The notes under the pieces were generated by a model, which did not search any database, was not told where the DNA came from, and worked only from the letters and a program-made list of their open reading frames with translations. This document shows, one piece after another, positions 1-64,000 of a stretch of DNA of 64,000 nucleotides. How positions within the stretch are numbered: the stretch's first letter is position 1; each line of letters begins with the position of its first letter. The position numbers and the translations under genes are program-made. Origin of the DNA: Candidatus Cloacimonadales bacterium (GTDB taxonomy: Bacteria > Cloacimonadota > Cloacimonadia > Cloacimonadales > JAIOQZ01); the NCBI GenBank assembly GCA_963665815.1, contig OY762463.1, positions 1,045,469 through 1,109,468 on the forward strand, in the 5' to 3' direction.

Positions 1-2
1 AT

Positions 3-3000
3 GGCAAAGTAGTAGAAACAACTCCCGATTACGATAAAGCACAGGAAAAAATCCAATGGAACCCAAAAGGCAGAACTAGTATCGATCCAATAAATCAAAA
101 ACAATTCACATACTTTGATTCATTACCATTTAATACGAAAACAATACCATTATATAAAGAAATTACTTTTTATGATCTCAATGGTAAGGAAAAAATTAAA
201 ATAAAGAATGGAAAGATATCATCTGACCTCCGCAATATAAGCTTGAGACGAAACACTTATTGCAAAGCTGAAATTTACAGAGAACTCCTGGTTGAAGATG
301 TAGAGTTAAACTCAAATCATTACTACGAAATGGACGATAAAAACATTCAGGGGTTAATTGAAGAACTTGAAATCCCCAGAGACAAAAAATGGATGAAAAA
401 AAGATACTTTTTCAAGCATGACAAGAATGGCAATGTTATTGAAAAAACCTATTTTGAGCATTGCAAGTCACTTAAAAAAGGTGAAATCTACGTTTCAAGA
501 GTAATTGGGGAATATATTCCAACACATATTATCGGCAATTACACTGAAGAAAATCTTAAGAAACTTGGAAAACCATATAATCCTGAACAAAGTGCGTATG
601 CAGGTAGAGAGAATCCCGCTGGAAAGAAGTTTCAGGGTATTGTAAGATGGGTAACTCCGGTTTATCAAGGCAATACGAAAATTGGTTACGTTACAATGGC
701 ATTAGACCATACACATATCATGGAGTTCACAGATCATATTGTACCAACAGATGAAAGATTCACTGAAGTAACTGATCCTGGTTCAGGAAACTATGCTTTC
801 CTGTGGGATGATGCTCACAGATGTATTTCTCATGGCAGGGATTATTTCATCATGGGATTTAATTCCAGAACAGGTAGAGAGATACTTCCCTGGAACCCCA
901 AAGACTGGATGAAGCAGATAAAATCAGGTTTTGTTGGATTAGATGGTAAATACCTGAAAGAAAAAGCCCCTCAATGCGATGGTTGGATTAACTGCACCGA
1001 GTACGGAGGATCAGGTTCATTTCTGATATACTGGAGCGGACTATGGAAGTTCACTGCTGTTGCTTCGGTACCATACACAACCGGACATTACAAAGACTAT
1101 CCTCGAGGATTCGGATATGTAACATTAGGTGCTGAAATTGCTGATTTTCACAAAGATATATCAATAATGGAAAATGATCTTAAGACTCAATATGCAGCAT
1201 TCGAGAATGAAATTCAGCAATCAAACATTGATGCGAAAACTCTGTTTAATTCAATTGCAAGCAAAAATATGAATGCATTGATTCTTATTTCATTCCTTAT
1301 ATTTATTGCGATTATTATCATAGGCTATTATACATCTAAAAAACTTGTTCAACCTGTTAAAGCTCTCACGGATGCTGCTCAAAAAATATCAAAAGGTAAT
1401 TTTGAAATTAGTGTTGAAAACAAAAGTACGGATGAAATCGGTTTCCTCAGTCAAACCTTTGAAGCTATGGCAAAAGATCTGAAGGACGGTTTTGATAAAA
1501 TAGAATATCAGAACAACAGACTTGTTGAGCTGGATAAGCTTAAAGATGACTTTCTGGCAAATACCTCACATGAATTACGTACACCATTAAATGGAATTAT
1601 TGGAATTGCCGAATCTATGGTTGATCCTTCAAGAGGCTTTTCCAAGAATGATATAAGCAGAAACCTTATGATGATTGTTTCCAGTGGGAGAAGACTGGCA
1701 AGCTTAGTTAATGACATCCTTGATTTTTCCAAACTGAAAAAGAAAGATATTACTCTGAGTATTGCTGCTATTGACCTTTATTCTGTAACTGATGTTGTTT
1801 TAAAACTTTCTGCTCCGCTTGTTGGTAAGAAAAAGCTTAAGCTTCTCAATGAAGTCCCCGGAGATATTCCTTTAGTTCAAGCAGATGAAAACAGACTTCA
1901 GCAAATTATGCATAACATTATTGGTAATGCAATTAAGTTTACGGATGAAGGATATGTTAAAGTAAAAGCTGAGAAGCAAAATAATAAAATTATGGTAGCA
2001 ATATCAGATACCGGTATTGGTATTCCTGGAGAAAAACTGGATACTATATTCGAATCATTTGAGCAGGTTGACAGCTCTGTATCAAGAATATACGGAGGTA
2101 CCGGACTGGGACTGGCTGTATCCAAGCAACTTATTGAACTTCATGGTGGAAATATAACAGTTGAATCTGAAATCGACAAGGGATCTGTCTTCTCGTTCAC
2201 ATTGAGGATTTCTGAAGATCAGTCTAAAAAATCCGAGATTACTGAAATGAAAGAACAGGATTACGTAAGTATCATAAATCCTGAATTGCTGAGTGAAATT
2301 AACGAAATCCAGGACTCTCTTCCGGAAGATGGTTCTCAATACAATATTCTTGCCGTTGATGATGATCCGATAAACTTACAGGTTCTGGAGAATTTCCTTA
2401 ATCAGGAAAAATTCAAAGTGATTTGCGTTAATAATGGATTTGAAGCTCTTAAAGCAATTGATGAAGGATTCCAGCCTGATCTGATTCTTCTGGATATAAT
2501 GATGCCTAAAATGTCGGGTTTCCAAGTACTTGAAAAAATCAGAGATAAATTCCAGCTTCACGAATTACCGGTTGTTCTATTGACAGCCAAAAATCAGGTA
2601 AATGATGTTATTCAGGGATTTAATACCGGTACAAATGACTATCTTACAAAGCCAATATCAAGAAACGAATTGCTGGCACGATTAAGAACCCACCTGTCTC
2701 TTCTTGAAACCAATAAAAAACTGAAGAAACTTAACACAGAACTTGAATCAGCAGTCAAGGAACGAACAAATAAGATTCAGACACAGAATGATAAGCTGGA
2801 AAATACACTTAATCGACTTAAAGATGCTCAGGATGATCTTCTTCAGCTTGAAAGAACCAAAGCAGCACTGGCAATGGCAGTGACAGTCAACCACGAGATA
2901 AATCAGCCTCTTATGGTTCTTCAAGGTAATCTTGAAATGCTTATAATGAAGCTATCTGATGATCTTGAACTGGTGAAATACGGTAAATATGTAGATTCAA

Positions 3001-3149
3001 TTAAAAGATCTATTGAAAAAATAAAATCAATCTTACATGGATTCAGAAAAGCTGACTATATAGAATTCACTGATTATATTGATGGAACCAACATGGTTCA
3101 GATTGAAAAAATACTTGTTCCAGATCCAGATAATGAGGATAATGAATAG
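3..3149 (+). CDS. hybrid sensor histidine kinase / response regulator (5' end cut by window edge)
   Basis: The frame is open from base 3, with no stop before the TTG at 243 used by the ORF track, so the gene begins upstream of the window. It has a TM segment (ALILISFLIFIAIIIIGYY) and a HAMP-like linker. Kinase motifs: H-box SHELRTPLNGIIG, N-box HNIIGNAIKFT, G1 DTGIGIP, G2 GGTGLGLAVS. A receiver domain follows (ILAVDDDPINL..LLDIMMPKMSGF..LTAK..DYLTKP), then a coiled coil and a second DHp-like H-box (VNHEINQPL) with no ATPase domain after it. Confidence 0.9.
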   Translation, partial: GKVVETTPDYDKAQEKIQWNPKGRTSIDPINQKQFTYFDSLPFNTKTIPLYKEITFYDLNGKEKIKIKNGKISSDLRNISLRRNTYCKAEIYRELLVEDVELNSNHYYEMDDKNIQGLIEELEIPRDKKWMKKRYFFKHDKNGNVIEKTYFEHCKSLKKGEIYVSRVIGEYIPTHIIGNYTEENLKKLGKPYNPEQSAYAGRENPAGKKFQGIVRWVTPVYQGNTKIGYVTMALDHTHIMEFTDHIVPTDERFTEVTDPGSGNYAFLWDDAHRCISHGRDYFIMGFNSRTGREILPWNPKDWMKQIKSGFVGLDGKYLKEKAPQCDGWINCTEYGGSGSFLIYWSGLWKFTAVASVPYTTGHYKDYPRGFGYVTLGAEIADFHKDISIMENDLKTQYAAFENEIQQSNIDAKTLFNSIASKNMNALILISFLIFIAIIIIGYYTSKKLVQPVKALTDAAQKISKGNFEISVENKSTDEIGFLSQTFEAMAKDLKDGFDKIEYQNNRLVELDKLKDDFLANTSHELRTPLNGIIGIAESMVDPSRGFSKNDISRNLMMIVSSGRRLASLVNDILDFSKLKKKDITLSIAAIDLYSVTDVVLKLSAPLVGKKKLKLLNEVPGDIPLVQADENRLQQIMHNIIGNAIKFTDEGYVKVKAEKQNNKIMVAISDTGIGIPGEKLDTIFESFEQVDSSVSRIYGGTGLGLAVSKQLIELHGGNITVESEIDKGSVFSFTLRISEDQSKKSEITEMKEQDYVSIINPELLSEINEIQDSLPEDGSQYNILAVDDDPINLQVLENFLNQEKFKVICVNNGFEALKAIDEGFQPDLILLDIMMPKMSGFQVLEKIRDKFQLHELPVVLLTAKNQVNDVIQGFNTGTNDYLTKPISRNELLARLRTHLSLLETNKKLKKLNTELESAVKERTNKIQTQNDKLENTLNRLKDAQDDLLQLERTKAALAMAVTVNHEINQPLMVLQGNLEMLIMKLSDDLELVKYGKYVDSIKRSIEKIKSILHGFRKADYIEFTDYIDGTNMVQIEKILVPDPDNEDNE

Positions 3150-3160
3150 TCATCAGACAT

Positions 3161-3192
3161 AAAAAAACGGCAGTCACATGACTGCCGTTTTC
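3161..3192. terminator. bidirectional rho-independent terminator between convergent genes
   Basis: AAAAAAA-CGGCAGTCA-ca-TGACTGCCG-TTTTC. A perfect 9-nt inverted repeat at 3168-3187 is flanked by an A-run and a T-run, between the stops at 3149 (+) and 3213 (-). Confidence 0.85.
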
Positions 3193-3212
3193 TTATATTT
3201 CTAATGTGTTTT

Positions 3213-4622
3213 TTAGTTTACTGTCATGATTGCTTCAAAACCATAAGGACCTTTCTTAATCCTGTTTACCTTAAGAGGAGCGTTAGATGGTGAAGATATT
3301 TTATCAACTCCCGGAAGATTCTTTATATTTACATTGAAACTTTTCATTTTTCCACTGATTGATGATCTTATTCCTTTCGTCAGTCTATCAGGCAGGAACG
3401 GAAGAGAAAATCTCTTAATTGAGAACTTTTTAAGAGTAAGTCCATTCCTTGAAATCTCCCAGTCACAAATCATTTCAAGAGTGAGATCAACATGGTGACC
3501 CAGGCATTCTATTCTATTAATAATACCTACTACAAGCTGTTTTCCATCTGTTGGCTCAAACTTCATTTTCTTGAAATCAACTTTGAAAAGCCTGTCTATA
3601 GTCTTAGCTTTTAATTGATCATAAAGACTTTCTTCATTAGGAAACCCAATAGTAAAAGTATATTTATTACCAACTTTTTCGAGGGAAATCATATTGTTTG
3701 CTAATGTATTAAGTCCACTATTTACTTTACCCATAACAAAATTGCCTACTTTTTTAGCAATAACACCTAATTGATCTGTAACCTGCTGAGTCATTTTGTG
3801 AACTTCCATTGCTCTCTTTTCAGCCATATCTCTGGTCGATTTTACTTCATCGCCTGTGGCAATGTATATCATTTCCCATTGCTGAGCTAAAGTATTGTTC
3901 TGCTCCCACATTTGAACTGCTGTACCATTAGTGTTGTTTCCACCTCTTGCATCAATAACAAGGTTGTTCATTTTTGAAACAAATACGAATCTATTCTTAC
4001 CAACATTCTGTATTCTCCATTGATATGAATTGGCTTGAGGATCATTGCGATTATTAATATCGTATCCAGAATTAAGTATAATCTGCTGACCATGATCCTG
4101 AGCTTGAACCCACATACCAGTTTTACACTGAACCCAATAGTATCCAAAATCATCTGGATGCTTTGTTCTTTCATAAACAGATACAAATCTGTAACGTCTG
4201 TCAGCAGGAGGATATTCCTGAAATGTTATTCCCCATAGCATTATAGGCTTATTGGGACCTTCACATTCTTTACCATTTCCTGCAATATCCCAGAAACGAC
4301 CTATATCATGTTTATCTTTCTTTAATGCCGGGCGAATTGCCACCCATCTTTCTTCTTCGGGTACAAATGTATCTCCCCAGCAGAGAATATATCTGTCCCA
4401 GCCAAGTTTATGTTCTACTTTCTTCTTAACGGTCTTAGCACCTTTTTCTACTTCCTTTGCCCCTTTATTGGCTACTTTATTAACCTCTTTTGCGCCTTTT
4501 TTAACAGTCTTTCCAACTTTTTTCCCAACTTTTTTCGCTTTCTTACGAATACTATCAAAGGGATCTGCACTTAAGCTGATTGCAACAAATAAGATCAATA
4601 TCAATGCTAATTTTCTTTTCAT
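3213..4622 (-). CDS. secreted protein with Lys-rich N-terminal repeats and a ricin-B-like (beta-trefoil lectin) domain
   Basis: 469-aa ORF with signal peptide MKRKLALILILFVAISLSA. KKVGK/KGAKEV-type Lys-rich repeats follow. The central region has Q-x-W motifs (SYQWRI, VQMWEQ, AQQWEM) typical of ricin-type lectin folds. The C-terminal half is unassigned. Confidence 0.7.
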   Translation of the reverse strand: MKRKLALILILFVAISLSADPFDSIRKKAKKVGKKVGKTVKKGAKEVNKVANKGAKEVEKGAKTVKKKVEHKLGWDRYILCWGDTFVPEEERWVAIRPALKKDKHDIGRFWDIAGNGKECEGPNKPIMLWGITFQEYPPADRRYRFVSVYERTKHPDDFGYYWVQCKTGMWVQAQDHGQQIILNSGYDINNRNDPQANSYQWRIQNVGKNRFVFVSKMNNLVIDARGGNNTNGTAVQMWEQNNTLAQQWEMIYIATGDEVKSTRDMAEKRAMEVHKMTQQVTDQLGVIAKKVGNFVMGKVNSGLNTLANNMISLEKVGNKYTFTIGFPNEESLYDQLKAKTIDRLFKVDFKKMKFEPTDGKQLVVGIINRIECLGHHVDLTLEMICDWEISRNGLTLKKFSIKRFSLPFLPDRLTKGIRSSISGKMKSFNVNIKNLPGVDKISSPSNAPLKVNRIKKGPYGFEAIMTVN

Positions 4623-4735
4623 TTATTTCTTCCTTAATTTTTTTTACTTCAATTGCAAAGTAATTTCAATAATCTAAAAAACATTTATATTGGTCAACCG
4701 AAAATGTATATCAATATTCAAACCAAGTGAGAATA

Positions 4736-5992
4736 CTAAAATAGGTTATGTCTCACAAATAAGTTAATTCCACACCCGTTTTTATTTTCTTTCGGAATTG
4801 AATAATCTTCAACTCCATCTAACCTTATTTCCGGGAAAATAACCCTGTTTACAAGGATGTCAGCTCTTAAACCAAAAATCATCCTGTTTTTCTCAACTGA
4901 AAAACCAACAGCAAATCCAATATCGTCTATCTCAATATCATCATCAGAAACCGTTTGCTGTATTCTTGGTTCCCAAAAATCCATTTCAACTGTCCTTTCT
5001 GAATTCACAATATGATTTATCTTCAATCCACCAAACAGAGAAAATTGCTTAACCGGAGAATATACAATGAAAGCCGGTATCTCAAGCAGATTTATCATTG
5101 TCTTTTCCTCATAGGAATCATAATCATCAATTTCTTTTTCATAAGTCTTTACGAGCGGTTTCATTAAAACACCAGTCCTGATTTCGAAATGTTCCTTAAT
5201 GGGATAATCATATGTTAATCCGGCATACAAACCCCTTAAATCTCCAATGCAAAATCCATATTCCAACCTTAAACTTGACTCCTCCATCTCGTCAGCAGGT
5301 CTGTAATAAGGCTTTACGCACTTCATAAAATCAAATGGAAAATCAACTTCTATTGCCAGCAAATCATAGTCAGTATATATAAATCTATCCTGAGTATATA
5401 AAGGATTTAAATCATCTTCAGACAATATGTATGATTTCCCCCTGAAATAAGAACCGAGACTTAAACCGCTCTTAAAACGAACATTTTGAAAAAAAGAGTA
5501 AGAGAACCTGAAAGAAACTCCCAAAGCGTGCTTTGATTGTTCTACTAAAGGTTCTTTTTCATAATAAGGTCCATCATAATCCCCACCAGGAAGTGAAAAT
5601 TTACAGTCATATCCTCTTAAACCTTCTTGATTACAGTAACGATAGAACACTCCTGTTTCCATCATCACGTCCACACCATACACATCTGATGTATAGAAAA
5701 TATGAGAGCACTTTACATCAGTAATCTGATAATTGTATCTATGATATGCAAATGCTGATTCTGCGTATCTGAATCCATACAACAATCCGGAAAATCTGTT
5801 AAGAACTTCTGCTTCACCGTTTACAGGAGTGAAGAGAGAACCTTCGTATTTCAAACTGAATCTGAACTGCTCTAAATCAATAGCAAATGAAAATACAGGA
5901 ATAAATAAAAGGACAAAAACGTATGTAAGTAAAATCTTTCTCAAAATCTCTCCTGATGTAATGATAACATAAGATGTTTTGTTACAAATCAT
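4736..5992 (-). CDS. hypothetical outer-membrane beta-barrel-like protein
   Basis: 418-aa ORF with a hydrophobic signal-like segment (LLTYVFVLLFIPVFSFA). It has Y/F/G-rich alternating strands and an aromatic C-terminus (..VRHNLF). No family recognised, and the start codon is uncertain. Confidence 0.6.
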   Translation of the reverse strand: MICNKTSYVIITSGEILRKILLTYVFVLLFIPVFSFAIDLEQFRFSLKYEGSLFTPVNGEAEVLNRFSGLLYGFRYAESAFAYHRYNYQITDVKCSHIFYTSDVYGVDVMMETGVFYRYCNQEGLRGYDCKFSLPGGDYDGPYYEKEPLVEQSKHALGVSFRFSYSFFQNVRFKSGLSLGSYFRGKSYILSEDDLNPLYTQDRFIYTDYDLLAIEVDFPFDFMKCVKPYYRPADEMEESSLRLEYGFCIGDLRGLYAGLTYDYPIKEHFEIRTGVLMKPLVKTYEKEIDDYDSYEEKTMINLLEIPAFIVYSPVKQFSLFGGLKINHIVNSERTVEMDFWEPRIQQTVSDDDIEIDDIGFAVGFSVEKNRMIFGLRADILVNRVIFPEIRLDGVEDYSIPKENKNGCGINLFVRHNLF

Positions 5993-6239
5993 TTGTCAAG
6001 CAAAGTCTCATATGATTACTAACTCCTGATCACATTTCACTTAGTTTCATCACTCATGTAATAGCTCTTCATTTACATAATTGAAAAAATCTTGATTCGG
6101 CATAGTTAGTGTACACGTCTTTTAATATCTAAACAATTTATTGACTTTCTTGTTGTACATTCTTTTTTATAACTACTACTCATTTTTACACAATTAAATC
6201 AAAAAAAGGATAAATCTATGAAAAAATCACGAAATTGTC

Positions 6240-7201
6240 ATGCAATGGATTACATCCAAATGGATTAATGAACCAATCAAAGTGTTTTACAGACTTGGTA
6301 TCCCTGATTTTTTAGGCAATACTTCTATGACTCTAGAGGAATTATCACTGTTGACACAAACGATTCCAGAAAAACTGATCAGACTATTGCGAGTCCTTGA
6401 ATCAGTAAAAATTGTAAGTGTAACTGATAATGATATCAGTCTGACAGAAACAGGTAGTTTGTTTCAAAAAAAACAACTTGGCTGTATTGCCGGTATGATA
6501 TTTTCAGACTGGCATGATTCTGCCTGATCACGATTAGATGACTGTCTTAAGTCAAATGAAAATGGTTTTGAGTTAGCTCACAATTCTGAAGCATTCGACT
6601 GGCTTTCTAAGCATCCGGAGTATATGCAACAATATAATTCAGCCAATAGGATGAAATCACAAATGATTAGCCATATCTATTGGAGAATTATGACTTCTCA
6701 ACTACGACATCTATTGTTGATATCGGAGGAGGAAATGGAGGAATATCAATTACTTTAAAGAATATTTTTCCAGAGCTTGAAGTAGTTCTGACTGATTCCG
6801 AAACTGTGATATCACATCTTGCGTCTGATATTCACTTTCAGGAGTCCTCAATCGTTCTCGAAGCTTGTAATTTCTTTGAATCAGTCCCGTTCATATCCGA
6901 TAAAGCCCTGTTATCAAACATTCTTCATGACTGGGATGATGAAAGATGTGCTGAAATTCTTAAGATTCTTAAGGATAACTCTGCTGCATCCAACAAAATC
7001 CTGATTATGGAATATCTTGTACCTGAAGATTCATCTTTCAATGTGAGTAAATTGCTTGATATTGAGATGATGGTAATGGGAAGCGGTAAAGAAAGAACGC
7101 TATCTGAATATGAAAATTTGTTTGCTCAATGTAAATTTAAAATATCCAACCTGATCAAAACAAAATCTGGATTATCAATCATTGAAATTTCACACAGCTG
7201 A
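6240..7201 (+). pseudogene. class I SAM-dependent O-methyltransferase (Methyltransf_2-like), disrupted by an in-frame TGA and a frameshift
   Basis: Three collinear pieces of one OMT. Piece 1 is the N-terminal winged-helix/dimerisation part (6240-6524). TGA at 6525-6527 interrupts ..DWHDSA*SRLDDCLKSNENGFELAHNSEAFDWLSKHPEYMQQYNSANRMKSQMISHI, which continues in the same frame. A 1-nt frame change near 6670-6680 is then needed to reach LENYDFSTTTSIVDIGGGNGG (SAM motif I) and the rest of the fold (6680-7201). Confidence 0.7.
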
Positions 7202-7306
7202 CACCATTAAACGTCAACACCTTTTTTAATCACACTTCAAACACAATTTTCATGCAATTCATTGATTTTCTTGACTTGAAAATCGACAATCCCAAAATCC
7301 ATCTAT

Positions 7307-7957
7307 ATGGATAATCAGATATTTCTTTATTATTACAGCTTCAAGGATATCGAAGAAGATTTTTCTATCAGCAATAGAAGGCCATTGATTGCATCCTTAC
7401 AAAAAGAAGCAGAACGCTACCGTTTTATTGCCGATCGCAACAGATTTATTACCGGTAGACTGCTTATAAGACACGCTTTGAGTCAACATGGATTTGAGGA
7501 TGTTACATTATCTGACATACTTTACTCTGACTGTCTTAAACCCAGGTTTGATTTTCCATTTTACTTCAATTTAAGTCACTCCGGTAAATATATCATTCTT
7601 GCTGTATCTCTTAACAATGATGTTGGTTGTGATATAGAGTTCCATAACCCCAATCTTGACTTCAGCGAGTTTTCTTCATTCTTTACGGATGAAGAACTGA
7701 GTTTAATTTCAACCTCTCCCCTACCTGTGAAATCCTTTTTTGATTTATGGACAATCAAAGAATCCCTGCTTAAAGCCGACGGTCGAGGAATGCACTTCCC
7801 TCCCAAATCAATCAGACTTCAAAATAATTATGGAATGCTGGACAACGAAAAAATCTACTTCAGAATCACTGAAATTGCTGAGCAATACTCAACATCAATT
7901 GCATGCACAGAAAATTTTGATACTATTAAATTTATAGAAGTAACCAATTTGATTTAG
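7307..7957 (+). CDS. 4'-phosphopantetheinyl transferase, Sfp type
   Basis: 216 aa carrying the conserved PPTase motifs FNLSHSGKYIILAV, VGCDIE and WTIKESLLKADGRG. Confidence 0.85.
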   Translation: MDNQIFLYYYSFKDIEEDFSISNRRPLIASLQKEAERYRFIADRNRFITGRLLIRHALSQHGFEDVTLSDILYSDCLKPRFDFPFYFNLSHSGKYIILAVSLNNDVGCDIEFHNPNLDFSEFSSFFTDEELSLISTSPLPVKSFFDLWTIKESLLKADGRGMHFPPKSIRLQNNYGMLDNEKIYFRITEIAEQYSTSIACTENFDTIKFIEVTNLI

Positions 7958-8100
7958 TTCTGATAATTGTCTGATTATCTCCGACAGTGTAATTACACCC
8001 GGTAAATTACTTAAAATCAGGCGTTGACAGCATGTTCAATCACACACTTCTGGCACAAAAATAAACAATAAAAGCACCAGCATGCTTTACAGGAGATATT

Positions 8101-8949
8101 GTGTTATACTTATTATTAGTGTCCTTTACTTGGGCTTTTTCTTTCGGTTTAATCAAAGGTATCCTAACCGGTGTTAACCCGATTCTCGTTTCATTCATCA
8201 GACTCAGCATTTCTCTGGTGATTTTCATGCCTTTCCTCAGGATTTCAAAACTAAACTTCAGGCAAATGAAGAGTCTATTCCTCATTGGAGCAGTGCAATT
8301 TGGAGTAATGTATGTTTCTTACATATCTGCATACAAGTACTTGCTTGCCTGGCAGATTGCTCTTTTCACGATTTTTACACCGATTTACGTAACAATTATT
8401 AACGATTTATATAAAAAGAAATTTTCTATTATCCCGCTTTTCGCTGCAATACTATCAATTGTTGGAACGCTGATTATTATGTTTAAAACAGGCGAACCTG
8501 GACCATTCCTTAAAGGTTTTACTCTTGTGCAAATATCTAATATCAGCTTTGCCTGGGGACAGATTGCTTATAAAAAAATGAATTTTCCTGTAAATTTCAA
8601 GCAGGTTAATGCATTTGCCATATCCTATCTTGGAGCAGTAGTTCTGACAGGTATTTCTGCAGCACTTACAGTTGATTTCTCTGTAGTAGCATTCACTGCA
8701 AAACAAGTTTATACATTAATCTATCTCGGTGCAATAGCTTCTGGAATCTGTTTCTTCCTCTGGAACTATGGAGCAAAGAAAACAAGTGCAGGCTTACTTG
8801 CAGTAATGAATAACCTGAAGATACCTTTGGCTGTAGTCTGCTCACTACTTTTCTGGCATGAACAGGCAAACATTACAAGACTTGCACTTGGCTCTGTTGT
8901 CATCGTAGCTGCTATGATGCTGAACAAATTTAAACGTAAATCACTATAA
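8101..8949 (+). CDS. EamA/DMT-family transporter
   Basis: GTG start lies 4 nt after AGGAGA (8091-8096). About ten TM helices in two EamA-like halves. Confidence 0.75.
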   Translation: MLYLLLVSFTWAFSFGLIKGILTGVNPILVSFIRLSISLVIFMPFLRISKLNFRQMKSLFLIGAVQFGVMYVSYISAYKYLLAWQIALFTIFTPIYVTIINDLYKKKFSIIPLFAAILSIVGTLIIMFKTGEPGPFLKGFTLVQISNISFAWGQIAYKKMNFPVNFKQVNAFAISYLGAVVLTGISAALTVDFSVVAFTAKQVYTLIYLGAIASGICFFLWNYGAKKTSAGLLAVMNNLKIPLAVVCSLLFWHEQANITRLALGSVVIVAAMMLNKFKRKSL

Positions 8950-9060
8950 TCATTTTGATATAAGACATTAAGAAAGGCTGTCCTGTGGGCAGCCTGTTTC
9001 ACTCTCACAAAGAACGATCCCCAGACAACTATAGCAGCAATTATCAGCAACCCGGTGAAC

Positions 9061-9336
9061 AATTTTCTTGACCATTTTCCACTCATGAGCTCAATTTAGT
9101 CATAATATGGAGTAAGGAGACAGGATTGTACGTAGGTAACACAGCTTTAGTTGTCCAGGAAGACCACTACTACCCGTTCGGAATTAGGTTAGTCGGAATG
9201 TCCACCGATACCGGGCAGAATAATAAATTCCTTTACAACAATAAGGAATACGAAAATGAAAATAAGGTACCTCCTATGGTCTTCGAACTGACGTTCTACA
9301 GACTTCGGAGTGGAGACTCTCGCCTACGGCTACGAG
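9061..9336 (+). repeat. 276-bp dispersed direct repeat, copy 1 (cassette head: non-coding leader + SD + TTG + RHS-core-like 5' coding part)
   Basis: Collinear without indels with 12125-12400 at a constant offset of 3064 nt. The match runs from AATTTTCTTGACC.. through ..AATATGGAGTAAGGAGACAGGATTGTA.. to ..CGGCTACGAG, with scattered substitutions. Confidence 0.9.
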
Positions 9337-10055
9337 CTCATTTTTGGAGACTTTCGGGCTATGCCCTGCAAGCTCATTGCTGGATGGCAGTTGATCCAGC
9401 TGATGAGTTTTTTAGCCCTGAAGGTGTCTCTTATGGTTCTCGGATCGGAATCCTACGAACTTCAGAGACGAGACTCTCGCCTTCGGCTACGAGCTTATAT
9501 AATGACCCGGTGAACTTCCTTGATCCGGATGGGGCGGAGCAAACTCCAGCTTACTTAGTTGTAGATATAATGTTGGACTATGTTGAATTAGATGGGAAAC
9601 TAAGTAACTCAGGCGTAATAGCAAAACTAAATGAAGCTGCATCTATTGCAGAGGGTAGATTCAATAGACATAATCCAAATGATTCAGACATACTAAAGGC
9701 AAAATATCTGCATGACGGTAAATTTTTAAGAAGTTGTGCAACAATATCTTCTTCTAACAGTACTATAAAAGGGATAGATACTGGAAAAAAAATAACAGTA
9801 GGAGCTGGGGCTCTTGCAGTCGGAGGAGTCGGTATAAATGCAGCACGAATGGGGGCAAAGCATATGGCACAGCCTTTACTGAATGGTACATATGATCTTA
9901 TGGCTGGAGGAACTGATGTTCTAAGTTTGGGTACAACACTTTTTATAGAAACTCCTCATGTTGACCACAAGGCAATTAAGAAAGATTGGAACTTAAGATA
10001 TAAATATCAAGATTATGACAGAGGAGATGATGGATATGATTTTAATGAACTTTGA
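9126..10055 (+). CDS. orphan RHS-repeat-associated-core C-terminal fragment with variable toxin-like tip
   Basis: TTG start lies 6 nt after AAGGAG. The N-terminus LYVGNTALVVQEDHYYPFG..FLYNNKEYENE, then WMAVDPADEF and YNDPVNFLDPDG, match the end of RHS/YD core domains. About 180 unrelated C-terminal residues follow, containing a glycine-zipper-like stretch (VGAGALAVGGVGINAARMGA). In-frame stops lie upstream and no long YD-repeat body is present. The middle of the core region is occupied by GC-rich repeat elements, so the gene may be partly degenerate. Confidence 0.65.
   Translation: MYVGNTALVVQEDHYYPFGIRLVGMSTDTGQNNKFLYNNKEYENENKVPPMVFELTFYRLRSGDSRLRLRAHFWRLSGYALQAHCWMAVDPADEFFSPEGVSYGSRIGILRTSETRLSPSATSLYNDPVNFLDPDGAEQTPAYLVVDIMLDYVELDGKLSNSGVIAKLNEAASIAEGRFNRHNPNDSDILKAKYLHDGKFLRSCATISSSNSTIKGIDTGKKITVGAGALAVGGVGINAARMGAKHMAQPLLNGTYDLMAGGTDVLSLGTTLFIETPHVDHKAIKKDWNLRYKYQDYDRGDDGYDFNEL
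9296..9341 (+). repeat. GC-rich 46-nt element, copy A (a degenerate half-copy follows at 9345-9378)
   Basis: CTACAGACTTCGGAGTGGAGACTCTCGCCTACGGCTACGAGCTCAT. By hand alignment 39/46 positions are identical to copy B. It is followed by TGGAGACTTTCGGGCTATGCCCTGCAAGCTCATT, which repeats its right half in degenerate form. The element is much more GC-rich than the surrounding sequence. Confidence 0.8.
9453..9498 (+). repeat. GC-rich 46-nt element, copy B
   Basis: CTACGAACTTCAGAGACGAGACTCTCGCCTTCGGCTACGAGCTTAT. It sits in a different codon phase of the same ORF than copy A (copy A starts at phase 2, copy B at phase 0). The similarity is therefore at nucleotide level, not protein level. Confidence 0.8.
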
Positions 10056-10085
10056 AAGTTCAATAAATAACAAAAGGAAATATCA

Positions 10086-10979
10086 ATGAGGTACTTACTG
10101 ATTACTATAGTACTTTTTATAGGTACATTTACTCTATATAGTGTTGAACTATTATCCGTTGAACAGTTAAATGAATTTGCGGATTCAATTCGTAGTAAGA
10201 TGGTAGCAAATGATTTTACTGGAATCTGTATGATGGAAAAAGGAATGAGAAACTTTATAACAAATACAGATCAATTATATATGAAGTATGAATCCTTTGA
10301 TGTTCTTGCAAAGTCATTTATCTTGATCAATGAATATAGTAAAGCTAAACAATGCTATAGCGACATAACAAAAATACTATCAGTCACTCAAAATACAGTT
10401 TACTGTAAATATTGGGTAATTGCTAAATTCAAAACAATAATTGCAAATAAAAAGCTTAGTTTTGAAGAAAAGATGAAGGAATTAGAAAGATTTAGAGTTT
10501 CTGATTTTAAGAATCTTAATGTGACATGCTATTATGAAGTTTTAAGTTATATGTTAACTGGATCAAAAATACGAAAGCAATATTTTCTTGACTTGTTTAA
10601 AGACCGAGTCGTTTCTAATGATATCAAAATCAATTTTATGATTTTCTTATCAATAATTGAAATAGATGAAGAAAATAATGATGAATCAATGAAATATTTG
10701 AAAAGAGCAGAAAAATTAATACCAACGATTACAAATTTCAGGAATATATTAGAAATGCAACTCAATTTGGCAAAAACCTTGTTATATGATAGACAACAGA
10801 ATATTGCAGAAAGCAACAAGTATTTATCCAAAGCTATTCAAATTAAATCCTCAATTTCTAACCTAGATAGTATCAATATCTTTAGTTTAATGAAATTTGA
10901 CAACATGATTCCTTATCCTGATAATGTGATAAGGCAACTAGAAAGTATTGAGAGGAGGATAAATGAGCAAAAGAATTAA
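10086..10979 (+). CDS. hypothetical secreted/membrane-anchored all-alpha (TPR-like) protein; candidate immunity protein
   Basis: 297 aa with N-terminal hydrophobic segment MRYLLITIVLFIGTFTLYS. The composition is helical-repeat-like. It lies immediately downstream of the RHS-type tip. Function not recognised. Confidence 0.6.
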   Translation: MRYLLITIVLFIGTFTLYSVELLSVEQLNEFADSIRSKMVANDFTGICMMEKGMRNFITNTDQLYMKYESFDVLAKSFILINEYSKAKQCYSDITKILSVTQNTVYCKYWVIAKFKTIIANKKLSFEEKMKELERFRVSDFKNLNVTCYYEVLSYMLTGSKIRKQYFLDLFKDRVVSNDIKINFMIFLSIIEIDEENNDESMKYLKRAEKLIPTITNFRNILEMQLNLAKTLLYDRQQNIAESNKYLSKAIQIKSSISNLDSINIFSLMKFDNMIPYPDNVIRQLESIERRINEQKN

Positions 10980-11913
10980 GATAAATAGTATCCTTCTGTT
11001 GGTTTTATTAACATTTTGTTCAAGATTTTTTGCATTTGAATATGTGAACTATTATCCTTTGAAGCAAAATTTAACACTTGAAGAGAAAGAGGTGGTAGAA
11101 AATTTCTCTTTCTTGATGAAAGACATATTGAACGACAATTTCGCAATCGCTGGAACAAGCTTATCATTCATTTTCAGTCGTAATCAATTAAAAAATAATC
11201 CATTTGTTACAGAAAATCCTAAAGTCATATTAATTCAATTCAGGGTAATTTATAACATAAGAATTGGAAATTATGAATTGGCTAAACTCTTATTTGATGA
11301 AGTTGAAAAGTCCTTCCAAGAGCCTACTAATGATTTATCAAATGAGTTCTTCGAAGAGCTCAAATTGTATAAGTATTCAATTATGGCTAAACTGGAACCA
11401 GATAGTTTAGAATATTATGCGCGAAAAATCATAGATATTGTTACTCCTAAAGATTTATTCTGCTATACATATCGCTTGAACTGGTTATTTGATAATGGCT
11501 ATTACAATGATTTACAGAAGATTGTAAAAAACTCAAATGATACTTTTGATATAATTAGTAACATAAGGTGTCTTTATGAGCAAAAAAAGTATGATGATAT
11601 TGAAAATTTATTTATTCAGTTGAGTCGCAGTCCTCACAAACAAACTCCCGATCTTTTGCTTTATATTAGTTATATTAAATGCCTTATCGCCTTTAATAAG
11701 GGAAAAATCGACAAATCGATAAAGCTTTTAAAGAAGAATCAAAGAATGTTTAATGAGCTTGAAGTTTATATTAAAACTCATAATTTGAGAGAAAGATTTA
11801 TTGATGAAAGTTTAAGAACACTAGTATTTAATTTTGATGGATTGAATTTCACTTTAACAAATGAGCAGATAATGCAACTGTTGACAATCCAAGAAATGAG
11901 TAAATTAGATTAA
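10963..11913 (+). CDS. hypothetical secreted all-alpha (TPR-like) protein, translationally coupled to the previous gene
   Basis: 316 aa with signal-like N-terminus (INSILLLVLLTFCSRFFA). It overlaps the upstream gene by 17 nt. The composition is helical-repeat-like. Function not recognised. Confidence 0.6.
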   Translation: MSKRIKINSILLLVLLTFCSRFFAFEYVNYYPLKQNLTLEEKEVVENFSFLMKDILNDNFAIAGTSLSFIFSRNQLKNNPFVTENPKVILIQFRVIYNIRIGNYELAKLLFDEVEKSFQEPTNDLSNEFFEELKLYKYSIMAKLEPDSLEYYARKIIDIVTPKDLFCYTYRLNWLFDNGYYNDLQKIVKNSNDTFDIISNIRCLYEQKKYDDIENLFIQLSRSPHKQTPDLLLYISYIKCLIAFNKGKIDKSIKLLKKNQRMFNELEVYIKTHNLRERFIDESLRTLVFNFDGLNFTLTNEQIMQLLTIQEMSKLD

Positions 11914-11930
11914 CTTTTTTATATTGAAAA

Positions 11931-11955
11931 GCCAGAACTCGTTTTCTGGCTTTTT
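11931..11955 (+). terminator. rho-independent terminator
   Basis: GCCAGAA-ctcgtt-TTCTGGC followed by TTTTT, 18 nt after the stop at 11913. Confidence 0.8.
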
Positions 11956-12124
11956 CTGTCTGAACCATGATTCTCTTGATTTATATGATTGAAGGATTGC
12001 AAGGATAAACACCTTCGGAATGGTTAAAGACCTTCCGAATGGTGTGACAAACTGCTATCTTTTTTTTGAAATCAACTGTGCAGTCCTGTAATACGCGTAG
12101 AGGCAACCGGACGGTTGACTCAAT

Positions 12125-12400
12125 AATTTTCTTGACCATTTGCCACTACTGAGCTCAATTTAGCCTTAATATGGAGTAAGGAGACAGGATTGTATCTGGG
12201 AAACACAGCTTTAGTAGTACAGGAAGACCATTACTATCCATTTGGGCAACGTTTGAATGGGCTTTCCATGGCAAGTGCAAATCCTAATAACTTTCTTTAC
12301 AATGGGAAGGAATTTGAAGATGAGAATAATGTACCTCCTATGGTCTTCGAACTGACGTTCTACAGACTTCGGAGTGGAGACTCTCGCCTGCGGCTACGAG
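12125..12400 (+). repeat. 276-bp dispersed direct repeat, copy 2
   Basis: Matches 9061-9336. Homology stops exactly at ..CGGCTACGAG (12400), the right end of the GC-rich element. Confidence 0.9.
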
Positions 12401-12408
12401 ATTATTAG
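12190..12408 (+). pseudogene. truncated second copy of the RHS-core-like cassette head (no toxin tip)
   Basis: It has the same SD and TTG start. LYLGNTALVVQEDHYYPFGQRLNG..FLYNGKEFEDENNVPPMVFELTFYRLRSGDSRLRLR is then followed by a stop 3 codons after the repeat ends. The WxxVDP and DPDG motifs and any tip are missing. Confidence 0.7.
12360..12405 (+). repeat. GC-rich 46-nt element, copy C
   Basis: CTACAGACTTCGGAGTGGAGACTCTCGCCTGCGGCTACGAGATTAT. Nearly identical to copy A up to CGGCTACGAG, after which the flanks diverge completely. Confidence 0.8.
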
Positions 12409-12626
12409 TAAAGAAATTATCTTTCACCTGCACAATAATAGAATCAGGTTCAATGCTGTAAATAAGCCCAAATTCTGCCTGTTCATCCTGACTTAGCACC
12501 ATGGATTTACCTTTAAACTCCAGTATCAAGGTTTTACCTATAACACCGGTTATGTTTATTTCTGGTCGATGGACAATGGGCTATGAGCAAAGTCGTCGCA
12601 TATACTTTTAACACCATTTGCAAATC

Positions 12627-12653
12627 AAAAAGGCCCCGAGAATTCCCAGAGCC
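12627..12653 (-). terminator. repeat copy of the same terminator (array unit 1)
   Basis: Identical hairpin followed by UUUUUGAUUU on the minus strand. Confidence 0.7.
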
Positions 12654-12813
12654 TGTAAAGTTAGTTGGATGTCAAATGCGACGAAATCCCGACCTATTTG
12701 AAAAGGTCCTTCAGCAGTTTTTCTGCTTCTTTTTCGACTTTCTTGCCAACAAAAGAAAGTCTTTTCCCTTAAATCAAAGTTGTCGCATTATCTATAGTGA
12801 TGAACATTTCAAT

Positions 12814-12842
12814 AAAAAAAGGCCCCGAGAATTCCCAGAGCC
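12814..12842 (-). terminator. repeat copy of the same terminator (array unit 2)
   Basis: Identical hairpin followed by a run of 7 U on the minus strand. Confidence 0.7.
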
Positions 12843-13005
12843 TGTAAAGTTAGTTGGATGTCAAATGCGACGAAATCTCGACCTATTTGAAAAGGTCCTT
12901 CAGCAGTTTTTCTGCTTCTTTTTCGACTTTCTTTCCGGCAAAAAGAAAGTCTTTTTACCTTTTTGGGGTAGTTGTCGCATTATCTATAGTGATGAACATT
13001 TCAAT

Positions 13006-13034
13006 AAAAAAAGGCCCCGAGAATTCCCAGAGCC
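13006..13034 (-). terminator. repeat copy of the same terminator (array unit 3)
   Basis: Identical hairpin followed by a run of 7 U on the minus strand. Confidence 0.7.
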
Positions 13035-13196
13035 TGTAAAGTTAGTTGGATGTCAAATGCGACGAAATCTCGACCTATTTGAAAAGGTCCTTCAGCAGTT
13101 TTTCTGCTTCTTTTTCGACTTTCTTTCCGGCAAAAAGAAAGTCTTTTTACCTTTTTGGGGTAGTTGTCGCATTATCTATAGTGATGAACATTTCAA

Positions 13197-13226
13197 TAAG
13201 AAAAGGCCCCGAGAATTCCCAGAGCC
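13197..13226 (-). terminator. native rho-independent terminator of gene 13267..15135
   Basis: Minus-strand RNA reads GGCUCUGGG-aauu-CUCGGGGCC, a 9-bp stem including three G-U pairs, followed by UUUUCUUAUU. On the plus strand the same positions are C-A mismatches, so the terminator is strand-specific. Confidence 0.8.
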
Positions 13227-13266
13227 TGTAAAGTTAGTTGGATGTCAAATGCGACGAAATCTCGAC

Positions 13267-15135
13267 CTATTTGAAAAGGTCTTTCAGCAGTTTCTCTGCT
13301 TCTTTTTCGACTTTCTTTCCGGCTTTATCTTTTTCCTTATCGATTTTGCCTTGAACTTCATTTTGTTTACCTTTGACCTTAGCTAATTGCTTATCGATCT
13401 TGCTTTGCATTTTTTTCATTTCAGAATCAAGCCTTGCTTTCTGTTTGTTTATCTGGTCATCAAGTTGTTTCTTGTACTTGGCAACTTCTTTATCAACCTT
13501 CTTACGCAATTCTTGTTTAGCTCGATCTACTTCTGCACTGAGTGCTTTTTTCATTTCTCTTGCAATCAGATTATCGAGATTACTATTCAAGTCGAATGAG
13601 TAATCAGAATCTTTCTGGCTGATTTTTGCATCAAAAGTAATAACATTTATTGCCTGAGTAATCCTCTTTGCAATTCTCAGGAGATGTTTGTTAAGCTTCT
13701 TTGAGTACACATCTGAAAACCTGAGTTTGTCTCCCTTAAAACCTACACTTGAAACAAAGTCACTGTTAAGAATATCAATCTCTGAGCTGAATGTTGCTTG
13801 TCCTGATTCCAGTTTTTCAGGTAACAAGACAAAATTGGAAAGTTTTGTTCCGTTAAGTGGTATTTCACTAGCAACAATTTTTACGTTCTCGTGGAATTGC
13901 TCATTTCTGTGGTCCAGAGTAGCATCTATGCTTGCTTTGAACAATCCGGCTCTGCTTCCGCTTAATTTTGCAGTAATCGGAGTATTAATTCTGTCCTGAT
14001 CAGATGAGATATTGAATATCTGTCCTTTAATTTTGAGCCCGTCACCTGCTTCACCGGAAAGAGTAATTTCTTTCAGCCAGAAGTTTGGTAATTCAGGATA
14101 TTTTTCTGCTTTGGGTTCTGCTTCTACAGCTTCAGGTTTATCCTGTTTGATTTCTCTCGACATCTGTATGTATCCTATAGCCATCATTAAACCATCTGAA
14201 AGTCTGTCTCCAAACAGCATTTTTGCAATATCTTCAACATTTGATGAAGGTAGGTTAGCAATATTCAATGCTTTGTTATAATCCGCTTTAACCCACTTAG
14301 GAACATCTTTTCTGAGACCATTAAGAAGCTTCATATCTTTAGAGAAATTCTTTTTAACCTCTTTAGCTTCTTTAAACAGTTTCTGAGATTTATCATAAGC
14401 AAATTTAGCATTATCCAGAGCTTTCAATAACTCATCAAGCTTCTTCAAATTATTAACATCTATTGCACTGATCTTTTTCTCAATTTCTTTATAATCTTTT
14501 TCATAAGTATTGTTTTTGAATTTATCATCCCAATATGCGTAACGTTCATCTGCAATTTTCTTAAGTGAATCAATTTTAGCAGGTGTCTGAAGTTCGAGAA
14601 GAGCGAATACGGAATCAACATCGATATTTGCCTTAAGTGAAGCAGGATCAAATACAGGAATCTTATCCTTTTCTTCCATGATCTTTGCTTTGATCTTTTC
14701 AGTTACCATTTTAGCTACTTTGCTCTGTCCTTTTTTCTTCTTTTTAGGATCAGGCTCAATATAACCATCTTCCGCTCTGACAGTATTCATTTTAAAGTTT
14801 ACTAACTGTACTTTATTCATGACAACTTTCTTTGCCAGCAGAGGTTTAATCTCCATATTAATTTCTGTTCGACCAAATTCAAACAGGTTTTTCTTTGTAT
14901 TGTCCTTATCAGTCATCTGGAATCTGTTCCAGGACAATGTTCCTTCGAATGGTTCAAACTTGAGACTGTCAACATTGAGTTGAGCTCCATAGATTTTGGA
15001 ACCTTTCCCTTCAATAAAATTTGTAAGTATATTATTTCTGAAGTGATAAACTCCAAATAATCCACCTGCAAAAATTATAAGAAATATAAGTAATCCAAGA
15101 AAAAACTTACCAAATTTCTTAAAGAATTTCTTCAT
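13267..15135 (-). CDS. membrane-anchored envelope protein with Lys/Glu-rich coiled-coil tail (AsmA/DUF748-like; family uncertain)
   Basis: 622-aa ORF with N-terminal TM anchor FFLGLLIFLIIFAGGLFGVY. A long mixed alpha/beta region is followed by a C-terminal coiled coil (..KQELRKKVDKEVAKYKKQLDDQINKQKARLDSEMKK..). Confidence 0.7.
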   Translation of the reverse strand: MKKFFKKFGKFFLGLLIFLIIFAGGLFGVYHFRNNILTNFIEGKGSKIYGAQLNVDSLKFEPFEGTLSWNRFQMTDKDNTKKNLFEFGRTEINMEIKPLLAKKVVMNKVQLVNFKMNTVRAEDGYIEPDPKKKKKGQSKVAKMVTEKIKAKIMEEKDKIPVFDPASLKANIDVDSVFALLELQTPAKIDSLKKIADERYAYWDDKFKNNTYEKDYKEIEKKISAIDVNNLKKLDELLKALDNAKFAYDKSQKLFKEAKEVKKNFSKDMKLLNGLRKDVPKWVKADYNKALNIANLPSSNVEDIAKMLFGDRLSDGLMMAIGYIQMSREIKQDKPEAVEAEPKAEKYPELPNFWLKEITLSGEAGDGLKIKGQIFNISSDQDRINTPITAKLSGSRAGLFKASIDATLDHRNEQFHENVKIVASEIPLNGTKLSNFVLLPEKLESGQATFSSEIDILNSDFVSSVGFKGDKLRFSDVYSKKLNKHLLRIAKRITQAINVITFDAKISQKDSDYSFDLNSNLDNLIAREMKKALSAEVDRAKQELRKKVDKEVAKYKKQLDDQINKQKARLDSEMKKMQSKIDKQLAKVKGKQNEVQGKIDKEKDKAGKKVEKEAEKLLKDLFK

Positions 15136-15315
15136 CTGAATATCTCCTAATTATCAATATCTTTAATTAAAGAATTATCTGTGAAGGAAAATTCGAGTCA
15201 AGAAAAAAGTCATTCCGCACAATTATGGTACTAAATAACACTCAGTTACTGAGAGTACAGTTTTCATTACTTACTTCAGGGAGTCTGTTGATTAGAAAAA
15301 TCTGAACTAAAAACA

Positions 15316-15344
15316 TTGACTGATTGATATTCAATACTTACAGT
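15316..15344 (+). promoter_or_regulatory. sigma70-type promoter candidate for the NfeD/SPFH operon
   Basis: TTGACT (15316-15321), 17-nt spacer, TACAGT (15339-15344), about 30 nt upstream of the GGAGG-led ATG at 15376. Confidence 0.45.
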
Positions 15345-15375
15345 TTACCAAGAAGATACTAATTATGGAGGATCT

Positions 15376-15825
15376 ATGCAGATACAACCTTATATGGTCT
15401 GGATTATTCTGGGAGTTATTTTCGCTGTACTCGAATTTATGATACCCGGAATGATAATCATTTTCTTTGGGATTGGTGCTATATTAACCGGAATACTTAC
15501 GACATTCATGCTGCAGGATAATTATATCGCACAAATGATTATTTTTCTGATTCTGTCGATTTTATCCCTTGTTTTACTGAGAAAATACATGAAGAGTGTG
15601 CTGGTAGGTGAAACTACAGACAACCATCAGTTTGCGAATGACAGTATAGGAGAAATTGCACATGTCACTGAAGAAATTAATGCTTCTGAAGGCAAAGGTC
15701 ATATTAAGTTCAGGGGCTCTCTCTGGAAAGCAGTTTCAGATGATGTTATTCCTGAAGGAAGTACTGTAAAAATTGTAGAGCAGAATAACATAACTTATAA
15801 AGTTAAACTTAACAAGGAGGACTAA
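15376..15825 (+). CDS. NfeD-family membrane protein
   Basis: 149 aa with N-terminal TM helices and a C-terminal OB-like soluble domain (GHIKFRGSLWKAVS..GSTVKIVE). Its stop overlaps the next start (TAATG), the classical pairing with an SPFH gene. Confidence 0.8.
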   Translation: MQIQPYMVWIILGVIFAVLEFMIPGMIIIFFGIGAILTGILTTFMLQDNYIAQMIIFLILSILSLVLLRKYMKSVLVGETTDNHQFANDSIGEIAHVTEEINASEGKGHIKFRGSLWKAVSDDVIPEGSTVKIVEQNNITYKVKLNKED

Positions 15826-16754
15826 TGTTTGATGGAATGTTCATGTGGATAATAATTATAATTGTTGTTATTTCCTTATTTCTCAAATATGCCAGAGTTA
15901 TACCGAATCAATCAGTCTATGTAATTGAAAGACTTGGTAAGTACCAGAAAACAATTGGAGCAGGTTTTCATCTGTTATTACCTTTCTTAGATAAAATTGC
16001 TTACAAACACACGTTAAAGGAACAGGCTATTGACGTACCACCTCAGATTTGTATTACTCAAGATAATATCTCTGTTGAAATTGATGGTGTTCTGTATATG
16101 AAAGTTGTTGATGCTGTAAAAGCAAGTTATGGAATAACAAATTACAGATTTGCCATCATTCAACTTGCTCAGACTATGATGCGTTCCGAAATAGGTAAAC
16201 TAAGTCTGGACAACACATTTGAATCCAGAGAAAACATTAATGCTCAGATTGTAACAGCTATTGACGAAGCTTCGGACCCCTGGGGTATCAAAGTAACTCG
16301 TTATGAGATTAAAAACATTGATCCACCTGAATCAATAAAAGGTGCAATGGAAAAGCAGATGCGTGCTGAACGTGAGAAAAGAGAAAAGATAGCACTTTCC
16401 GAAGGTGACAAAATAGCTAAGATTAACCGAGCTGAAGGTGATAGAGAAGAAGCTATTAAAAAATCTGAAGGTGAAAGAACTAAGCTTGAAAACGAAGCAA
16501 AGGGACAGGCTGCTGCAATTCTTGAAGTTGCTGAAGCAACAGCTCAGGGAATTAAGAAAATTGCTGATGCAATCAATCAGGAAGGTGGACAGGAAGCTGT
16601 TAATATGAATATTGCCAAAGACTGGATTAAGGAATTCGGTAAAATTGCCCACAAAAGCAATACAATGATTGTTCCTACAAACGTTGCCGATCTTGCCAGC
16701 GTAACCGGACTTGTTGCCAAGACATTCGATAAAATGAGAGACAAACCGGAATAG
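15825..16754 (+). CDS. SPFH/band-7 (stomatin/prohibitin-like) protein
   Basis: 309 aa with an N-terminal TM helix. It has an SPFH core (PNQSVYVIERLGKYQKTIGAGFHLLLPFLD..) and a Glu/Ala/Lys-rich coiled-coil tail. Confidence 0.9.
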   Translation: MFDGMFMWIIIIIVVISLFLKYARVIPNQSVYVIERLGKYQKTIGAGFHLLLPFLDKIAYKHTLKEQAIDVPPQICITQDNISVEIDGVLYMKVVDAVKASYGITNYRFAIIQLAQTMMRSEIGKLSLDNTFESRENINAQIVTAIDEASDPWGIKVTRYEIKNIDPPESIKGAMEKQMRAEREKREKIALSEGDKIAKINRAEGDREEAIKKSEGERTKLENEAKGQAAAILEVAEATAQGIKKIADAINQEGGQEAVNMNIAKDWIKEFGKIAHKSNTMIVPTNVADLASVTGLVAKTFDKMRDKPE

Positions 16755-16815
16755 AATACGAAATATTAAGAAACCAGTGCATATTATAATGACATGACGG
16801 TATTCTAATTATACA

Positions 16816-16847
16816 ATCAGTACCTTCCGTAATCGGAAGGTACTGAT
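16816..16847. terminator. bidirectional terminator hairpin between convergent genes
   Basis: ATCAGTACCTTCCG-taat-CGGAAGGTACTGAT, a 14-bp perfect stem between the stops at 16754 (+) and 16870 (-). Confidence 0.8.
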
Positions 16848-16869
16848 TTCAAATATTGTTCAATTATGC

Positions 16870-18105
16870 TTATATTATCTTACCAACCATATCAGTGGTG
16901 ATTCTGTATGTATTTTTATCAGTATCAATCTTCATGTTCCCATCATCATCAATAATTGTCCGTTGAATTTTTTCTCCTTTGGGAATATATTTTTTCACAT
17001 CTTTGTGAGTGTTGAATGTTAATCCCTTTGAGAAACGATTCATTTTGATTTTAACTTCTGATGACTCTTTGTAATTTACAGGTTTAATTTTTGTTGATTT
17101 CTTTTTACCCTTTCTGGTAAACTCAAAATTGAGTTCTTTATCAGATCCCTCAATTATCTTTGTGACATCATAATAATCCTCAATTGATTTGCTGTCGATT
17201 TTCACTATTCTATCACCTGTTTTAAGATCTGATTCTTCTGCCGGTGTATCATCAATAATTCCCTGAATCTCAACAAAAGTTTCAGGACTATCTTCATTTT
17301 TTGCGATACTGACAACTCTGACAGTTGCCCCGATATACTTGTCATTAGTAAGAATATTTCCATTATAAAAAGATATAAACTCTCTTTTAAACTCAGAATC
17401 AACATTTAGCTCCGGAACAGACACGGAAATATTACCTATTTTCATTATCTCATCTTCTGAAGCTCTTGCTCCAAGTTTAAGTCTGATTTTTTTTGTCCCA
17501 TCCCTGAAAATCTTTAAATCTATTTCATCCCCTGCTTTAAAGGATTTCAATATTGTCTGAAGTTGATCAAAAGCATATATTTTGTTTCCATCCATTTCAA
17601 TAATTACATCACCAGTCTTCATACCGGCCTTGTAGCAAGGACCATCCCTTACAACATCGACCTGCACACCATATGGTACATCAATTCCTATTTTCTTTCT
17701 TCGTCTTTCAGAAAGTTTATCGGAATAAATACCCATATATGCCGGTGTTGGATTTATATCTTCTCTGGAGCCAAGTTTAACTTTGATATTCTTCTTCTTA
17801 CCATCTCTTAGAACTGTGAATTTTGATTGATCTCCGGGTTTTCGGAGTTCAAGCATTGCACGCAACTGAGAAAGCGTATACACTTTTTCTCCATCCATCA
17901 TTACAATGACATCTTCGGGGAGCATCCCTGCTTCCTTTGCTTTACCATTTTTCAGTACTCTTTCAATATATACGCCATAATCATTTCTTTTATCCTGAGC
18001 AATATCTGACGAAGATGCATCTTTAAGTATTACTCCAAGAACAGCTTCAGAAAATACTGAGCAAGTAAAGATCAGCATTATAAGTATAATTAGATTTCTT
18101 TTCAT
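16870..18105 (-). CDS. secreted protein with three PDZ domains
   Basis: 411 aa with signal peptide MKRNLIILIMLIFTCSVFS. Three PDZ-like units are present (..KNGKAKEAGMLPEDVIVMMDGEKV.., ..GPCYKAGMKTGDVIIEMDGNKI.., ..PAEESDLKTGDRIVKIDSKSI..). No protease domain is seen. Confidence 0.8.
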   Translation of the reverse strand: MKRNLIILIMLIFTCSVFSEAVLGVILKDASSSDIAQDKRNDYGVYIERVLKNGKAKEAGMLPEDVIVMMDGEKVYTLSQLRAMLELRKPGDQSKFTVLRDGKKKNIKVKLGSREDINPTPAYMGIYSDKLSERRRKKIGIDVPYGVQVDVVRDGPCYKAGMKTGDVIIEMDGNKIYAFDQLQTILKSFKAGDEIDLKIFRDGTKKIRLKLGARASEDEIMKIGNISVSVPELNVDSEFKREFISFYNGNILTNDKYIGATVRVVSIAKNEDSPETFVEIQGIIDDTPAEESDLKTGDRIVKIDSKSIEDYYDVTKIIEGSDKELNFEFTRKGKKKSTKIKPVNYKESSEVKIKMNRFSKGLTFNTHKDVKKYIPKGEKIQRTIIDDDGNMKIDTDKNTYRITTDMVGKII

Positions 18106-18114
18106 TTTAACTCC

Positions 18115-18558
18115 TTATAAAGATTTGTACAAATTCTCTATTTTATTGGGATCCTTTATATATGTTACTGCACCCAATTCTTTGGATACATACTTTTCAA
18201 CAATGTACTTTGCCGGAATATCTTCTTCTTCTAACTCATAATATTCGGCTTCAACAACTTTTACAAGTGAATCAGCTTCTTCAATCTGATCACAAAACGA
18301 ATACTCTTCACGGAATGTGTAATTATGTACTTTTAAAGCATATTGAGGATTTACAAGAATGACGCTCAGCACTATAAACATGATTGAACACAGTGTATAT
18401 GCCAACCTCATTCTGTTCTTTGCTCTGACAAAATCATTATATTGAGATTTATTGAGATTGTAATGTTTTATCAATCTTCCTCTCAAATCTTCTTCTAAAG
18501 TATGATTTTCTATATCAGGAATCTTAGCTTTGAAGTAACTATTTTCCAAATCTTTCAT
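18115..18558 (-). CDS. single-pass membrane protein; candidate anti-sigma factor
   Basis: 147 aa with a central TM helix (LAYTLCSIMFIVLSVILV). It overlaps the upstream ECF sigma gene by 20 nt. The call rests on position only. Confidence 0.5.
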   Translation of the reverse strand: MKDLENSYFKAKIPDIENHTLEEDLRGRLIKHYNLNKSQYNDFVRAKNRMRLAYTLCSIMFIVLSVILVNPQYALKVHNYTFREEYSFCDQIEEADSLVKVVEAEYYELEEEDIPAKYIVEKYVSKELGAVTYIKDPNKIENLYKSL

Positions 18559-19093
18559 TATTGACTCCTTTTCTGATTTTCTTCAGTAGTCTATGCATTC
18601 TGACCTTGAGAGAATTTTCACTTTTCTTCATTACTTCTGCGATCTCAGAGTATGACATTTTTTGGAAAAAGCGTAATCCTATAAGATCTTTGTCTTTAAC
18701 AGGTAAATTGTTTATAATTGTCTTTATTTCGATGTATTCGGGAAATCCGGCATTAACATCGTGATTAGTTTCTTCAATCTCAGTTTCAGTTTTCACAGAA
18801 TCAGTCAATTTTCTGTGTTTCCCGACTTTTCTGTAGTACATGTTTATTTCGTTAATCGTTATTCTCATAAGCCATGAGGAGAACCTGCAATTTCTTGAGT
18901 CCAGTAACCTGAATGTATTCAATTTGCTCATTGCTTTAAAGAAGACATCTGAGACTATCTCATTTCTGATTGCCTCATCTGGTACGCGGTGAAATACATA
19001 ATTGTTTACCATTTTAAAGTACTTCTTATAAAAGTAATCAAAAGCTGCTATATCCTTCTGTGCATTTAATACATTTTTCCATTCAGGGTCCAT
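18539..19093 (-). CDS. ECF-type sigma-70 family factor
   Basis: The start is placed at the ATG at 19093, preceded by GGAGG and 4 nt. Region-2-like segment: VFFKAMSKLNTF..FSSWLMRITINEINMYYRK. Region-4 HTH: LIGLRFFQKMSYSEIAEVMKKSENSLKVRMHRLLKKIRK. Confidence 0.85.
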   Translation of the reverse strand: MDPEWKNVLNAQKDIAAFDYFYKKYFKMVNNYVFHRVPDEAIRNEIVSDVFFKAMSKLNTFRLLDSRNCRFSSWLMRITINEINMYYRKVGKHRKLTDSVKTETEIEETNHDVNAGFPEYIEIKTIINNLPVKDKDLIGLRFFQKMSYSEIAEVMKKSENSLKVRMHRLLKKIRKGVNNERFGK

Positions 19094-19267
19094 TGAACCT
19101 CCACTTATCACAAACAAAATGCACTATTCATAGAAAGGTTTCAAGAAAAAATGAATTTTACTACATTTTTTTTTGCTTGTATGAAAAAGACTCTGATACG
19201 GATTCAACAGACAGTAACTACCTTAATCCGTAAAATCCTCCGAAATCAACCCTACACCTTAGATATA

Positions 19268-19714
19268 TCAGTATAATTTGTCTGGCTTGTAGAGTTCTGA
19301 TTTTGTAAATTGTCTGTCAGGATCAAGAACATGTAACCGCATTTTCTCAAACCTGCTGTACTTGACTCCAAGTAGAATGTACTCGTTAATATTATTATAG
19401 TGACGACCATTCAAATCACAGGCAAACAAATAATGGTGTTCGGGATAATGAGATACTTCATTCCTGAATGCCTGAAATCTTTTAAATACTCCATACAATA
19501 ATTGGATAGATACACCTGGCTTAATTCCCTCTTTCAAATATGTTCTGGCGTAATTATTTGTTTCTGCGTTTGATGAATCTGAGTAGTTTGCCAAATTGCT
19601 CAAGTCAGCCTTACATTCAATTTCCTCGAAAACAGTATTGAACTCAGAAAACTGATCAATTATTGCATCCACATCTTTTAAAAGTGAGTGAATCCTTGAT
19701 ATTGGAGTAATCAT
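19268..19714 (-). CDS. hypothetical protein (paralog of 20161..20607)
   Basis: 148 aa. It aligns by eye along its whole length with the divergently transcribed neighbour: MITPISRI/MIAPIIRV, YARTYLKEGIKPG/AYRFLRNGFSGG, HHYLFACDLNGRHYNN/NHFVLMHDKKGKAFNN. Confidence 0.6.
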   Translation of the reverse strand: MITPISRIHSLLKDVDAIIDQFSEFNTVFEEIECKADLSNLANYSDSSNAETNNYARTYLKEGIKPGVSIQLLYGVFKRFQAFRNEVSHYPEHHYLFACDLNGRHYNNINEYILLGVKYSRFEKMRLHVLDPDRQFTKSELYKPDKLY

Positions 19715-20160
19715 TCCACACCTCTCTTTTTTATGACTACTACAATAATAATCAAAAAAAAAGAAATGACAAAATTAAAAATACTATTTTTCAAATTTGC
19801 TCAATATTATACATTCATTTTCTTTCCTTTATCTTTCCCTGATCATGATTACATTTCCTTCATGATACTCTTTTTTGGAGGTCACTGTCCATACAGAACC
19901 TTAATAAACAAGTTCTAATCGAATTTCCTCATGTCAAACAATCCCAGTGATTCATATAATATGTAATATTTGCCAATGTAGCTTCAATCTTGCGCTATAC
20001 TGCAATAATCATCCAGAAATGAACATAATTCATCTTAGATTTACATGAAATTCACTGATATTTTTTATTCATCTAATCTACTTAATTTTAATAAATTAAG
20101 TCTTTGACAATTTTCAGATGTTTTTTTTCCTGTCTCCAGAAGCAAAGCAAAGAGGAAAAT

Positions 20161-20607
20161 ATGATAGCACCCATAATACGTGTATCAACATATATACATT
20201 TAATCGATAATACATTAGAAAGATTTAATATTTTTGATAAAAGTATCACTAATTCTCTGGAAATGTACTCAAAAAGTGAAATAGAATTGTTAGGTTGCTC
20301 CAGCAATGATATGACAAATCAATTAGCATATAGATTTCTCAGAAATGGATTTTCAGGTGGAGAATCCATAGAACCTATTATTGGACTTTATTTCAGATTG
20401 AATACTATCAGGGAAAAGCTTGAGAAAATATCTCCAAATCATTTTGTTCTGATGCATGATAAAAAAGGGAAAGCATTTAACAATCCACTGGATTTTCTTT
20501 TTTTTGGATTGGAATTCAATGTTAACTCATGCATTAACCTCACTCATATATCTCCGGGACCTGTTGACTGCAAAGAAAATGGAAGAGTTACAAAGGGAAT
20601 GTTTTAG
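20161..20607 (+). CDS. hypothetical protein (paralog of 19268..19714)
   Basis: The start is moved to the ATG at 20161 (AGAGGA RBS upstream), because this gives an N-terminus homologous to the paralog. 148 aa. Confidence 0.6.
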   Translation: MIAPIIRVSTYIHLIDNTLERFNIFDKSITNSLEMYSKSEIELLGCSSNDMTNQLAYRFLRNGFSGGESIEPIIGLYFRLNTIREKLEKISPNHFVLMHDKKGKAFNNPLDFLFFGLEFNVNSCINLTHISPGPVDCKENGRVTKGMF

Positions 20608-21212
20608 AGATATGTATCTTCTTCTTCCTCTTCATCATCTTCACCAGTATAGACATCCCATCCAAACATTGTATCTAATTGATAAAGCATTATCTCACTT
20701 ATAGTAAATGACACTGCACAAAGTAGAACTACAACAAAACCAAACTTAAACAATCCTGTAAACTCAATAGCAGACAACTCACTGTCCTGATAGTATTGAA
20801 TCAAACCAAATACAAGACAATACAAAGCTCCATTAACAACTGCAAAAGAAAGATTTCTTATTGTGTTTTGATTGATAAAATCCCATATATACATTATTGT
20901 AACAACGAATAAAAGCATATATACAGGATAGGCGATTATAAAAGCAAATGAATTACCAATCCTCAAATTAAGGAATACAGAAAATAGTGTTGAAAGAACA
21001 ACAGCAGCAATAAAACCGATAGCACGGCTGAAATAAACATAACAAAAAAGGATAAGCCCACAGATAACGGGAAGAATTAGAAACTGCATTCCCGATGAAT
21101 CATTCAAGTTAAAAACATCTATCTTCATTATCATTCCCACAATTGCCGTTATGAACACATTGATCAATGTTATAAGAAATATTGCTGTTATAATAAAAGA
21201 TGGTTTACGCAT
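20604..21212 (-). CDS. multi-pass membrane protein with acidic C-terminal tail
   Basis: 202 aa with about six hydrophobic helices. It ends in ..TGEDDEEEEEDTYL. Confidence 0.65.
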   Translation of the reverse strand: MRKPSFIITAIFLITLINVFITAIVGMIMKIDVFNLNDSSGMQFLILPVICGLILFCYVYFSRAIGFIAAVVLSTLFSVFLNLRIGNSFAFIIAYPVYMLLFVVTIMYIWDFINQNTIRNLSFAVVNGALYCLVFGLIQYYQDSELSAIEFTGLFKFGFVVVLLCAVSFTISEIMLYQLDTMFGWDVYTGEDDEEEEEDTYL

Positions 21213-21228
21213 TGTGTCTCCTTGTCTC

Positions 21229-23037
21229 CTAATTAAAGAAATACCATTTCAGTCTTACAAAAAAGTGAACCGGCATAAGATCAGTTGTATATATTTCTGT
21301 TTCATTTGTAATATTCCTGAATTCTCCTGTAGCACTGAAGTTCTTGGTTATGTCTAATCTTACAAAAGCATTCAAGTAATGAGAATTATATAATTCCGAG
21401 TTCTTATAGAATATTGTATTATCATCATATTGATATCTTATTCCACCGGTAATTCTATTATTATGTTTAAGTAAATAGCTTAAACTAATTTCGCTGTCTG
21501 TATATAATTTTTCAGATTCATACTTGATTCCAATGTTCGAGTTCAAGACAAATTGCCTGTATTTCAAGGCTTTCTTCACATCTGCTGACAGGAAAGGTGA
21601 TTCTACTCTCAGATCAAGTTCATCAGGTGTACTTACATATTTCAAAGATAATTCTTCTACAGAATATCCCGCCTTTATTTCTGCTTCTGCACATTGCTTC
21701 ATCCTGAGTTGAAATCCGTAATTTATCTTATCGAACTGTAAGTTTTCATATGAAAGTGATAACATGTCCCTTACATCTCTATTAACAAAATCAGTATATA
21801 CTCCATAGGAGGCGATATCGATATTATCAGCCATTACTTCGCCGGAAGCCCATAATGATTTCTCACCAATAACAGCATTACTCTGAGCAGATAATAAATC
21901 ATTTTTATATGAGTAATCAGCTATTAACCCAGTGAATTCTCTTGTACTGTTAACAGAAAATTGCCAGAAAGCCTTTAAATTATGATTGCCTGGATTGAAT
22001 TCCCTGCCAATTGAAAACAAATTATCATAAACTTCAGTTGAATCAATCTTATCAGAATATAACTTATAATTGAAATCAATTAAATCAGATCTGTACATTA
22101 CAGTATACTCATGAGTATAATAACTCTCATTCTTAACATTTGTAATTGGATTTCTGAGAACTTTTTTCTCAGGAACTTTTTGTCTACTGTTGATATATCT
22201 GGTTTCAATTTCACCATATGATAGAGGAGCTTTTAGCTGTAGATGAATTGATCCGTTAGCTTCATTTATAACCTGAAGTTGATCATCATATAACTCACCA
22301 TTAAATCCAACATAGTCAAATCGAAGCTGAATATCCTTTCCGAAAATTTTATCCTTACCTACATCCAGTACAATGAAGTCATAATTATAATCGCCGGTTG
22401 CCATATAAGCTTTTACCATCATTGGCTCAAGTTCATAATATCTGCTATTCAGTATCATTGAGTTTTCAGTTTCACTGGTATTGTAAAACCTGTTCATCGT
22501 CTGGTAGTAAAGAGGCAATGAGACTTTATCAGAAACAAATACCATGCCATCTCTTCTTATCAATTTATCAAAATCATGATACCCGTCATAATGAAAACCT
22601 TCAGATATATTATACTTCCTGTGAGTATTATCATCTATATCCATAACACTGTCGATCAAAGCATAATAATCAATTTTTTCAACTTCTATTATTACAGAAT
22701 CCTGAATCGACTTCTTCAGAGACTTTTTTAGAACATAAACAGCGGCATATGGATTGATTTTACTTTTACCTGCATCCAGTAGAACTTTATTCTTGTATCT
22801 GAATATGTATTTTTTAACAATACTTCTCACTGAAGGATTCAGATAGTGAACAGCAATAGAATCAATATCATAGTTGACAATATAAACATCTGCTTTGACA
22901 GTCAATGAATCTCTTACAAGAAGTGAATCCTGCCCGAATACAGGCACATCATACTTCATGAAGTCACCTTCAGTAACAACTGAAAGCAGTGTACTCACTA
23001 ACAGGTAAGTAAATAGTAAAATTATTCCACGTTTCAT
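21229..23037 (-). CDS. hypothetical secreted / outer-membrane beta-barrel-like protein
   Basis: 602 aa with signal peptide MKRGIILLFTYLLVSTLLS. The composition is Y/N/S-rich beta-strand-like, with an aromatic-rich C-terminus (..RLKWYFFN). It lies 16 nt upstream of the membrane protein gene. Confidence 0.6.
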   Translation of the reverse strand: MKRGIILLFTYLLVSTLLSVVTEGDFMKYDVPVFGQDSLLVRDSLTVKADVYIVNYDIDSIAVHYLNPSVRSIVKKYIFRYKNKVLLDAGKSKINPYAAVYVLKKSLKKSIQDSVIIEVEKIDYYALIDSVMDIDDNTHRKYNISEGFHYDGYHDFDKLIRRDGMVFVSDKVSLPLYYQTMNRFYNTSETENSMILNSRYYELEPMMVKAYMATGDYNYDFIVLDVGKDKIFGKDIQLRFDYVGFNGELYDDQLQVINEANGSIHLQLKAPLSYGEIETRYINSRQKVPEKKVLRNPITNVKNESYYTHEYTVMYRSDLIDFNYKLYSDKIDSTEVYDNLFSIGREFNPGNHNLKAFWQFSVNSTREFTGLIADYSYKNDLLSAQSNAVIGEKSLWASGEVMADNIDIASYGVYTDFVNRDVRDMLSLSYENLQFDKINYGFQLRMKQCAEAEIKAGYSVEELSLKYVSTPDELDLRVESPFLSADVKKALKYRQFVLNSNIGIKYESEKLYTDSEISLSYLLKHNNRITGGIRYQYDDNTIFYKNSELYNSHYLNAFVRLDITKNFSATGEFRNITNETEIYTTDLMPVHFFVRLKWYFFN

Positions 23038-23509
23038 ATCATTCCTTATAGATAACTATGTATATCAGCAAAATTAAGCATCTTTATTAAAAAATCTATT
23101 CAACTCCTATTTCATCGCAAATTGGAGAATAGACAGTTTCAATTATACAAAAGCCTCTTATAATATAGATTGCTACAGGATTAATTTACTGAATAAAATG
23201 TCAATAAAGAATAGTTTGTCTCCGATTATATGAAATAAAACAAAAAAAATATCACTTGCAGATATCGCTTTAAAGTCTTTATGAATTGTATATACAGATG
23301 ATTTAAAGATACACAACAGAAATCTGCAGAGCACTTTCCTGAGCCTTTTTCATTTTTACAGAATTGGCATAGCTTGGCAAAAAATTTGAGTATCATCATA
23401 CTGTGCAAAAAGTCCTGATTTCATGCTATTTAAATGCAGAAATCCTTGAATCTCATTATTTTTTAACAATAAATGATATTATAAAAGCAGAAAAAAGGCA
23501 AAAAATACC

Positions 23510-23580
23510 TGCAAAACAAAACAGCACTCCAATTGTACGGATTGTAAACCTTGTAAACAACCATGTACAATAGAAGTGCT
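23510..23580 (-). terminator. long imperfect hairpin terminator after 23600..23947
   Basis: On the minus strand, AGCACTTCTATTGTACATGG pairs with CCGTACAATTGGAGTGCT (about 16 of 18 positions paired). GTTTTGTTTTG follows. Confidence 0.6.
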
Positions 23581-23599
23581 TAAAAAATTTTAGAAGATA

Positions 23600-23947
23600 T
23601 TATTTAAGGATAACTTTAACTTTCACATAAGTAAAGTTAGTTTTCACAGAAATAAAATAATCTCCAGCCTTTTCTCTTTGACCGTCAAGACCTGTTCCGT
23701 CCCATGTAAAAGTATAGGCTCCGGATGCAAGTTGTCTTTTAGCAAGACTTTTAACAACTACATCATTCTTATCAAGAATAAGAATTTCAGTCTTTGAGTC
23801 TTCAGGTATGTTGACAGTAATAGTAGTAGTTTCCTCAAATGGATCCGGTGTACATGACACTGTCAAATCCGCGATCTCATTCTCAACAGTAGCTACAAGA
23901 TATACACTTGCCAATATCAGCATAACTAACACCAATATCTTTTTCAT
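23600..23947 (-). CDS. small secreted protein consisting essentially of a FlgD-Ig/T9SS-like C-terminal domain
   Basis: 115 aa with signal peptide MKKILVLVMLILASVYLVA. It contains ..GAYTFTWDGTGLDGQREKAGDYFISV.., the same fold signature as the C-termini of the three larger secreted proteins in this window. Confidence 0.65.
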   Translation of the reverse strand: MKKILVLVMLILASVYLVATVENEIADLTVSCTPDPFEETTTITVNIPEDSKTEILILDKNDVVVKSLAKRQLASGAYTFTWDGTGLDGQREKAGDYFISVKTNFTYVKVKVILK

Positions 23948-23976
23948 AATAACTCCTTTATATTACACTTTTTATA

Positions 23977-24903
23977 TTATGCATTTTTTGTTCCAAAATT
24001 ATCACCAAGACAAATCCCACCAAGAAGAGCAGCCTTATTTCCAAGCTCTGCTTTCTTAATAACAATTAAATCTCTATGTACTTTATCAATATTTTTTAGA
24101 ATTACTTCTTTTAATGCCTTGAATGGATATGCTTCAATATCCAAAACACCTCCACCGACAAGTACTATCTGTGGATTTAAAACTGTAATTCCATTAGCAA
24201 TAGCAACGCCTAATACCTTTATTGAGTCAGATATTATCATGCGTACTTCTTCATTCATACTAAGATTAGTTAAGACATTATATATTGTCAAGTCATCATT
24301 TTCGATTTCTGATATTTTTTTTCTTTTTATCCTGTTCAATATTCCAGTCACAGAGGAATAAACTTCCGTACATCCTATTTTACCACACTTACATTCCTCC
24401 CCATCAAGAACAACTGTGAGGTGACCTATCTCCATAGACATGTATGTTGATCCATGAAAAATATTTTTACCGGAAACAAATCCGCTACCAATCCCTGTGC
24501 CTACTGTAAACCCTAATACGCTTTTCTCAAAACCATATAAACTTGCCTCTCCATAAGTCATAAGATTTGCATCATTCTCAAGGAATACAGGAACACCGAA
24601 TCTTTCCTCAAGAAGTCTCTTAGGATTCACATTGAGCAATCCGGGAATATTTGGTGTAAATCCCAATACTTCACCAGTCTCACTGTTTACACATCCGGGA
24701 GTTCCCAATGCTATACAGTTCAGCTTGTCCTCAAGCGAATACTTCTTTATAATTGACTCCACACATGTAATCAACAAATGATTTATACCGTCAGAAGTAT
24801 GATCAGCGACTGGCATTTTGTCGTCGAAATCAATAACTCCATTTGAACCGATACCATACTTTAAAAATGATCCTCCAAGATCCATTGTAATAGTTTTATT
24901 CAT
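23977..24903 (-). CDS. ROK-family sugar kinase (glucokinase-like)
   Basis: DLGGSFLKYG (ATP-binding motif), LENDANLMTYGE, GTGIGSGFV, and the Zn motif GHL..CKCGKIGCTEVY. Confidence 0.85.
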   Translation of the reverse strand: MNKTITMDLGGSFLKYGIGSNGVIDFDDKMPVADHTSDGINHLLITCVESIIKKYSLEDKLNCIALGTPGCVNSETGEVLGFTPNIPGLLNVNPKRLLEERFGVPVFLENDANLMTYGEASLYGFEKSVLGFTVGTGIGSGFVSGKNIFHGSTYMSMEIGHLTVVLDGEECKCGKIGCTEVYSSVTGILNRIKRKKISEIENDDLTIYNVLTNLSMNEEVRMIISDSIKVLGVAIANGITVLNPQIVLVGGGVLDIEAYPFKALKEVILKNIDKVHRDLIVIKKAELGNKAALLGGICLGDNFGTKNA

Positions 24904-24904
24904 A

Positions 24905-25804
24905 CTAAACTCTTTTTCTCTTTATTATACTTATAAGCTTCTCAAAATCAAGACCAAGAACAATTACTACAAAACCTGCAATCTGAAGCAGATGAATATC
25001 TTCCTTCAACAAAAAGAATGCCAGAAGTCCGGCAATCACAGGCTTTATATAAAAAAACATTGCCGCATTTGCTGCGGGAATATGTTTCAATGCATCAAAA
25101 TACAGAATATATGCAACTCCGGTAACCCCCACACCAAGATATAGTAGAGAAGCTATATTCTCAGTAGTCAATGGAAAAGTAAGATCAATATGCAAGAAAG
25201 CTGCTACAGCAAACAATACAATTGAACCAATGAAAAAGGAAATACTGATGAAAAAGTATTTACTGTAATTTCTCACTATTCTGGCAGAAATTGATGTATA
25301 CAGTCCAAACGTCACAGCCGATGCAATCCCAAAAATTGCTCCGAGAAGCATATTTTCCGATCCTTTCAGAGAATTTATATCCGCCAACAGAATCAAAACT
25401 ATTCCTGCGAGCCCCAGCAGCAAACCTGTCAATCTAACCATGGAGAGCTTTTCTTTCAGAATAAACTGAGAAAATATTCCTACAAATACGGGATTAGCAC
25501 TGACAAGCAATGCTGCCATTACAGCTTTCCCAAAATGAATAGACAACTGAAGAAAAAACATAGCTATAGATACATTGAGTATTCCCGGAAAACCTATATA
25601 CAAAAAGTCTCTGAATTTCAACTTCTTATCCATTTTTCGGTACTCAATGATTGCCAGTGGAAGGATAACTAATCCTCCAATCAGAAACCTGAATGCAGTA
25701 ATCGCCAGAGGATGCACTGAATACCTCAGGGATTTTCCGACATACTCTATCGTTGAAAACAGACATATTGTCAGAAAACAAAATATATAACTTCTTTTAA
25801 TCAA
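24905..25804 (-). CDS. EamA/DMT-family transporter
   Basis: 299 aa with ten TM helices in two EamA-like repeats. Its stop lies 1 nt before the ROK kinase start, indicating an operon. Confidence 0.75.
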   Translation of the reverse strand: MIKRSYIFCFLTICLFSTIEYVGKSLRYSVHPLAITAFRFLIGGLVILPLAIIEYRKMDKKLKFRDFLYIGFPGILNVSIAMFFLQLSIHFGKAVMAALLVSANPVFVGIFSQFILKEKLSMVRLTGLLLGLAGIVLILLADINSLKGSENMLLGAIFGIASAVTFGLYTSISARIVRNYSKYFFISISFFIGSIVLFAVAAFLHIDLTFPLTTENIASLLYLGVGVTGVAYILYFDALKHIPAANAAMFFYIKPVIAGLLAFFLLKEDIHLLQIAGFVVIVLGLDFEKLISIIKRKRV

Positions 25805-25982
25805 ACTATCTCCATATTTTTAATACAATTATTATCCAGTTTCTTCTGACATAGACAAATGAGTCAAGAGTAATGATGAAAATATACTGCATTCATAAAG
25901 CATTAATATAATATTTCCTTTACATCTGAGTGCAGCTCAATATATTTTTCACATAATACAATCCCATAACTTAGGAGAAAAA

Positions 25983-26453
25983 ATGGAAAATGCATACAAA
26001 GTAGAAGTATTTGATTATAAGCAAACTCAATTTCTTGGAATAAAAGAAGTAGTTAAATTTGATAAGCTTCCTGAATTTTTTGAGAGAAATTATGCAAAAT
26101 TGATGACTCACTTGAAGCAGAACGAAATAGAATGCATTGGAATTCCTGCTGCCATATACTATGGTTGGAACATGGAAAACAATGAAACAACTGTAGCAGC
26201 CGCACTACCAGTCGATAAACCCATTTCCGTAGATGAAGTAATGGTAATAGACATGCCTGCCCGTAAAGCATATATGACTGACTATTTCGGACCATACGAC
26301 AAAATGATGCCTGCCTATACAGCACTCATGAGTAAAATGGAGAAGGATCAAGCTGAAATGGATTTCCCCTGTCTGGAGCTTTACATGAATGATCCTGCTG
26401 TAATAAAGGATCCTTCAAAGTGGCACACAAGAATAATTGTGTTTTACAAATAG
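25983..26453 (+). CDS. GyrI-like small-molecule-binding domain protein
   Basis: 156 aa. The length and pattern (..QFLGIK..GIPAAIYY..VAAALPV..ELYMNDPAVIKDPSKWHTRIIV) are typical of GyrI/SbmC-like effector-binding domains. Confidence 0.55.
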   Translation: MENAYKVEVFDYKQTQFLGIKEVVKFDKLPEFFERNYAKLMTHLKQNEIECIGIPAAIYYGWNMENNETTVAAALPVDKPISVDEVMVIDMPARKAYMTDYFGPYDKMMPAYTALMSKMEKDQAEMDFPCLELYMNDPAVIKDPSKWHTRIIVFYK

Positions 26454-27099
26454 CGAGCCTTGCATATCAGCAGAATCTAGTATCTCTGGTATAATGATGA
26501 AAGTACTGTAGGTGAGTTTAAAAACACACCTGATAGAACAGTCCCGACTTGATTAAAAGTAATGATGAGATTTTATTTCAAAAAATTACTGAGGGATGCA
26601 TATTTTGTGTCAGAATTTGATGAAATCTGATACCAAGTCAACTAACCTCAATCATGCAGGAATCTCAAATAATTTGTAGATTTTGAATAAAAACATTGAC
26701 AGATATTCAATAGTTTACCAGATTAGAGATGTACTTCAAAGGAAATATCTTCTCGAATGCGCAAGTCCAAAGTGGCTTGCGTTTTCTTTTATAAGGTTAA
26801 TTATATCAATTTTACATATTGCATTATGTTGGCAGAACTAATTTTTACTGCATTCAATTGCCACCAGGTTTTCGATTGTAGAGAGAAACAGAACGAAAAC
26901 AAGTCTTGAAATGCTGATTATAAATCTTACATCCTTGATTATATGTGGTTTATTATCGCTAAAGGCTGGAATAATCTAATGTAACTCTTTTTGTCAAAAC
27001 TAATTAGGTTCTCCTTCAGACCCAGTTATTTGAACGCACCCCGTGTTTCTATTTTCAGGTGTATAATATTTATTATCATATCAAGACACTATAACTATT

Positions 27100-27130
27100 A
27101 AAAAAGCAGACTACCAAAAGACAGTCTGCT
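27100..27130 (-). terminator. rho-independent terminator after the nitroreductase gene
   Basis: Minus strand reads AGCAGACT-gtcttttggt-AGTCTGCT followed by TTTTTT. Confidence 0.75.
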
Positions 27131-27150
27131 CTAAAAAGATTCTATAAATA

Positions 27151-27771
27151 CTAATATATAAACTTAACTGGGATTTCTTCGTCATTGGCTTTTCTGGATT
27201 TTGTAACTGCAGGCTTACCTACAGCGACCATAGCTGCCACAAAATATTCACTACCAGCTTCACCAAGTAGTTCAGCAATCCTTTGAGATGCTATTACCGG
27301 ACCAGACAACCAACATGCTCCAAGATTCATGTCCTGAGCACCAAGAAGAATATTCTGCACACATGCACCAAGACTCTGGATTTCCGGATGATATCTTAGC
27401 TTCAGAATGTCCTCTTTGTGTTCATTGGAAAGTACTTTATCAATTGGTGTATCATAATCTTTTGACAAAACAATTATCAGAGCAGGGGCATCCTTAAAGA
27501 ATGTTGAATGCCACCTGATTCTATCTTTCAACACATTGCCTGATTCATCACTATCCTCAAATAGCTTTTCCAGGTCTTCTAAAACAATGCCTGCCATTTT
27601 CTGCAGTACATCCCTGTTCTTCACAACCAGGAATTTCCACGGTTTACTATTGTTAGCACTCGGGGCCATATTACCCAACCCGATTAGCTCACTAAATATT
27701 TTATCATCAATATCTCTGTTTTTAAATTTTCTGCAACTGTAACGCTGTTCAATGGCTTCTCTGAGTTCCAT
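27151..27771 (-). CDS. nitroreductase-family protein
   Basis: RYSCRKF.. and ..APSANNSKPWKFLVV.. N-terminal signatures, in 206 aa. Confidence 0.8.
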   Translation of the reverse strand: MELREAIEQRYSCRKFKNRDIDDKIFSELIGLGNMAPSANNSKPWKFLVVKNRDVLQKMAGIVLEDLEKLFEDSDESGNVLKDRIRWHSTFFKDAPALIIVLSKDYDTPIDKVLSNEHKEDILKLRYHPEIQSLGACVQNILLGAQDMNLGACWLSGPVIASQRIAELLGEAGSEYFVAAMVAVGKPAVTKSRKANDEEIPVKFIY

Positions 27772-27909
27772 TTTTCCTCCGATTCATTTTTGTATTTAAT
27801 ACAATAATAATATCATTGCATTTTGAAGCAAATTAATTATATTTTATTTTAAAATGAACTATAAAAGAAAGATTTGATAAGATTGTGATAACAATTGATA
27901 AGAAATTTC

Positions 27910-27937
27910 TTGACTGACAGTACATGAATAACATAAT
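27910..27937 (+). promoter_or_regulatory. sigma70-type promoter candidate for the C10 protease gene
   Basis: TTGACT (27910-27915), 16-nt spacer, CATAAT (27932-27937). GGGAGG at 27951-27956 precedes the ATG at 27961. Confidence 0.5.
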
Positions 27938-27960
27938 GAGAGACAATGATGGGAGGTACT

Positions 27961-30642
27961 ATGAGAAGATATTTATCTTTTCTTGTGGTATCAATATTTC
28001 TGTTTGTTTATAGTATGCTGACTGCTAATCCTGTATCTTTAAAGAAAGCGGAAAATACAGCAGCTAACTTCTTGAAATTCAAGAAAATTGATGCCTCAAT
28101 AATGAAAAACGAAGTAATCGTAAATAAGGCGGAAAAGATTGCTTACGTTTTCCATACAGATCCTGAAGGATTTGTAATTGTATCAGCTGATGATCAGCTG
28201 ACACCAATTTATGCTTTTTCTACCAACAGCACATTTTCACAATCAAACGACAATGCTATGCATTTTATTAACACCGACCTTACAGAAAGACTCAGAGTAA
28301 AAGAATTTTTCTCAGAAGAACTTAAAGAAAAGAACGCTGAAGACTGGAATAATCTGAATGAGCAGGTTCCACACTTAGACATCCCACAAGGCTGGAGTGT
28401 TTACCCACCTGAAGGACTGACCAGTACAGACGGATGGATTACATCCAGATGGGGACAGGGAGATCCATTAAACATGTATTGCCCTATAGATCCAGGATCA
28501 GGAAACAGATCTGTAGTCGGATGTGTTGCGACATCTTTTGCACAGCTTGTGAATTATCACAAATACTTTGTACTACCTAACTTTACTTCTTCGGACAATT
28601 ATGTTTCACAATATACAAATCCGGCAATTGATATTGACAATGATGCACAAACCTATGATTTCCCTACATTCAGCCAATTGAATCAGCTTCTTGTGCCTAT
28701 CCAGAATGCATATCTGACTCACTCAACACCGGATACCGATGATAAAGCTGCCCTTAATGCCGCTTGTGGATTTCTGGTTGAAATGAGTTATTCAGAAGCC
28801 GGTTCAGGATCAAATACACATCAAATAGCTGATGCGATAGTCAACAGACTGGGATATACTTCTGCATCAACTATGTCTACATGGCATACAGACCATGATG
28901 TTTTCTATGCCAATCTGATTAATGATATGCAGAATGCCCGTCCCGGTGTTTTGTCAATATTCAAATCTGTTGGGTATGATGGACATGCAATCAATGTTGA
29001 CGGTTATAGAAGCGACCTTGATCATTATCACCTGAATTTTGGCTGGAATGGAAATTCTGATGGTTGGTATTCATTACCTGCCGGAATGCCGGAAAACTAT
29101 GACAATGTCAGCAGTGCTGTATATAATGTTGAAGGTGGAGACCTTCCAATGTATCTTTCAGGAAGCGTTTCCGTACCTGAAGGCAGTCCTCGATATGTTG
29201 ACCTGACTTTCGCCGGTCCTACAGTATTCGATATCACGATTGATAACGAGCAAGGAGATTTCCAACTTTACAATATCCCACCCGGAAACTATACAATTAT
29301 CGGTACAAAAAGTAATCCTGACGGTTTTACATATACCGGAACTGTGTACATCAATGAAAACACTTCAACAATAGATATTCAGATGAGTTACAGTGGAATA
29401 ATAAGAGGTAGTTTTTCAGGTCCTGCCGATAATGCAGAAAAGATTATTGAAATTTTCGAAAACGATGAACTGATAAAAAGTGCTTATTCAAATTCTGACA
29501 GCTTTGAAATGTATGCCCCCCTTCCGGGTAACTACACAATAAAAGCCAGATCCGGACGTAATTACTTCTATGAATCAGAACTGACTATTGTATCCGGAGA
29601 ACAGGTTCAAAACCTGACTTTGGAACACAATCCCGGTAATATCAGTATAGGAAATCACTCTCGACCATCTTCTGGTTTATTTCAGGAAATAGCACTTGAA
29701 AGAATGAATTTTGCAGTTAAAGTTGAAAATGAACTGCTGAGTGATAATGTGGATAATTATCTGATAGGAATTCGATTCAGAACACCTTTTGCCAGTGGTC
29801 AGGGAGAATTAAAACCTGCTATATGGAAAGGTTCTTCACTTGTATCTCAGACCGTATTGGAAAACTACAACAGTGATGAATGGGTAGAAGTTTATTTCGA
29901 CAGTTTTGTTAAGATTGACACGGAAAATGACTTTTACTTTGGATATACTGTCGATGCTCCTGAAGGATTTAAAAAAGCATGGTTAGACTCCGGTTCTCAT
30001 AGTAATGGTTTTTATCTTTCAAATCTATCTGCAAACTGGAATGAATACAACATGGAGAACAATCCGCATCTATGCATGCAGGGCTTAGTCAGTACAGCCA
30101 GTTATGGCACAATAACAGGGCATATCACAAATAATATGTCATCTGAGCAAACCCCTATTGTGATCAAAGCCGGTAACAACTACCACTACGCTATGACAAA
30201 CAGTGATTTCAGTATGGATGCCAATGATGGGTATCTTGATATTTTTGCTTTTAATTCAATGTATATCTCTACTGAACAACAAATACTAGTTGAAAACGCT
30301 ACTACAACGAATCCTGTAAACATTGTTCTGCAAGTGTCCGGCTCCGAAGAAGATGTTCAAAGAGCTAATCCTCTTACAGCATCTAATACTCCAAACCCTT
30401 TCAACCCTGAAACAATAATAAACTTCAGTCTTCCTGAAAAGGGCAATATTGAAGTTGCCGTTTATAATGTTAAAGGTCAAAAAATTGCAACTCTTGCTAA
30501 TGAACACTACAATGCCGGGGAACACAACTTGACATGGCATGGAAAGGACAGTACCGGAAAGGCTGTTGGAAGCGGGATATATTTCTATCGTATTCAAACA
30601 GCGAAAGATGCTTTCATCGGAAAAATGGTACTCATAAAATAA
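27961..30642 (+). CDS. secreted C10-family (streptopain-like) cysteine peptidase with Ig-like/carboxypeptidase-regulatory-like repeats and a T9SS-type C-terminal domain
   Basis: The start is placed at the ATG at 27961 (GGGAGG RBS); a signal peptide follows. The N-terminal segment is Spi-like (pro-peptide/inhibitor). Catalytic-Cys context: NRSVVGCVATSFAQLVNYHKY. His context: GHAINVDGY..HLNFGWNGNSDGWY. C-terminus: NTPNPFNPETIINFSLPEKGNIEVAVYNVKGQKI..GEHNLTWHGKDSTGKAVGSGIYFY. Confidence 0.85.
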   Translation: MRRYLSFLVVSIFLFVYSMLTANPVSLKKAENTAANFLKFKKIDASIMKNEVIVNKAEKIAYVFHTDPEGFVIVSADDQLTPIYAFSTNSTFSQSNDNAMHFINTDLTERLRVKEFFSEELKEKNAEDWNNLNEQVPHLDIPQGWSVYPPEGLTSTDGWITSRWGQGDPLNMYCPIDPGSGNRSVVGCVATSFAQLVNYHKYFVLPNFTSSDNYVSQYTNPAIDIDNDAQTYDFPTFSQLNQLLVPIQNAYLTHSTPDTDDKAALNAACGFLVEMSYSEAGSGSNTHQIADAIVNRLGYTSASTMSTWHTDHDVFYANLINDMQNARPGVLSIFKSVGYDGHAINVDGYRSDLDHYHLNFGWNGNSDGWYSLPAGMPENYDNVSSAVYNVEGGDLPMYLSGSVSVPEGSPRYVDLTFAGPTVFDITIDNEQGDFQLYNIPPGNYTIIGTKSNPDGFTYTGTVYINENTSTIDIQMSYSGIIRGSFSGPADNAEKIIEIFENDELIKSAYSNSDSFEMYAPLPGNYTIKARSGRNYFYESELTIVSGEQVQNLTLEHNPGNISIGNHSRPSSGLFQEIALERMNFAVKVENELLSDNVDNYLIGIRFRTPFASGQGELKPAIWKGSSLVSQTVLENYNSDEWVEVYFDSFVKIDTENDFYFGYTVDAPEGFKKAWLDSGSHSNGFYLSNLSANWNEYNMENNPHLCMQGLVSTASYGTITGHITNNMSSEQTPIVIKAGNNYHYAMTNSDFSMDANDGYLDIFAFNSMYISTEQQILVENATTTNPVNIVLQVSGSEEDVQRANPLTASNTPNPFNPETIINFSLPEKGNIEVAVYNVKGQKIATLANEHYNAGEHNLTWHGKDSTGKAVGSGIYFYRIQTAKDAFIGKMVLIK

Positions 30643-30658
30643 TGAAACCGGAGATTGT

Positions 30659-31105
30659 ATGAATCTGAAATCTATAACTATTTTTACTGCTCTGATTTTG
30701 CTTGCACAATTCGCAATTGCAATATCATTCAGTGAATTCAGAGATTTGTCTGCGAAAGTAGTGACTCCTGATTTCAGAATAGATGCAAAGCAAAGTGTTG
30801 AAACTTCAGATTCTTTTAGAATTGTATACCAATCAGCACTTGATCCTATGATTTCAGTAACAATCTCATTTTATCCTGATAAAAGCACTTTCAGGGAAGA
30901 AGATCTTATTGCCAACTCTCAGAAATTCAAATGGAATAACATGAATTGCCTGTATTCTAATGAACCTGAAGTTATGTCATGCCTGTCAATTAAGCTTAGT
31001 GACAGCAGAGGTCTTATCTGTTACAAGATAACAGATTTCCAAGGCTCAATGACTAAAGATGATCTTATTCATGGAATTGAAGCTATGGACTTCACAAAGT
31101 TCTAA
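30659..31105 (+). CDS. small secreted hypothetical protein; candidate cognate protease inhibitor
   Basis: 148 aa with signal peptide (ITIFTALILLAQFAIA). It starts 17 nt after the protease stop and shares its terminator. No family recognised; the functional suggestion is positional only. Confidence 0.55.
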   Translation: MNLKSITIFTALILLAQFAIAISFSEFRDLSAKVVTPDFRIDAKQSVETSDSFRIVYQSALDPMISVTISFYPDKSTFREEDLIANSQKFKWNNMNCLYSNEPEVMSCLSIKLSDSRGLICYKITDFQGSMTKDDLIHGIEAMDFTKF

Positions 31106-31131
31106 TTAACAACAAATAATATTAAACATAC

Positions 31132-31156
31132 AAGGTCGGGTTTTCCGACCTTTTTC
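31132..31156 (+). terminator. rho-independent terminator
   Basis: AAGGTCGG-gtttt-CCGACCTT followed by TTTC. Confidence 0.8.
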
Positions 31157-31321
31157 TATTCATTATAAGCATTGTATAAAAACCAGAATTAAGATGCATT
31201 GTATTGTTTTTTTTAAGGTTTAAATCCGATAAATTCTAAAATTGGATCACTTAATCCAATTATGCGAAATACTCTAATTTTTGCAGGATAGATTAAAAAA
31301 AACAAAAACAAATTGACATTA

Positions 31322-31340
31322 TTAGATAAGTCTAACTTTT
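31322..31340. promoter_or_regulatory. DtxR/IdeR-type operator candidate (box 1) upstream of the regulator gene
   Basis: TTAGATAAGTCTAACTTTT. By my count it matches the classical 19-bp DtxR consensus TTAGGTTAGCCTAACCTAA at 13/19 positions. Core TTAG-N6-CTAA. It lies just downstream of TTGACA (31313-31318). Confidence 0.45.
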
Positions 31341-31370
31341 TAGAATCAAATTAACTCAAAGGAGTATAGG

Positions 31371-32108
31371 ATGGATGTTGTATTATCCAGCAGTCTTGAA
31401 GATTATCTCGAAAAGATCTGGCAAATCCTCACACAAAAAGGTGTAGTTCATGCAATTGATATTGCTGAATCTTTAAAAGTAAAAAAACCATCCGTTACTT
31501 CTGCTTTGAGAAAACTCTCTTCAAAGGGCTTAATAAACTATCAGCCTTATAAACCTGTAACATTAACCGAATCAGGGGAAAAAGCTGCAAGAAGAATCCT
31601 TGAGAAACATATAGCTATTAAGAATTTCTTTCTTAATGTCCTTGATATAAAGACAGATGTAGCAGATGAACTCGCCTGCTCCATGGAACACCTTGTAACA
31701 GATCGAATTATTTCAAAGATGATCGCTTTTGAAAAGTTTGTACATCGTTGCCCGAATTTTGATTATTCTTGGATTGATGGTGAAGGTTTCTTCTGTAATA
31801 CACGAGAAGATAAATGTAAGAATTGTGATACTTATTGTAAGAATAACTATATAAATATAAAATCGGAGGAAAAGAAAATGAGTAAAACACTCAGTGAAAT
31901 GAAACCTGGAGAAAACGGTGTTGTCAACTGTATATCCAATTCAAGTCCTAATAGAAAGAAACTGACAGAAATGGGAATAATCAAAGGCAGACCTGTTGAA
32001 ATAGTAAAAATAGCCCCACTTGGAGATCCAATTGAAATCGATATTAAAGGTTATAAATTGTCATTACGTAAAGAGGAAGCCAATAACATACTTGTAACAA
32101 TTGGTTAA
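31371..32108 (+). CDS. DtxR-family metal-dependent regulator with Cys-rich linker and C-terminal FeoA/SH3-like domain
   Basis: N-terminal wHTH (SLEDYLEKIW..IDIAESLKVKKPSVTSALRKLSSKGLI). Dimerisation/metal region (..LACSMEHLV..). Cys-rich insert: HRCPNFDYSWIDGEGFFCNTREDKCKNCDTYC. FeoA-like end: LSEMKPGENGVV..MGIIKGRPVEIVKIAPLGDPIEIDIKGYKLSLRKEEANNILV. Confidence 0.8.
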   Translation: MDVVLSSSLEDYLEKIWQILTQKGVVHAIDIAESLKVKKPSVTSALRKLSSKGLINYQPYKPVTLTESGEKAARRILEKHIAIKNFFLNVLDIKTDVADELACSMEHLVTDRIISKMIAFEKFVHRCPNFDYSWIDGEGFFCNTREDKCKNCDTYCKNNYINIKSEEKKMSKTLSEMKPGENGVVNCISNSSPNRKKLTEMGIIKGRPVEIVKIAPLGDPIEIDIKGYKLSLRKEEANNILVTIG

Positions 32109-32126
32109 ATTTTTTTGAACTTTAAG

Positions 32127-32145
32127 TTAGTTTTATCTAACTATT
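32127..32145. promoter_or_regulatory. DtxR-type operator candidate (box 2) upstream of feoB
   Basis: TTAGTTTTATCTAACTATT. Core TTAG-N6-CTAA, extended palindrome AGTTAG-N6-CTAACT, 11/19 to the DtxR consensus. Confidence 0.4.
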
Positions 32146-32161
32146 TTTTATCTTATAAAAG

Positions 32162-32180
32162 TTAGTTAAAACTAATTATT
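32162..32180. promoter_or_regulatory. DtxR-type operator candidate (box 3) immediately upstream of the feoB RBS
   Basis: TTAGTTAAAACTAATTATT. Core TTAG-N6-CTAA, 10/19 to the consensus. It ends right at the GAGAGG RBS. Confidence 0.35.
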
Positions 32181-32190
32181 GAGAGGAATA

Positions 32191-34311
32191 ATGAGTACAT
32201 ACAAAATTGCATTAGCAGGAAATCCCAATTGTGGGAAAACTACAATATTTAATTCGCTAACCGGTGCTAATCAAAAAACCGGCAATTACCCCGGAGTGAC
32301 CGTAGAAAAGAAAGAGGGCTCCTATAATTTCAAACAAAGTAAGTATCAAGTCATTGATTTGCCGGGAATTTACAGCTTTTCAACAAACTCACCTGAAGAA
32401 GTTATTGCACGCGATGTAATATTAGAAGAAAAACCGGATCTTGTCGTTAACATTATAGATACATCCAATCTCGAAAGAAATCTATACCTCACTGTCCAGT
32501 TAATGGAAATGGAAATCCCTTACCTGCTGGTATTCAACATGTGGGATGAAGTTCAGAAAAGAGGTTGCAATATCGATCTAAAAAAAATATCTGAAGCTTT
32601 TGGGGCTGAAATTATCAGTTTCGTTGGACATAAAGGTATTGGAGTAGATCAACTTAAAGAAAAGATTTTTACAAATATGGGATTTAAAAGACGCAACCTT
32701 CTGCATTACTCTCACGAAACAGAATCTTTAATTGCAGAAATAGAAAATGTTATCAAAGCTTCAACAAAAGCCTATGAAAATATCCCAGATAAATGGTTTG
32801 CAGTGAAACTTATAGAAAAAGATTCCAGAATAACTACAATGATTAACAACTACGGCAATATTAAAGAAGAAGTAGATTTACGAATTGAACATTTCGAGAA
32901 GAAAACAGATGAAGGAAGCGACATATACATTGCAGAACAGAGATATGGTTTTATATCCGGAGTCTGTCAGAAGTATGTCAGGAACAATGTTGAATTACGC
33001 CACTCCGTATCAGACAAAATTGATGCTGTTCTAACAAACAAAGTCCTGGGACTCCCAATATTTATAGCCTTGATGTATCTTGTTTTCAAGCTGACATTTG
33101 TTGTCGGAGACCCGTTAATGGGCTGGATAGAAAGTAGCTTTGAGCTTCTGTCGGGATTTATTGAAGGGTTCTGGGCTGAAGGAAGTGAAAGTCTCTTAAA
33201 GTCGCTCATTCTGGATGGAGTTATCGGTGGAGTTGGAGGAGTAGTAGTCTTTCTGCCTAATATTATTCTATTGTTTCTGGCAATCGCAATACTTGAAGGT
33301 ACGGGATATATGTCCAGGGCTGCATTTATTATGGATAGAATAATGAAATCAATAGGTCTGCATGGAAACAGCTTTATCCCTATGCTAATTGGTTTTGGCT
33401 GTACTGTTCCGGCAATCATGGCTACAAGAACACTCGAAAATAGAAAAGACAGATTTACAACATTACTTGTTGCTCCTCTGATGAGTTGTGGTGCCCGGCT
33501 CCCCATCTACGCCTTAATTATACCGGCATTCTTCCCTTCCGTTATGCAGGCAAAAGTTCTTGCAATTATCTATTTCAGTGGGATTGCTCTCGCAATATTG
33601 CTGGCGAAACTGCTGAGATCAACAATATTCAAAGGGGAAACCGAAACATTCATTATGGAGCTCCCCCCCTATCGAATCCCAACTCTCAGGTCCATTCTAA
33701 TGCAAATGTGGAGCAGAGCTATGATATACCTCAAAAAAGCAGGTACTATCATTCTTGCAATATCAATTGTTATGTGGGTACTGGTTACATTCCCCAGAAC
33801 AGATAAGTTTGCTGAATATTATGCAGAACAGGAAACACTCCTGAGAAAACAGAATCTTACCGAAAAAGTACTGAATGAAAAGTTAGAAGAACTTCAAATG
33901 AAACAGCAGTCAGATGAGCTTGCATATTCAATTACCGGAAGAATAGGAAAAGCACTTGAACCTGCGCTGAAACCCCTTGGTTTTGACTGGAAAATTGGTG
34001 CTGCCATGATAGGTGCATTTGCCGCTAAGGAAGTCTTTGTCGCTCAACTGGGAATAGTTTACTCTGTCGGTGAAGCTGACGAAGAATCTCAAACATTACG
34101 TGATAAACTTAAAGAGAACTACACACCATTGATTGCTCTTTCCATTATGTTGTTTGCATTGATTAGTGCGCCATGCATGGCTACAATAGCAGTGACAAAA
34201 AGAGAAACAAACTCGTGGGGCTGGGCTCTAGGTCAACTTGCCGGATTAACGCTGACTGCATATATTGTATCATTGCTTGTCTATCAAATTGGAAAACTGA
34301 TGGGATTCTGA
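32191..34311 (+). CDS. feoB: ferrous iron transporter FeoB
   Basis: The start is placed at the ATG at 32191, after GAGAGG. G-domain GNPNCGKTTIFN / DLPG / NMWD. A large polytopic permease domain follows, with gate motifs. Confidence 0.95.
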   Translation: MSTYKIALAGNPNCGKTTIFNSLTGANQKTGNYPGVTVEKKEGSYNFKQSKYQVIDLPGIYSFSTNSPEEVIARDVILEEKPDLVVNIIDTSNLERNLYLTVQLMEMEIPYLLVFNMWDEVQKRGCNIDLKKISEAFGAEIISFVGHKGIGVDQLKEKIFTNMGFKRRNLLHYSHETESLIAEIENVIKASTKAYENIPDKWFAVKLIEKDSRITTMINNYGNIKEEVDLRIEHFEKKTDEGSDIYIAEQRYGFISGVCQKYVRNNVELRHSVSDKIDAVLTNKVLGLPIFIALMYLVFKLTFVVGDPLMGWIESSFELLSGFIEGFWAEGSESLLKSLILDGVIGGVGGVVVFLPNIILLFLAIAILEGTGYMSRAAFIMDRIMKSIGLHGNSFIPMLIGFGCTVPAIMATRTLENRKDRFTTLLVAPLMSCGARLPIYALIIPAFFPSVMQAKVLAIIYFSGIALAILLAKLLRSTIFKGETETFIMELPPYRIPTLRSILMQMWSRAMIYLKKAGTIILAISIVMWVLVTFPRTDKFAEYYAEQETLLRKQNLTEKVLNEKLEELQMKQQSDELAYSITGRIGKALEPALKPLGFDWKIGAAMIGAFAAKEVFVAQLGIVYSVGEADEESQTLRDKLKENYTPLIALSIMLFALISAPCMATIAVTKRETNSWGWALGQLAGLTLTAYIVSLLVYQIGKLMGF

Positions 34312-34323
34312 TAAGGAGATCTT

Positions 34324-34530
34324 ATGTTAGAAGGAATAATCATATTTTTAATTGTTATCGCTGCAGTATTCTTCCTTGCAAAAAGCATTAAAAAATCCAG
34401 GCGGGATGAATTCAAATGTTCATCATGTGTAACCTCAAAAACGTGTTCTCATGAGAATTGCAGTTACTGTCCGAGTGCCAAAAAAAATTTATCATTAAAG
34501 TTAGATGAGACTAATTATAAGGAGATATAA
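34324..34530 (+). CDS. FeoB-associated Cys-rich small membrane protein
   Basis: 68 aa with one N-terminal TM helix (IIIFLIVIAAVFFLA) followed by a Cys-rich tail (CSSCVTSKTCSHENCSYC). Its stop overlaps the next ATG (TAATG). Confidence 0.7.
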   Translation: MLEGIIIFLIVIAAVFFLAKSIKKSRRDEFKCSSCVTSKTCSHENCSYCPSAKKNLSLKLDETNYKEI

Positions 34531-35540
34531 TGAAAAAGACATTACTAATTATTTTACTTGTACAGGCTATGTTTCTTACGGCAATTGAGAAACCCAAAAT
34601 GCACTCAAGTATCATGCTTGATGCAAAATTCTATTCCGGTTCTGATTCCAATTCAGGTCTATACGATACAACTAATCGTTACCAGATAAGGAAAGCAGCT
34701 CTGGAATTTGAAGGCAAAATCACCGAGTTCATTGAGTATGGAGTAGAATTTGGTGTTTCAACATGTTCAGGAGGAGGAATAGACCTGAAACTAATGGAAG
34801 CTGCTCTCGATTATGATCTGAGTAATGGGCTGACAATCGGACTGCGTCAAGGGCATGTTTTGCGGGGATTCGCCGGAGCAACTGAATGCAGCGATCGTCT
34901 TACCCTTGAAAAACCACAATTCTTTAAAACATTTGCAACTTGTCATCCGACCGGTGTAGTTTTAGGGTACGACAGAGAGCTACCAATAGATTCAGCAATT
35001 GAGCTTGAAGCAGGTTTAATGAATGGACCTAACGGAACTCTTGATGGAGAGCATGATTTTAACTTTGGCACAATTATAACCTCTCCTGTAGAAGGTTTGT
35101 CACTTTCCCTGAACTACAATCACACAGCTAATAATTACTACAGAAATGATGGAAGTCAATTCAGTGATGACGGTTATAGAGCAATTGCAGGACTTGAATA
35201 TGACTGTTATAATATTCAAGCTACTGGAGAATACTACTTTGGCAAAGGTTTTACATTCAATAACCAGGAAATGAAAGCTGCCTATTTACAGACAGGCTAT
35301 TCATTTAAAACAGGAATGAAAAGACTTGGTTCTATCACTCCTTACATTCAGTATGAGTATTGGGACAAAGATTCTGACTCTGAAGAAAATAGTGAATACA
35401 GTTATTTAAGCGGTGGTCTTCTATTTTCCCTGGATTCTTACACAAAACTACGATTCGACTATTTTGCTGAAACCGATAAGCCTTCATCTGCCATTGAAAC
35501 ACCTGATTCATTCAATGTCAGATTACAATTGGTATTTTAG
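34530..35540 (+). CDS. outer-membrane porin-like beta-barrel protein
   Basis: 336 aa with a signal peptide. Composition is alternating beta-strand-like, with the OMP C-terminal signature ..FNVRLQLVF. Confidence 0.65.
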   Translation: MKKTLLIILLVQAMFLTAIEKPKMHSSIMLDAKFYSGSDSNSGLYDTTNRYQIRKAALEFEGKITEFIEYGVEFGVSTCSGGGIDLKLMEAALDYDLSNGLTIGLRQGHVLRGFAGATECSDRLTLEKPQFFKTFATCHPTGVVLGYDRELPIDSAIELEAGLMNGPNGTLDGEHDFNFGTIITSPVEGLSLSLNYNHTANNYYRNDGSQFSDDGYRAIAGLEYDCYNIQATGEYYFGKGFTFNNQEMKAAYLQTGYSFKTGMKRLGSITPYIQYEYWDKDSDSEENSEYSYLSGGLLFSLDSYTKLRFDYFAETDKPSSAIETPDSFNVRLQLVF

Positions 35541-35548
35541 GAGGAATA

Positions 35549-36421
35549 ATGAAATATATACTTGCTATAATTTTAATCAGTTCTTTTCTTTATGCTGAGA
35601 CTCTTATACTATCCCCTACAGATGACATGTATACAGATGCTGACCATCCTGGGACACAGCCTGATTTAGCTCAGCTCTGGACTGCTGACTTCCAGGCGAG
35701 TGGGCACTTTGAAAGAATCATGATGAAGTTTGACTTATCCCAGTTAACCGGATTAGACATCACATCAGCTACTCTTCACCTTACACGTTTGTACAGTTGT
35801 CCAAGCGGTGGTACTACTGCATCCAAATTCTACCCGATTACAGAAAGCTGGAATGAAGCGACCTGGGATCATACACAACACATTCAATATGATGCACAAG
35901 CAGCCATGAATTACGTTTTCACAGGTCCGGGTGGAAATGTAAACCATAACTTTGAAGTAGATGTTCTGCAACTGGTAACGCTCTGGCAAACCTGTATGTT
36001 TGCAAATCATGGATTTGTAATTCAGGCTAACAGTAATCAAAAATTCAGTAAGTTCTATTCTAAGGATCATTCTAATGCCTCTTACAGACCTTCCCTTGAA
36101 ATTGAATATACTGTAACAGAAAACGGTGAACAATGCAACGATTATGCAGTTGCTGAACTTTCAAACTACCCAAATCCATTTAACCCTGAAACAAATATTT
36201 CTTTCAGTCTTCCCCGGAACTCAAATGTTGAACTTGAAGTTTACAACATTATAGGCAAAAAAGTGAAGACTCTTGCATCAGAACATATGACGCAGGGGGA
36301 GCACATCATAAAGTGGAATGGAAAAGACAGTAATGGTAATCCGGTCAGCAGCGGCATATACTTATGTAGACTTAAAGCATCCGGTATGGAAAAAGTACAC
36401 AGGATCATTTTACTGAAATAG
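35549..36421 (+). CDS. secreted protein with T9SS-type C-terminal sorting domain (N-terminal domain unassigned)
   Basis: 290 aa with a signal peptide. C-terminus: NYPNPFNPETNISFSLPRNSNVELEVYNIIGKKV..GEHIIKWNGKDSNGNPVSSGIYLCR. Confidence 0.7.
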   Translation: MKYILAIILISSFLYAETLILSPTDDMYTDADHPGTQPDLAQLWTADFQASGHFERIMMKFDLSQLTGLDITSATLHLTRLYSCPSGGTTASKFYPITESWNEATWDHTQHIQYDAQAAMNYVFTGPGGNVNHNFEVDVLQLVTLWQTCMFANHGFVIQANSNQKFSKFYSKDHSNASYRPSLEIEYTVTENGEQCNDYAVAELSNYPNPFNPETNISFSLPRNSNVELEVYNIIGKKVKTLASEHMTQGEHIIKWNGKDSNGNPVSSGIYLCRLKASGMEKVHRIILLK

Positions 36422-36422
36422 G

Positions 36423-36908
36423 ATGTTTATGAAAAACACATTTACAATTGTCATTCTGCTGTTTCTATCAACTGGGTTGTTAAGTCTTTCTCCACAGGAA
36501 AAATATATTGAGCAACTGAAAAATTATAAGGAGTTAACATTTGTGAATGAAAAGGAAAATATCATTATACTGAGAAATACAGAGAAAGAAACATTTTTTT
36601 TGATATTCACTGCTGATTTTCACAAGGAAGCAGGATATAATGGTATCACTAATACAGCCTTGTTATTGAATGAAAGGTTAGAAATTATAGAAATGGAAAT
36701 TGTGTCGAGTGATGACACGCCATCCTATATAAGGAAGTTGAGACGAAACAGATTCCTGAAGCAGTTTATGGGAAATCCTGATTTCAATTATATTGAAGCT
36801 GTTACAGGTGCAACTATCTCCAGTAAAGCAGTGATAAACAGTATCAGGATTTCCTTAATTAAAGTCGAAGACAAACTACAGGAATTTAGTGTAGACACAA
36901 ACCCATAG
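36423..36908 (+). CDS. FMN-binding-domain protein (extracytoplasmic, predicted flavinylated)
   Basis: 161 aa with an N-terminal signal/anchor. The C-terminal FMN_bind signature ..IEAVTGATISSKAVINSI.. contains the [S/T]GA[S/T] flavinylation motif. Confidence 0.7.
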   Translation: MFMKNTFTIVILLFLSTGLLSLSPQEKYIEQLKNYKELTFVNEKENIIILRNTEKETFFLIFTADFHKEAGYNGITNTALLLNERLEIIEMEIVSSDDTPSYIRKLRRNRFLKQFMGNPDFNYIEAVTGATISSKAVINSIRISLIKVEDKLQEFSVDTNP

Positions 36909-36930
36909 AAATCCGTCCATCCAATGTAAG

Positions 36931-36958
36931 CACCCGTAGGATGCTACGGGTGTTTTTT
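36931..36958 (+). terminator. rho-independent terminator ending the feo-linked operon
   Basis: CACCCGTAG-gatg-CTACGGGTG followed by TTTTTT. Confidence 0.9.
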
Positions 36959-37057
36959 GTGGAACTGCAGCACTGCTCTTATCCAGAATATTACTTTACA
37001 AAATGACTTTCATAAAATCTTATGATCTTAAATTAATCTGGGAGTTAATATATTGCC

Positions 37058-37780
37058 ATGAAAACTTGTACAGGGATCAAACAGTTTACGAGCTTGAAGA
37101 AAATACTTATTCTTACACTATTCATTATAACCGGTTTATGCAGCCTGAACAGCTATAATTTTTCGGACAAACTTTCTTTTTATGCAGAGTTTGATTTTGC
37201 TGAGAAAACAAGGTTTGATGAGGTTAAAAACAAACTTGATGGTCAATCAGAAGCGATTGATGAAGAGATGAAAAATGATTCTCCTCAAATTGCGTATGGC
37301 ATGAACATTGTTTTGAATAATAAATACAATGCTGATGTCAGTTATCTACAATCAAACATGACCTATAAATACAAAAGTGGCAGATATGTAGATGAATACA
37401 AACTTGAAAACAGCATAATTCATCCAGTACTGTATCATGCGATTAAGAAAAACAGCACATATTCGTTCAATATTGGAATTGGTTTACTATGCAATAACAC
37501 CAGACTTATAATTGAAAGCAAAAGAGATGCTGTAATATTGAGTAAGGAAAAAAGCAAAAGAGAAAGAATATATACCCCAACACTTAATGCTAAAATGCAG
37601 AAAATGCTGCCAAATAATTTCCTGAACATAAATTTCTTTTTTGGAGCTTCCTGTTCAATCCTGCTTAATACTGAACAGATTCTGAATTTCTCTGATGAAA
37701 ATCCCCAGACATACGATTATGACTTTAAATTCAAGAATCCTTTTATTTCTGCAGGTCTTAATCTGGGCTTTTACTTATAG
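37058..37780 (+). CDS. hypothetical outer-membrane beta-barrel-like protein
   Basis: 240 aa with a signal-like N-terminus (ILILTLFIITGLCSLNS) and a C-terminal ..AGLNLGFYL. No family recognised. Confidence 0.55.
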   Translation: MKTCTGIKQFTSLKKILILTLFIITGLCSLNSYNFSDKLSFYAEFDFAEKTRFDEVKNKLDGQSEAIDEEMKNDSPQIAYGMNIVLNNKYNADVSYLQSNMTYKYKSGRYVDEYKLENSIIHPVLYHAIKKNSTYSFNIGIGLLCNNTRLIIESKRDAVILSKEKSKRERIYTPTLNAKMQKMLPNNFLNINFFFGASCSILLNTEQILNFSDENPQTYDYDFKFKNPFISAGLNLGFYL

Positions 37781-37787
37781 AAAAATC

Positions 37788-38459
37788 CTACTCCCCATAC
37801 TGAATATCTATAGTCATACTTTCAGTACTGGTGTAATTAACTTCTTCTGATATTACTTGGCCATGGAGTTCGGAAAAGGCATAAATATTGAATTTTCCAG
37901 TTAAATCACCATGCTCCATATCACTTCTCATTGGATTGTTCAGCATAATCTGAGAATCAGAGATTGAGAACTTCCCGTTTTCATCAGTTTTGTCATAGTA
38001 TGTGAATTGAGTGAAGTTGTCAAAACCAACGGTACAATATATAGCAGGCACTGCAATTGTTAATGTATCACTACTTTCAACAGATCTCATGTTAACCTTA
38101 TAGAAATCTGTCTTTACATACTTATCGCTTTCATTGGTTCCATCCCAGCTCACAGCGTGATACCCGGCCTCCTGATTTTCGCTTAAAAGCACCTTAACAG
38201 TATCAGAAATATTCTCTGTTGATATCCAGATTTTCGTATATCCAGCATCATGGAGGGAATAGTGGATGCTTGTAGTTGGTCTCTCTGGGGCATCAGTATT
38301 TTCATAAACGTAATCTATCCCGACATATGCATTTGTAACAGGTTGTCCGTCTGCATCAGTAATCTGACCTTTAACGTATTTAGTATCACTGCTTGTTGAA
38401 TTGCAACTGCAAAGCAATAAAGAACAAAGTATAATCAATATCATCTGTGAGTATCTCAT
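37788..38459 (-). CDS. lipoprotein, tandem paralog A (CarboxypepD_reg-like + FlgD-Ig-like)
   Basis: 223 aa with lipobox LLLCSC. VKGQITDADGQPVTNAYVGI (carboxypeptidase-regulatory-like). GYHAVSWDGTNESDKYV (FlgD-Ig-like). Confidence 0.8.
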   Translation of the reverse strand: MRYSQMILIILCSLLLCSCNSTSSDTKYVKGQITDADGQPVTNAYVGIDYVYENTDAPERPTTSIHYSLHDAGYTKIWISTENISDTVKVLLSENQEAGYHAVSWDGTNESDKYVKTDFYKVNMRSVESSDTLTIAVPAIYCTVGFDNFTQFTYYDKTDENGKFSISDSQIMLNNPMRSDMEHGDLTGKFNIYAFSELHGQVISEEVNYTSTESMTIDIQYGE

Positions 38460-38483
38460 TTATTCCCCTTAAAGTATAATCTT

Positions 38484-39161
38484 TTAATCCTCTTCCCCAT
38501 ACTGAATATCTATAGTCATACTTTCAGTACTGGTGTAATTAACTTCTTCTGATATTACTTGGCCATGGAGTTCGGAAAAGGCATAAATATTGAATTTTCC
38601 AGTTAAATTACCATGCTCCATATCATCTCGCATTGAACTGTTCAGCATAATCTGAGAGTCAGGGATTGAGAACTTCCCGTTTTCATCAGTTTTGTCATAA
38701 TATGTAAATTGAGTAAAATTTTCATTGTTTACATTGCAGTATATGGCTGGTACGGCAATAATAAGTGTATCACTTGTTTCATCTGATCTCATATTAAACT
38801 TATAGAATCCTGTTTTAACATAGTACCCGTCATCATTAGTTGCATCCCATGTTACATAATGATAACCGACATCCATGTTTTCATTAAGAAGCACTTTTAC
38901 AGTATCAGAAATATTTTCTTTTGATATCCAGATCAGTGTTTGTCCTGCTTCCTTTATAGAGAAAGATATATTTGTTGTGGGTCTTCCCAAGTCGTAATCA
39001 GTTTCATATCTATAGTCTATTCCCACATAAGCATTAGCAACAGGCTGTCCGTTTGCATCAGTAATCTGACCTTTAACGTATTTAGTATCACTGCTTGTTG
39101 AATTGCAACTGCAAAGCAATAAAGAACAAAGTATAATCAATATCATCTGTGAGTATCTCAT
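38484..39161 (-). CDS. lipoprotein, tandem paralog B
   Basis: 225 aa. The signal peptide is identical to A. The middle differs (..DYRYETDYDLGRPTTNISFSIKEAGQTLIWISK..NENMDVGYHYVTWDATNDDGYYV..). Confidence 0.8.
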   Translation of the reverse strand: MRYSQMILIILCSLLLCSCNSTSSDTKYVKGQITDANGQPVANAYVGIDYRYETDYDLGRPTTNISFSIKEAGQTLIWISKENISDTVKVLLNENMDVGYHYVTWDATNDDGYYVKTGFYKFNMRSDETSDTLIIAVPAIYCNVNNENFTQFTYYDKTDENGKFSIPDSQIMLNSSMRDDMEHGNLTGKFNIYAFSELHGQVISEEVNYTSTESMTIDIQYGEED

Positions 39162-39185
39162 TTATTCCCCTTAAAGTATAATCTT

Positions 39186-39863
39186 TTAATCCTCTTCCCC
39201 ATACTGAATATCTATAGTCATACTTTCAGTACTGGTGTAATTAACTTCTTCTGATATTACTTGGCCATGGAGTTCGGAAAAGGCATAAATATTGAATTTT
39301 CCAGTTAAATTACCATGCTCCATATCATCTCGCATTGAACTGTTCAGCATAATCTGAGAGTCAGGGATTGAGAACTTCCCGTTTTCATCAGTTTTGTCAT
39401 AATATGTAAATTGAGTAAAATTTTCATTGTTTACATTGCAGTATATGGCTGGTACGGCAATAACAAGTGTATCACTTGATTCATCTGATCTCATATTAAA
39501 CTTATAGAATCCTGTTTTAACATAGTACCCGTCATCATTAGTTGCATCCCATGTTACATAATGATAACCGACATCCATGTTTTCATTAAGAAGCACCTTA
39601 ACAGTATCAGAAATATTCTCTGTTGATATCCAGATTTTTGTATATCCAGCATCATGGAGGGAATAGTGGATGCTTGTAGTTGGTCTCTCTTGGGCATCAG
39701 TATTTTCATAAACGTAATCTATCCCGACATATGCATTTGTAACAGGTTGTCCGTCTGCATCAGTAATCTGACCTTTAACGTATTTAGTATCACTTTGAGT
39801 AAGAAAGCAGCTGCAGAGAGTGAAACATGCTAATATTGATAATAGTAAAAGCGAAAATCTCAT
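39186..39863 (-). CDS. lipoprotein, tandem paralog C (chimera of A-like and B-like segments)
   Basis: 225 aa with its own signal peptide (MRFSLLLLSILACFTLCSC). Residues 24-92 match A with 1 difference. Residues 93-225 match B with 2 differences. Confidence 0.8.
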   Translation of the reverse strand: MRFSLLLLSILACFTLCSCFLTQSDTKYVKGQITDADGQPVTNAYVGIDYVYENTDAQERPTTSIHYSLHDAGYTKIWISTENISDTVKVLLNENMDVGYHYVTWDATNDDGYYVKTGFYKFNMRSDESSDTLVIAVPAIYCNVNNENFTQFTYYDKTDENGKFSIPDSQIMLNSSMRDDMEHGNLTGKFNIYAFSELHGQVISEEVNYTSTESMTIDIQYGEED

Positions 39864-39922
39864 TTTTCCTCCGAGTAATAATATAGAATCGAATCTGTTG
39901 TATTTTGCAAATGTGTGTCAAT

Positions 39923-39952
39923 AAAAAAAAGGCTGATGAAAATTCATCAGCC
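39923..39952 (-). terminator. rho-independent terminator after the tRNA
   Basis: Minus strand reads GGCTGATGAA-tt-TTCATCAGCC followed by a run of 8 T. Confidence 0.85.
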
Positions 39953-39960
39953 ATTTATAA

Positions 39961-40036
39961 TGGTGGGCCCAAGAGGAGTCGAACCTCTGACCGTCCGGTT
40001 ATGAGCCGGAAGCTCTACCAACTGAGCTATAGGCCC
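39961..40036 (-). tRNA. tRNA with CAT anticodon (elongator Met, or Ile2 if C34 is lysidinylated); CCA encoded
   Basis: GGGCCTATAGCTCAGTTGGTAGAGCTTCCGGCTCATAACCGGACGGTCAGAGGTTCGACTCCTCTTGGGCCCACCA folds as a cloverleaf. Acceptor GGGCCTA/TGGGCCC. D arm GCTC..GAGC. Anticodon stem TCCGG/CCGGA with loop CTCATAA. T arm AGAGG-TTCGACT-CCTCT. The G1-C72 pair excludes an initiator tRNA. Confidence 0.95.
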
Positions 40037-40114
40037 TGTTATGATTAACAGTAACGGATGTTATAAACTGAAAATCAGACTTTCTTGTCAAGCCGAAATT
40101 TCCAATTTTAACAA

Positions 40115-41863
40115 TTATTTAACATTGAAGTTTTCGTATAACTCCATCAGTTTAGTACTACGGGTTGGATGTCGAAGTTTTTTCAATGCTTTATCTTCTA
40201 TCTGTCTGATTCTCTCACGAGTCACATTAAAGATGTTTCCAACTTCCTCAAGAGTTCTGTGATAACCATCATCAATACCAAATCTTAGACGAATAACACG
40301 TTCCTCCCTTACAGTAAGTGAATTCAGAACATCATTAACCTGTTTCTTCAGCAGAGTACGTTCTGCCATTCTCTCTGGTGAAATTGTACTTTTATCTTCA
40401 ATGAAATCCCCAAGTAAACTGTCTTCACTGTCATTACCAATAGGTTTATCAAGTGAAACAGGTTCTTTAGATATAGATAGAATACTTTTGATCTTTTCAA
40501 CTGGCAGATCAAGTGCATCTGCGAGTTCTTCAGGATAAGGGTCTCTTCCCAGTTTCTGAGTAAGCCGTCTGCTCATCCTGTTAACTTTATTAATAGATTC
40601 TATCATGTGAACAGGAACACGAATTGTACGTGCCTGATCAGCAATAGCTCTTGTAATAGCCTGACGAATCCACCAGGTTGCATAAGTACTGAATTTGTAT
40701 CCTTTTTTGTAATCGTATTTATCAACAGCTTTCATCAAACCGGTATTCCCTTCCTGAATAAGATCAAGAAAATCCAGTCCCCTGTTGTTGTAACGTTTAG
40801 CAATACTGATTACAAGTCGTACGTTTGCTTCGATCATTTCGTTCTTGGCAGTTTCTTTCATTTTTTCGCCGCGTTCGATTTCCTTCATCAGGAAAATCAT
40901 TTCTTCTCCGGTCATACGGGTCTCAATTTCAACTCGACGAATTTTTCTGCGTGCATTTTTAATTTTTCTGAGAGTTTCAACAAAAATTGTAGGATCCATT
41001 CCTGTTTCTTTTTCAACTTCAGCAAAATCTTCTTCTGATTTCTTTGCTTTCCTGCCAAGAGAACAGATTTCTTCCAGATTAAACTTCTTTATTCTGGACA
41101 ATCCGCTAATTGTTTTATTACTTTCTTTGATACGATCAACAAGACTTTTTATTCTATATACAAGTCTCTTTATGAACTTATCATGAAAAGGAACATCTGA
41201 GAAAATTTCAATAAGCTTCTTTCTCTTTTCCTCGATAACCTCCATAATATTCTGATCAATGAAATTACCATAATCATCATATTCGGAATTATCTATAATA
41301 TCTCCTACTTCATCATAAATCGGCTCAGATAGTTTAATTGCAATCTGAAACTTCTCAATCAATTTTGAATCTTGTGATTTGTCGATGTAACTGCCAAATT
41401 CGATCCTGAATAGTTGATCCAGCCGGATTCTTTTTTCCTTGAACCTGTGAAGAAAATTGTGCATTTCCCGAAGCGAACTACCAGACATAAACACATAACG
41501 GTTTATCCATTTCTGTCCGGACTCAATCTTCTTGGCAATCCTGATTTCTCCATCCCTGTCAAGCAGTGGGACACGTCCCATTTCCTTGAGATACATACGT
41601 ACGGGATCATCGTAATAACGTCTGTTTTTGAATTTCTTAGCCTGAGGATTTTTCTTGACAGAAACTGATTTCTTCGTGACTTTTTTTTGTGTTTCATCAA
41701 TGATTTCAATACCGGTTTCGGTTAGGTCAGATATCAGATCATCAATTTTGTCCAGAAATAGTGGGCTATTCGGAAGAATCTCGTTTATCTGCTTGAATGT
41801 CAGATATTCATTCTTCTTCCCTAATTCGATTAAGTTTTCCAAGCATTCTTTGTAACTTAACAT
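40115..41863 (-). CDS. rpoD: RNA polymerase primary sigma factor RpoD
   Basis: 582 aa. Region 2 [32 protein letters not shown]. Region 4 [28 protein letters not shown]. Confidence 0.95.
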
Positions 41864-41905
41864 TAACTCTCCTCAGAGTATACTTTACCTAAATTTATAA
41901 CCTTT

Positions 41906-43645
41906 TTAATTAGAACGAATAGTAATCGTTTTCATTACACTTTTCGAGCTAATCAACCTTAATAAAGCCTGTATCTCCTTCTTGGCTTTAATAAGTTCCT
42001 GAAATTTATCTTCACTTTTGCAATTAGATATCTCTTTGTTGAGCAGTTGTAGATCCCTGCGGTGCTTACGTACAGTCATCTGCTGCAGTAAATCTTCAAT
42101 AGAATCGTTTCTTGGTTCCTCAAGAATTATTTTTCCAACCATGTTTCTCGTGTTCTCATTCTCAATAACGCTCAACAGCATGGAAGAATCATCAATTATG
42201 TCTTCATGCTCAATTAATATTCCGTAAATCTCTCTGCTGACTTCACTCATAAAATAACTTTCATCAATCTCAGAACAAATAAAATTGAGACTTTTTGGAT
42301 TATAAGCTATAAATCTCAAAATATCCATTTCGACATTATCTCTGTCAACATAAGAATTATTTTTTTTTACTTTTGCCCTTCTGTTCAATTTAGAAAGAAG
42401 TCCTGTCTCTGATACTCCAAAAACTTCTCCAACTTCATGAACAATTTTCTTTATGTATAATTCTTTCTCTGTCTGATCATGAATCCCCTGTATTACTTCC
42501 ATAATGTATTTAACTTTATCACTTTCTGTATAACCCAGAGTCTCATCTCTTGCCAGAAATTCATGAAGACTGCTTGCTGTCTCAAGAAGTTTATCAAAAT
42601 CCTCCTTAGAATTTTCTACAAGAAATGTATCGGGATCACTTCCTGACGGAAGTTCAACAATTCTGGCATTACCGCCAGTAAGTAATATTTCATGCGCAGC
42701 CTTTAATGCAGCCTTTCTTCCCGCTTTATCACCATCAAAAACCAGATCGAAATTCTTTGTATATCTACTTGCAAGATTTATCTGCTCTCTGGTTAAAGCA
42801 GTTCCAAGCACTGCTGCAACATTCACATAACCATTCTCATACAGTCTTAGTAGATCCGTATAACCTTCTACAAGCAGAATACAATCCTTTTTTGAAGCAT
42901 CATATCTTGTCTGATACAGGCCATACAATTCATTCCCTTTTTGATAAATTGATGTTGTCGGAGAATTGATATACTTTCCACCTGAAAATTCTTTGGATAT
43001 TACTCTTCCTCCAAAAGCAACAGTATGCCCCCTTATTGAGATAATAGGAAACATAACTCTGTCTCTGAACTGATCGAAAAGATCATTACGACTACCTTTG
43101 GAAAATAATCCGCTTTCGGCAAGAATTTTAGAATTAATGTGATTCTTCTCAAGATAGTTCAGTAAACCTCTGTAGCTGTTGAGCGAATAACCAATCTGAA
43201 ATTTTTCTATAGTTTCCTTTGTTATTCCTCTATTAAGAAGATATTTCTCTGCCTGTTCCCCATGTTTTTTCAAGTTATCTCTGAAAAAATCTTTTGCCAA
43301 ATTGTATATTGTATAAAGCAATTCATGTTTAGATTGCTTATGATTACTCTTTTTTTCTTTTTTAATTGTTACACCAGCAATAGCTGCAACTTTGTTCAAA
43401 GCTTCGTAGAAATTAATTTTTTCGTATTTTTCAACAAAAGTGAATACATTTCCTGCGACTCCGCAACCAAAACACTTAAAAATCTGCTTCTGCTCGCTTA
43501 CGACAAAAGAAGCAGTCTTTTCTTCATGAAAAGGACATGGAGACTTATAGTTAGATCCCGTTTTTTTCAATGGAATATAACTACCTATAACATCTACAAT
43601 GTTAACACTTTGTCTTACAAGATCTATTGTACTTTTATCTGCCAT
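41906..43645 (-). CDS. dnaG: DNA primase DnaG
   Basis: Zn-ribbon CPFHEEKTASFVVSEQKQIFKCFGCG. TOPRIM region (LVEGYTDL..DGDKAGRKA). Confidence 0.95.
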   Translation of the reverse strand: MADKSTIDLVRQSVNIVDVIGSYIPLKKTGSNYKSPCPFHEEKTASFVVSEQKQIFKCFGCGVAGNVFTFVEKYEKINFYEALNKVAAIAGVTIKKEKKSNHKQSKHELLYTIYNLAKDFFRDNLKKHGEQAEKYLLNRGITKETIEKFQIGYSLNSYRGLLNYLEKNHINSKILAESGLFSKGSRNDLFDQFRDRVMFPIISIRGHTVAFGGRVISKEFSGGKYINSPTTSIYQKGNELYGLYQTRYDASKKDCILLVEGYTDLLRLYENGYVNVAAVLGTALTREQINLASRYTKNFDLVFDGDKAGRKAALKAAHEILLTGGNARIVELPSGSDPDTFLVENSKEDFDKLLETASSLHEFLARDETLGYTESDKVKYIMEVIQGIHDQTEKELYIKKIVHEVGEVFGVSETGLLSKLNRRAKVKKNNSYVDRDNVEMDILRFIAYNPKSLNFICSEIDESYFMSEVSREIYGILIEHEDIIDDSSMLLSVIENENTRNMVGKIILEEPRNDSIEDLLQQMTVRKHRRDLQLLNKEISNCKSEDKFQELIKAKKEIQALLRLISSKSVMKTITIRSN

Positions 43646-43647
43646 TA

Positions 43648-46020
43648 TTACTCAATATCGAAACATACTACCGTTACGCCATCACCACCGGCTTCAGGTG
43701 GAGGTGAAAAAAAATCATCAACAATTTTTGTTCTTCTCAGTTGTTGTCTGATTTTTGATCTCAATACTCCCGTACCTTTACCATGCACAATACGCACCTT
43801 GGATAATCCATGAAACTTCGCATCTTCTATGAATTCTTCAATTTCAGGCATAGCTTCACTGAATGTTTTACCAAGAACCTTTATCTCCATTAAGGACTTT
43901 CTTTTAGCCGGGGATTTCCCATAGGTTACATTTACTTTTGTAGACGTTGATCTTTTACCTTCTGTAACACACTCGAGAAGACTGCTTTTATCTGTAGTAA
44001 AAAGAAATCCATTTACAGAAACGACTATTTTATCTTTTTCTATAGAAGCAATTTCACCCTGAGAATCAAAGTTTTCTACCCAGACTCTTTTGCCAATTTC
44101 AGGTTTTTCAAGAGGAGCCCAGCCTTCCTTATTGTTATCAGAGTTTAGTTTCTTATCAAATTGGCTACCTATGGATGATGCTTTATCGAGAGACTTCTGC
44201 ATCATTTCGCGTTTTTTTCTATTATCTAATTTCTCCTGATTTCTTATACTGTCAATCTCATTATTCAGCTCTGATTGAATATTGGAAATCATGTCTCTTC
44301 CCTTTTTCAGAGCTTCTTTTTCTATTCTCTTCTTGTTCTTCTCTATACTATTCAGCTTGCTCTCATATTCATTTATCTTCTGTTCCAGCAATCTACGTTT
44401 AAGAGTATGCTCGTATGTTTCTCTTGCAAGGTTTTTCTTTTCCTGATTCATCTTTGTTATCAAAGTCGATAAATCAACTGTCTGCTTACCTGTTATCTCT
44501 TGAGCTCTCCCAATTAATGCGCTGTCAAATCCATATGAAGAAGCAATCTCAATAGCAAAACTGTTTCCCGGAAGTCCGAATTTAAAGCAGTATGTAGGAG
44601 ACAGACTTTCAGGATCAAACTGCATGGAAGCATTTGAACATTTCTCTTCTTCCTCGGCAAACAATTTCAATGTAGTATAATGTGTTGTAATGACACCTGT
44701 CATTCCCATACTGAGAAAGCGTTCAAGGACTGCCTGTGCCAGTGCTCCACCCTGTTCCGGATCAGTTGCAGCCCCAATTTCATCTATCAGTATCAGAGAC
44801 TTATCTGTACCGAATTCAATCATCTCTGCAATTCTCCTGATATGTGATGAGAATGTACTTAGCGATGCCTCAATAGACTGATCATCTCCAATATCCGCAA
44901 AAACGGAATCAAATGCACCAACAATACTGGAATCATCTGCCGGAATAGGTATTCCGGAATGAGTCATTATTACAAGAAGACCGATTGATTTCAGCGTTAC
45001 TGTCTTTCCGCCAGTATTTGGTCCGGAAATCAGCAATATTTTCATTGATTCATTCAGTTCGATATCAAATGGTATTACTTTTTTAATGTTTCCAAGACTG
45101 TTAATCAATAATGGATGACGAGCTCCTTTAAGCTTTATAATCGATTTCTCTGACAGTTCAGGAACAACTGCATTCATACTATTTGCATATCTTCCCAGAG
45201 CAAACTTCAGATCCAGGTCTCTCAGAAGATTACAGTTCTTTACAATAATTGATTTCTTTAATATCACATCATAGGAAAAGTTCTTCAATATCCTGAATAC
45301 TTCCTGCTTTTCATCACTGTTCAAACGGATAAGTTTATTGTTATCTGCTACAATATCGAGAGGCTCAATAAAAATAGTTGATCTACTTGAAGATGATCCA
45401 TGCTCTACCCCTTTAAATCCCCCGGCAGCAACATCTTTAACAGGTAGAACATATCTGTTGTCTCTTAATGTGAAAACAGAATCAGAAAGACTGTTTGAAT
45501 CTGATTTAATTTTCATATCAAGAGTTTTCACAATGTTCCTTCTTGTTGATCTTTTCTGCTTTCTGATCCTTCTCAACTCTTCAGATGCTGAATCAAGAAC
45601 ATCTCCTTCATGATCAAAAACCTGTTTGAATCTCTTTATAAGATCATTGCATGATTCGAATCCGGAAATAAGCTCTCTAAGATATTCAACGTTATCCTCA
45701 AGTTCAATTGCCAGCATGGACTCGACAATAATCATGTTATCAATAATTTGCTTCAGTTCAAGATAAGAAAATACAACTTCATCATGGTTCTTGAAGAGAG
45801 GTGTTAAATCGGATAACTTCCTGAAATCAAGATTATAACCTATCCTGAGTAGATATTGTATTTCTTTGATAAAACCCAGAAAATTAACTAATTTCTGTCT
45901 GTCACACATTGGTGACATTTTTAATGCCTGCTCAGCTCCAATATCAGAATGGCATTCAAGGGAAATCAACTCTTTTACTTTTTCGAATTCAAGCTGTCTA
46001 TTTGAATATTTAATGTTCAT
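43648..46020 (-). CDS. mutS2: endonuclease MutS2 (MutS domain V + Smr)
   Basis: Walker A GPNTGGKTVTLKSIG. DEIGAATDP. Central coiled coil. C-terminal Smr domain (VRIVHGKGTGVLRSKI). Confidence 0.95.
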   Translation of the reverse strand: MNIKYSNRQLEFEKVKELISLECHSDIGAEQALKMSPMCDRQKLVNFLGFIKEIQYLLRIGYNLDFRKLSDLTPLFKNHDEVVFSYLELKQIIDNMIIVESMLAIELEDNVEYLRELISGFESCNDLIKRFKQVFDHEGDVLDSASEELRRIRKQKRSTRRNIVKTLDMKIKSDSNSLSDSVFTLRDNRYVLPVKDVAAGGFKGVEHGSSSSRSTIFIEPLDIVADNNKLIRLNSDEKQEVFRILKNFSYDVILKKSIIVKNCNLLRDLDLKFALGRYANSMNAVVPELSEKSIIKLKGARHPLLINSLGNIKKVIPFDIELNESMKILLISGPNTGGKTVTLKSIGLLVIMTHSGIPIPADDSSIVGAFDSVFADIGDDQSIEASLSTFSSHIRRIAEMIEFGTDKSLILIDEIGAATDPEQGGALAQAVLERFLSMGMTGVITTHYTTLKLFAEEEEKCSNASMQFDPESLSPTYCFKFGLPGNSFAIEIASSYGFDSALIGRAQEITGKQTVDLSTLITKMNQEKKNLARETYEHTLKRRLLEQKINEYESKLNSIEKNKKRIEKEALKKGRDMISNIQSELNNEIDSIRNQEKLDNRKKREMMQKSLDKASSIGSQFDKKLNSDNNKEGWAPLEKPEIGKRVWVENFDSQGEIASIEKDKIVVSVNGFLFTTDKSSLLECVTEGKRSTSTKVNVTYGKSPAKRKSLMEIKVLGKTFSEAMPEIEEFIEDAKFHGLSKVRIVHGKGTGVLRSKIRQQLRRTKIVDDFFSPPPEAGGDGVTVVCFDIE

Positions 46021-46029
46021 AATTATATA

Positions 46030-46512
46030 CTATTTTTTTTCTACCTGTTCAGCTATTTTTAATTGAACTTCATCAGAAGCTATATCAAGCAATTCTACGA
46101 TTTTCGACTTCTTCTTCAATTCCGATGTAAATGTAACAAATGGCAGAACATCCATAATAACATAAACAAGCAACAGGAAGATCACCCCGTTTATCAAAGC
46201 AAACAAAGCCCCCAGAATTCTGTTAAGGATATTCAGCTGCATAAGCTCCAGCAGCTTCTGAGATGCAAAGATTAATAACCTGATCATTAATCCTATAAAA
46301 ATAAAGATAATGATATAAGATAACACAATAGCAAGTGTCGGATTCAGAGAAAACTTCTGAATCAGCCCATCCCTAACAAGAGGTCCAAATCTTACAATCA
46401 TAACAAAGCTTACTGCAACACCAACTAATTGAAGAATTGCTGCTATCAAACCTTTTCTGAAGCCAAGAAAAGCAATCACACACAGTATAATTAATAAAAT
46501 AAAATCTATCAT
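46030..46512 (-). CDS. cvpA: CvpA-family membrane protein
   Basis: 160 aa with four TM helices and the typical N-terminus MIDFILLIILCVIAFLGFRKGLI. Confidence 0.8.
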   Translation of the reverse strand: MIDFILLIILCVIAFLGFRKGLIAAILQLVGVAVSFVMIVRFGPLVRDGLIQKFSLNPTLAIVLSYIIIFIFIGLMIRLLIFASQKLLELMQLNILNRILGALFALINGVIFLLLVYVIMDVLPFVTFTSELKKKSKIVELLDIASDEVQLKIAEQVEKK

Positions 46513-46616
46513 GTTCTCACCTGCAAAAGTACTCTTTATTTATAATGTTAAGTTACAATTAATAAGTTCTGTTTGTTAGTTTTTAGTAAAGATTGTTGAT
46601 ATTTAAAGCAAATACG

Positions 46617-46646
46617 AGAAAAAGGCTGTTGACATTGTCAGCAGCC
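46617..46646 (-). terminator. rho-independent terminator after rpsU
   Basis: Minus strand reads GGCTGCTGACA-atg-TCAACAGCC, a 10-bp stem with one mismatch, followed by TTTTTCTCG. Confidence 0.7.
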
Positions 46647-46677
46647 TGGATATTCTAAAAAAATGAAAGTTTCAACT

Positions 46678-46881
46678 TTATGAATATCTTTCCAATTTTC
46701 TCAAATTTTTTAACATCTTTCTTCTAGCTGTATTAAGCTTTCTCTTTTTCATATCACTTGGCTTTTCGTAAGCCTGATGTTTTTTGATATCTGACAAGAT
46801 AGAAGCTCTTTCACATTTTTTCTTAAATTTCTTTAACAAAATGTCAAAAGGTTCATTCTCTTTTGCATATACTGTAGGCAT
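46678..46881 (-). CDS. rpsU: 30S ribosomal protein S21
   Basis: The start is moved to the ATG at 46881 (GGAGGTGAG RBS upstream). MPTVYAKENEPFDILLKKFKKKCERASILSDIKKHQAYEKPSDMKKRK.. is a typical S21. The longer ORF-track form adds 32 non-homologous residues. Confidence 0.9.
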   Translation of the reverse strand: MPTVYAKENEPFDILLKKFKKKCERASILSDIKKHQAYEKPSDMKKRKLNTARRKMLKNLRKLERYS

Positions 46882-46957
46882 TTCTTTCTCACCTCCTTCC
46901 TGTCTTAATCTGATGCCAGAAAAAAATACCTCAAAACTATTGTCAAGCTTATGCAAA

Positions 46958-47581
46958 CTATTTTTTTCTAACTCCAAGTCGTAAAATATCTATTATTCCT
47001 TCTTTAGCTTCCTCAAGACTGAAATTTACAGTTTTATTGTTAATTTCTGTAAGAACAAAATCCAGCGAACCAAGAATCATACATGCAAAAATGTCTCTGT
47101 TGACATTTCTCCATTCTCCTTCAGCAATTGCTTCATCAATCAGTTTTTTCAGATAATTGAAATATTCTGTAAAAATCCAGTTTTCAGGAAAATGCTTGTA
47201 GAAATCACTTGATTGTCTGAGCTCAATTGCTATAAATTTCATTAAATACGGGTTTTCCTTAAATAAATCAACATGATAATTAAAGAAACTTATCAATTTT
47301 TCCACACCATGTTCTATGAGCTCAGTTTTTTCAATTACTGATTCCAGTTTCTTGTAAAACACCTCTTTAAAAGCCTTTAAAAGTAAATCATCCTTATTTG
47401 CAAAGTACAAGTAAACTGTTCCATCTGCTACATTAGCGGCTTTGGCAACTTCAGAAATTTTTGTATTGTGAAATCCTTTCTTGGAGAATATCTTGATTGC
47501 TGCCTGAATAATTGCTTCTCTTTTGATCGCTTGCTTTCTGTTAAGCTTATCTGTGTCTTTAATTTCCGGTTTCATAATCAT
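46958..47581 (-). CDS. TetR/AcrR-family transcriptional regulator
   Basis: N-terminal HTH FSKKGFHNTKISEVAKAANVADGTVYLYFANKDDLL. 207 aa. Confidence 0.85.
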   Translation of the reverse strand: MIMKPEIKDTDKLNRKQAIKREAIIQAAIKIFSKKGFHNTKISEVAKAANVADGTVYLYFANKDDLLLKAFKEVFYKKLESVIEKTELIEHGVEKLISFFNYHVDLFKENPYLMKFIAIELRQSSDFYKHFPENWIFTEYFNYLKKLIDEAIAEGEWRNVNRDIFACMILGSLDFVLTEINNKTVNFSLEEAKEGIIDILRLGVRKK

Positions 47582-47606
47582 TCCCCTTATTTTATTTAAT
47601 TACACA

Positions 47607-47625
47607 AAATGAATAAGCCTCATTT
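47607..47625. promoter_or_regulatory. inverted repeat; candidate TetR operator in its own promoter region
   Basis: AAATGA-ataagcc-TCATTT (6-bp arms), placed 2 nt from a minus-strand TTGACA (47628-47633) and about 25 nt upstream of the TetR start. Confidence 0.3.
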
Positions 47626-47657
47626 ATTGTCAATAAAATATATGTTCAATTTAAAAA

Positions 47658-49877
47658 TTAGAATATCATAGGACAGCCTATGGATACAAATGTTGTTAAA
47701 TCGTCACGCTCTGAATTCCCATATAGAGACAGTTCAATAGGACCTATAGGTGAAATATAACCAACGGTAACTCCTCCACCTAACAAAAGCCCATACTTTT
47801 TACCATAAATATCCTTGCCCTCAGAACGAAACAAATCTCGATAAGAATCCCCTATCTTACAGCCATTACCTTTTAAAGATATTACAAGATTTTCTATCGG
47901 CTCATAATGTAACGATGCTTGCATGACAAAAGCATTTACAACAGTTTTCTCCATAAAAGAAAAACCCCAAAGCGGCAAGTTTAATACGGAAGAATAATGT
48001 TCTCCTCCCACATAAATCTGTCTATCTCCGGTGATTTCATTGTTGTCTCTTCCACCAAACCACATATCACCAGATGCAAAAAAATCTCCAATTTCCATAA
48101 CTTCTTTGTAATGCATAAAGTAATGATTAACATTTTTTTCATTATTATCATCAACAATTCTATTGTGACTTTGCCTGTAATCCAGATGCAGTTTCACTCC
48201 ATTTCTGGGATAAAATGTCCTGTCCAGATTATCCATGAGCATATACATTCTGAATACAAGATATTTACTATATTCAGATCCCTGATACCAACTTGGTTTG
48301 ACAAAATTAGGTGTCAGTTCCACACGCTCATAGGACACATCTCCCCCAATAACAAATTCGTTGGTGAATGTTGTCTGCAAACCTATTGAACCGGCAAATT
48401 GCTTATACTTGAAGTTTGCCGAAATTGCATAAGATGAATCCCTTATACTTACATCAAGTTTATTGAACCAGATTTTTGTTTTTAATCCAAAACCCGGTTT
48501 CCAGCCTGTATGAATAAAATACTGTGCTTCTGTTCCATAATTTTCGCTTAACTTGAAATCAATAGACAGTTTCGAGCTTTCCAACAGAAAATTTCTATAT
48601 GTTCTGTTCAATAAAACAGAAGACTTTAGATCCGTGTTATAGTGCAGCCCGACCCTGAATGAATTTACATTCTTTTCTACAACCCTGAGTATCAGGTGAA
48701 TACCATTATTTACCGGTTTGAACTCATACGTTACCCTCTCGAAATATCCTGATCCGTATAGTCGGTCAACAAGCTCACTTAAATCATCCTGATTCATCCA
48801 TCTGTTTTCAATAATTCCATGCATCCCAATGATGATGTTTTTAGAAAGTTTATCAAGCCCTTTGACTTCAGTTTTAACTACATATAGTGAATCAACAGAT
48901 TTTATAGGAAAAAAGTTTTCCTTTCTGTTTTTCTGTGACTCAGCAATTTTCAGAAGTTCTTTAAATTGCCTTCGCGCAGCTCTTTCACCAATTGCAATTA
49001 GAGAATCAATATACTCGAAATCTGTAATGGAATAGGCCTCAGTATCTGGTTGAATAAGTAAATCAACAAGCTTTCGTTGTTCAAGAGTAGAGAATGCACC
49101 ATTCAGCCCTATAGACTGTTCAACAATATTTACAAGTGTCTGTAGTTGTTCTTTTGATTTAAATGTTCTGGCAACATCAATACCAATTACATAATCCGCT
49201 CCCATTTCAATACAGTCTGAGACAGGGAAATTCCTTACAAGACCACCATCAACAAGTAATTTTCCATTAAGCTCAATAGGCTTAAACATTGTTGGTATAG
49301 ACATACTTGCACGAATTGCATCAGCAAGATAACCTGAATCAAACACAACAGCTTCACCCTTTTCAATGTCAGTAGCAACACATCTGAATGGAATCGGAAA
49401 ATCATCAAAGCTTTCCAGATGATGTACTGAAAGGGTTAATTTTGCCAGTAAATTGGAAAAGTTCTGGCCTGCAACGAGCCCCGAAGGTAATACAGGCTTA
49501 TTATTCAGCATAGGAAATGAAAGAGCATATCTTTTTTCAAGATCCTTTTCTTCCATTGAAAGAGCAGTTCTCGGCGTTTTATCCATTAAAAAGGAGTTCC
49601 AGTCAATACTCTTTGCCAAATCTTCCAATTCATCAGGAGTATACCCAATTGCATATAGTGCTCCAAGAATACTCCCCATACTGGTGCCAGAAATATAATC
49701 AACTTTTAAGCCAAGTTCATCAATTACCTTCAGTACGCCAATATGAGCAAAACCCTTAGCTCCACCACCACTTAAAACGAGTCCGACCTTAAGTGAGTCA
49801 CACTCATTGAGATTAGCTTGTGGATTTGCAAACAGCATTCCGGCTGTAATAAACAAAATGATAAATATGTATTTCAT
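47658..49877 (-). CDS. patatin-like phospholipase fused to POTRA/Omp85-type beta-barrel (PlpD-like, type Vd autotransporter architecture)
   Basis: Signal peptide, then patatin motifs LSGGGAKGFAHIG, GTSMGS and VDGGLVRNFP. About 400 C-terminal residues are beta-barrel-like and end in ..FVSIGCPMIF. Confidence 0.85.
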   Translation of the reverse strand: MKYIFIILFITAGMLFANPQANLNECDSLKVGLVLSGGGAKGFAHIGVLKVIDELGLKVDYISGTSMGSILGALYAIGYTPDELEDLAKSIDWNSFLMDKTPRTALSMEEKDLEKRYALSFPMLNNKPVLPSGLVAGQNFSNLLAKLTLSVHHLESFDDFPIPFRCVATDIEKGEAVVFDSGYLADAIRASMSIPTMFKPIELNGKLLVDGGLVRNFPVSDCIEMGADYVIGIDVARTFKSKEQLQTLVNIVEQSIGLNGAFSTLEQRKLVDLLIQPDTEAYSITDFEYIDSLIAIGERAARRQFKELLKIAESQKNRKENFFPIKSVDSLYVVKTEVKGLDKLSKNIIIGMHGIIENRWMNQDDLSELVDRLYGSGYFERVTYEFKPVNNGIHLILRVVEKNVNSFRVGLHYNTDLKSSVLLNRTYRNFLLESSKLSIDFKLSENYGTEAQYFIHTGWKPGFGLKTKIWFNKLDVSIRDSSYAISANFKYKQFAGSIGLQTTFTNEFVIGGDVSYERVELTPNFVKPSWYQGSEYSKYLVFRMYMLMDNLDRTFYPRNGVKLHLDYRQSHNRIVDDNNEKNVNHYFMHYKEVMEIGDFFASGDMWFGGRDNNEITGDRQIYVGGEHYSSVLNLPLWGFSFMEKTVVNAFVMQASLHYEPIENLVISLKGNGCKIGDSYRDLFRSEGKDIYGKKYGLLLGGGVTVGYISPIGPIELSLYGNSERDDLTTFVSIGCPMIF

Positions 49878-50635
49878 TATTTCGATGCGTTTTTCAATAA
49901 AGCTTCAATATCAATTTCACCATCATCATCGTCTAACAGAAAATCATTGTTCTCTTCTACAGGGTTACTGCATTTTCTTGCAGGGAACTCGATATTAAAG
50001 TGCGATATCCCATCTACTGCTTTTAAAGCAATTGTAAACTCACTTTGAGAAATCAAGTCAGCAATTAGTTTCAGTTCAAGTTCATCCTCAAGTTTTGCAG
50101 AATTAAAAAAATCTGTTTCAATGATAACAGCATCTTCCTTGAGCTTAAAACAAATATCTATACTTGCATTTTCATCTTCCGTGTTAAGGAAAATTGTAAC
50201 CTGTTCCCCATCTGCTGTATTGTCCAGAATATAATCAATTGCCAGAGTAAGTATATTAAGAAGGACAGAAGCATTAATGTCTGCTACAACATTATTATCA
50301 ACATTCAGAATTACTTCTCTTCGATGCTTATATGTCATATTAGACATATAAAAAATATCAAACTGCTCAATAACTTCTCTGACACTTACCAGATGGTCAT
50401 CCATATTCTTATCTACATCAATTACATACGTAACATTCTTAAGTATTCTATTGATTCTGGACAATTGAGATTCAATTTTATCAAGTCCTTTCAAGTCAGG
50501 ATTTTTCATCTGCAGTAACTCAAGTCTACCGGAAATTCCCATTATCGGAGTATTCAAATTATGAATCAATCCTCCAATCAATTTTCCATATTTTGATGAC
50601 TTATACAAATCAATTAGTTCTTTTTTCATATTCAT
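49877..50635 (-). CDS. cytoplasmic histidine-kinase-like protein: DHp H-box present, ATP-binding domain degenerate
   Basis: 252 aa with H-box-like GGLIHNLNTPIMGISGRLELL. An N-box-like LLNILTLAIDYILDN is present, but no DxGxG or GxGxG boxes. The tail is acidic. Its stop overlaps the patatin start (TAATG). Confidence 0.6.
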   Translation of the reverse strand: MNMKKELIDLYKSSKYGKLIGGLIHNLNTPIMGISGRLELLQMKNPDLKGLDKIESQLSRINRILKNVTYVIDVDKNMDDHLVSVREVIEQFDIFYMSNMTYKHRREVILNVDNNVVADINASVLLNILTLAIDYILDNTADGEQVTIFLNTEDENASIDICFKLKEDAVIIETDFFNSAKLEDELELKLIADLISQSEFTIALKAVDGISHFNIEFPARKCSNPVEENNDFLLDDDDGEIDIEALLKNASK

Positions 50636-50723
50636 ATCAAAATTATATTTTTAAACAGCTAAAAGTCAACAGCAAAAATTATTTAAATAAAAAACGAGTT
50701 AATCAGTAACATAAAATGAGATG

Positions 50724-50748
50724 AAAAAAGGGGGGAAAATCCCCCTTT
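50724..50748 (-). terminator. rho-independent terminator after the aminotransferase gene
   Basis: Minus strand reads AAAGGGGG-attttc-CCCCCTTT followed by TTTCATC. Confidence 0.7.
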
Positions 50749-50752
50749 AACT

Positions 50753-51961
50753 CTATTTAAGATTGTCTTTTATAACTTTAGCCAATCTTTTTACACCTTC
50801 AATGTTTTTTTCTATTGTTGTGAATGAGAAATTTATTCTCATTGTATTCTGTCCGCCACCATTACAATAGAAGGCAGAACCAATTACAAATGCAACCTTT
50901 TCTTCAATTGCATGTTTGAATAATTCTTCCGCATCCATATATTCCGGAAGAGTAAGGAAAAGGAACAATCCACCATCAGGAACAGTCCATGTTACTCCTT
51001 CAGGCATATGCTTATCAAATTCAGCAAGCATAACATCGCGCTTTTCACGATACATTTCCTTAATCTTCTCAATGTTTTTATCCATTAATCCTTTTTCCAG
51101 GAATTTTGCTGCAATTCGCTGAGTAAACGGAGGTGTACATAAATCAACAGCTTGTTTGGCAACAACAAGTTTGTCGATCACATCTTCATGCCCAAGAGCC
51201 CAGCCTAATCTGAATCCTGGAACAAATGTCTTTGAAAAAGTTCCAAGAGTAAGTACATGACCGGTATCATCAAGAGCTATCATAGGAGGAACATGTTCTC
51301 CCTCAAATCTCAGTTCTCTGTATGGGCTGTCTTCAATAATCAGAACATCATACTTCTTAGCAATTTCGATTATTGCTACTCTCCTGTCTTCAGGCATACT
51401 GATTCCTGCAGGATTTTGAAAATCTGGAATACAATATATTAATTTTGGTTTTTCACCATTATCCTGCATTTGCTTGAGGGTTTCTTCAAGTTTATCCGCT
51501 CTCATTCCATCTTCATCCATTTCAACACCTACGAGATCAGCTCCATAACTGTTAAATGCGGACAATCCACCGAGATAAGAAGGCAGTTCACATATTATCT
51601 TGTCACCCCTGTCAACAAAGATCTTTGCAACAAGATCAAGTCCCTGTTGAGATGCAGTAGTAATCAGAATGTTATCCATTCCAAGATCAACACCGTCTTT
51701 CTTATAGCGCTTAAGAAGCTCTTCCCTGAGAAGATTGTCACCTTCTGTAGGACCATATTGAAGTACCATTGTTGGATCTTCTTCCATAATCTCATGAATT
51801 ATTTCTTTCAGTTCTTCTACCGGGAATGATTCAGGAGCCGGAAGTCCACCTGCAAATGAAATTATATCAGGATTTCTTGTTAACTTAAGAAGTTCCCTGA
51901 TTGCTGATCTTTTCATACCTTTTGCATTCTTAGAAAAAATGTTTTGTAAATCAGTTACCAT
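50753..51961 (-). CDS. PLP-dependent aminotransferase (class I/II fold; LysN/MocR-type catalytic domain)
   Basis: 402 aa. ..ISFAGGLPAPESFP.., ..YCIPDFQNPAG.., and the PLP-lysine context GTFSKTFVPGFRLGW. Confidence 0.85.
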   Translation of the reverse strand: MVTDLQNIFSKNAKGMKRSAIRELLKLTRNPDIISFAGGLPAPESFPVEELKEIIHEIMEEDPTMVLQYGPTEGDNLLREELLKRYKKDGVDLGMDNILITTASQQGLDLVAKIFVDRGDKIICELPSYLGGLSAFNSYGADLVGVEMDEDGMRADKLEETLKQMQDNGEKPKLIYCIPDFQNPAGISMPEDRRVAIIEIAKKYDVLIIEDSPYRELRFEGEHVPPMIALDDTGHVLTLGTFSKTFVPGFRLGWALGHEDVIDKLVVAKQAVDLCTPPFTQRIAAKFLEKGLMDKNIEKIKEMYREKRDVMLAEFDKHMPEGVTWTVPDGGLFLFLTLPEYMDAEELFKHAIEEKVAFVIGSAFYCNGGGQNTMRINFSFTTIEKNIEGVKRLAKVIKDNLK

Positions 51962-51974
51962 TTTTTTCCTCCAT

Positions 51975-53279
51975 CTATATGTTTTTATACTTTAATTCTT
52001 CAATCTTTTTGTTTATTTCATTCAGAGATGATCTATCAATGTTAACTTTCAGCACATGTTCCTGAACAACCTCATCATATTCATCCTCCAGAATAGTTGA
52101 ATTGGAATATATGAAATTCAATAGTTTATGCTGCGTGTATGGTATTCTCAAAGTCGATATTGCTTTTCTGCTGCTGAGGAAAAAGTTGATTCTGCTGTAT
52201 AGCTCCTCAATATTTTCTTTTTCCTTTGCAGAAATGAATATTGCCTGAGGATAGTCATTCTGAAGTTTTTTCTTCAAAAATTTAAAATGAACACCCTGAA
52301 CCTTGTCAATCTTGTTGAATACCATTAGAATATCTTTGTCAACAGCTCCAAGTTCTTCAAGTACTTCTTCAACTGCCGAAATCTGATCAAACACAAATGG
52401 ATGAGAAACATCAACAACATGAAGCAGCAAATCAGCTTCAAGAACTTCCATCAAAGTACTGTGGAAAGATTCTACCAGAGTATGGGGAAGATCTTTTATA
52501 AAACCGATTGTATCAGTTATTACAACCTGTTCTTTTCGACTCAGATAAATTGATCTTGTTGTTGCATCAAGTGTGGCAAAAAGCTCATTTGCTGCATAAA
52601 CATCACCATTAGTTATCTGATTAAATAAAGTAGATTTGCCTGCATTTGTATAACCTATCAGAGCCAGATTTATTGCTTTTCTTCTTCTGGATCTTTTAGT
52701 TTCAGTATGCTTACTGATAAGCTTCAGCTTACGTTTCAACTGAGTGATTTTGTTCTGTATCTCTCTCCGGTCAACTTCAATCTGCTTTTCCCCGGGTCCT
52801 CTGAAGCCAATACCTCCCTGAATCCTGGAAAGGTGTCCCCACAGGTTTTTCAATCTGGAGTAATTATATTCCATTTGAGCAAGCTCAACCTGTAGTTTAG
52901 CCTGTTTCGTCCGAGCATGTAATGCAAAAATATCGAGAATCAATTCGGTTCTATCAACAATTTTACATTTGAATTCATTAGCAAGATTTCGAGATTGTGC
53001 AGGAGAAAGATCATTGTTAAAAATAATTGTATCCGGTCGCTCTTCGTCATCAAACTCATCCATTAAAGCCTTAATCTCAACTATTTTTCCCTTCCCAATA
53101 TATGTTGAAGGTTTAGGCTTTTCCATGAATTGAGAAAAAACATCCACGACTTGAGCAGATGCAGTTTTAACAAGGCTTTTGAGTTCTGATAGAGATTCTT
53201 CAAAAGCCTGTTTCTGCTTCCGGTCAGTGAGAACACCGACAAGAATAACGCGTTCTTTTCTCTTCTTTATGGTTAGCAA
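51975..53279 (-). CDS. hflX: GTPase HflX
   Basis: N-terminal HflX domain. G1 GYTNAGKSTLFN. G3 DTIGFI. G4 NKID. Confidence 0.9.
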   Translation of the reverse strand: MLTIKKRKERVILVGVLTDRKQKQAFEESLSELKSLVKTASAQVVDVFSQFMEKPKPSTYIGKGKIVEIKALMDEFDDEERPDTIIFNNDLSPAQSRNLANEFKCKIVDRTELILDIFALHARTKQAKLQVELAQMEYNYSRLKNLWGHLSRIQGGIGFRGPGEKQIEVDRREIQNKITQLKRKLKLISKHTETKRSRRRKAINLALIGYTNAGKSTLFNQITNGDVYAANELFATLDATTRSIYLSRKEQVVITDTIGFIKDLPHTLVESFHSTLMEVLEADLLLHVVDVSHPFVFDQISAVEEVLEELGAVDKDILMVFNKIDKVQGVHFKFLKKKLQNDYPQAIFISAKEKENIEELYSRINFFLSSRKAISTLRIPYTQHKLLNFIYSNSTILEDEYDEVVQEHVLKVNIDRSSLNEINKKIEELKYKNI

Positions 53280-53288
53280 GACAGTCCC

Positions 53289-53579
53289 TTATTCTGATTC
53301 ATAAATAAGGACTTTTTTGTTTCTGTTTCTCCAGTTAGCATATTCTTCGCGAATCTCCATTAACCAGAGAGTTTTCTTGTTTTCATCTTCAAAAGTCAAA
53401 ATATCCAAATGGTGAAACTTTCCTGATTTACCTCTGAAGCTTTTTTGCGGTAACTCAATATCAAGCTGATTATTTCTTCTTAATATTGTTACCTCGTTCA
53501 GGAACACACCTGGAGCAAGTTCAATAATAGCCCTTGCTTCAACGATACCCTGACTGACATCTTTAAATTTTACGTTCAT
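53289..53579 (-). CDS. spoVG: SpoVG-family protein
   Basis: The start is placed at the ATG at 53579. MNVKFKDVSQGIVEARAIIELAPGVFLNEVTILRRNNQLDIELPQKSFRGKSGKFHHLDILTFEDENKK has the SpoVG pattern. Confidence 0.7.
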   Translation of the reverse strand: MNVKFKDVSQGIVEARAIIELAPGVFLNEVTILRRNNQLDIELPQKSFRGKSGKFHHLDILTFEDENKKTLWLMEIREEYANWRNRNKKVLIYESE

Positions 53580-54025
53580 ATAACCTCTCAAAAACTTACA
53601 ATAATTCACCTTTAAAGCAATGTTTCGAACTTAATTGTCAAGTAAAACTTTGACAATTATTAGTAACCGCTTACTTGATATTAACAAATAATTAAATTAT
53701 TATCTATTTTATGAAAAATCTATAGACTAAACTATGAAGCTTAGAATAAAAATGTTTCTTTCCCTGCTCTTATCATTATTATATCTATAATAGAATTATA
53801 CATAATTTTTTTTTATCGAAACGTTCAAATACGTCTGATTCATTCAAAATAAGTATATCAGGAAGGTCTTTAATGATTAATTCGAAAATCTCATCTAAAA
53901 CCAAATTCCAACGTGTTTTTATGTTGTTATGCAAACTCTCATGAATTTAAATATTGGCTGTTTCTGAAAACTAACATGAATCTGGAAATCAATAAAAATT
54001 CTTATTATTATCAGGTGAAATTCTA

Positions 54026-56287
54026 ATGAAAAAAATACTGCAACATTTTGAAAGGTTATCTCTGAACAGGAAATTAACGCTGATTTTCCTGACAATTTCA
54101 GTAGTTACGGTTGTTACAGGAGGATTAGCAGCATCATTTATTGGTATCAGCTATTCCAAAAGCTACAAAATTAAATGGTTGAAACATATTGCAATAACTA
54201 TTGGGGATTATAATTCACACAATCTGGAAATGGAGTACAGGAGCCATACAGAGGAGCAACTGGATAAACTCAGACTACTTCCAGATATTAAATACTGTTC
54301 CATTTATAACTCAGAAGGAGAACTGTTTACAAAATATTCCTCTATACATGACAATCCTTTCAGTAACATTGTTGTTGATCCTGAAATTTCTTATGGTAAA
54401 ATAAAAAATAGATACATACTTGTTCAAGAGCCCATTCTGAAAAATGGCATTTTTATCGGATATATTCGAATTGCAGCAGAAACTAAGTTACGAATTCTGA
54501 TCGCTGAAATTATGTCTGTTCTTCTAATTGTGATTATTCTGTTTATCATAATCTCATATTTTTTAGGTTTGAAAGTCAGAGAAGTAATATCCAAACCAAT
54601 AGGAAAATTGATTGAAGTATCCGAAGAAGTTTCAAACACAGGAAACTATTCTTTGCGAGTTAATGCAGACTCACAAGATGATCTGGGTAAATTCATAAAT
54701 CATTTCAATAATATGCTTAGTGTGATTCAAACCAGAGATATGGAATTGATCAGCTCAAATGAAAAATTCACAAACATATTCAATGCCCAGAGTGATTCCA
54801 TTATCATACTTAATTGTAACGGAGATATTATTGATGTAAATCATTCAACTCTACGTATGCTGAGTATATCAAGAGTACAAGCTCTCAGATTGAATCTATT
54901 CGAAAATCTTAAACTGAGATCAGATACGGAAACCCCAATACAAGATCTTATTAATAAAGCTGTAAATGATGGTTTTTCCGAATTCGACGGTGAATGTATA
55001 AAACCTCTGACAAACAATAAAATAAACCTCCAGATAAAGATTCGCAAACTGGATGCTTCAGATACACCTGTGCTGATAATGTCAGCCAAAGATGTTACTA
55101 TTCAGAAGAGAGATGAGTTTGAGCTTGCAAGCCTCCGTGACTACCTCTCAAATGTAATCAATTCTATGCCCTCTATTCTAATAGGGGTAGATAATGAAGG
55201 AAGGATTTCTCAGTGGAATAATAAAGCCAGTTCTGAAACAGGTGTACAACATCGAGTTGCCATAGGACAAAGGATACAGGATCTGTTTCCTCATCTGAAG
55301 CCAGAAATTGACAAGATTGATAATGCAATAACCCATCAGAAAGTTCAGCGGCTGACAAGAAAAGCACATAATGCAAAGGGACATCAGAAGATTGAAGATA
55401 TTACTATTTATCCGCTTACCGGAGAAAACGTAAAAGGTGCTGTATTAATTATCGATGATATTACAGATAGAGTCAACATGGAAAAAATGATGATTCAATC
55501 GGAAAAAATGATGTCAATAGGGGGACTTGCCGCAGGTATGGCTCATGAGATTAATAATCCACTTGCCGGTATCATTCAGAATATTCAGATCATTGAGAAC
55601 AGACTGCTTTCCTCATCCGCTAAAAATTCATCAGTTGCTGAAGAAATCGGATTTGACCTCGAGCTTATGAGAGCGTACATAAGTAAGAGAGGAATCGAAA
55701 AAATGCTGAAATACATTAAAGATTCCGGTGTAAGGGCATCAGTTATTGTAAAAAATATGCTGAGTTTCTCAAGGAAAGGTGTCAAAGAAAAAGTAAGAAG
55801 CTCTGTTACAGAACTGATTGAGAATACGATTCAGCTTGCTTTTAATGAATACAATCTCAAAAAGAGACTTGATTTCAGAAAAATTAACATTATTAAGCAA
55901 TACGAAGAACCCCTTCCGGATATTTTGTGCGATCCGGGCAGTATACAGCAAGTATTCCTGAATATACTCAAAAATGGTGCTCAGGCTATGCAGACCAAGC
56001 AAACTGAAGGATATAAACCAGAATTCAATATTTCAGTTTCAAAGGCTCATCACAACATCAGAATTGTTATAAGAGATAATGGACCTGGAATTCCGGATGA
56101 ATTGATCAATAACATATTCGAGCCTTTCTTTACAACTAAGGAAGTAGGAGAAGGTACCGGTCTCGGAATGTCAGTATCCTACTTCATTATAACCGATAAG
56201 CATGGTGGAAACATCAGCGTCAAATCTCAGAAAGGAGAATGGACAAGTTTTATCATTGAGCTTCCTGCCGTTGAAAATCCGGAATAG
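54026..56287 (+). CDS. membrane sensor histidine kinase (HAMP + two PAS-like domains + DHp + HATPase)
   Basis: Two TM segments flank a periplasmic-type region, followed by a HAMP domain. H-box AHEINNPLAGIIQNI. N-box LNILKNGAQAM. G1 DNGPGIP. G2 GTGLGMSVS. Confidence 0.9.
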   Translation: MKKILQHFERLSLNRKLTLIFLTISVVTVVTGGLAASFIGISYSKSYKIKWLKHIAITIGDYNSHNLEMEYRSHTEEQLDKLRLLPDIKYCSIYNSEGELFTKYSSIHDNPFSNIVVDPEISYGKIKNRYILVQEPILKNGIFIGYIRIAAETKLRILIAEIMSVLLIVIILFIIISYFLGLKVREVISKPIGKLIEVSEEVSNTGNYSLRVNADSQDDLGKFINHFNNMLSVIQTRDMELISSNEKFTNIFNAQSDSIIILNCNGDIIDVNHSTLRMLSISRVQALRLNLFENLKLRSDTETPIQDLINKAVNDGFSEFDGECIKPLTNNKINLQIKIRKLDASDTPVLIMSAKDVTIQKRDEFELASLRDYLSNVINSMPSILIGVDNEGRISQWNNKASSETGVQHRVAIGQRIQDLFPHLKPEIDKIDNAITHQKVQRLTRKAHNAKGHQKIEDITIYPLTGENVKGAVLIIDDITDRVNMEKMMIQSEKMMSIGGLAAGMAHEINNPLAGIIQNIQIIENRLLSSSAKNSSVAEEIGFDLELMRAYISKRGIEKMLKYIKDSGVRASVIVKNMLSFSRKGVKEKVRSSVTELIENTIQLAFNEYNLKKRLDFRKINIIKQYEEPLPDILCDPGSIQQVFLNILKNGAQAMQTKQTEGYKPEFNISVSKAHHNIRIVIRDNGPGIPDELINNIFEPFFTTKEVGEGTGLGMSVSYFIITDKHGGNISVKSQKGEWTSFIIELPAVENPE

Positions 56288-56297
56288 AATGTTGTTA

Positions 56298-57950
56298 CTA
56301 TTTTAAAAGAACACTTTTCTTTACAATAGATTTACATCCGGGTTTATGCATTCGGATAAAATACACACCCGTTGATACTTTCTTACCTGAATCACTATCT
56401 CCTTCCCACATAACATTATGTTTACCTGAAGGAAACTCCTCTTTAACAATGCTCTTTACGTGCTGTCCCTTTACATTATAAACATCAACTTCCACAATTG
56501 ATTTTTCACTCAAATCAAAACTAATATTAGTTCTCGGGTTGAATGGATTAGGATACAAACTCATTGAAGTAACACGACTGATTTCGTTTTGACCTGAATC
56601 TGTTACTCCTTCTCTAATTTTCCCTACAAAACAATCTCTGTTTCCGTTAGATGTTACTGATAAATTACCAAATACAGCTGTTGAAGAAAATCCTCCTGCT
56701 ATAAATATATTTCCATCATCGGATATGTACATAGCTGTTCCCCTGTCCCAACCAATAGAACCTGCTTCTTCAACCCATTGCCAGTTGCCTGAAGAATCTA
56801 ATTTGAGAACAAAAACATCTCTTCCTCCGAAGCCGTTAAGATTATCATTACCCATTACAGCCACACCGTCAAAATAACCTGTAGCATAAATATCTCCATT
56901 GGAACCTAAAAAAATATCTGTTGCAGAATCCCATTCTGAGGAGCCACCATGTGCTACCCAATTCCAGTTTCCTGAATCATTTATACTGGCAATATACAGA
57001 TCTCTGTTCCCGTTTCCTGTCACCTGAAGACTGTCAAAAAAAGCTATATCAGTAAAATGTCCACTGACTACAGCTCCTGAATCAGATGGAATAATCTGAT
57101 ATGCCTCATCAAAATTATTGCCACCAAATCCATTTACCCATATAAAATCACCTGAGTCATTCATCTCGGCAACAAATCCATCAGTATAACCATCACTTGT
57201 CAGTGTATCTGAGCCTAATACTGCATTTCCTGTAAACATACCGCAAAGTAAAACCCTGTTATTCTCAGCCAGTTTAATATCTATCCCGGCATCTGCACCG
57301 CTTCCTCCTGCTTTTTTTACAAGGTTCCAATCCCTGAGTGAATTTAATCTGGCAACAAGAATATCAGTGCTACCGGCACAAAGCAGAGTATCGGTACTGA
57401 TCAGTATTGTATCACTGAATGATCCTGCTATATATACATTATTTGTACTATCAATAGAAATACTGTTTCCGATATCCCAACCTGAACTACCGATTTCTTC
57501 GGACCAGAGCCAGTTCCCGTCAGAATCAAGCTTTGACACAAAAATGTCTCCATAACCGGAACTCACAAGTGAGTCCTGACCGAAAAAAGCAGTACCTTCA
57601 AAAACACCTGTAATCATTATACAATTATCAGCAGTAACATCTATATCATTTCCTTCATCAGTAAAAGAAGTTCCTCCCGCACTTGTACACCACAACCAGT
57701 TTCCTTGAGAATCCATCTTAGCAACAAAAATATCTCTACCACCGAGACTTGCCACATACTCATTGCCAAACCATTGACTGCCTTCAAAATATCCAGTAAC
57801 ATACAGATTGCCGTTATCATCTCCAACAATACCGTTAAGCTGCATATCCATTGCGCCACCACCTGTAGCAACCCAATCCCAGACCGGAGTCTGAGCATTA
57901 ACAAAACTTGCTAAAAAAAACATAAATGCTATTGTTGCGGATATTTTCAT
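56298..57950 (-). CDS. secreted SBBP-type beta-propeller-repeat protein with T9SS-type C-terminal domain
   Basis: The start is placed at the ATG at 57950 (GGAGAG RBS), which gives signal peptide MKISATIAFMFFLASFVNA. It has many repeats of the form G..D.G..I..D..GN.Y(V/I)(T/A)G.F. C-terminus: LYPNPFNPRTNISFDLSEKSIVEVDVYNVKGQHV..GKHNVMWEGDSDSGKKVSTGVYFIR. Confidence 0.8.
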   Translation of the reverse strand: MKISATIAFMFFLASFVNAQTPVWDWVATGGGAMDMQLNGIVGDDNGNLYVTGYFEGSQWFGNEYVASLGGRDIFVAKMDSQGNWLWCTSAGGTSFTDEGNDIDVTADNCIMITGVFEGTAFFGQDSLVSSGYGDIFVSKLDSDGNWLWSEEIGSSGWDIGNSISIDSTNNVYIAGSFSDTILISTDTLLCAGSTDILVARLNSLRDWNLVKKAGGSGADAGIDIKLAENNRVLLCGMFTGNAVLGSDTLTSDGYTDGFVAEMNDSGDFIWVNGFGGNNFDEAYQIIPSDSGAVVSGHFTDIAFFDSLQVTGNGNRDLYIASINDSGNWNWVAHGGSSEWDSATDIFLGSNGDIYATGYFDGVAVMGNDNLNGFGGRDVFVLKLDSSGNWQWVEEAGSIGWDRGTAMYISDDGNIFIAGGFSSTAVFGNLSVTSNGNRDCFVGKIREGVTDSGQNEISRVTSMSLYPNPFNPRTNISFDLSEKSIVEVDVYNVKGQHVKSIVKEEFPSGKHNVMWEGDSDSGKKVSTGVYFIRMHKPGCKSIVKKSVLLK

Positions 57951-58025
57951 AATATCTCTCCTGACTGAATTAACAAATTTATACACCTGAACCTTAAAAC
58001 GTAAAGAAATAAATATTGATATAGC

Positions 58026-58056
58026 AAAAAAAAAGCTGCAGGAATACCTGCAGCCT
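58026..58056 (-). terminator. rho-independent terminator after the porin-like gene
   Basis: Minus strand reads GCTGCAGG-tatt-CCTGCAGC followed by a run of 9 T. Confidence 0.9.
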
Positions 58057-58076
58057 TAAATATATCGTTTTTCAGT

Positions 58077-59441
58077 TTACCATTTAACTTCTGTACCAAA
58101 CCACATTACTGTAGCTGTGTCTTCACCAAACATAAAAAGATGTGATACGTCGTTATCGTCTGTATAGTTGAAGCCATAATCTTTGTTAGGCATAAGCATA
58201 CCAAGTCCTGCGTAAAATTTTGCATTCTTATGAACTTTGTATGATCCGTACAGATTAAACTCATTCCACATGTTTTCACCGGATACTTCTTTTGTACCTA
58301 TCTTGACATCAGTAGAGTTGTCATTAAACATCCAGAAATTAAAACCAACATTCATTTTTTTACACATTTCAGGAGTGAAATCTGTTCCAAAATTCACCAT
58401 CATCATACCATGATCAACATCGGCTTTAAAACCATTATCTGTAAGTTTCCAGAAAATATTGACAGCTTGATATCCATGTTCAACCAATCCCATTCCAACA
58501 CCTGTGAATGCTTCATTTTCATCATCAGATCCTGCATCATCACCTGATCTCATGAATAATTCAGCTCTTGGCATAAGTGTACCAAATCCAAGATCAAACT
58601 CAGCATTAAGACCAACATCAAGAAGCATACCGGAATAATCTATTCCTGTTGCATCGTTTGCACCAGTCTGCATTGCAAATTCAAGATAAGGTTTTAGCAT
58701 TCCGTCCATAAGTGTTACATCACCTCTGGCACCAAAAACATTAAATGCATTACATTCTGTTTCGTTTTTGCTAAGTCCATTATCATCAAAAGATTCAACA
58801 TTTTCACCTTTTCTGAAGAAATAAGCCTGAACATCTGCCATGTCGGCTATTTTATTCATTCCACCAATCAAACCAAAAATTTTAGCTGCATGATCTTCTT
58901 CAATATTTGTGTATTCAGCATCTTCATACTCAGCCAAATTAGCAGTTTGTAAATCAACCCATAAGTTATCTCTTTTAAACATAAGAGCAGCACCACTAAT
59001 ATAATCAGCAGGTCCGAAGATGTTTCCACCACCATAATTCCATAATCTTTGTCCAAGATGAGCGGAAAGTCCTTCAAAAAACAGGTTATCATACTGGACG
59101 TAAGCTTCTTGAAGTTTAAGTCTGGTATCTTTAATCTTTTGATCGCTATCCATATTAAATTTGATCCACTTGCTACTGGCTTCATCATCACTTTCTAAAC
59201 GAGAGTGAATTTTTACCATAATATTTTCATTAATGTGAGTGTTAAAGGATAGATCCAATCTACCTTGAGTATAGGTTGTTTTGTCATTATTGGCGTTATC
59301 TTTGAAATCTGTCCAGTCTGCCAAATTGTTTTCATAGTCCATTTCAAGAAGAAATCTTCCATGAATATCGACTTTTGGATACTCGCCTGCGAATAGAGCT
59401 GTTGCCATTACAACAATAAGTAAAATAGTAATTTTTCTCAT
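58077..59441 (-). CDS. outer-membrane porin-like beta-barrel protein
   Basis: The start is placed at the ATG at 59441 (GGAGG and 4 nt upstream), which gives signal peptide MRKITILLIVVMATALFA. Composition is beta-strand-like, with an aromatic terminus ..WFGTEVKW. Confidence 0.7.
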   Translation of the reverse strand: MRKITILLIVVMATALFAGEYPKVDIHGRFLLEMDYENNLADWTDFKDNANNDKTTYTQGRLDLSFNTHINENIMVKIHSRLESDDEASSKWIKFNMDSDQKIKDTRLKLQEAYVQYDNLFFEGLSAHLGQRLWNYGGGNIFGPADYISGAALMFKRDNLWVDLQTANLAEYEDAEYTNIEEDHAAKIFGLIGGMNKIADMADVQAYFFRKGENVESFDDNGLSKNETECNAFNVFGARGDVTLMDGMLKPYLEFAMQTGANDATGIDYSGMLLDVGLNAEFDLGFGTLMPRAELFMRSGDDAGSDDENEAFTGVGMGLVEHGYQAVNIFWKLTDNGFKADVDHGMMMVNFGTDFTPEMCKKMNVGFNFWMFNDNSTDVKIGTKEVSGENMWNEFNLYGSYKVHKNAKFYAGLGMLMPNKDYGFNYTDDNDVSHLFMFGEDTATVMWFGTEVKW

Positions 59442-59647
59442 ACTACCTCCAGTATTTTTTTTTGATTCATTGAATCTTAATAAGTACACAACTTATTTTA
59501 CTATTTAAATAACAGGAAAAATATATTATTCATGTTGAGACTTTGTCAAGATATTAGTTAAATTAAATACTTGGAAATTTTTACGTGCGAAAATTGAATA
59601 TATCCGCAAAAACATTTCAGTAATCTATATCATTATATACCAAGACA

Positions 59648-59923
59648 TTAAGAATCTGCTTCATCTTCTTCCATTGTAGCTTCATGCTCGACATTTTCTG
59701 AATCATCTTCATCAGGTGTCTCAGGATATGCATATTCTGAGAACAAATGCATCAAAACAACCAATAGTGTTACGGTTATGAAAACAGCAATTGAAAAACA
59801 CATGATTTTACTCATGAAAATAAAACCAATATCTATATCGTCAATGATATTCATTGCAGATGCATCACCGAAGACGATATTTGCAATTATGACAACTGCT
59901 ACAAGAAAAAGTGCTATTTTCAT
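59648..59923 (-). CDS. small two-TM membrane protein with acidic tail
   Basis: 91 aa. MKIALFLVAVVIIANIVF.. and ..MCFSIAVFITVTLLVVLMHLF.., followed by a D/E-rich tail. Confidence 0.5.
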   Translation of the reverse strand: MKIALFLVAVVIIANIVFGDASAMNIIDDIDIGFIFMSKIMCFSIAVFITVTLLVVLMHLFSEYAYPETPDEDDSENVEHEATMEEDEADS

Positions 59924-60187
59924 AGTTTCTCCATAAATTATTTAACTCATATAAAGATCTTTGCATGATTGGAGTAGTCTGTTCAAACTTTCTAAAGAAA
60001 GCATACAAGTTGACTCGACTTTTAGAATTCATCAAATTCTTACTCAAAAAGAGCTTCTCTGAAAGCTTTCTTGATGAATTTAAAATTCTCATCGAACTTC
60101 TTTCACTAAAACTACTTGATTTTGCTATTATGCAAAGCACTACTCTAATATAATATAGTATATATATCGACATTTACATTGAAAAAG

Positions 60188-61009
60188 TCAACTTTTTTTC
60201 CTGATCATTGAAACTGAGGTTATTCTGTTCTTCCCTGACCTTTTGCTTTGGTACATAGCATCGTCTACAACTTTTACATGTTCATGCACATTATATGTTG
60301 GAGAATAATCTGTTACGCCTGAAGAAATTGTTATATTGAATTCTATGCTGTCCGTTTTAAAAAGACAGCTTTCAACGGTTATTCTGATTTTTTCTGCCAC
60401 CCTGAAACCACCATCACAATCTGTTTCCGGAAGAAGTAAAAGGAATTCTTCTCCACCCCATCTGCAAACCATATCCTGCTCTCTCGTGAGTTCGATAAAA
60501 ATCGAGGCGAGCTCCTTAAGCAGATAGTCACCTGTTTCGTGACCGTATCTGTCATTAACAGATTTGAAATCATCAATATCTATCATGATGAATACGAATG
60601 TTCTGGAAGATCTCTTGTATCTTACAATTTCTGAATCAATTTTTTCCAGCATAGCTCTTCTATTTGGTAAACCGGTTAGTGGGTCGTGCCTGCTCATTTT
60701 TTTTACTTCACTAAGAGCTTCACCCAGTTCTTTATTCATTTGTTCTAAGGTTTCCTTACTCTGCTTCAGTTTACGCATTTTCCCTGCAAGCAAAATAAGA
60801 GTAACAGCAAGAATGCAAAATCCTGTTAACGTTAAAATTGTCTGATGTCTTGTTATTATATATGAAGTGTCAGATTTCTCAGTCACACCTGTATCAATTC
60901 CCAATGCATCATAGCCTTTTTCAGCATGACATAAAACAAATCCTAAAAATACCAGAGATAAAAGGAATGTTATCTTTATTCTTACTGAACTGATACTGTC
61001 AAAAGACAT
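60188..61009 (-). CDS. membrane-anchored GGDEF diguanylate cyclase
   Basis: Two N-terminal TM segments and a coiled coil. GGDEF domain: HDPLTGLPNRR..DIDDFKSVNDRYGHETGD..RWGGEEFLLLL. Confidence 0.9.
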   Translation of the reverse strand: MSFDSISSVRIKITFLLSLVFLGFVLCHAEKGYDALGIDTGVTEKSDTSYIITRHQTILTLTGFCILAVTLILLAGKMRKLKQSKETLEQMNKELGEALSEVKKMSRHDPLTGLPNRRAMLEKIDSEIVRYKRSSRTFVFIMIDIDDFKSVNDRYGHETGDYLLKELASIFIELTREQDMVCRWGGEEFLLLLPETDCDGGFRVAEKIRITVESCLFKTDSIEFNITISSGVTDYSPTYNVHEHVKVVDDAMYQSKRSGKNRITSVSMIRKKS

Positions 61010-61063
61010 ATTAACTCCTTGTCAGAGTTGCAGCTTTGAATCACAAGAAATCTGATTGCGACA

Positions 61064-61561
61064 TTATCTGGATACGGCTATTGATAATGCTGTTGCAAGT
61101 TTAACAACATACTCATCCGTTCTTTCCAGCAAAGACAAAAGAGAAAGACATGTATTTTTTAATATCACATTCCCGGCATTAGGGTCACTGGATATAATTT
61201 CCTCAAAATCATTCCTTGATAGCGTATACATTATACAATCTGATGAAGCGATTACATTTGCAGATCTTTTCCCCGCACCAATTAGTCCGTTTTCACCAAA
61301 AGCCGGACAAGCTTTATCACTTAGTGATGCCAATTTCTTCTCCTCTGCCTTAAGTCCTTCAATTTCCATCGTTAACTTACGTGTAACTCGCACATCACCC
61401 TTATACAATATGTATAAGTTATCACCCTTTGTATTTTCTTTAATAATATAATCACCTTTATTGAATTTCTTTTCCTTGAGAAACGATGCAACAAAAACAA
61501 GCTGAATATCATTAAGTCCTTTAAAAGTTCTGACATTTTTTAAACTGATTGCATCTATCAT
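61064..61561 (-). CDS. stand-alone cyclic-nucleotide-binding domain protein
   Basis: 165 aa with a cNMP-binding fold (..GDYIIKENTKGDNLYILYKGDVRV..FGENGLIGAGKRSANVIA..). Confidence 0.8.
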   Translation of the reverse strand: MIDAISLKNVRTFKGLNDIQLVFVASFLKEKKFNKGDYIIKENTKGDNLYILYKGDVRVTRKLTMEIEGLKAEEKKLASLSDKACPAFGENGLIGAGKRSANVIASSDCIMYTLSRNDFEEIISSDPNAGNVILKNTCLSLLSLLERTDEYVVKLATALSIAVSR

Positions 61562-61565
61562 AATT

Positions 61566-62714
61566 CTATCCTATTACAATTGCCGAATCATTTTCGGTTA
61601 ATTCATAGTTTTTATCAGGGTTAATATGAATTGCATAATTCTGTTCAGGAAGTTTCGAATTGGCACTTTGCAGAGCATTCTTTATGAATGCATCAATCGT
61701 TGATCCTTCATCTGAGAAAATATCTGATATCTGCATTTTGGGTCTTTCAGTAATCAACCCGATCAATACAACATGTTCCTCACTGTAAAAATGTTCCAGA
61801 AGGGAGCTGTACTTCTGCCCTACTAATGATTGAGGTATCTTCTTTGTTATAATATTATGTTCCCGGCTGTGCACTAAATGATTGTAAAAGCTTATATAGT
61901 GACTGTTCAGAACATTGTTTGCAATGAGATAACCCCCAAATTCTTTAAAGATAACTATGTTATCCACGCCAATCTGTTTGAGGTGAGGTTTATTCTGAAT
62001 ATTTATCAACTGAACAGTCAGGTGTATATCTTTGGATATGAATTTTATTGTATTCGCAACAATAATTGATCTGTCATCCGCAGATTGAATCATTAGATTA
62101 ACATCAGGAAGAACAATCACGTGTTTGGCAAATCTCACGTTCGCCCTGTTAAGTATTTCTGTTTGAGTATAATCTCCACGAATATACCCAAGGCTTAATG
62201 TCGGATACTTAGCCTCAAGATCAGTAAAAAAATCTGGTTGAAAATCGCCTATCAAAACAATCATATCATCAATGCTTTTTTCTGTAAATGCATTAAGCAT
62301 GGTTTCCACGGTTTCATTCCAACCGCAGATAACAATGTGATTTCTTTTTTTTATCTGTTTCAATCCTTTTGCTCCTCTAAGTTTATCTTCAACCATCACA
62401 GTTGTTATTATACCTGTAAACAGGGAAAATAATGTGAATCCAATGAATATAAGAAAAATCCCAACGATTCGACCGGCAGATGTTTTAGGTACAACATCAC
62501 CATATCCAACAGTTGTTATTGTCACTATTGACCACCAGATACTATCCATAAATGTTGAGATAGTATTATTTCCTTTAGATTCAATACTGAAAATAACAGC
62601 TGCGCTGATAAAAATCAATGCTGAAATAATGATACCTATTAATGAAAATCTTTTTAAAGACTCATTTCGAAGTATTCTTTTTAGTCTAAAACTCGTTTTT
62701 TTCTTTTTACTCAT
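61566..62714 (-). CDS. two-TM potassium channel with RCK/TrkA-N-type cytoplasmic domain
   Basis: Selectivity filter TTVGYGD. RCK Rossmann start HIVICGWNETVETMLNAF. Confidence 0.9.
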   Translation of the reverse strand: MSKKKKTSFRLKRILRNESLKRFSLIGIIISALIFISAAVIFSIESKGNNTISTFMDSIWWSIVTITTVGYGDVVPKTSAGRIVGIFLIFIGFTLFSLFTGIITTVMVEDKLRGAKGLKQIKKRNHIVICGWNETVETMLNAFTEKSIDDMIVLIGDFQPDFFTDLEAKYPTLSLGYIRGDYTQTEILNRANVRFAKHVIVLPDVNLMIQSADDRSIIVANTIKFISKDIHLTVQLINIQNKPHLKQIGVDNIVIFKEFGGYLIANNVLNSHYISFYNHLVHSREHNIITKKIPQSLVGQKYSSLLEHFYSEEHVVLIGLITERPKMQISDIFSDEGSTIDAFIKNALQSANSKLPEQNYAIHINPDKNYELTENDSAIVIG

Positions 62715-62765
62715 ACTAATAATCTAATTTATGAATACTCATTACCAAATGATATGTTAAATAAG

Positions 62766-62796
62766 GAAAAACAGGCTGTCCCTAAAGACAGCCTGT
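62766..62796 (-). terminator. rho-independent terminator after the window-edge gene
   Basis: Minus strand reads ACAGGCTGTC-tttagg-GACAGCCTGT followed by TTTTTCC. Confidence 0.85.
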
Positions 62797-62807
62797 TTCG
62801 TATATTT

Positions 62808-64000
62808 TTATTTAGATAACTTCTTAATCTGCTTCTGAGATTCGATTACTCTTCTGCTTCTCAAAGTTTCTTTCTTAGAGAATGTAGATGCTGCAGTAGT
62901 ACTGTTATCAGGAACTTGAGAGTCTGCCTGACCAGCCTGGAAGTTCGCTGCCCACAAAGTATTATCACTTGATAATACAGAGCCATCAAAGTTTATATCC
63001 TGGATATTGTAACCATCTGAAACACCAGCAGAGAAAGCAATTTTCCATTCTGTATTATCAGAAGATACTATTGATCCATCATCAACAATGTCACCTGCAG
63101 CCATACCAAATACGCCTGTTTCAACCTGGCATACACCAAGATTTGATGTACCTGTTGTATACGTCATATTTGAGGTAGTAAGATCAATTGTAGATTGAGT
63201 ATAAGCATCTGTATAGAATGTATGTGAAGTTCTACTCATTATATTAAGGTGGTTTCTATGTTTTATAACTACAAAATAAGCTCCAGCATTAATGTTAAAC
63301 CATGGAGTATCTCCATCTGATGCTGTTACGGTTCCATCGCTGTGTAAAAGCATTGATTTTCCAGTAATTGTCGAACCTGATGCTGTAGAACGGAGTTCAA
63401 CATAGATCCAGTCCACAACATCCTGTGGCATTTCGTCAACTGACTCTGTGTCATATGGTGATGTTAATGGTAAATACTGATTAAGAGCTGTATCCATCAT
63501 TTGAGTTGATGAATCATAAGGACCTTGTAAATATACATTCATTTTTGAGTATATTTTTGTGATTGTAGGCATTTCACCATTAGTCTCATCATAAAGAATC
63601 CAGTCAGAATAGGTTGTTGTTGCAATAGCGGAAACTCTGTTTTCATCAGGATAACAGGTTATCAGTGAGTTTGCAACTTTATACCATGCTCCATTCTGAT
63701 ATCGGTATAATCTGAGGTTAGTTTCATCCAGATTTCCAACTTCAGCATCGGAGTAATAGTAGTTGAATGTTGTAAACAGAGACCCGTTATTTTGAACAGG
63801 CATCACTGAAAGTACACGATTAACAACATATTGTTCGTATCCATCAGGGATATCCATGTGCTTCTGATTTTCCATGACAGCCATTCTTATTCCCATTGGA
63901 TTAGCACTGAAACTACTTACAACAACTGTTGCAGCAGTATCACCAGCAGTTGCTTCAAATGCAGGTATTATCTCTCCTGCTGAATTATCAGCATTTTCAT
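62808..64000 (-). CDS. secreted-type protein with C-terminal dockerin-like duplicated Ca-binding segment (5' end beyond window)
   Basis: The frame stays open from 63896 to base 64000, with no stop, so the ATG chosen by the ORF track is probably internal. Two dockerin-like segments are present: GDIVDDGSIVSSDNTEWKIAF and QDINFDGSVLSSDNTLWAANF. Confidence 0.7.
   Translation of the reverse strand, partial: ENADNSAGEIIPAFEATAGDTAATVVVSSFSANPMGIRMAVMENQKHMDIPDGYEQYVVNRVLSVMPVQNNGSLFTTFNYYYSDAEVGNLDETNLRLYRYQNGAWYKVANSLITCYPDENRVSAIATTTYSDWILYDETNGEMPTITKIYSKMNVYLQGPYDSSTQMMDTALNQYLPLTSPYDTESVDEMPQDVVDWIYVELRSTASGSTITGKSMLLHSDGTVTASDGDTPWFNINAGAYFVVIKHRNHLNIMSRTSHTFYTDAYTQSTIDLTTSNMTYTTGTSNLGVCQVETGVFGMAAGDIVDDGSIVSSDNTEWKIAFSAGVSDGYNIQDINFDGSVLSSDNTLWAANFQAGQADSQVPDNSTTAASTFSKKETLRSRRVIESQKQIKKLSK

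Follow-up and report, generated by a model that had tools for sequence, protein, structure and literature searches.

A 78-nt two-hairpin repeat inserted in frame in RHS toxin-tip genes of Cloacimonadales

The 64,000-nt stretch of Cloacimonadales DNA analyzed here (the window) contains, at 9126–10055 on the + strand, a stand-alone ("orphan") RHS C-terminal tip gene with two copies of a 78-nt unit, which folds into two hairpins, is inserted in the RHS core and leaves the reading frame open; a third copy lies in a truncated second cassette. On balance, we favor reading the unit as a lineage-restricted, non-autonomous palindromic DNA repeat of two hairpin modules, tolerated in frame in length-variable linkers of RHS proteins.

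Repeat unit, copies and distribution

The original prediction described 46-mers at 9296–9341 and 9453–9498 that share 39 of 46 nucleotides, lie in different codon phases (2 and 0 of ORF 9126–10055), are accompanied by a degenerate half-copy and recur at 12360–12405. Re-measurement confirmed this repeat observation as a whole, with the distant 46-mer identical to the first at 43 of 46 positions. The unit is, however, longer than proposed: it extends 32 nt 5′ beyond the 46-mers and spans 78 nt. Copy 1 (9264–9341, +, subtype A, covariance-model score of 106.5 bits) is composed of HP1 (~9269–9312) and HP2 (~9313–9339) and is translated in frame 0 as KVPPMVFELTFYRLRSGDSRLRLRAH. Copy 2 (9421–9498, +, subtype B, 101.9 bits), identical to copy 1 at 59 of 78 nucleotides (76%), replaces the native YVYC(H) codons after ..FFSP and is read in the next codon phase relative to copy 1, as (E)GVSYGSRIGILRTSETRLSPSATSL. 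The two copies thus yield unrelated peptides, in agreement with the earlier view of a DNA- or RNA-level rather than a protein repeat. Copy 3 (12328–12405, +, subtype A, 101.7 bits) belongs to the truncated second cassette and matches copy 1 at 74 of 78 nucleotides (95%). The half-copy is real: it is a lone HP2 module, GGAGACTTTCGGGCTATGCCCTGCAAGCTCAT (9346–9377, +), a variant form of GGAGACTCTCGCCTACGGCTACGAGCTCAT, the 3′ hairpin module, with GGGC/GCCC in place of GCC/GGC in the apical stem and CUU/AAG in place of CUC/GAG in the lower stem, and it encodes (F)WRLSGYALQAH.

The 26-nt core has three matches in the window, against 0.00 expected from 100 shuffles. The copies fall into two discrete subtypes, A and B, the latter occurring at two different sites; the evidence for subtype B at site 1 and for the module after YDPQLG comes solely from protein sequences. 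Copies of subtype A share 95% identity both between cassettes and between genomes, while the adjoining 5′ coding flank is 67–77% identical, and the longest exact run between the two cassettes of the window (59 nt, 9267–9325) lies inside the element. The predicted GC-rich island exists, with a GC content of 0.506 over 9264–9498 against 0.349 for the window, but part of it is the RHS core itself, since, in a relative, an RHS stretch without the element is likewise at 0.53.

The element was found in only eight RHS-tip proteins out of 5.8 billion, and the same eight were recovered among 1.84 billion representatives: seven come from the genome of the window and one from a Cloacimonadales MAG. A scan of 185,579 genomes matched 26 stretches, one of them real (Cloacimonadales MAG GCA_942492065.1) and 25 being chance matches in GC-rich genomes. 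DNA pattern scans of JGI metagenomes and viral contigs gave no matches, the element was not found in 79 related RHS-tip loci (343 kb), and solved RHS structures do not have the segment. In the 150 kb of the window and related loci, every confident match lies within a tip cassette, and no copy was found outside. The number of modules per cassette varies from 0 to 4, as does their position, and the same genomes also contain tips without the element. The copies are not dispersed and none was found outside RHS tips, which speaks against a mobile repeat and is atypical for the MITE, REP and RPE families.

Insertion in the RHS core and cassette rearrangements

In the product of ORF 9126–10055, the end of an RHS core (QEDHYYPFG .. 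DPDG) precedes a C-terminal domain that is unique. The product is considered an orphan tip because the ORF starts ~90 codons before DPDG, directly after an EamA transporter gene, with no long YD-repeat shell; the relative L027 has a full-length RHS of 1360 aa. QEDHYYPFG, WMAVDP and NDPVNFLDPDG are retained, and YHYGVRYYDPQLG is lacking. The Y.YG.R.YDP..GRW stretch is missing from this ORF and from P0004 and is present in P0002, P0003 and P0005–P0012, so that the window copy is a degenerate RHS member. The element had been thought to occupy the place of this stretch; it is positioned just upstream of it, and YG.R.YDP..GRW is intact after the element in P0003, P0008, P0006 and P0002. Residues 1–96 of the element-free P0011 match residues 2106–2190 of TcdB2-TccC3 (4o9x, E = 3.6e-10), as well as residues 605–689 of YenC2 (4igl_B, 1e-07) and RHS2 (5kis_B).

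The element is an insertion because element-free relatives read ..NGKEHEDDFDLNWYHYGVRYYDPQLGRW.. in a single frame: the element-free P0009–P0012 and the full-length RHS of L027 read ..NGKEHEDDFDLNWYHYGVRYYDPQLGRWHAIDPADEFFSPYVYCHNDPVNFLDPDG, and the carriers have NVPPMVFELTFYRLRSGDSRLRLRA ahead of (L)WYHYG. This alignment with element-free homologs bears out the insertion status proposed earlier. Four separate insertion events are distinguished, with the frame kept in all; both window copies are traversed by an uninterrupted ORF, and a stop is found only in the copy at 12218 of L028. Since the frame stays open, the insertions would be translated as 12–26 extra residues each, and neither splicing nor ribosomal bypass is needed. 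Both insertion sites fall within linkers of variable length; across RHS relatives, these differ by up to 11 and 5 residues. At the two analyzable sites, whose ancestral empty state was inferred from relatives, the net gain of 66–72 nt corresponds to 78–81 nt gained and ~9–13 nt of target lost, with no clear terminal inverted repeats and no evident target-site duplication.

Origin by duplication of adjacent native RHS sequence was rejected, local alignments to four native regions being no better than shuffles. The empty site in L027 did give a weak covariance-model match (12 bits), and a single global alignment appeared significant. DGR-type variation was also rejected, the differences between copies not being adenine-specific.

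A conserved upstream block with AAGGAG and then a TTG start (9058–9125, +, 87% match) recurs at 12122–12189 and, in L027, L028 and L029, ahead of the tips. Of the second cassette (12190–12408, +), only the RHS 5′ part and the element are left, with stop codons directly after, and its homology to the first cassette stops exactly at the 3′ end of copy 3. Abutting this end is the 3′ fragment of a small minus-strand gene (12406–12580, −), the 5′ fragment of which lies on the opposite side of the cassette array (8992–9086, −); the gene is intact in L027 (11943–12413), where it adjoins PilO/PilN. The junction between element and gene fragment is also found in L029, with unrelated sequence further out. 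In addition, P0001 and P0004 correspond to P0002 without the stretch lying between two RLSGYALQ modules, and the loss of YG.R.YDP..GRW from the window ORF and P0004 looks, from the sequences, like a separate 78-nt deletion between two lone HP2 modules.

Under our preferred reading, a palindromic repeat, the element would have entered the coding sequence of the last, length-variable RHS core linkers in the ancestor of one Cloacimonadales lineage, and would then have spread, or been homogenized, among the stand-alone RHS toxin-tip cassettes. At least three further copyings within the same 200-nt stretch would have produced the lone HP2 beside copy 1, the lone HP2 after YDPQLG and the full subtype-B copy after FFSP; a trans-acting hairpin-recognizing enzyme and template switching during repair are the candidate mechanisms. 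To judge by the breakpoints, the repeated hairpin-forming tract may have served as a rearrangement substrate: a deletion between two HP2 modules would have removed YHYGVRYYDPQLG from the window ORF, and the cassette truncation falls precisely at the element's 3′ end. As the junctions are all shared, the site-1 copies could also stem from one insertion and short-tract gene conversion, with no true mobility.

Two-hairpin fold and alternative readings

No convincing hairpin had been recognized in the 46-mers; a two-hairpin fold is nevertheless common to all copies. The 78-nt unit forms a three-tier hairpin, HP1, of ~44 nt with conserved internal loops, followed by a short hairpin of 27–30 nt, HP2, which also occurs alone. 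The folds of copies 1 and 2 are identical. Over the six DNA copies, 9 of the 23 pairs are changed on both sides and 91.2% of cells are paired, against 21–53% in slid controls; the observed pairing percentage and covariation score were reached by none of 500 shuffles. Paired nucleotide changes between subtypes A and B alter the peptide (FELTFYR vs LGFKSYE) and keep the stems. The inverted repeat covers unit positions 6–49 only, leaving HP2 outside, and both hairpins carry CTAC (GTAG on the other strand) in their 3′ internal loop. Rfam 15 covariance models gave nothing above noise over the elements at E ≤ 10 and ARAGORN gave no match at the element, so that a known RNA family, a tRNA-like structure and a ribozyme were rejected. 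An SD/anti-SD switch was also rejected: its CCUCC..GGAG outer stem is found only in subtype A, with no start codon after it. A promoter and terminator scan of 8900–12700 returned nothing associated with the elements.

Several other readings of these data were weighed. The most serious, although we consider it a minority possibility, is that the fold has a function in cis, in the sense mRNA of the toxin-tip genes, and that its copies are kept by selection for RNA pairing; it could then signal mRNA stability or processing, cause translational pausing or, lying just ahead of the toxin domain, bind a protein. The covariation supports the fold, and the wobbles favor the sense strand, with 10 G.U cells on the + strand, including the invariant G15.U41, against one on the − strand, and pairing of 91.2% against 84.0%. 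In addition, the element is better conserved than the flanking coding DNA, and the AT-decayed L029 copy keeps its pairing through G-C to A-U double changes; conservation above the flanks and pairing in this decayed copy fit a functional element and a palindromic repeat equally well. All copies are also in the sense orientation, but this is accounted for by stop codons, which occur in each of the three antisense frames. Template-switch correction can likewise produce double changes in DNA palindromes, without selection. Moreover, + strand folding energies are unremarkable (z from −0.1 to −1.3), and a conserved mRNA signal sits uneasily with 0 to 4 modules per cassette at varying positions, with element-free tips in the same genomes, with the lack of an Rfam match and with a family confined to two genomes. 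An ordinary protein segment of an RHS subfamily, repeated through selection on the peptide, is highly improbable. Eight paralogous carrier tips do encode the same residues, NVPPMV..RSGDSRLRLRA, in one frame and at one site; the copy at 9421–9498, however, is in a different frame, and its peptide is unrelated, the A/B changes preserve stems at the expense of the peptide, and the segment is absent from the element-free relatives, the 79 metagenomic relatives and solved RHS structures. The frame difference and the covariation already contradict this reading, and the alternative of a segment encoded in one consistent frame by intact relatives, set against the original prediction at the outset, did not materialize. 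As for an assembly or sequencing artefact, nothing specific points to it beyond one source being a MAG, and it can practically be discounted given two independent assemblies and three contigs, in which the copies are diverged and the frames intact.

It is also unlikely that the element is a cassette-exchange site for swapping toxin tips, whether as a folded single-strand recombinase site comparable to attC or as the longest tract of perfect identity, channeling homologous crossovers. The circumstantial evidence for it comes from the breakpoints: the loss of cassette homology precisely where the element ends on its 3′ side, the same element/foreign-DNA junction in L029 despite unrelated outer sequence, the 59-nt exact run as the longest identity between cassettes, and the deletion between lone HP2 modules. 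The hairpin with conserved internal loops is broadly as in attC. Against it, the shared junction is probably a single inherited event, the homology between cassettes sets in at 9058, ~200 nt before the element, the array has no element at its left edge, and the truncation junction shows short microhomology only (AG.TTAT). No transposase, recombinase or integrase is found among the window ORFs examined (1–38 kb), and no RYYYAAC/GTTRRRY core sites are seen in the alignment of copies; the sole GAAC/GTTC forms the inner stem in subtype A, where subtype B has GGAU/AUCC. The element is, moreover, within the ORF and not after it. It is doubtful that polymorphic-toxin cassettes use the two-hairpin unit as a dedicated functional module, be it an attC-like tip-exchange site or a sense-strand RNA element, rather than carrying it as selfish DNA. 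Among the meanings first suggested for the repeat, a small REP-like or mobile element fits best, and an RNA element is a live rival.

Significance and comparison with known systems

If the palindromic-repeat reading is true, the element provides a case, outside Rickettsia, of a palindromic repeat lying in frame within protein genes. Its unusual property would be its confinement to the RHS core-tip junction, where tips get exchanged, and it would illustrate how conserved RHS motifs can be worn down, or toxin cassettes rewired, by such repeats. If the hairpins were functional, they would be the first nucleic-acid signal linked to RHS tip cassettes; our literature search found no paper tying hairpin repeats to Rhs orphan cassettes. 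General impact is limited because the family is tiny (two genomes), and the element is better seen as a modest curiosity than as a new kind of system.

The AT-rich mitochondrial genes of yeasts carry GC-rich mobile clusters and byp elements, which resemble the present element as GC-rich, hairpin-forming inserts in the coding sequence of an AT-rich genome. Byps, however, break the frame and are skipped by ribosomes, and the gap of T4 gene 60 or of mitochondrial byps is frame-breaking or stop-carrying, whereas both window copies lie in a continuous ORF that requires no bypass. The likeness to attC sites lies in imperfect hairpins with conserved unpaired bases, in the folding of one strand and in arrays of promoter-poor gene cassettes, one array here terminating at the element; attC sites, in contrast, are marked by R″/R′ core motifs, follow the cassette ORF and depend on IntI, none of which was found here. 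MITEs carry terminal inverted repeats and target-site duplications, whereas the inverted repeat is here internal to the unit.

REP/BIME (with RAYT, IS200/IS605-like Y1), ERIC, Correia and BOX elements are likewise small imperfect hairpins with subtypes that act as rearrangement substrates, and the strand-specific pairing observed here fits the recognition of one folded DNA strand, as in the REP/RAYT system. The CTAC (GTAG) in the loops of both hairpins is a further point of likeness. REP-type families are, however, extragenic, high-copy and genome-wide, while the present copies are intragenic and few, and REPs have a cognate RAYT, whereas the window ORFs examined, which extend to 38 kb, include no cognate enzyme. 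In Rickettsia, in-frame palindromic elements within protein genes are documented (PMC10969869). These RPEs roughly measure 100–150 bp, occur in tens of copies and are scattered in unrelated genes of an alphaproteobacterial genus; the present element is a modular unit of 78 nt (HP1 plus HP2, or HP2 alone) known only from the RHS tip cassettes of two Cloacimonadales genomes. Both are short palindromic repeats inside protein genes that keep the frame open and add residues at fold-compatible sites (PMC10969869), and the present element is likened to RPEs by analogy.

Repeat unit and hairpin structure

The 46-nt segments at 9296–9341 and 9453–9498, from which the original prediction started, are indeed identical at 39/46 positions and lie in different codon phases (2 and 0, respectively) of ORF 9126–10055, and the copy at 12360–12405 matches the first segment at 43 of 46 positions. 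The true unit is longer: the repeat finder delimits a 78-nt element, with copy 1 at 9264–9341, copy 2 at 9421–9498 (76% identity to copy 1) and copy 3 at 12328–12405 (95% identity to copy 1). A 26-nt core pattern of the element has three matches in the window and none in 100 shuffles. The half copy reported after copy 1 is genuine: it lies at 9346–9377 and represents the last (3′) third of the unit in variant form. The region also forms a GC-rich island, with a GC content of 0.51 at 9264–9498 vs 0.35 for the window, but the elements alone are not its cause, since the same part of the RHS sequence reaches 0.53 in a relative without the element. The covariance model of the element, R1, detected three additional copies, all from a related genome: at locus L010, 1597–1674 (the same locus as L028 13750–13827), at L028, 12218–12298, and at L029, 11293–11369, the last being followed by an extra HP2 hairpin at ~11375–11405.

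Although no convincing hairpin had been recognized from the sequence, RNAfold gives the same fold for copies 1 and 2, which are only 76% identical. It is composed of a three-tier hairpin, HP1 (unit positions 6–49), with conserved internal loops UAU/UC and UC/UAC, and a short hairpin, HP2 (positions 50–76). All 14 differences between the HP1 stems of the two copies fall in seven pairs, five of them changed from one Watson-Crick pair to another and two from mismatch to pair. Over six distinct element copies, 91.2% of the cells are paired on the + strand, vs 21–53% when the 3′ partners are slid by 1–3 columns; both-sided changes occur in 9/23 pairs, and none of 500 shuffles matched the observed pairing or covariation score. 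The lone HP2 (9346–9377) and the HP2 of the L028 copy at 12218 keep the hairpin despite different stems (GGGC/GCCC, GGAC/GUCC, CUU/AAG); in the latter, the apical stem is different and longer (GGAC-AUAU-GUCC). Folding energies are ordinary (z −0.1 to −1.3, + strand), and the structure argument rests on covariation, not on folding energy. A covariation signal of this kind could also come, without selection, from template-switch correction of DNA palindromes. On the − strand, 84.0% of the cells are paired; the difference is due to wobble pairs, with ten G·U cells on the + strand, including the invariant G15·U41, and one on the − strand. This asymmetry leans modestly towards the sense strand.

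Host genes and insertion sites

ORF 9126–10055 encodes a stand-alone RHS tip, which starts ~90 codons before the DPDG motif; an EamA transporter gene lies directly before it and two TPR-like ORFs after it. For the counterpart of this region in an element-free relative, the solved structures of TccC3, YenC2, and RHS2 give matches at the C-terminal end of their RHS shells. Every orphan tip is preceded by a conserved upstream block ending with AAGGAG, a 6–7 nt spacer, and a TTG start (window 9058–9128 and 12122–12192; related loci L027, L028, and L029 around 9933–10003), so the tips may not be silent cassettes and may instead be translated independently. A search of 5.8 billion proteins yielded only 12 homologues of the window tip, nine of which, including that of the window itself (P0001), are encoded on the same 3.96-Mb contig. 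The element is absent from four of them (P0009–P0012), which read ..NGKEHEDDFDLNWYHYGVRYYDPQLGRWHAIDPADEFFSPYVYCHNDPVNFLDPDG, and present in the other eight with variable inserts. Carriers have the full unit NVPPMVFELTFYRLRSGDSRLRLRA before (L)WYHYG, the subtype B peptide being NVPPMVLGFKSYELRSGDSRLRLRA; some additionally carry a lone HP2 module, FWRLSGYALQA(H/R)(C/S), and P0002 has one more module after YDPQLG.

These element-free relatives and varied inserts identify the element as an insertion. It lies just upstream of the conserved YG.R.YDP..GRW stretch and does not replace it, although the original prediction had placed it where that stretch is normally found. DNA alignment with an empty site (L027, P0011) indicates a gain of 78–81 nt and a loss of ~9 nt at site 1, before WYHYG (net +69 to +72 nt), and a gain of 79 nt and a loss of ~13 nt, the YVYC codons, at site 3, where the copy at 9421 follows FFSP (net +66 nt). 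In this alignment, the reading frame is kept in every insertion event and no target-site duplication is visible at either site. In 79 metagenomic RHS relatives, linker lengths differ by as many as 11 residues at site 1 and as many as 5 before SPY, which places the inserts in indel-tolerant loops. The window ORF and P0004 correspond to P0002 minus the 26 codons between its two RLSGYALQ modules; from these protein sequences we infer that a repeat-mediated deletion removed YHYGVRYYDPQLG.

At L028 12218–12298, an in-frame TAA (CTAC to CTAA) interrupts the cassette, in which two genes, of 115 and 213 aa, are called as a result. L027 (2991–9602) encodes a full-length, element-free RHS protein of 1360 aa, after which come a putative immunity gene of 396 aa, without a Pfam match on record, an IS256-family transposase, the orphan tip P0011, and a 338-aa gene with a faint TPR_2 match.

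Subtypes and cassette rearrangement

To subtype A belong copies 1 and 3 and two L028 copies, one of which is also the L010 copy. Identity within this subtype is 95% whether the two window cassettes are compared with each other or the window with the MAG, while the adjoining 5′ coding flanks are 67–77% and the upstream block 87% identical. The longest exact run shared by the two cassettes, 59 nt (9267–9325), lies inside the element and starts three bases past its 5′ end. Subtype B, found at both site 1 and site 3, is represented by copy 2, the copy in L029, and proteins P0004, P0005, and P0007, the last of which looks like a mosaic of the two subtypes.

The homology of cassette 2 (shortened tip, 12190–12408) to cassette 1 stops precisely where the element ends on its 3′ side. 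Directly after copy 3 lies the 3′ part of a small gene on the minus strand (12406–12580); the 5′ fragment of this gene is on the other side of the cassette array (8992–9086, minus strand). This gene is intact in L027 (11943–12413), adjoining PilO/PilN/secretin genes. The junction between element and gene fragment has short microhomology only and recurs in L029 with 90.7% identity, the genes further out being unrelated. Pieces of the small gene flank or separate RHS-tip cassettes in three assemblies (window 8992–9086 and 12399–12580; L027 11943–12413 and 9723–9890; L028 13384–13501), a pattern suggesting that duplication of the cassettes also took in parts of this neighbor.

Elsewhere in the window, a 192-nt tandem repeat (12627–13323; 3.6 copies, 96% identity) has a unit that consists, in minus-strand reading, of the final ~19 codons of a DUF748-like gene (13267–15135, −) and a terminator-like hairpin (12654–12631); it seems to have arisen by tandem duplication of the 3′ end of that gene and gives rise to a spurious + strand ORF of 267 aa. 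An O-methyltransferase (Methyltransf_2, 6240–7201) is seemingly split into ORFs 6240–6527 and 6680–7201, which could be a frameshift or a pseudogene. Three tandem minus-strand ORFs of 223–225 aa occupy 37788–39863; the first, the one scanned (37788–38459), has a FlgD Ig-like domain, and several other window proteins have the FlgD_ig/Por_Secre_tail C-termini that characterize cargo of type IX secretion.

Distribution and relation to known elements

Among 185,579 species genomes, the core pattern occurs in 26 stretches, the one genuine case being L010 (Candidatus Cloacimonadales MAG GCA_942492065.1) and all others single chance matches in GC-rich genomes. The core pattern was not found in JGI metagenomes, nor the element pattern in viral contigs. 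A six-frame peptide query against 5.8 billion proteins and a full HMMER search against 1.84 billion representatives both returned only the eight element-bearing RHS-tip proteins. Model R1 has no match in the 343 kb of 79 metagenomic loci that carry related RHS tips, and in the window and related loci (150 kb) all confident matches are within tip cassettes; at the decayed L029 copy, a trace of the RHS 5′ part is still present. The element has no match in Rfam 15. Within the genomes and proteins searched, the family is confined to two genomes.

We regard the element, with moderate confidence, as a lineage-restricted, non-autonomous palindromic repeat. It would have colonized the linkers of variable length in which the RHS core ends, been read through to give additional residues, and spread or been homogenized among tip cassettes, where it may now serve as substrate in deletions and truncations. 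Among the window ORFs examined, neither a transposase nor a recombinase was found. The observation behind the original prediction is confirmed and refined to a 78-nt unit with two hairpins, and its interpretation holds in part. A sense-strand mRNA element would agree with the wobble-pair asymmetry, the conservation higher than in the flanks, and the decayed copy that still pairs, but we consider it unlikely; a cassette-exchange site, to which the breakpoint at the element and the 59-nt identity tract would point, seems more doubtful still. Both remaining readings, a plain protein segment and an artefact, conflict with the difference in frame, the covariation, and the independence of the assemblies.

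Compared with known systems, the palindromic repeat differs from MITEs in having no terminal repeats and no visible duplication, from REPs in not being extragenic and high-copy, and from attC in having neither core sites nor, among the window ORFs examined, an integrase. The element would behave in the manner of the Rickettsia palindromic elements but, unlike them, is not dispersed in unrelated genes. In-frame palindromic repeats are already known, and the unusual point here is the confinement of the element to RHS toxin tips.

What the first reader, a model, noticed from the sequence alone, without database searches (positions are those of the whole stretch)
12590..13323. Tandem array that re-copies a gene's last 17 codons, 3' UTR and strand-specific terminator four times: candidate 3'-UTR-derived structured RNA array
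Seen directly:
- The tail of the 622-aa minus-strand gene (..KKVEKEAEKLLKDLFK, TAG), its about 40-nt UTR and its terminator occur head-to-tail four times. The hairpin is at 12632, 12821, 13013 and 13205, giving periods of 189, 192 and 192 nt.
- The hairpin pairs fully only as minus-strand RNA (GGCUCUGGG-aauu-CUCGGGGCC, three G-U pairs, then a U-run).
- Each non-native unit adds about 67 nt that the real gene lacks.
- That added segment carries an inverted copy of the coding-derived segment (GACTTTCTTT ... AAAGAAAGTC, 10 bp). In the diverged unit 1 the stem is 9 bp although the loop sequence has changed.
- An 8-bp long-range pair (AATGCGAC ... GTCGCATT) brackets it.
- A TTGAAA...GATAAT promoter-like stretch lies right after the preceding terminator, but the spacer is only about 14 nt, so this promoter is weak evidence.
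- The copied codons cannot be translated. An in-frame TAA lies just upstream, with no ATG, GTG or TTG in between.

Inference: these may be three extra, individually terminated, roughly 190-nt structured RNA units born from a 3' UTR. Alternatives are a slipped-strand amplification with no function or an assembly artefact. I know of no described element with this layout.
Basis: partly seen in the sequence, partly recalled or inferred. Interest (0 to 1): 0.7.

Follow-up and report, generated by a model that had tools for sequence, protein, structure and literature searches.

The report
Tandem copies of a gene's end
The last ~190 bases of a membrane-protein gene region (final codons, stop, trailer and transcription terminator) have been duplicated head-to-tail in a small group of Cloacimonadales bacteria; this looks like an ordinary DNA duplication that stacks terminators, not a new family of RNA genes.

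Summary
Window 12590-13353 holds four head-to-tail units of 189/192 nt. Each carries the last 17 codons and stop of a TIGR03545-family gene, a 39-nt 3'UTR and a strand-specific intrinsic terminator.

It is not an assembly artefact in kind. The two closest relatives, from independent assemblies, carry the same layout: L001 has four mosaic, diverged units, and L002 has two copies of its own tail. Twenty-seven distant homologue loci have none.

The "67 extra nt" are mostly the gene's native downstream flank, which also follows the last unit, plus a diverged piece of gene sequence. That piece carries a templated inverted insertion.

The RNA-gene reading is not supported:
- No sigma-70-like promoter was found in any unit.
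- There is no Rfam match.
- There is no covariation; all domain pairs are invariant.
- No ORF is conserved.
- L002 lacks the domain.
- The apparent conservation disappears once the locally young 3' block is used as the baseline.

Best explanation: a template-switch or microhomology tandem duplication, expanded by unequal crossing-over, at the edge of a hypervariable island. Its by-product is a stack of terminators facing both ways.

One feature is unexplained. The octamer GTCGCATT/AATGCGAC is conserved in all three genomes.

Interest is low to moderate.

The parts
13267..15135 (-). TIGR03545-family gene (622 aa; DUF748-like N-terminus, lysine/glutamate-rich coiled-coil tail). Its last 17 codons plus the stop are the copied 'tail'.
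   Evidence: ORF and translation. NCBIfam TIGR03545 scores 225.7 bits against a cutoff of 173.35. Pfam DUF748.
13162..13353 (-). Native unit. It holds gene codons, the stop (13267-13269), a 39-nt UTR, the terminator hairpin (13204-13227) and the post-terminator flank ending in AATGCGAC (13166-13173).
   Evidence: the repeat finder copy 4. Terminator scan. Sequence.
12970..13161 (-). Extra unit W_1. Junction segment, tail copy 13075-13128, UTR, terminator 13012-13035.
   Evidence: 100% identical to the next unit. Tail 52/54 and post-stop 92/93 identical to the native unit.
12778..12969 (-). Extra unit W_2. Tail copy 12883-12936, terminator 12820-12843.
12589..12780 (-). Distal extra unit W_3 (189-nt period). 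Tail copy 12694-12747, terminator 12631-12654, variant post-terminator flank, and a last ATGCGAC at 12595-12601.
   Evidence: Positional orthologue of L001 unit 3 (post-stop 83%, junction 39/42 identical).
13117..13143 (+). Junction-born inverted repeat GACTTTCTTT-N7-AAAGAAAGTC. Also at 12925-12951 and 12736-12761. On the plus strand it is followed by a T run, so it is terminator-like facing the opposite way.
   Evidence: Folds at -10.4 kcal/mol as plus-strand RNA. Absent from the native gene and from L002.
13248..13255 (-). Conserved octamer GTCGCATT, 11 nt after each stop. Copies at 13248-13255, 13056-13063, 12864-12871 and 12675-12682. Its inverted partner AATGCGAC lies at 13166-13173, 12974-12981 and 12782-12789, with a 7-nt version at 12595-12601.
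   Evidence: All 8 ATGCGAC heptamers in the 64-kb window lie in the array, against 2.7 expected. Both are conserved in L001 and L002.
8997..12590 (.). Non-syntenic island that starts immediately after the last ATGCGAC(G)ACTT. It carries plus-strand genes that converge on the array and RHS-core-end fragments.
   Evidence: Synteny with L001 stops at 12642 and resumes at 8997. Internal direct repeats 9058-9342 and 12122-12406. Weak TIGR03696 hit.

Best explanation
This is a DNA-level tandem duplication, behaving like a minisatellite, of the ~190-bp 3' end region of a TIGR03545 gene.

The duplicated segment runs from about 17-24 codons before the stop to about 45 bp past the terminator. It covers the stop codon, the 39-nt 3'UTR and the intrinsic terminator.

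How it arose (inferred). It probably formed by replication slippage or template switching. The switch would be between A/G-rich microhomologies (TAAAG / GATAAGG) in the lysine/glutamate codons and in the downstream flank. The founding junction carries a templated inverted insertion. In it, GA-TAAA-GCC became GA-CTTTCTTTT-GCC, the reverse complement of the adjacent AAAGAAAGTC.

How it changed afterwards (inferred from unit mosaics). Unequal crossing-over and gene conversion changed the copy number. They shuffled unit variants and kept the copies like each genome's own tail.

What the extra units are. They are most likely not genes. The copied codons are untranslatable, and no unit promoter is evident. 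Transcripts that escape the first terminator simply meet identical terminators 2-4. The junction hairpin plus T run faces the converging genes.

The by-product is a two-way stack of terminators between the TIGR03545 gene and a hypervariable island.

Shown here: the array, its homologues, the unit anatomy, the terminator hairpins, and the lack of a promoter, covariation or a conserved ORF. Inferred: the mutational mechanism, and any insulating effect.
For: Array and anatomy.
- The array is real and consists of exact in-register copies.
- A variant of the post-terminator flank plus ATGCGAC-RACTT also follows the last unit. The 3' part of the junction aligns to gene sequence upstream of the tail. 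The unit is therefore one contiguous native stretch.

Relatives.
- L001 (95% protein identity) has a 188-nt array of 3.4 copies built from mosaic variants: two hairpin types and two flank types. Its distal hairpin has decayed to -5.7 kcal/mol.
- L002 (85% identity) has two copies of its own tail, 45/46 identical to each other, although that tail differs from the window's tail at many sites.
- Adjacent inner units are the most alike, at 100%.
- Twenty-seven distant homologue loci have no tail copy. It is the only large tandem repeat in the window and in both relatives' loci.

No gene-like features.
- No promoter-like site in any array.
- No covariation.
- No Rfam family.
- No conserved ORF on either strand.

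Conservation baseline.
- Non-coding unit parts are 83-93% identical between the window and L001.
- Third-codon positions of the adjacent last 120 codons are 76-92% identical, against about 60% (0.48-0.78 per 50-codon window) in the rest of the gene.
- The block is therefore locally young, and there is no excess conservation to explain.

Terminators face both ways.
Against: - The octamers GTCGCATT and AATGCGAC(A)ACTT are conserved in all three genomes. This includes L002, where synonymous sites are near saturation (third-position identity about 0.58) and the upstream intergenic region no longer aligns. A purely neutral duplication does not predict this.
- Tandem duplicates are expected to collapse by recombination, yet a duplicated state is present in all three known members of the clade.
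- A unit running from AATGCGAC to the terminator folds well (-53.1 kcal/mol, z = -4.8).
- L001 has a better-spaced promoter-like TTGTTA-N17-CAGAAT after its first two terminators. I read this from the sequence; it falls below the scan threshold.
- No expression data exist.
Confidence: 0.6

Rival explanations
1. Each extra unit is an autonomous, individually terminated structured sRNA gene of about 150-190 nt, born from the gene's 3'UTR. It would be transcribed from a promoter that overlaps the preceding terminator's T run and the AATGCGAC box.
For: - The unit fold is a closed four-helix domain plus terminator, -53.1 kcal/mol, z = -4.8.
- Every unit ends in a competent terminator.
- An A-rich, -10-like hexamer (GATAAT / CAGAAT / TAAAT) directly precedes GCGAC in every unit of all three genomes. 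This is read from the sequences.
- L001 has TTGTTA-N17-CAGAAT.
- The 29-nt UTR block between the stop and the hairpin is identical between window units and L001 unit 3.
Against: - No promoter passes the scan in any genome. The window's spacer is 14 nt, whereas the gene's own promoter uses 16/17.
- A start about 7 nt after the -10 would remove the 5' arm of the closing stem.
- All pairs are invariant, and the covariation term is +1.64.
- The G-C to G-A change at the base of the inner helix in L001 is not compensated.
- L002 unit 2 has no closing stem and no inner helix.
- L001's distal unit is decaying.
- The conservation is explained by a locally young block.
- No Rfam hit.
Confidence: 0.12
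2. The duplication is retained by selection as a two-way transcriptional insulator. Four minus-strand terminators and three plus-strand terminator-like hairpins would separate the TIGR03545 gene from converging, frequently exchanged island genes.
For: - Terminator-like sites on both strands: 11 found against 1.5 expected.
- The plus-strand hairpin exists only in the non-native units and is followed by a U run.
- The array sits exactly at the synteny break, with converging plus-strand genes next to it.
- In L002 the only scan-detected terminator for the gene lies after the second tail copy.
Against: - The plus-strand hairpin is A-U rich (3 G-C pairs, -7 to -11 kcal/mol).
- It is absent in L002.
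- The island's last gene has a terminator-like hairpin of its own at about 11930-11955, read from the sequence and outside the range scanned for function here.
- One good terminator usually suffices.
- Nothing tests selection.
Confidence: 0.13
3. The array is a DNA-level protein-binding or recombination element. Eight GTCGCATT octamers in alternating orientation would act as binding sites (iteron-, operator- or att-like). The tail copies would be stacked remnants of site-specific integration at the gene's 3' end.
For: - The octamers occur only in the array, in the 64-kb window and in L002's 17.9 kb. L001 has one further copy.
- They are the best-conserved non-coding feature across all three genomes.
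- Synteny breaks right after ATGCGAC-RACTT.
- The same octamer forms three inverted pairs in the 3' end of a PrimPol-PriCT_2-AAA_25 replication gene in a family of 21 viral contigs. Three permuted controls gave 3, 0 and 6 single hits.
Against: - No integrase, transposase or Rep gene lies near the array in the window or in the two relatives' loci.
- No tail copy or octamer lies at the far end of the island.
- Site spacing is 83/109 nt, against roughly 20-50 nt in the viral arrays.
- Nothing but the octamer is shared with the viral contigs, and the AACTT flank is not conserved in that family.
- Whole units, not just the sites, are repeated.
Confidence: 0.07
4. The units are sense/antisense modules resembling tandem type I toxin-antitoxin repeats. 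A small hydrophobic peptide (MRRNLDLFEKVLQQFFCFFFDFLSGKKK...) would be encoded antisense to the tail, starting at the ATGCGAC box, and be controlled by the overlapping sense RNA.
For: - An antisense ORF starts at ATG of ATGCGAC in every unit of the window and L001 and ends in a lysine run.
- Each direction has a terminator-like hairpin.
- Known type I loci are often tandem repeats (abstract of PMC2887945, listed).
Against: - Antisense of lysine/glutamate codons is automatically phenylalanine/leucine-rich and free of stops. The same frame stays open for 116 aa across the real gene in L001 and 267 aa across the whole window array.
- ORF length and C-terminus vary (32, 32, 40, 267 aa).
- In L002 the ATG opens a different frame and a different peptide, read.
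- No promoter.
- No family hit above threshold.
Confidence: 0.04
5. Assembly artefact. The repeat would be an expansion or mis-join produced by the assembler.
For: Two units are 100% identical and the native unit differs from them by 3 nt. The exact copy number in the window therefore cannot be verified without reads.
Against: - Independent assemblies of two related genomes show the same architecture, with units diverged enough to assemble unambiguously. These are a 1.28-Mb MAG contig and a 150-kb contig.
- The distal window unit is distinct.
Confidence: 0.04

Closest known systems
Intergenic tandem-repeat (VNTR / minisatellite) loci of bacteria, such as MIRU-type loci of mycobacteria (from my own knowledge)
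   Same: Head-to-tail units abut or overlap a gene end. Copy number and unit variants differ between close relatives. The most similar units are adjacent. Evolution is by slippage and unequal crossing-over.
   Different: The unit here is long (about 190 nt). It consists of the gene's own last codons plus a complete intrinsic terminator. It occurs once per locus, not as a dispersed family.
3'UTR-derived sRNAs (CpxQ, SdhX, DapZ, MicL types) and tandem multicopy sRNA genes (for example LhrC1-5 of Listeria) (from my own knowledge)
   Same: The RNA would span the end of a coding region, a short conserved single-stranded stretch and the mRNA's own terminator. Tandem paralogues each have a terminator.
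   Different: No promoter or processing site is evident, there is no covariation and there are no transcript data. The domain is missing in L002.
Tandem type I toxin-antitoxin repeats (Ldr/Rdl long direct repeats, Ibs/Sib), per the abstract of PMC2887945 and my own knowledge
   Same: Tandem repeats of a few hundred nt, with a small hydrophobic ORF and an overlapping antisense transcript.
   Different: The hydrophobic ORF here is a compositional consequence of reading lysine/glutamate codons backwards. It is not conserved in frame or length.
Tandem terminators such as rrnB T1-T2 (from my own knowledge)
   Same: Successive intrinsic terminators behind one transcription unit, giving fail-safe termination.
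   Different: Here they are identical copies made by duplication, each dragging a copy of the coding tail. The duplication also created opposite-facing hairpins.
Duplication of a gene's 3' end at attL/attR of integrative elements (tRNA, tmRNA and protein-gene targets) (from my own knowledge)
   Same: A gene tail is repeated downstream of the intact gene at the edge of a variable island.
   Different: No integrase is present, no large insert lies between the copies, and no matching repeat lies at the far side of the island.
Iteron clusters in replication modules (lambda O/ori, P4 alpha/ori-crr). The viral PrimPol-helicase contigs found here are a candidate example, but the iteron role there is my inference
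   Same: The same octamer GTCGCATT occurs in alternating orientation as a cluster.
   Different: Only the octamer is shared. The spacing is 2-4 times larger, no Rep gene is present, and the viral contigs share no other sequence with the host loci.

Membership tests
Intrinsic (Rho-independent) terminator | G+C-rich stem-loop immediately followed by a U run on the transcribed strand | tested here: met
   Four minus-strand sites with 10 pairs, 6 G-C, loop 4, then a T run. Folding energy is -15.5 kcal/mol as minus-strand RNA against -4.6 as plus-strand RNA.
Tandem duplication / VNTR-like locus | Head-to-tail, in-register copies of one contiguous native segment, with one novel junction | tested here: met
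   The flank after the last unit matches the inter-unit flank up to ATGCGAC-RACTTTG.
Tandem duplication / VNTR-like locus | Copy number and unit composition vary among close relatives, with signs of concerted evolution | tested here: met
   Four units in the window, four mosaic units in L001, two in L002. Tails match each genome's own gene.
Autonomous sRNA gene (3'UTR-derived type I, or tandem multicopy sRNA) | Own promoter upstream of each unit | tested here: not met
   No sigma-70-like site in the arrays. The window candidate has a 14-nt spacer, whereas the gene's own promoter has 16/17.
Autonomous sRNA gene | Secondary structure supported by compensatory changes | tested here: inconclusive
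   The 34 non-terminator pairs are invariant or broken, apart from two G-U wobble changes. One double change lies in the terminator. The covariation term is +1.64. Only 5 related sequences were available.
Autonomous sRNA gene | Discrete transcript with defined 5' and 3' ends | not testable with these tools
   No transcript data are available.
Described RNA family (Rfam 15) | Match to a covariance model | tested here: not met
   Nothing overlaps the array at E<=1 in the window, or at E<=0.1 in L001 and L002.
Type I toxin-antitoxin tandem repeat | Conserved small hydrophobic ORF with a stable frame and length | tested here: not met
   Lengths are 32, 32, 40, 116 and 267 aa. The frame differs in L002 (read).
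Integrative-element att duplication | Recombinase gene nearby, and the repeat bracketing the inserted DNA | tested here: not met
   Pfam and NCBIfam scans of neighbours show no integrase or transposase. No tail or octamer lies at the far end of the island.
Diversity-generating retroelement (template/variable repeat) | Differences between the copies confined to adenines of the template copy | tested here: not met
   The native tail and the copies differ at 2 synonymous sites, one A-to-G in each direction. A reverse transcriptase was not searched for across the whole window.
Iteron / origin cluster | Closely spaced repeated binding sites next to a replication-initiator gene | tested here: not met
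   Sites are 83/109 nt apart and no Rep-like gene is present. tblastx of the viral contigs against the host loci gave no hits.

The most novel reading that the evidence does not exclude
The extra units are functional rather than debris. One possibility is that they are young sRNA genes born by duplicating a gene's 3' end, which would be a caught-in-the-act example of sRNA gene birth with variant 'seed' and terminator modules in L001. The other is a DNA element whose alternating GTCGCATT octamers are bound by a protein. That octamer is the one repeated in a family of viral PrimPol-helicase replication modules.
Probability: 0.12. Interest if true: 0.65.

Novelty: new member of a known kind. Interest (0 to 1): 0.27.

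Why it matters
As it stands, this is a clean natural example of three things.
- A replication error can copy a complete gene end with its terminator.
- Such copies then evolve in concert.
- The duplication junction itself can create a new hairpin facing the other strand.

It is a useful caution for annotation. The array produces a spurious 267-aa ORF and sRNA-like folds.

If the units turned out to be transcribed, it would document sRNA gene birth from a 3'UTR by duplication. The conserved octamer is the one feature that could still hide a specific protein-DNA or RNA interaction.

Tried and rejected
1. Coding readings.
- The sense mini-ORF MRQL... is in frame with the tail in only one L001 unit.
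- The antisense ORF and the 267-aa plus-strand ORF are composition artefacts and are not conserved.

2. Known RNA families. Rfam at permissive thresholds found nothing on the array.

3. Mobile-element origin.
- No match of the unit in phage or plasmid collections.
- No other copy of the unit or the octamer in 64 kb.
- No recombinase nearby.

4. A selection argument from conservation. I first took 83-93% identity of non-coding unit parts, against 54-64% at fourfold sites, as a sign of constraint. I withdrew this when the adjacent last 120 codons showed 76-92% third-position identity, which points to a recombination-young block.

5. A genome-wide habit. This is the only large tandem repeat in the window, L001 and L002.

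6. A family-wide feature. It is absent from 27 distant TIGR03545 loci.

7. More relatives.
- The exact-protein lookup found nothing.
- The genome collection returned only the L001 contig.
- The metagenome scan found only homologues at 42% identity or less.

8. A link to the viral octamer family. Nothing beyond the octamer is shared.

9. Literature. No paper on TIGR03545 function or on this layout turned up.


Full report
**1.

- Tandem Repeats Finder reports one array at 12627-13323, with period 192, 3.6 copies and 96% matches.
- The repeat finder places four in-register copies at 12589-12780, 12778-12969, 12970-13161 and 13162-13353, spaced 189/192/192. The two inner copies are identical.
- A 40-nt hairpin-plus-UTR string is present exactly four times, with none expected by chance.
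- The minus-strand ORF 13267-15135 (622 aa) ends KKVEKEAEKLLKDLFK*. It is a TIGR03545-family protein, scoring 225.7 bits against a cutoff of 173.35, with a DUF748-like N-terminus.
- Each unit has a terminator-like hairpin on the minus strand. The hairpin folds at -15.5 kcal/mol as minus-strand RNA and only -4.6 as plus-strand RNA.
- The 10-bp inverted repeat, the 8-bp AATGCGAC/GTCGCATT pair, the badly spaced TTGAAA-N14-GATAAT and the in-frame TAA are all as described.
- Neither inverted repeat is improbable on its own. A perfect inverted repeat of 8 bp or more occurs in 40% of shuffled units, and one of 10 bp or more in 8%.

**2. Anatomy of the unit**

Read in the gene's orientation, a unit has these parts in order:
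- a junction segment of about 35 nt;
- the tail (17 codons plus TAG);
- 11 nt;
- GTCGCATT;
- 20 nt;
- the G+C-rich hairpin and its U run;
- about 30 nt of post-terminator flank;
- AATGCGAC.

The '67 nt that the gene lacks' are not foreign.
- A variant of the post-terminator flank, plus ATGCGAC-RACTTTG, also follows the last unit (12595-12630).
- The 3' half of the junction aligns with the gene just upstream of the tail (ATTTAAGGGAAAAGA against GATAAGGAAAAAGA). This is low-complexity sequence, so the alignment is only suggestive.
- The one truly new piece is GA-CTTTCTTTT-GCC in place of GA-TAAA-GCC. It is the reverse complement of the adjacent AAAGAAAGTC.
- That is the signature expected from a replication template switch at the founding junction. 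This is my inference from established models of misalignment mutagenesis.

**3. Relatives**

The protein search found only two close relatives, at 95% and 85% identity. The next best is 43% or lower.

- L001 is a 1.28-Mb contig of a Candidatus Cloacimonadales MAG. It has a 188-nt array of 3.4 copies after the orthologous gene.
  - Its units are mosaics of two hairpin/UTR types and two flank types.
  - Its third unit is the positional orthologue of the window's distal unit.
  - Its last unit has a decayed hairpin at -5.7 kcal/mol, which the scan does not call as a terminator.
- L002 is an independent 150-kb contig. It has different neighbours on both sides but keeps a two-copy version.
  - Its own tail is repeated 45/46 identical after about 100 nt.
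  - That ~100-nt stretch contains GTCGCAT ... AAATGCGACAACTT.
  - The only scan-detected terminator lies after the second copy.
- Twenty-seven loci of distant homologues (42% identity or less) have no tail copy.
- The array is the only large tandem repeat in the 64-kb window and in both relatives' loci.

The structure is therefore real and specific to this lineage. Only the exact copy number in the window, where three units are nearly identical, remains unverified.

**4. Tests of the RNA-gene reading**

- A unit from AAUGCGAC to the terminator folds into a closed multi-helix domain plus terminator (-53.1 kcal/mol, z = -4.8).
- Comparison gives it no support.
  - On five distinct units, RNAalifold returns a positive covariation term (+1.64).
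  - All pairs of the closing stem and inner helices are invariant or broken.
  - The only double change lies in the terminator.
- L002's second unit lacks both the closing stem and the inner inverted repeat.
- No sigma-70-like promoter passes the scan in any of the three arrays.
- This organism does use such promoters. The TIGR03545 gene itself has a conserved TTGACT-N16-GATAAT, equally readable as TTGACT-N17-ATAATT.
- A start downstream of the unit's GATAAT would also remove the 5' arm of the closing stem.
- Rfam finds nothing on the array.
- ORFs are not conserved.
  - The sense MRQL... frame joins the tail in only one L001 unit.
  - The antisense MRRNL... frame is the automatic phenylalanine/leucine-rich, stop-free reverse reading of lysine/glutamate codons.
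  - It varies from 32 to 267 aa, and the ATG opens a different frame in L002 (read).

**5. Conservation and its baseline**

- Non-coding unit parts are 83-93% identical between the window's distal unit and its L001 orthologue.
- Fourfold-degenerate sites in three neighbouring genes are only 54-64% identical.
- That looked like constraint until I profiled the gene.
  - Third-position identity is about 0.6 for codons 1-500 (0.48-0.78 per 50-codon window).
  - It jumps to 0.92, 0.76 and 0.83 for codons 501-550, 551-600 and 601-623.
  - Window against L002 shows no such jump.
- The last 120 codons and the array therefore form a locally young block, most simply a recombination tract ending beside a variable island.
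- The units are no better conserved than neighbouring synonymous sites.

**6. Context**

- Synteny with L001 runs from 16755 to 12642. It then breaks for 3.6 kb in the window (2.2 kb in L001) and resumes at 8997.
- The break begins right after the last ATGCGAC-GACTT.
- The window's island carries plus-strand genes that converge on the array. It also carries RHS-core-end fragments and is bracketed by its own ~285-nt direct repeats.
- No integrase, transposase or Rep gene is nearby.
- The far edge of the island has no tail copy or octamer.
- The junction hairpin is followed by a T run on the plus strand. Each extra unit therefore carries one terminator-like element in each direction.

**7. The unexplained feature**

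- GTCGCAT(T) and (A)ATGCGAC are found only in the arrays, with one exception. That exception is a single copy 74 nt upstream of the gene's start codon in L001.
- They are conserved in all three genomes, including L002, where little else outside the gene aligns.
- A viral-contig scan with the motif hit two contigs. There, TGTCGCATTG/CAATGCGACA forms three inverted pairs inside the 3' end of a PrimPol-PriCT_2-AAA_25 replication gene.
- That arrangement recurs in 21 viral contigs. Three permuted control patterns gave 3, 0 and 6 single hits.
- Only the octamer is shared. The AACTT flank is not conserved in the viral family, and the site spacing differs.
- I regard this as a probable coincidence. 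It does show that the octamer can serve as a repeated recognition element.

**8. Verdict**

The best explanation (confidence 0.6) is an ordinary DNA-level tandem duplication of the gene's 3' end region.
- It would have been founded by microhomology or template-switch slippage in A/G-rich sequence.
- Unequal crossing-over and gene conversion then reshaped it.
- L002's copy could be either the same old event kept uniform by conversion, or an independent event at the same microhomology.
- The by-product is a two-way stack of terminators at the border of a hypervariable island.

The main rivals are a selected insulator function (0.13), an sRNA array (0.12) and an octamer-based DNA element (0.07). 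Transcript-end mapping and more genomes of the clade would decide between them.

I rate this a new member of a known kind, with low-to-moderate interest.

Noticed in passing
window 12583-13386 (+): A 267-aa ATG ORF runs through the whole array, because 189 and 192 are multiples of 3. It is antisense to the gene tail and is likely to be called as a repeat-containing hypothetical protein. It is not conserved: L001's period is 188. Pfam hits are all below threshold.
   Followed up: yes
window 9058-9342 and 12122-12406 (+): Direct repeats 3064 nt apart (87-89% identical) bracket the non-syntenic island. Both encode an RHS-core-end-like peptide (HYYPFG...LYNGKEFEDE). The TIGR03696 hit is weak (E = 0.06), suggesting orphan polymorphic-toxin C-terminal modules with no full-length RHS gene nearby.
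   Followed up: partly
window 9264-9341, 9421-9498, 12328-12405 (+): A 78-nt element (26 codons, in frame) is repeated three times at 76-95% identity. It sits inside the RHS-like ORFs, right after the YNGKE motif where the conserved core normally continues. It could be a miniature insertion element or an intervening sequence.
   Followed up: no
window 11959-12046 (+); L002 10099-10187 and 100-156: A short element shared between genomes contains a 19-nt tandem repeat (AAACACCTTCGGAATGGTT). In L002 it lies directly after the array's terminator. In the window it lies after the island's last gene, in the opposite orientation relative to the TIGR03545 gene. It may be a MITE or a transposon-end remnant.
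   Followed up: no
window 13267-13640 (codons ~500-623 of the TIGR03545 gene): There is a sharp rise in synonymous-site identity to L001 at about codon 500, from about 0.5 to 0.92. This suggests a homologous-recombination breakpoint inside the gene, next to the variable island.
   Followed up: partly
L043 672-843, L044 2653-2824, L055 5723-5894 and 18 further viral contigs (L045-L063): A family of viral contigs carries two or three inverted pairs of TGTCGCATTG in the 3' coding end of a PrimPol-PriCT_2-AAA_25 primase-helicase gene. These look like origin iterons embedded in the replication gene.
   Followed up: partly
L002 / protein P0002: The 85%-identical homologue is labelled in EukProt as an Anaeramoeba ignava protein. 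Its 150-kb contig is plainly bacterial (POR, tRNA, T9SS-tail genes), so it is a bacterial associate or contaminant in that eukaryote's data.
   Followed up: no
window 37784-39487: Three copies of a 300-nt segment lie at 702-nt spacing (87-88% identical). They are probably tandem paralogous genes or a repeated domain.
   Followed up: no
L001 7921-7927: The only ATGCGAC outside the array in L001's 17.9 kb lies 74 nt upstream of the TIGR03545 start codon, just before the -35 of the gene's promoter. The window has AATGAC at that position instead.
   Followed up: partly

Follow-up and report, generated by a model that had tools for sequence, protein, structure and literature searches.

A three-gene lipoprotein array in a Cloacimonadales genome is a three-way mosaic, probably reshaped by general homologous recombination between its copies

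Introduction

Three adjacent genes in the genome of a Candidatus Cloacimonadales bacterium encode small predicted lipoproteins that agree almost perfectly in some segments and differ clearly in others. How did this pattern arise, and does it betray a system for varying a surface protein? The original prediction read the pattern as the footprint of recent gene conversion or unequal crossing-over, and also found it compatible with combinatorial variation of an exposed protein. We examined both proposals in a window of 64,000 nt (contig OY762463.1, positions 1,045,469 to 1,109,468), using related genomes that carry a single copy of the gene at the same site.

Results

The three genes form a tandem array on the minus strand with a period of 702 nt. 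All three ORFs are present where they had been placed, and only the strand needed to be corrected. In order of transcription they are gene C (39863 to 39186, 225 aa), the first copy, collinear with the upstream flank; gene B (39161 to 38484, 225 aa), the middle copy; and gene A (38459 to 37788, 223 aa), the last copy, collinear with the downstream flank. The C-B spacer (39162..39185, minus strand) and the B-A spacer (38460..38483, minus strand) are identical, as had been noted; each has 24 nt, reads AAGATTATACTTTAAGGGGAATAA and contains a GGGG ribosome-binding site. No terminator was found between the copies, and each gene is a complete ORF with its own start codon, ribosome-binding site and lipobox. 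The three genes are probably co-transcribed as one operon. Upstream lies a tRNA-Met (CAU) gene (39961..40036, minus strand), which is also kept in the single-copy relatives; because its intrinsic terminator occupies 39931..39952 on the same strand, the array's own promoter must lie between 39864 and that terminator. Downstream, a convergent gene on the plus strand (37058..37780) encodes a 240-aa outer membrane protein (OMP) beta-barrel-like protein. The gene is conserved at this downstream position in the relatives, and its sequence is unusually divergent between them.

The products of A, B and C are predicted, from their lipobox pattern, to be bacterial lipoproteins and substrates of signal peptidase II. 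Their signal peptides are MRYSQMILIILCSLLLCS and MRFSLLLLSILACFTLCS, each directly followed by the lipobox cysteine. Cys19 is invariant in a 20-member family alignment, every member of which has an [LVIFM]-x-[SGA]-C motif, and the family-invariant residues C19, G31, L91, G99, W105, Y120 and G162 are all retained in the three proteins. The domain labels that had been proposed, CarboxypepD_reg-like and FlgD-Ig-like, turned out to be weak. FlgD_ig (PF13860) scores 27.1 bits in B, 27.0 in C and 26.4 in A, at the Pfam gathering threshold of 27.0 bits, with only profile positions 35-76 of 79 matched. CarboxypepD_reg (PF13620) stays below its threshold of 32.3 bits, at 21.9-25.4 bits, and the match covers only positions 2-23 of the 82-residue domain (about 20 residues), which correspond to one strand-turn motif. 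An AlphaFold model built from 12 sequences (pLDDT 74, compared with 47 from 5 sequences) predicts a beta-sandwich in the CarboxypepD_reg-like region. Its best Foldseek matches in the PDB are FlgD Ig-like domains (E 6e-4), at TM-scores of only 0.29-0.47. With regard to function, the model yielded no more than generic Ig-like and FlgD similarity. The middle module is also similar to T9SS C-terminal domains encoded by neighbouring genes. NCBIfam returned no match above cut-off, and hence no curated family name. The protein is predicted to consist of a lipid anchor and two beta-sandwich modules.

A DNA alignment of the three genes has 678 columns, along which gene positions are numbered here. Its 153 variable sites fall into only 11 runs, compared with about 100 expected (p<1e-5; in 100,000 permutations the mean run count was 99.8 and the minimum 74). 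The array is a three-way mosaic, in which every gene pair is near-identical over its own, different segment. A and B agree at every nucleotide from gene position 1 to 108, that is, in the signal peptide and the next 12 codons, in keeping with the shared signal peptide reported for them. C differs here, with 54% identity over positions 1-72. It then follows A at 160 of 162 nt over positions 109-270, with the single amino acid difference P58Q, and B at 281 of 283 nt over positions 271-553, with T129S and I134V; beyond position 553, C equals B to the gene end. The amino acid differences match those given originally. The near-identity described for the last ~70 residues of A and B was somewhat generous, since there are 5 differences in the last 73 residues and strict identity holds only for the last 39.

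Two breakpoint intervals can be placed in C. At interval 1 (39756..39794, minus strand; gene positions 70-108), a 39-nt tract is identical in all three genes, the copy in B lying at 39054..39092 and that in A at 38352..38390; this tract is the candidate site of an unequal crossover. Interval 2 (39591..39596, minus strand; gene positions 268-273), where C changes from A-like to B-like, lies between informative sites 267 and 274 and agrees with the switch originally located at 39594-39597. Identity at this interval is limited to 6 nt, with a 17-nt run flanking it; this is short for a crossover and acceptable as the end of a conversion tract. Between the two intervals, C carries a patch (39597..39755, minus strand; gene positions 109-267) that is 98.8% identical to A 38193..38351. 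Positions 229-263 are semi-conserved among the copies. Near the 3´ end, a 115-nt tract (gene positions 554-668; 37792..37906, 38494..38608 and 39196..39310, minus strand) is again identical in all three.

The repeated unit does not coincide with a gene. A stretch of 540 nt (39054..39593, minus strand) takes in the last 408 nt of C, the spacer and the first 108 nt of B. It recurs with 2 mismatches at the next gene boundary (38352..38891, minus strand), where it takes in the last 408 nt of B, the spacer and the first 108 nt of A. A unit that runs from one 3´ end across the spacer into the next 5´ end is what an intragenic unequal crossover predicts.

In two related Cloacimonadales genomes the gene occurs once, at the corresponding site between rpoD/tRNA-Met and the convergent OMP-like gene, so that these genomes can serve as outgroups. 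Related genomes with the same three fixed genes would have spoken against recent exchange; these relatives have one gene. Against these outgroups the array resolves into two old sequence types, ortholog-like (O) and divergent (D). The O-type blocks (the C signal peptide, the B N segment and the middle of B and C) are 85-95% identical to the orthologs, with a dS of 0.35-0.47. For the D-type blocks (all of A, the signal peptide shared by A and B, the N segment shared by A and C, and the C-terminal third of all three genes), identity to the orthologs is 55-80% and dS ranges from 1.1 to saturation. Gene A is thus D-type over its full length. Gene B combines a D-type signal peptide with an O-type N segment and middle and a D-type C-terminus, and gene C an ortholog-type signal peptide with a D-type N segment, an O-type middle and a D-type C-terminus. 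The C-terminal third is D-type in every copy, and no pure O gene is left in the array. That the 115-nt tract is D-type relative to the orthologs indicates recent homogenisation. The outgroups also change how C is to be read. It had been described as a clean chimera of A and B, which is one reading only; B too is a hybrid, which joins a D-type 5´ end to an O-type body, and C appears to be the ancestral copy by position, into which a patch from A was transferred.

Between the two sequence types, the variable N segment is 69% and the variable middle 76% identical. Synonymous sites are saturated in the D/O comparison, and dN/dS amounts to 0.14 for the N segment and 0.08 for the middle, which indicates old types under purifying selection; positive selection on the D/O differences was rejected on these values. 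Inside the shared tracts dS is 0-0.03, whereas outside it is saturated, so protein-level selection cannot account for the identity of the tracts. This contrast, together with a mosaic that is clean and statistically extreme, bears out recent gene conversion or unequal crossing-over. The substitution spectrum is generic and transition-dominated, with no adenine bias. Among the private substitutions in the recent tracts, 3 of 4 are non-synonymous, a number far too small for a test. No compositional signal of horizontal transfer was found for the D-type: at 39-40% GC, the D segments lie within the coding range of the genome, in which 17% of coding windows are equally high.

Pfam scans of the 37 ORFs in the window revealed no integrase, invertase, transposase, site-specific recombinase or reverse transcriptase. 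The inverted repeats that are present are only 20-35 nt long, 71-80% complementary and kilobases apart, in agreement with the earlier observation that no reverse transcriptase, recombinase or invertible-promoter repeats are visible. A diversity-generating retroelement was rejected, as there is neither a reverse transcriptase in the 37 ORFs nor an adenine bias, and an invertible promoter or shufflon was rejected, as there is neither a recombinase nor a credible inverted repeat. Phase variation by simple repeats was rejected because TRF finds no repeats in 37000..40200, and a silent-cassette architecture because all three ORFs are complete. Given this lack of dedicated machinery, silent cassettes, simple repeats, adenine bias and positive selection in the window, programmed variation is unsupported.

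The array is carried by one genome only, and each of its three proteins comes from a single contig only. An exact-protein look-up for C and B gave no match. Metagenome scans by peptide patterns and by a 26-nt degenerate DNA pattern detected no population variants or other arrays, and a genome scan for other arrays found only the known single-copy metagenome-assembled genome. No tandem array turned up in three distant family members either: on contigs of 28-31 kb, each has a single copy in an unrelated context.

Discussion

We propose that one small lipoprotein gene probably expanded in tandem within this lineage, and that general (RecA-type) homologous recombination between the copies reshaped the array. 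In this model, an older two-gene array would have held an O copy upstream and a D copy downstream, the latter with its own ribosome-binding-site spacer and signal peptide. The 3´ third would then have been homogenised to D-type, earlier over positions 451-553 and recently over positions 554-668. A recent unequal crossover between misaligned sister chromosomes, inside the 39-nt tract at positions 70-108 that is common to both types, could have produced the middle gene B, with its D 5´ end and O body, and duplicated the spacer. Finally, a recent conversion tract of ~160-200 nt may have carried the N segment of A into C. The order and number of these events rest on parsimony, and a duplication followed by two conversions would fit equally well. 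We suggest that the mosaic would be a by-product of tandem homology, through concerted evolution and domain shuffling, and not the work of a dedicated variation machine.

The closest likeness among known systems is in mechanism. In Staphylococcus aureus, the lpl (lipoprotein-like) cluster of the nuSa-alpha island consists of tandem paralogs in which recombination at a conserved intra-ORF tract shuffles the 5´ and 3´ variable parts, and its conserved unit runs from the 3´ region of one ORF through the intergenic spacer into the 5´ region of the following one (Tsuru & Kobayashi 2008, PMC2568036). Like lpl, the array described here contains same-strand tandem lipoprotein paralogs with a conserved internal tract (positions 70-108) between variable regions, as well as a conserved unit across the gene boundary (540 nt with 2 mismatches), and in both cases the patterns are explained by unequal crossing-over and apparent conversion. 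The proteins, however, are not homologous, and neither Pfam nor NCBIfam gives an Lpl/DUF576 match. The present array has three copies in one genome, compared with 5-10 lpl copies examined across many strains, and it lies off any genomic island in a diderm environmental Cloacimonadales, whereas the host of lpl is a Gram-positive pathogen.

Conversion between paralogs is also familiar from tufA/tufB in Salmonella and from babA/babB and sabA/sabB in Helicobacter pylori, where RecA-dependent non-reciprocal exchange generates identical tracts and chimeric outer-membrane or surface genes with no dedicated machinery. Such converting paralogs are usually dispersed, and the H. pylori chimeras alter adhesin expression under host selection; the copies studied here are adjacent, and probably share with these pairs the conversion without dedicated machinery. 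Segmental conversion likewise yields mosaic surface-protein genes in the cassette systems of antigenic variation (Neisseria pilE/pilS, Borrelia vlsE and Treponema tprK). There, a single expressed locus is accompanied by many promoterless partial donors; switching rates are high, diversifying selection is strong, and cis-acting elements are often involved, whereas the array has three complete, probably co-transcribed genes, low dN/dS and two alleles per module. Diversity-generating retroelements could also localise variability to a ligand-binding or surface protein, as may be the case here, but neither a reverse transcriptase nor a template/variable repeat pair occurs in the window, and adenine-specific substitutions are absent as well.

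It is very unlikely, in our view, that the array is a selected combinatorial-variation locus, in which co-expressed copies exchange signal peptide, N segment and middle and thereby diversify an exposed lipoprotein (such as a phage receptor, or a target of predators or community members), as a functional analogue of the lpl cluster or of surface-lipoprotein variation in Bacteroidota. The module boundaries do coincide with conserved tracts that are potential recombination sites, the N-segment differences fall in the most variable, gappy loop region of the family, the adjoining OMP-like gene is unusually divergent between relatives, and three of the four private substitutions in recent tracts are non-synonymous, albeit far too few for a test. 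Against this, the alleles are old and under purifying selection (dN/dS 0.08-0.14 with saturated dS), there are just two alleles per module and three genes, and every copy has its ribosome-binding site and lipobox, so that there is no division into expression site and silent cassettes. Nor does the window hold an invertible element or a gene for a recombinase or reverse transcriptase; relatives and distant members of the family have just one copy, and surface exposure is an assumption, to which the sequence contributes the lipobox only. Combinatorial variation, as put forward originally, thus finds no positive support in old types, low dN/dS and full-length genes in one probable operon of one genome. 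We give similarly little credence to a more specific version: a minimal RecA-driven module-shuffling locus in an uncultured anaerobic-digester bacterium, in which the conserved tracts would be designated crossover points and N and middle segments of a co-expressed cell-surface lipoprotein would be re-assorted, for instance to escape phage adsorption.

The source of the D-type bears only on the beginning of the history. It could derive from an ancient duplication lost in both relatives or from import. Import would have brought a divergent allele from an unsampled, more distant Cloacimonadales lineage, by homologous recombination or by illegitimate insertion beside the resident gene, with recombination between the two thereafter; this would substitute for the first step alone and leave the later recombination steps as they are. 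We consider it unlikely, even though D/O synonymous divergence is saturated while O-type blocks differ from the orthologs by a dS of just 0.35-0.47, and neither sampled relative has a D-type copy in a search of 5.8 billion protein clusters. No D-type donor appeared in any database searched, the D segments fall within the coding range in GC content (39-40%, with 17% of coding windows as high), no integrase or mobile-element remnants were found, and the ribosome-binding-site context of the junction resembles the native upstream region, as expected of an in-situ duplication. That strain variants of a one- or two-copy locus were stacked into a false three-copy array during assembly is extremely improbable. 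The source is a metagenome-type assembly, the proteins of A, B and C are each known from a single contig, and identical tracts of 115-400 nt are repeats able to confuse assemblers; yet the source contig of 3.96 Mb implies long-read contiguity, and the array lies far from the window ends. Its ORFs are all in frame and meet at exact, identical 24-nt junctions, which carry a ribosome-binding site and a distinct signal peptide and have no counterpart in the single-copy loci, and the copies differ by 14-19% in protein sequence with private substitutions in each.

Recombination between the copies remains our preferred reading, and the array is a clean textbook case of ordinary homologous recombination; it presents no new mechanism or variation system. 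Its value lies in its clarity. The single-copy outgroups allow each block to be assigned as ortholog-like or divergent, and the unit that was copied crosses a gene boundary and does not match an ORF. Being unusually clean, small and fully polarised, the array should be useful as a teaching and benchmark case for recombination-detection tools. Whole-gene trees of A, B and C would be meaningless, which calls for caution when lipoprotein families from metagenome-assembled genomes are annotated or analysed phylogenetically. To our knowledge, Cloacimonadota is a phylum without cultured representatives. If module-shuffling were true, the array would be the Cloacimonadota counterpart of the staphylococcal lpl cluster, of independent origin and in an unrelated protein family, and if alternative mosaics appear in population data, it would be the first example of surface-protein shuffling in this phylum.

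Results

Genes C (39863->39186, 225 aa), B (39161->38484, 225 aa) and A (38459->37788, 223 aa), named in transcription order, lie in tandem on the minus strand exactly where the original prediction had placed three ORFs, and a repeat finder gives a 702-nt period across the array. Compared in a single DNA alignment of 678 columns, each pair of genes shares a different near-identical segment. A and B are 100% identical through the signal peptide (positions 1-72; C, 54%), all three agree throughout positions 73-108, A and C match at 160/162 sites of the N segment (109-270; B, about 69%), and B and C match at 281/283 sites of the middle and the start of the C-terminal third (271-553; A, about 76%). 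The C-terminal tract (554-668) is again the same in all copies. B and C are identical in the last 10 nt and the 24-nt spacer, with A ending two codons sooner, and both spacers have the sequence AAGATTATACTTTAAGGGGAATAA. Variable sites number 153 and cluster into 11 runs, where 100,000 permutations gave a mean of 99.8 and a minimum of 74. With each pair alike over its own segment, the mosaic is three-way and goes beyond a single chimera.

A search of 5.8 billion protein clusters returned only five close relatives, three of which are A, B and C themselves, all on one 3.96-Mb contig. The other two are a protein from the Candidatus Cloacimonadales MAG GCA_942492065.1 and one from an ENA metagenome contig, each encoded by one lipoprotein copy at the syntenic position. 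In both, the order is MutS2, DnaG, RpoD, tRNA-Met and lipoprotein, followed by convergent genes for an OMP-like protein of 232-234 aa and for FMN-binding, T9SS-tailed and porin-like proteins. By BLASTN, the upstream flank is collinear into C and the downstream flank into A, the picture expected for tandem expansion in situ. The tRNA-Met, the terminator (39931..39952) and the GGAGG ribosome-binding site upstream of C are orthologous to the single-copy loci, and neither the 24-nt spacer nor the A/B-type signal peptide has a counterpart in the MAG or ENA single-copy loci.

Several other features of the locus emerged from this comparison. A non-coding stretch of about 80 nt with a TTGACA box between rpoD and tRNA-Met (window 39953..40114 against L001:7752-7930 of the MAG) is 100% identical and the adjoining rpoD coding sequence 90.8% identical, suggesting that a tRNA promoter or leader here is under strong constraint. 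The MAG carries three extra genes (DUF2325, flavodoxin and DUF2023; L001:12084-14041) between the porin-like gene and feoB that are missing from the window (~34430..34490) and the ENA contig, an indel in otherwise conserved synteny. The convergent OMP beta-barrel-like gene that adjoins the array (37058..37780, plus strand) has 44% nucleotide identity to its MAG counterpart (dN 0.86) and is 65% identical to that of the ENA contig, and identity to the MAG in the genes around it is 78-91%. An outer-membrane protein next to the array seems to have undergone allele replacement or to be evolving very fast. A (37788..37796) and the ENA ortholog end in ...YGE*, with TAG where the others have CAG/GAG, and B (38484..38498), C and the MAG ortholog run two codons further (EED / EQE). 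The nonsense change, at the same codon, could be either shared or convergent.

When the MAG and ENA single-copy genes were used as outgroups, the blocks sorted into ortholog-like (O-type) and divergent (D-type) sequence. The C signal peptide, the B N segment and the B/C middle are O-type, with 85-95% nucleotide identity to the outgroups and dS of 0.35-0.47 for the N segment and middle, and of 0.11-0.29 for the short C signal peptide. All of A, the A/B signal peptide, the A/C N segment and the C-terminal third of every copy (positions 451-672) are D-type, with 55-80% identity and dS from 1.1 to saturation. From signal peptide through N segment and middle to C-terminal third, A therefore reads D-D-D-D, B reads D-O-O-D and C reads O-D-O-D; no pure O-type gene is left among them. 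The original prediction took C to be a chimera of A and B. Its mosaic pattern is real, as are the amino-acid counts (one difference from A, two from B) and the switch from A-like to B-like sequence (informative interval 39591..39596), but by outgroup polarity B too is a hybrid.

Between D and O, dS is saturated and dN/dS comes to 0.14 for the N segment and 0.08 for the middle, so both types are old and evolve under purifying selection, without rapid diversification. The divergence of the two species can be gauged from flanking housekeeping genes, which between the window and the MAG have dS of 0.57 (rpoD) and 1.05 (dnaG), with mutS2 and the porin-like gene saturated. On this scale the O-type segments fall at the conserved end, and the D-type is at least as old as the species split. 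D segments have a GC content of 39-40%, inside the genome's coding range, and so give no compositional sign of foreign origin. The O-type dS against the orthologs (L001:8001-8681 in the MAG, L003:8001-8672 in the ENA contig) is similar to that of rpoD and below that of dnaG, mutS2 and the porin-like gene. Possible reasons are strong expression with codon bias, or a fairly recent exchange in which the lipoprotein gene passed between lineages.

An exhaustive profile search with the protein gave 1,348 matches at E<1e-3, many of them lipoproteins of 220-245 aa that share its full-length architecture, and the middle module also matched FlgD-Ig/T9SS-CTD-like repeats in giant proteins. By tblastn this module (residues about 61-130) is weakly similar to T9SS C-terminal sorting/FlgD-Ig domains in three secreted proteins encoded nearby, namely a Disaggr_repeat protein (36185..36403), a C10 peptidase (30406..30600) and an SBBP-repeat protein (56361..56534), so the lipoprotein contains an internal CTD-like beta-sandwich. 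In Pfam, FlgD_ig scores at the cut-off and CarboxypepD_reg below it; NCBIfam gave no match above cut-off. An AlphaFold model (12 sequences, pLDDT 74) places two beta-sandwich modules after a signal helix, and with it Foldseek found only generic Ig-like and FlgD matches in the PDB (best E 6e-4). Distant members are single-copy and in unrelated contexts. Another distant member, the 437-aa P0085 from the representative search, has two complete two-module units fused in frame behind one lipobox, showing that tandem duplication in the family is not confined to this array.

Discussion

The reading of the array as a product of gene conversion or unequal crossing-over is supported by the shared tracts, where dS is 0-0.03 and near-identical sequence totalling about 700 nt contains only four private substitutions, and is refined by outgroup polarity. 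Such near-identity points to recent exchange, not selection. At positions 451-553, A differs from B/C at 10 sites and neither version is close to the orthologs, indicating an older round of homogenisation, and positions 554-668 point to a very recent one, so there has been repeated exchange.

The most economical history has four steps, the order of which we infer. A two-gene O-spacer-D array would have had the 3´ thirds of both genes homogenised to D-type. An unequal crossover between misaligned sister chromosomes, in the tract at positions 70-108, would then have given C(O) - spacer - B(D 5´/O 3´) - spacer - A(D), and the N segment of A would finally have been copied into C as a conversion patch of about 160-200 nt. 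The crossover would account for the spacer duplication and for a 540-nt unit (39054..39593 against 38352..38891, 2 mismatches) in which the last 408 nt of one gene run through the spacer into the first 108 nt of the next. The first breakpoint (70-108) lies inside a 39-nt tract identical in all copies, and the second (268-273) adjoins identity runs of 13 and 17 nt common to both types.

It is unlikely that the mosaic is an assembly artefact, given a source contig of 3.96 Mb, gene junctions that are in frame and novel, and private substitutions in each copy. The combinatorial variation that the original prediction held possible is unsupported and improbable. All three genes keep every family-invariant residue. 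They are complete, each with a ribosome-binding site and lipobox, which rules out a pilE/pilS or vlsE cassette architecture. Among 37 ORFs across the 64-kb window, Pfam scans detected neither a reverse transcriptase nor an integrase, invertase or transposase. A DGR is ruled out by the lack of a reverse transcriptase and of adenine bias in the substitution spectrum, and an invertible element by the lack of an invertase or integrase and by the poor inverted repeats (only short ones, 71-80% complementary and kilobases apart). No simple-sequence repeats were found at the array. There is no terminator between the copies, so A, B and C are probably a single operon lying downstream of the tRNA-Met terminator. 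Elsewhere in the window, four consecutive ORFs of 267-316 aa (9126..13386, plus strand) have no Pfam match at E<=1e-5, and likewise those at 20604..23037, 58077..59489 and 62808..63896 (all minus strand).

The array has its closest precedent in the Staphylococcus aureus lpl cluster, in which a conserved tract inside tandem lipoprotein genes recombines, shuffling 5´ and 3´ variable parts, and apparent duplications and conversions have been attributed to unequal crossing-over (Tsuru and Kobayashi, PMC2568036). The array described here, with only three copies and known from one genome, repeats this anatomy in a protein family and a phylum that are both unrelated. In broader terms it exemplifies concerted evolution through interlocus gene conversion.
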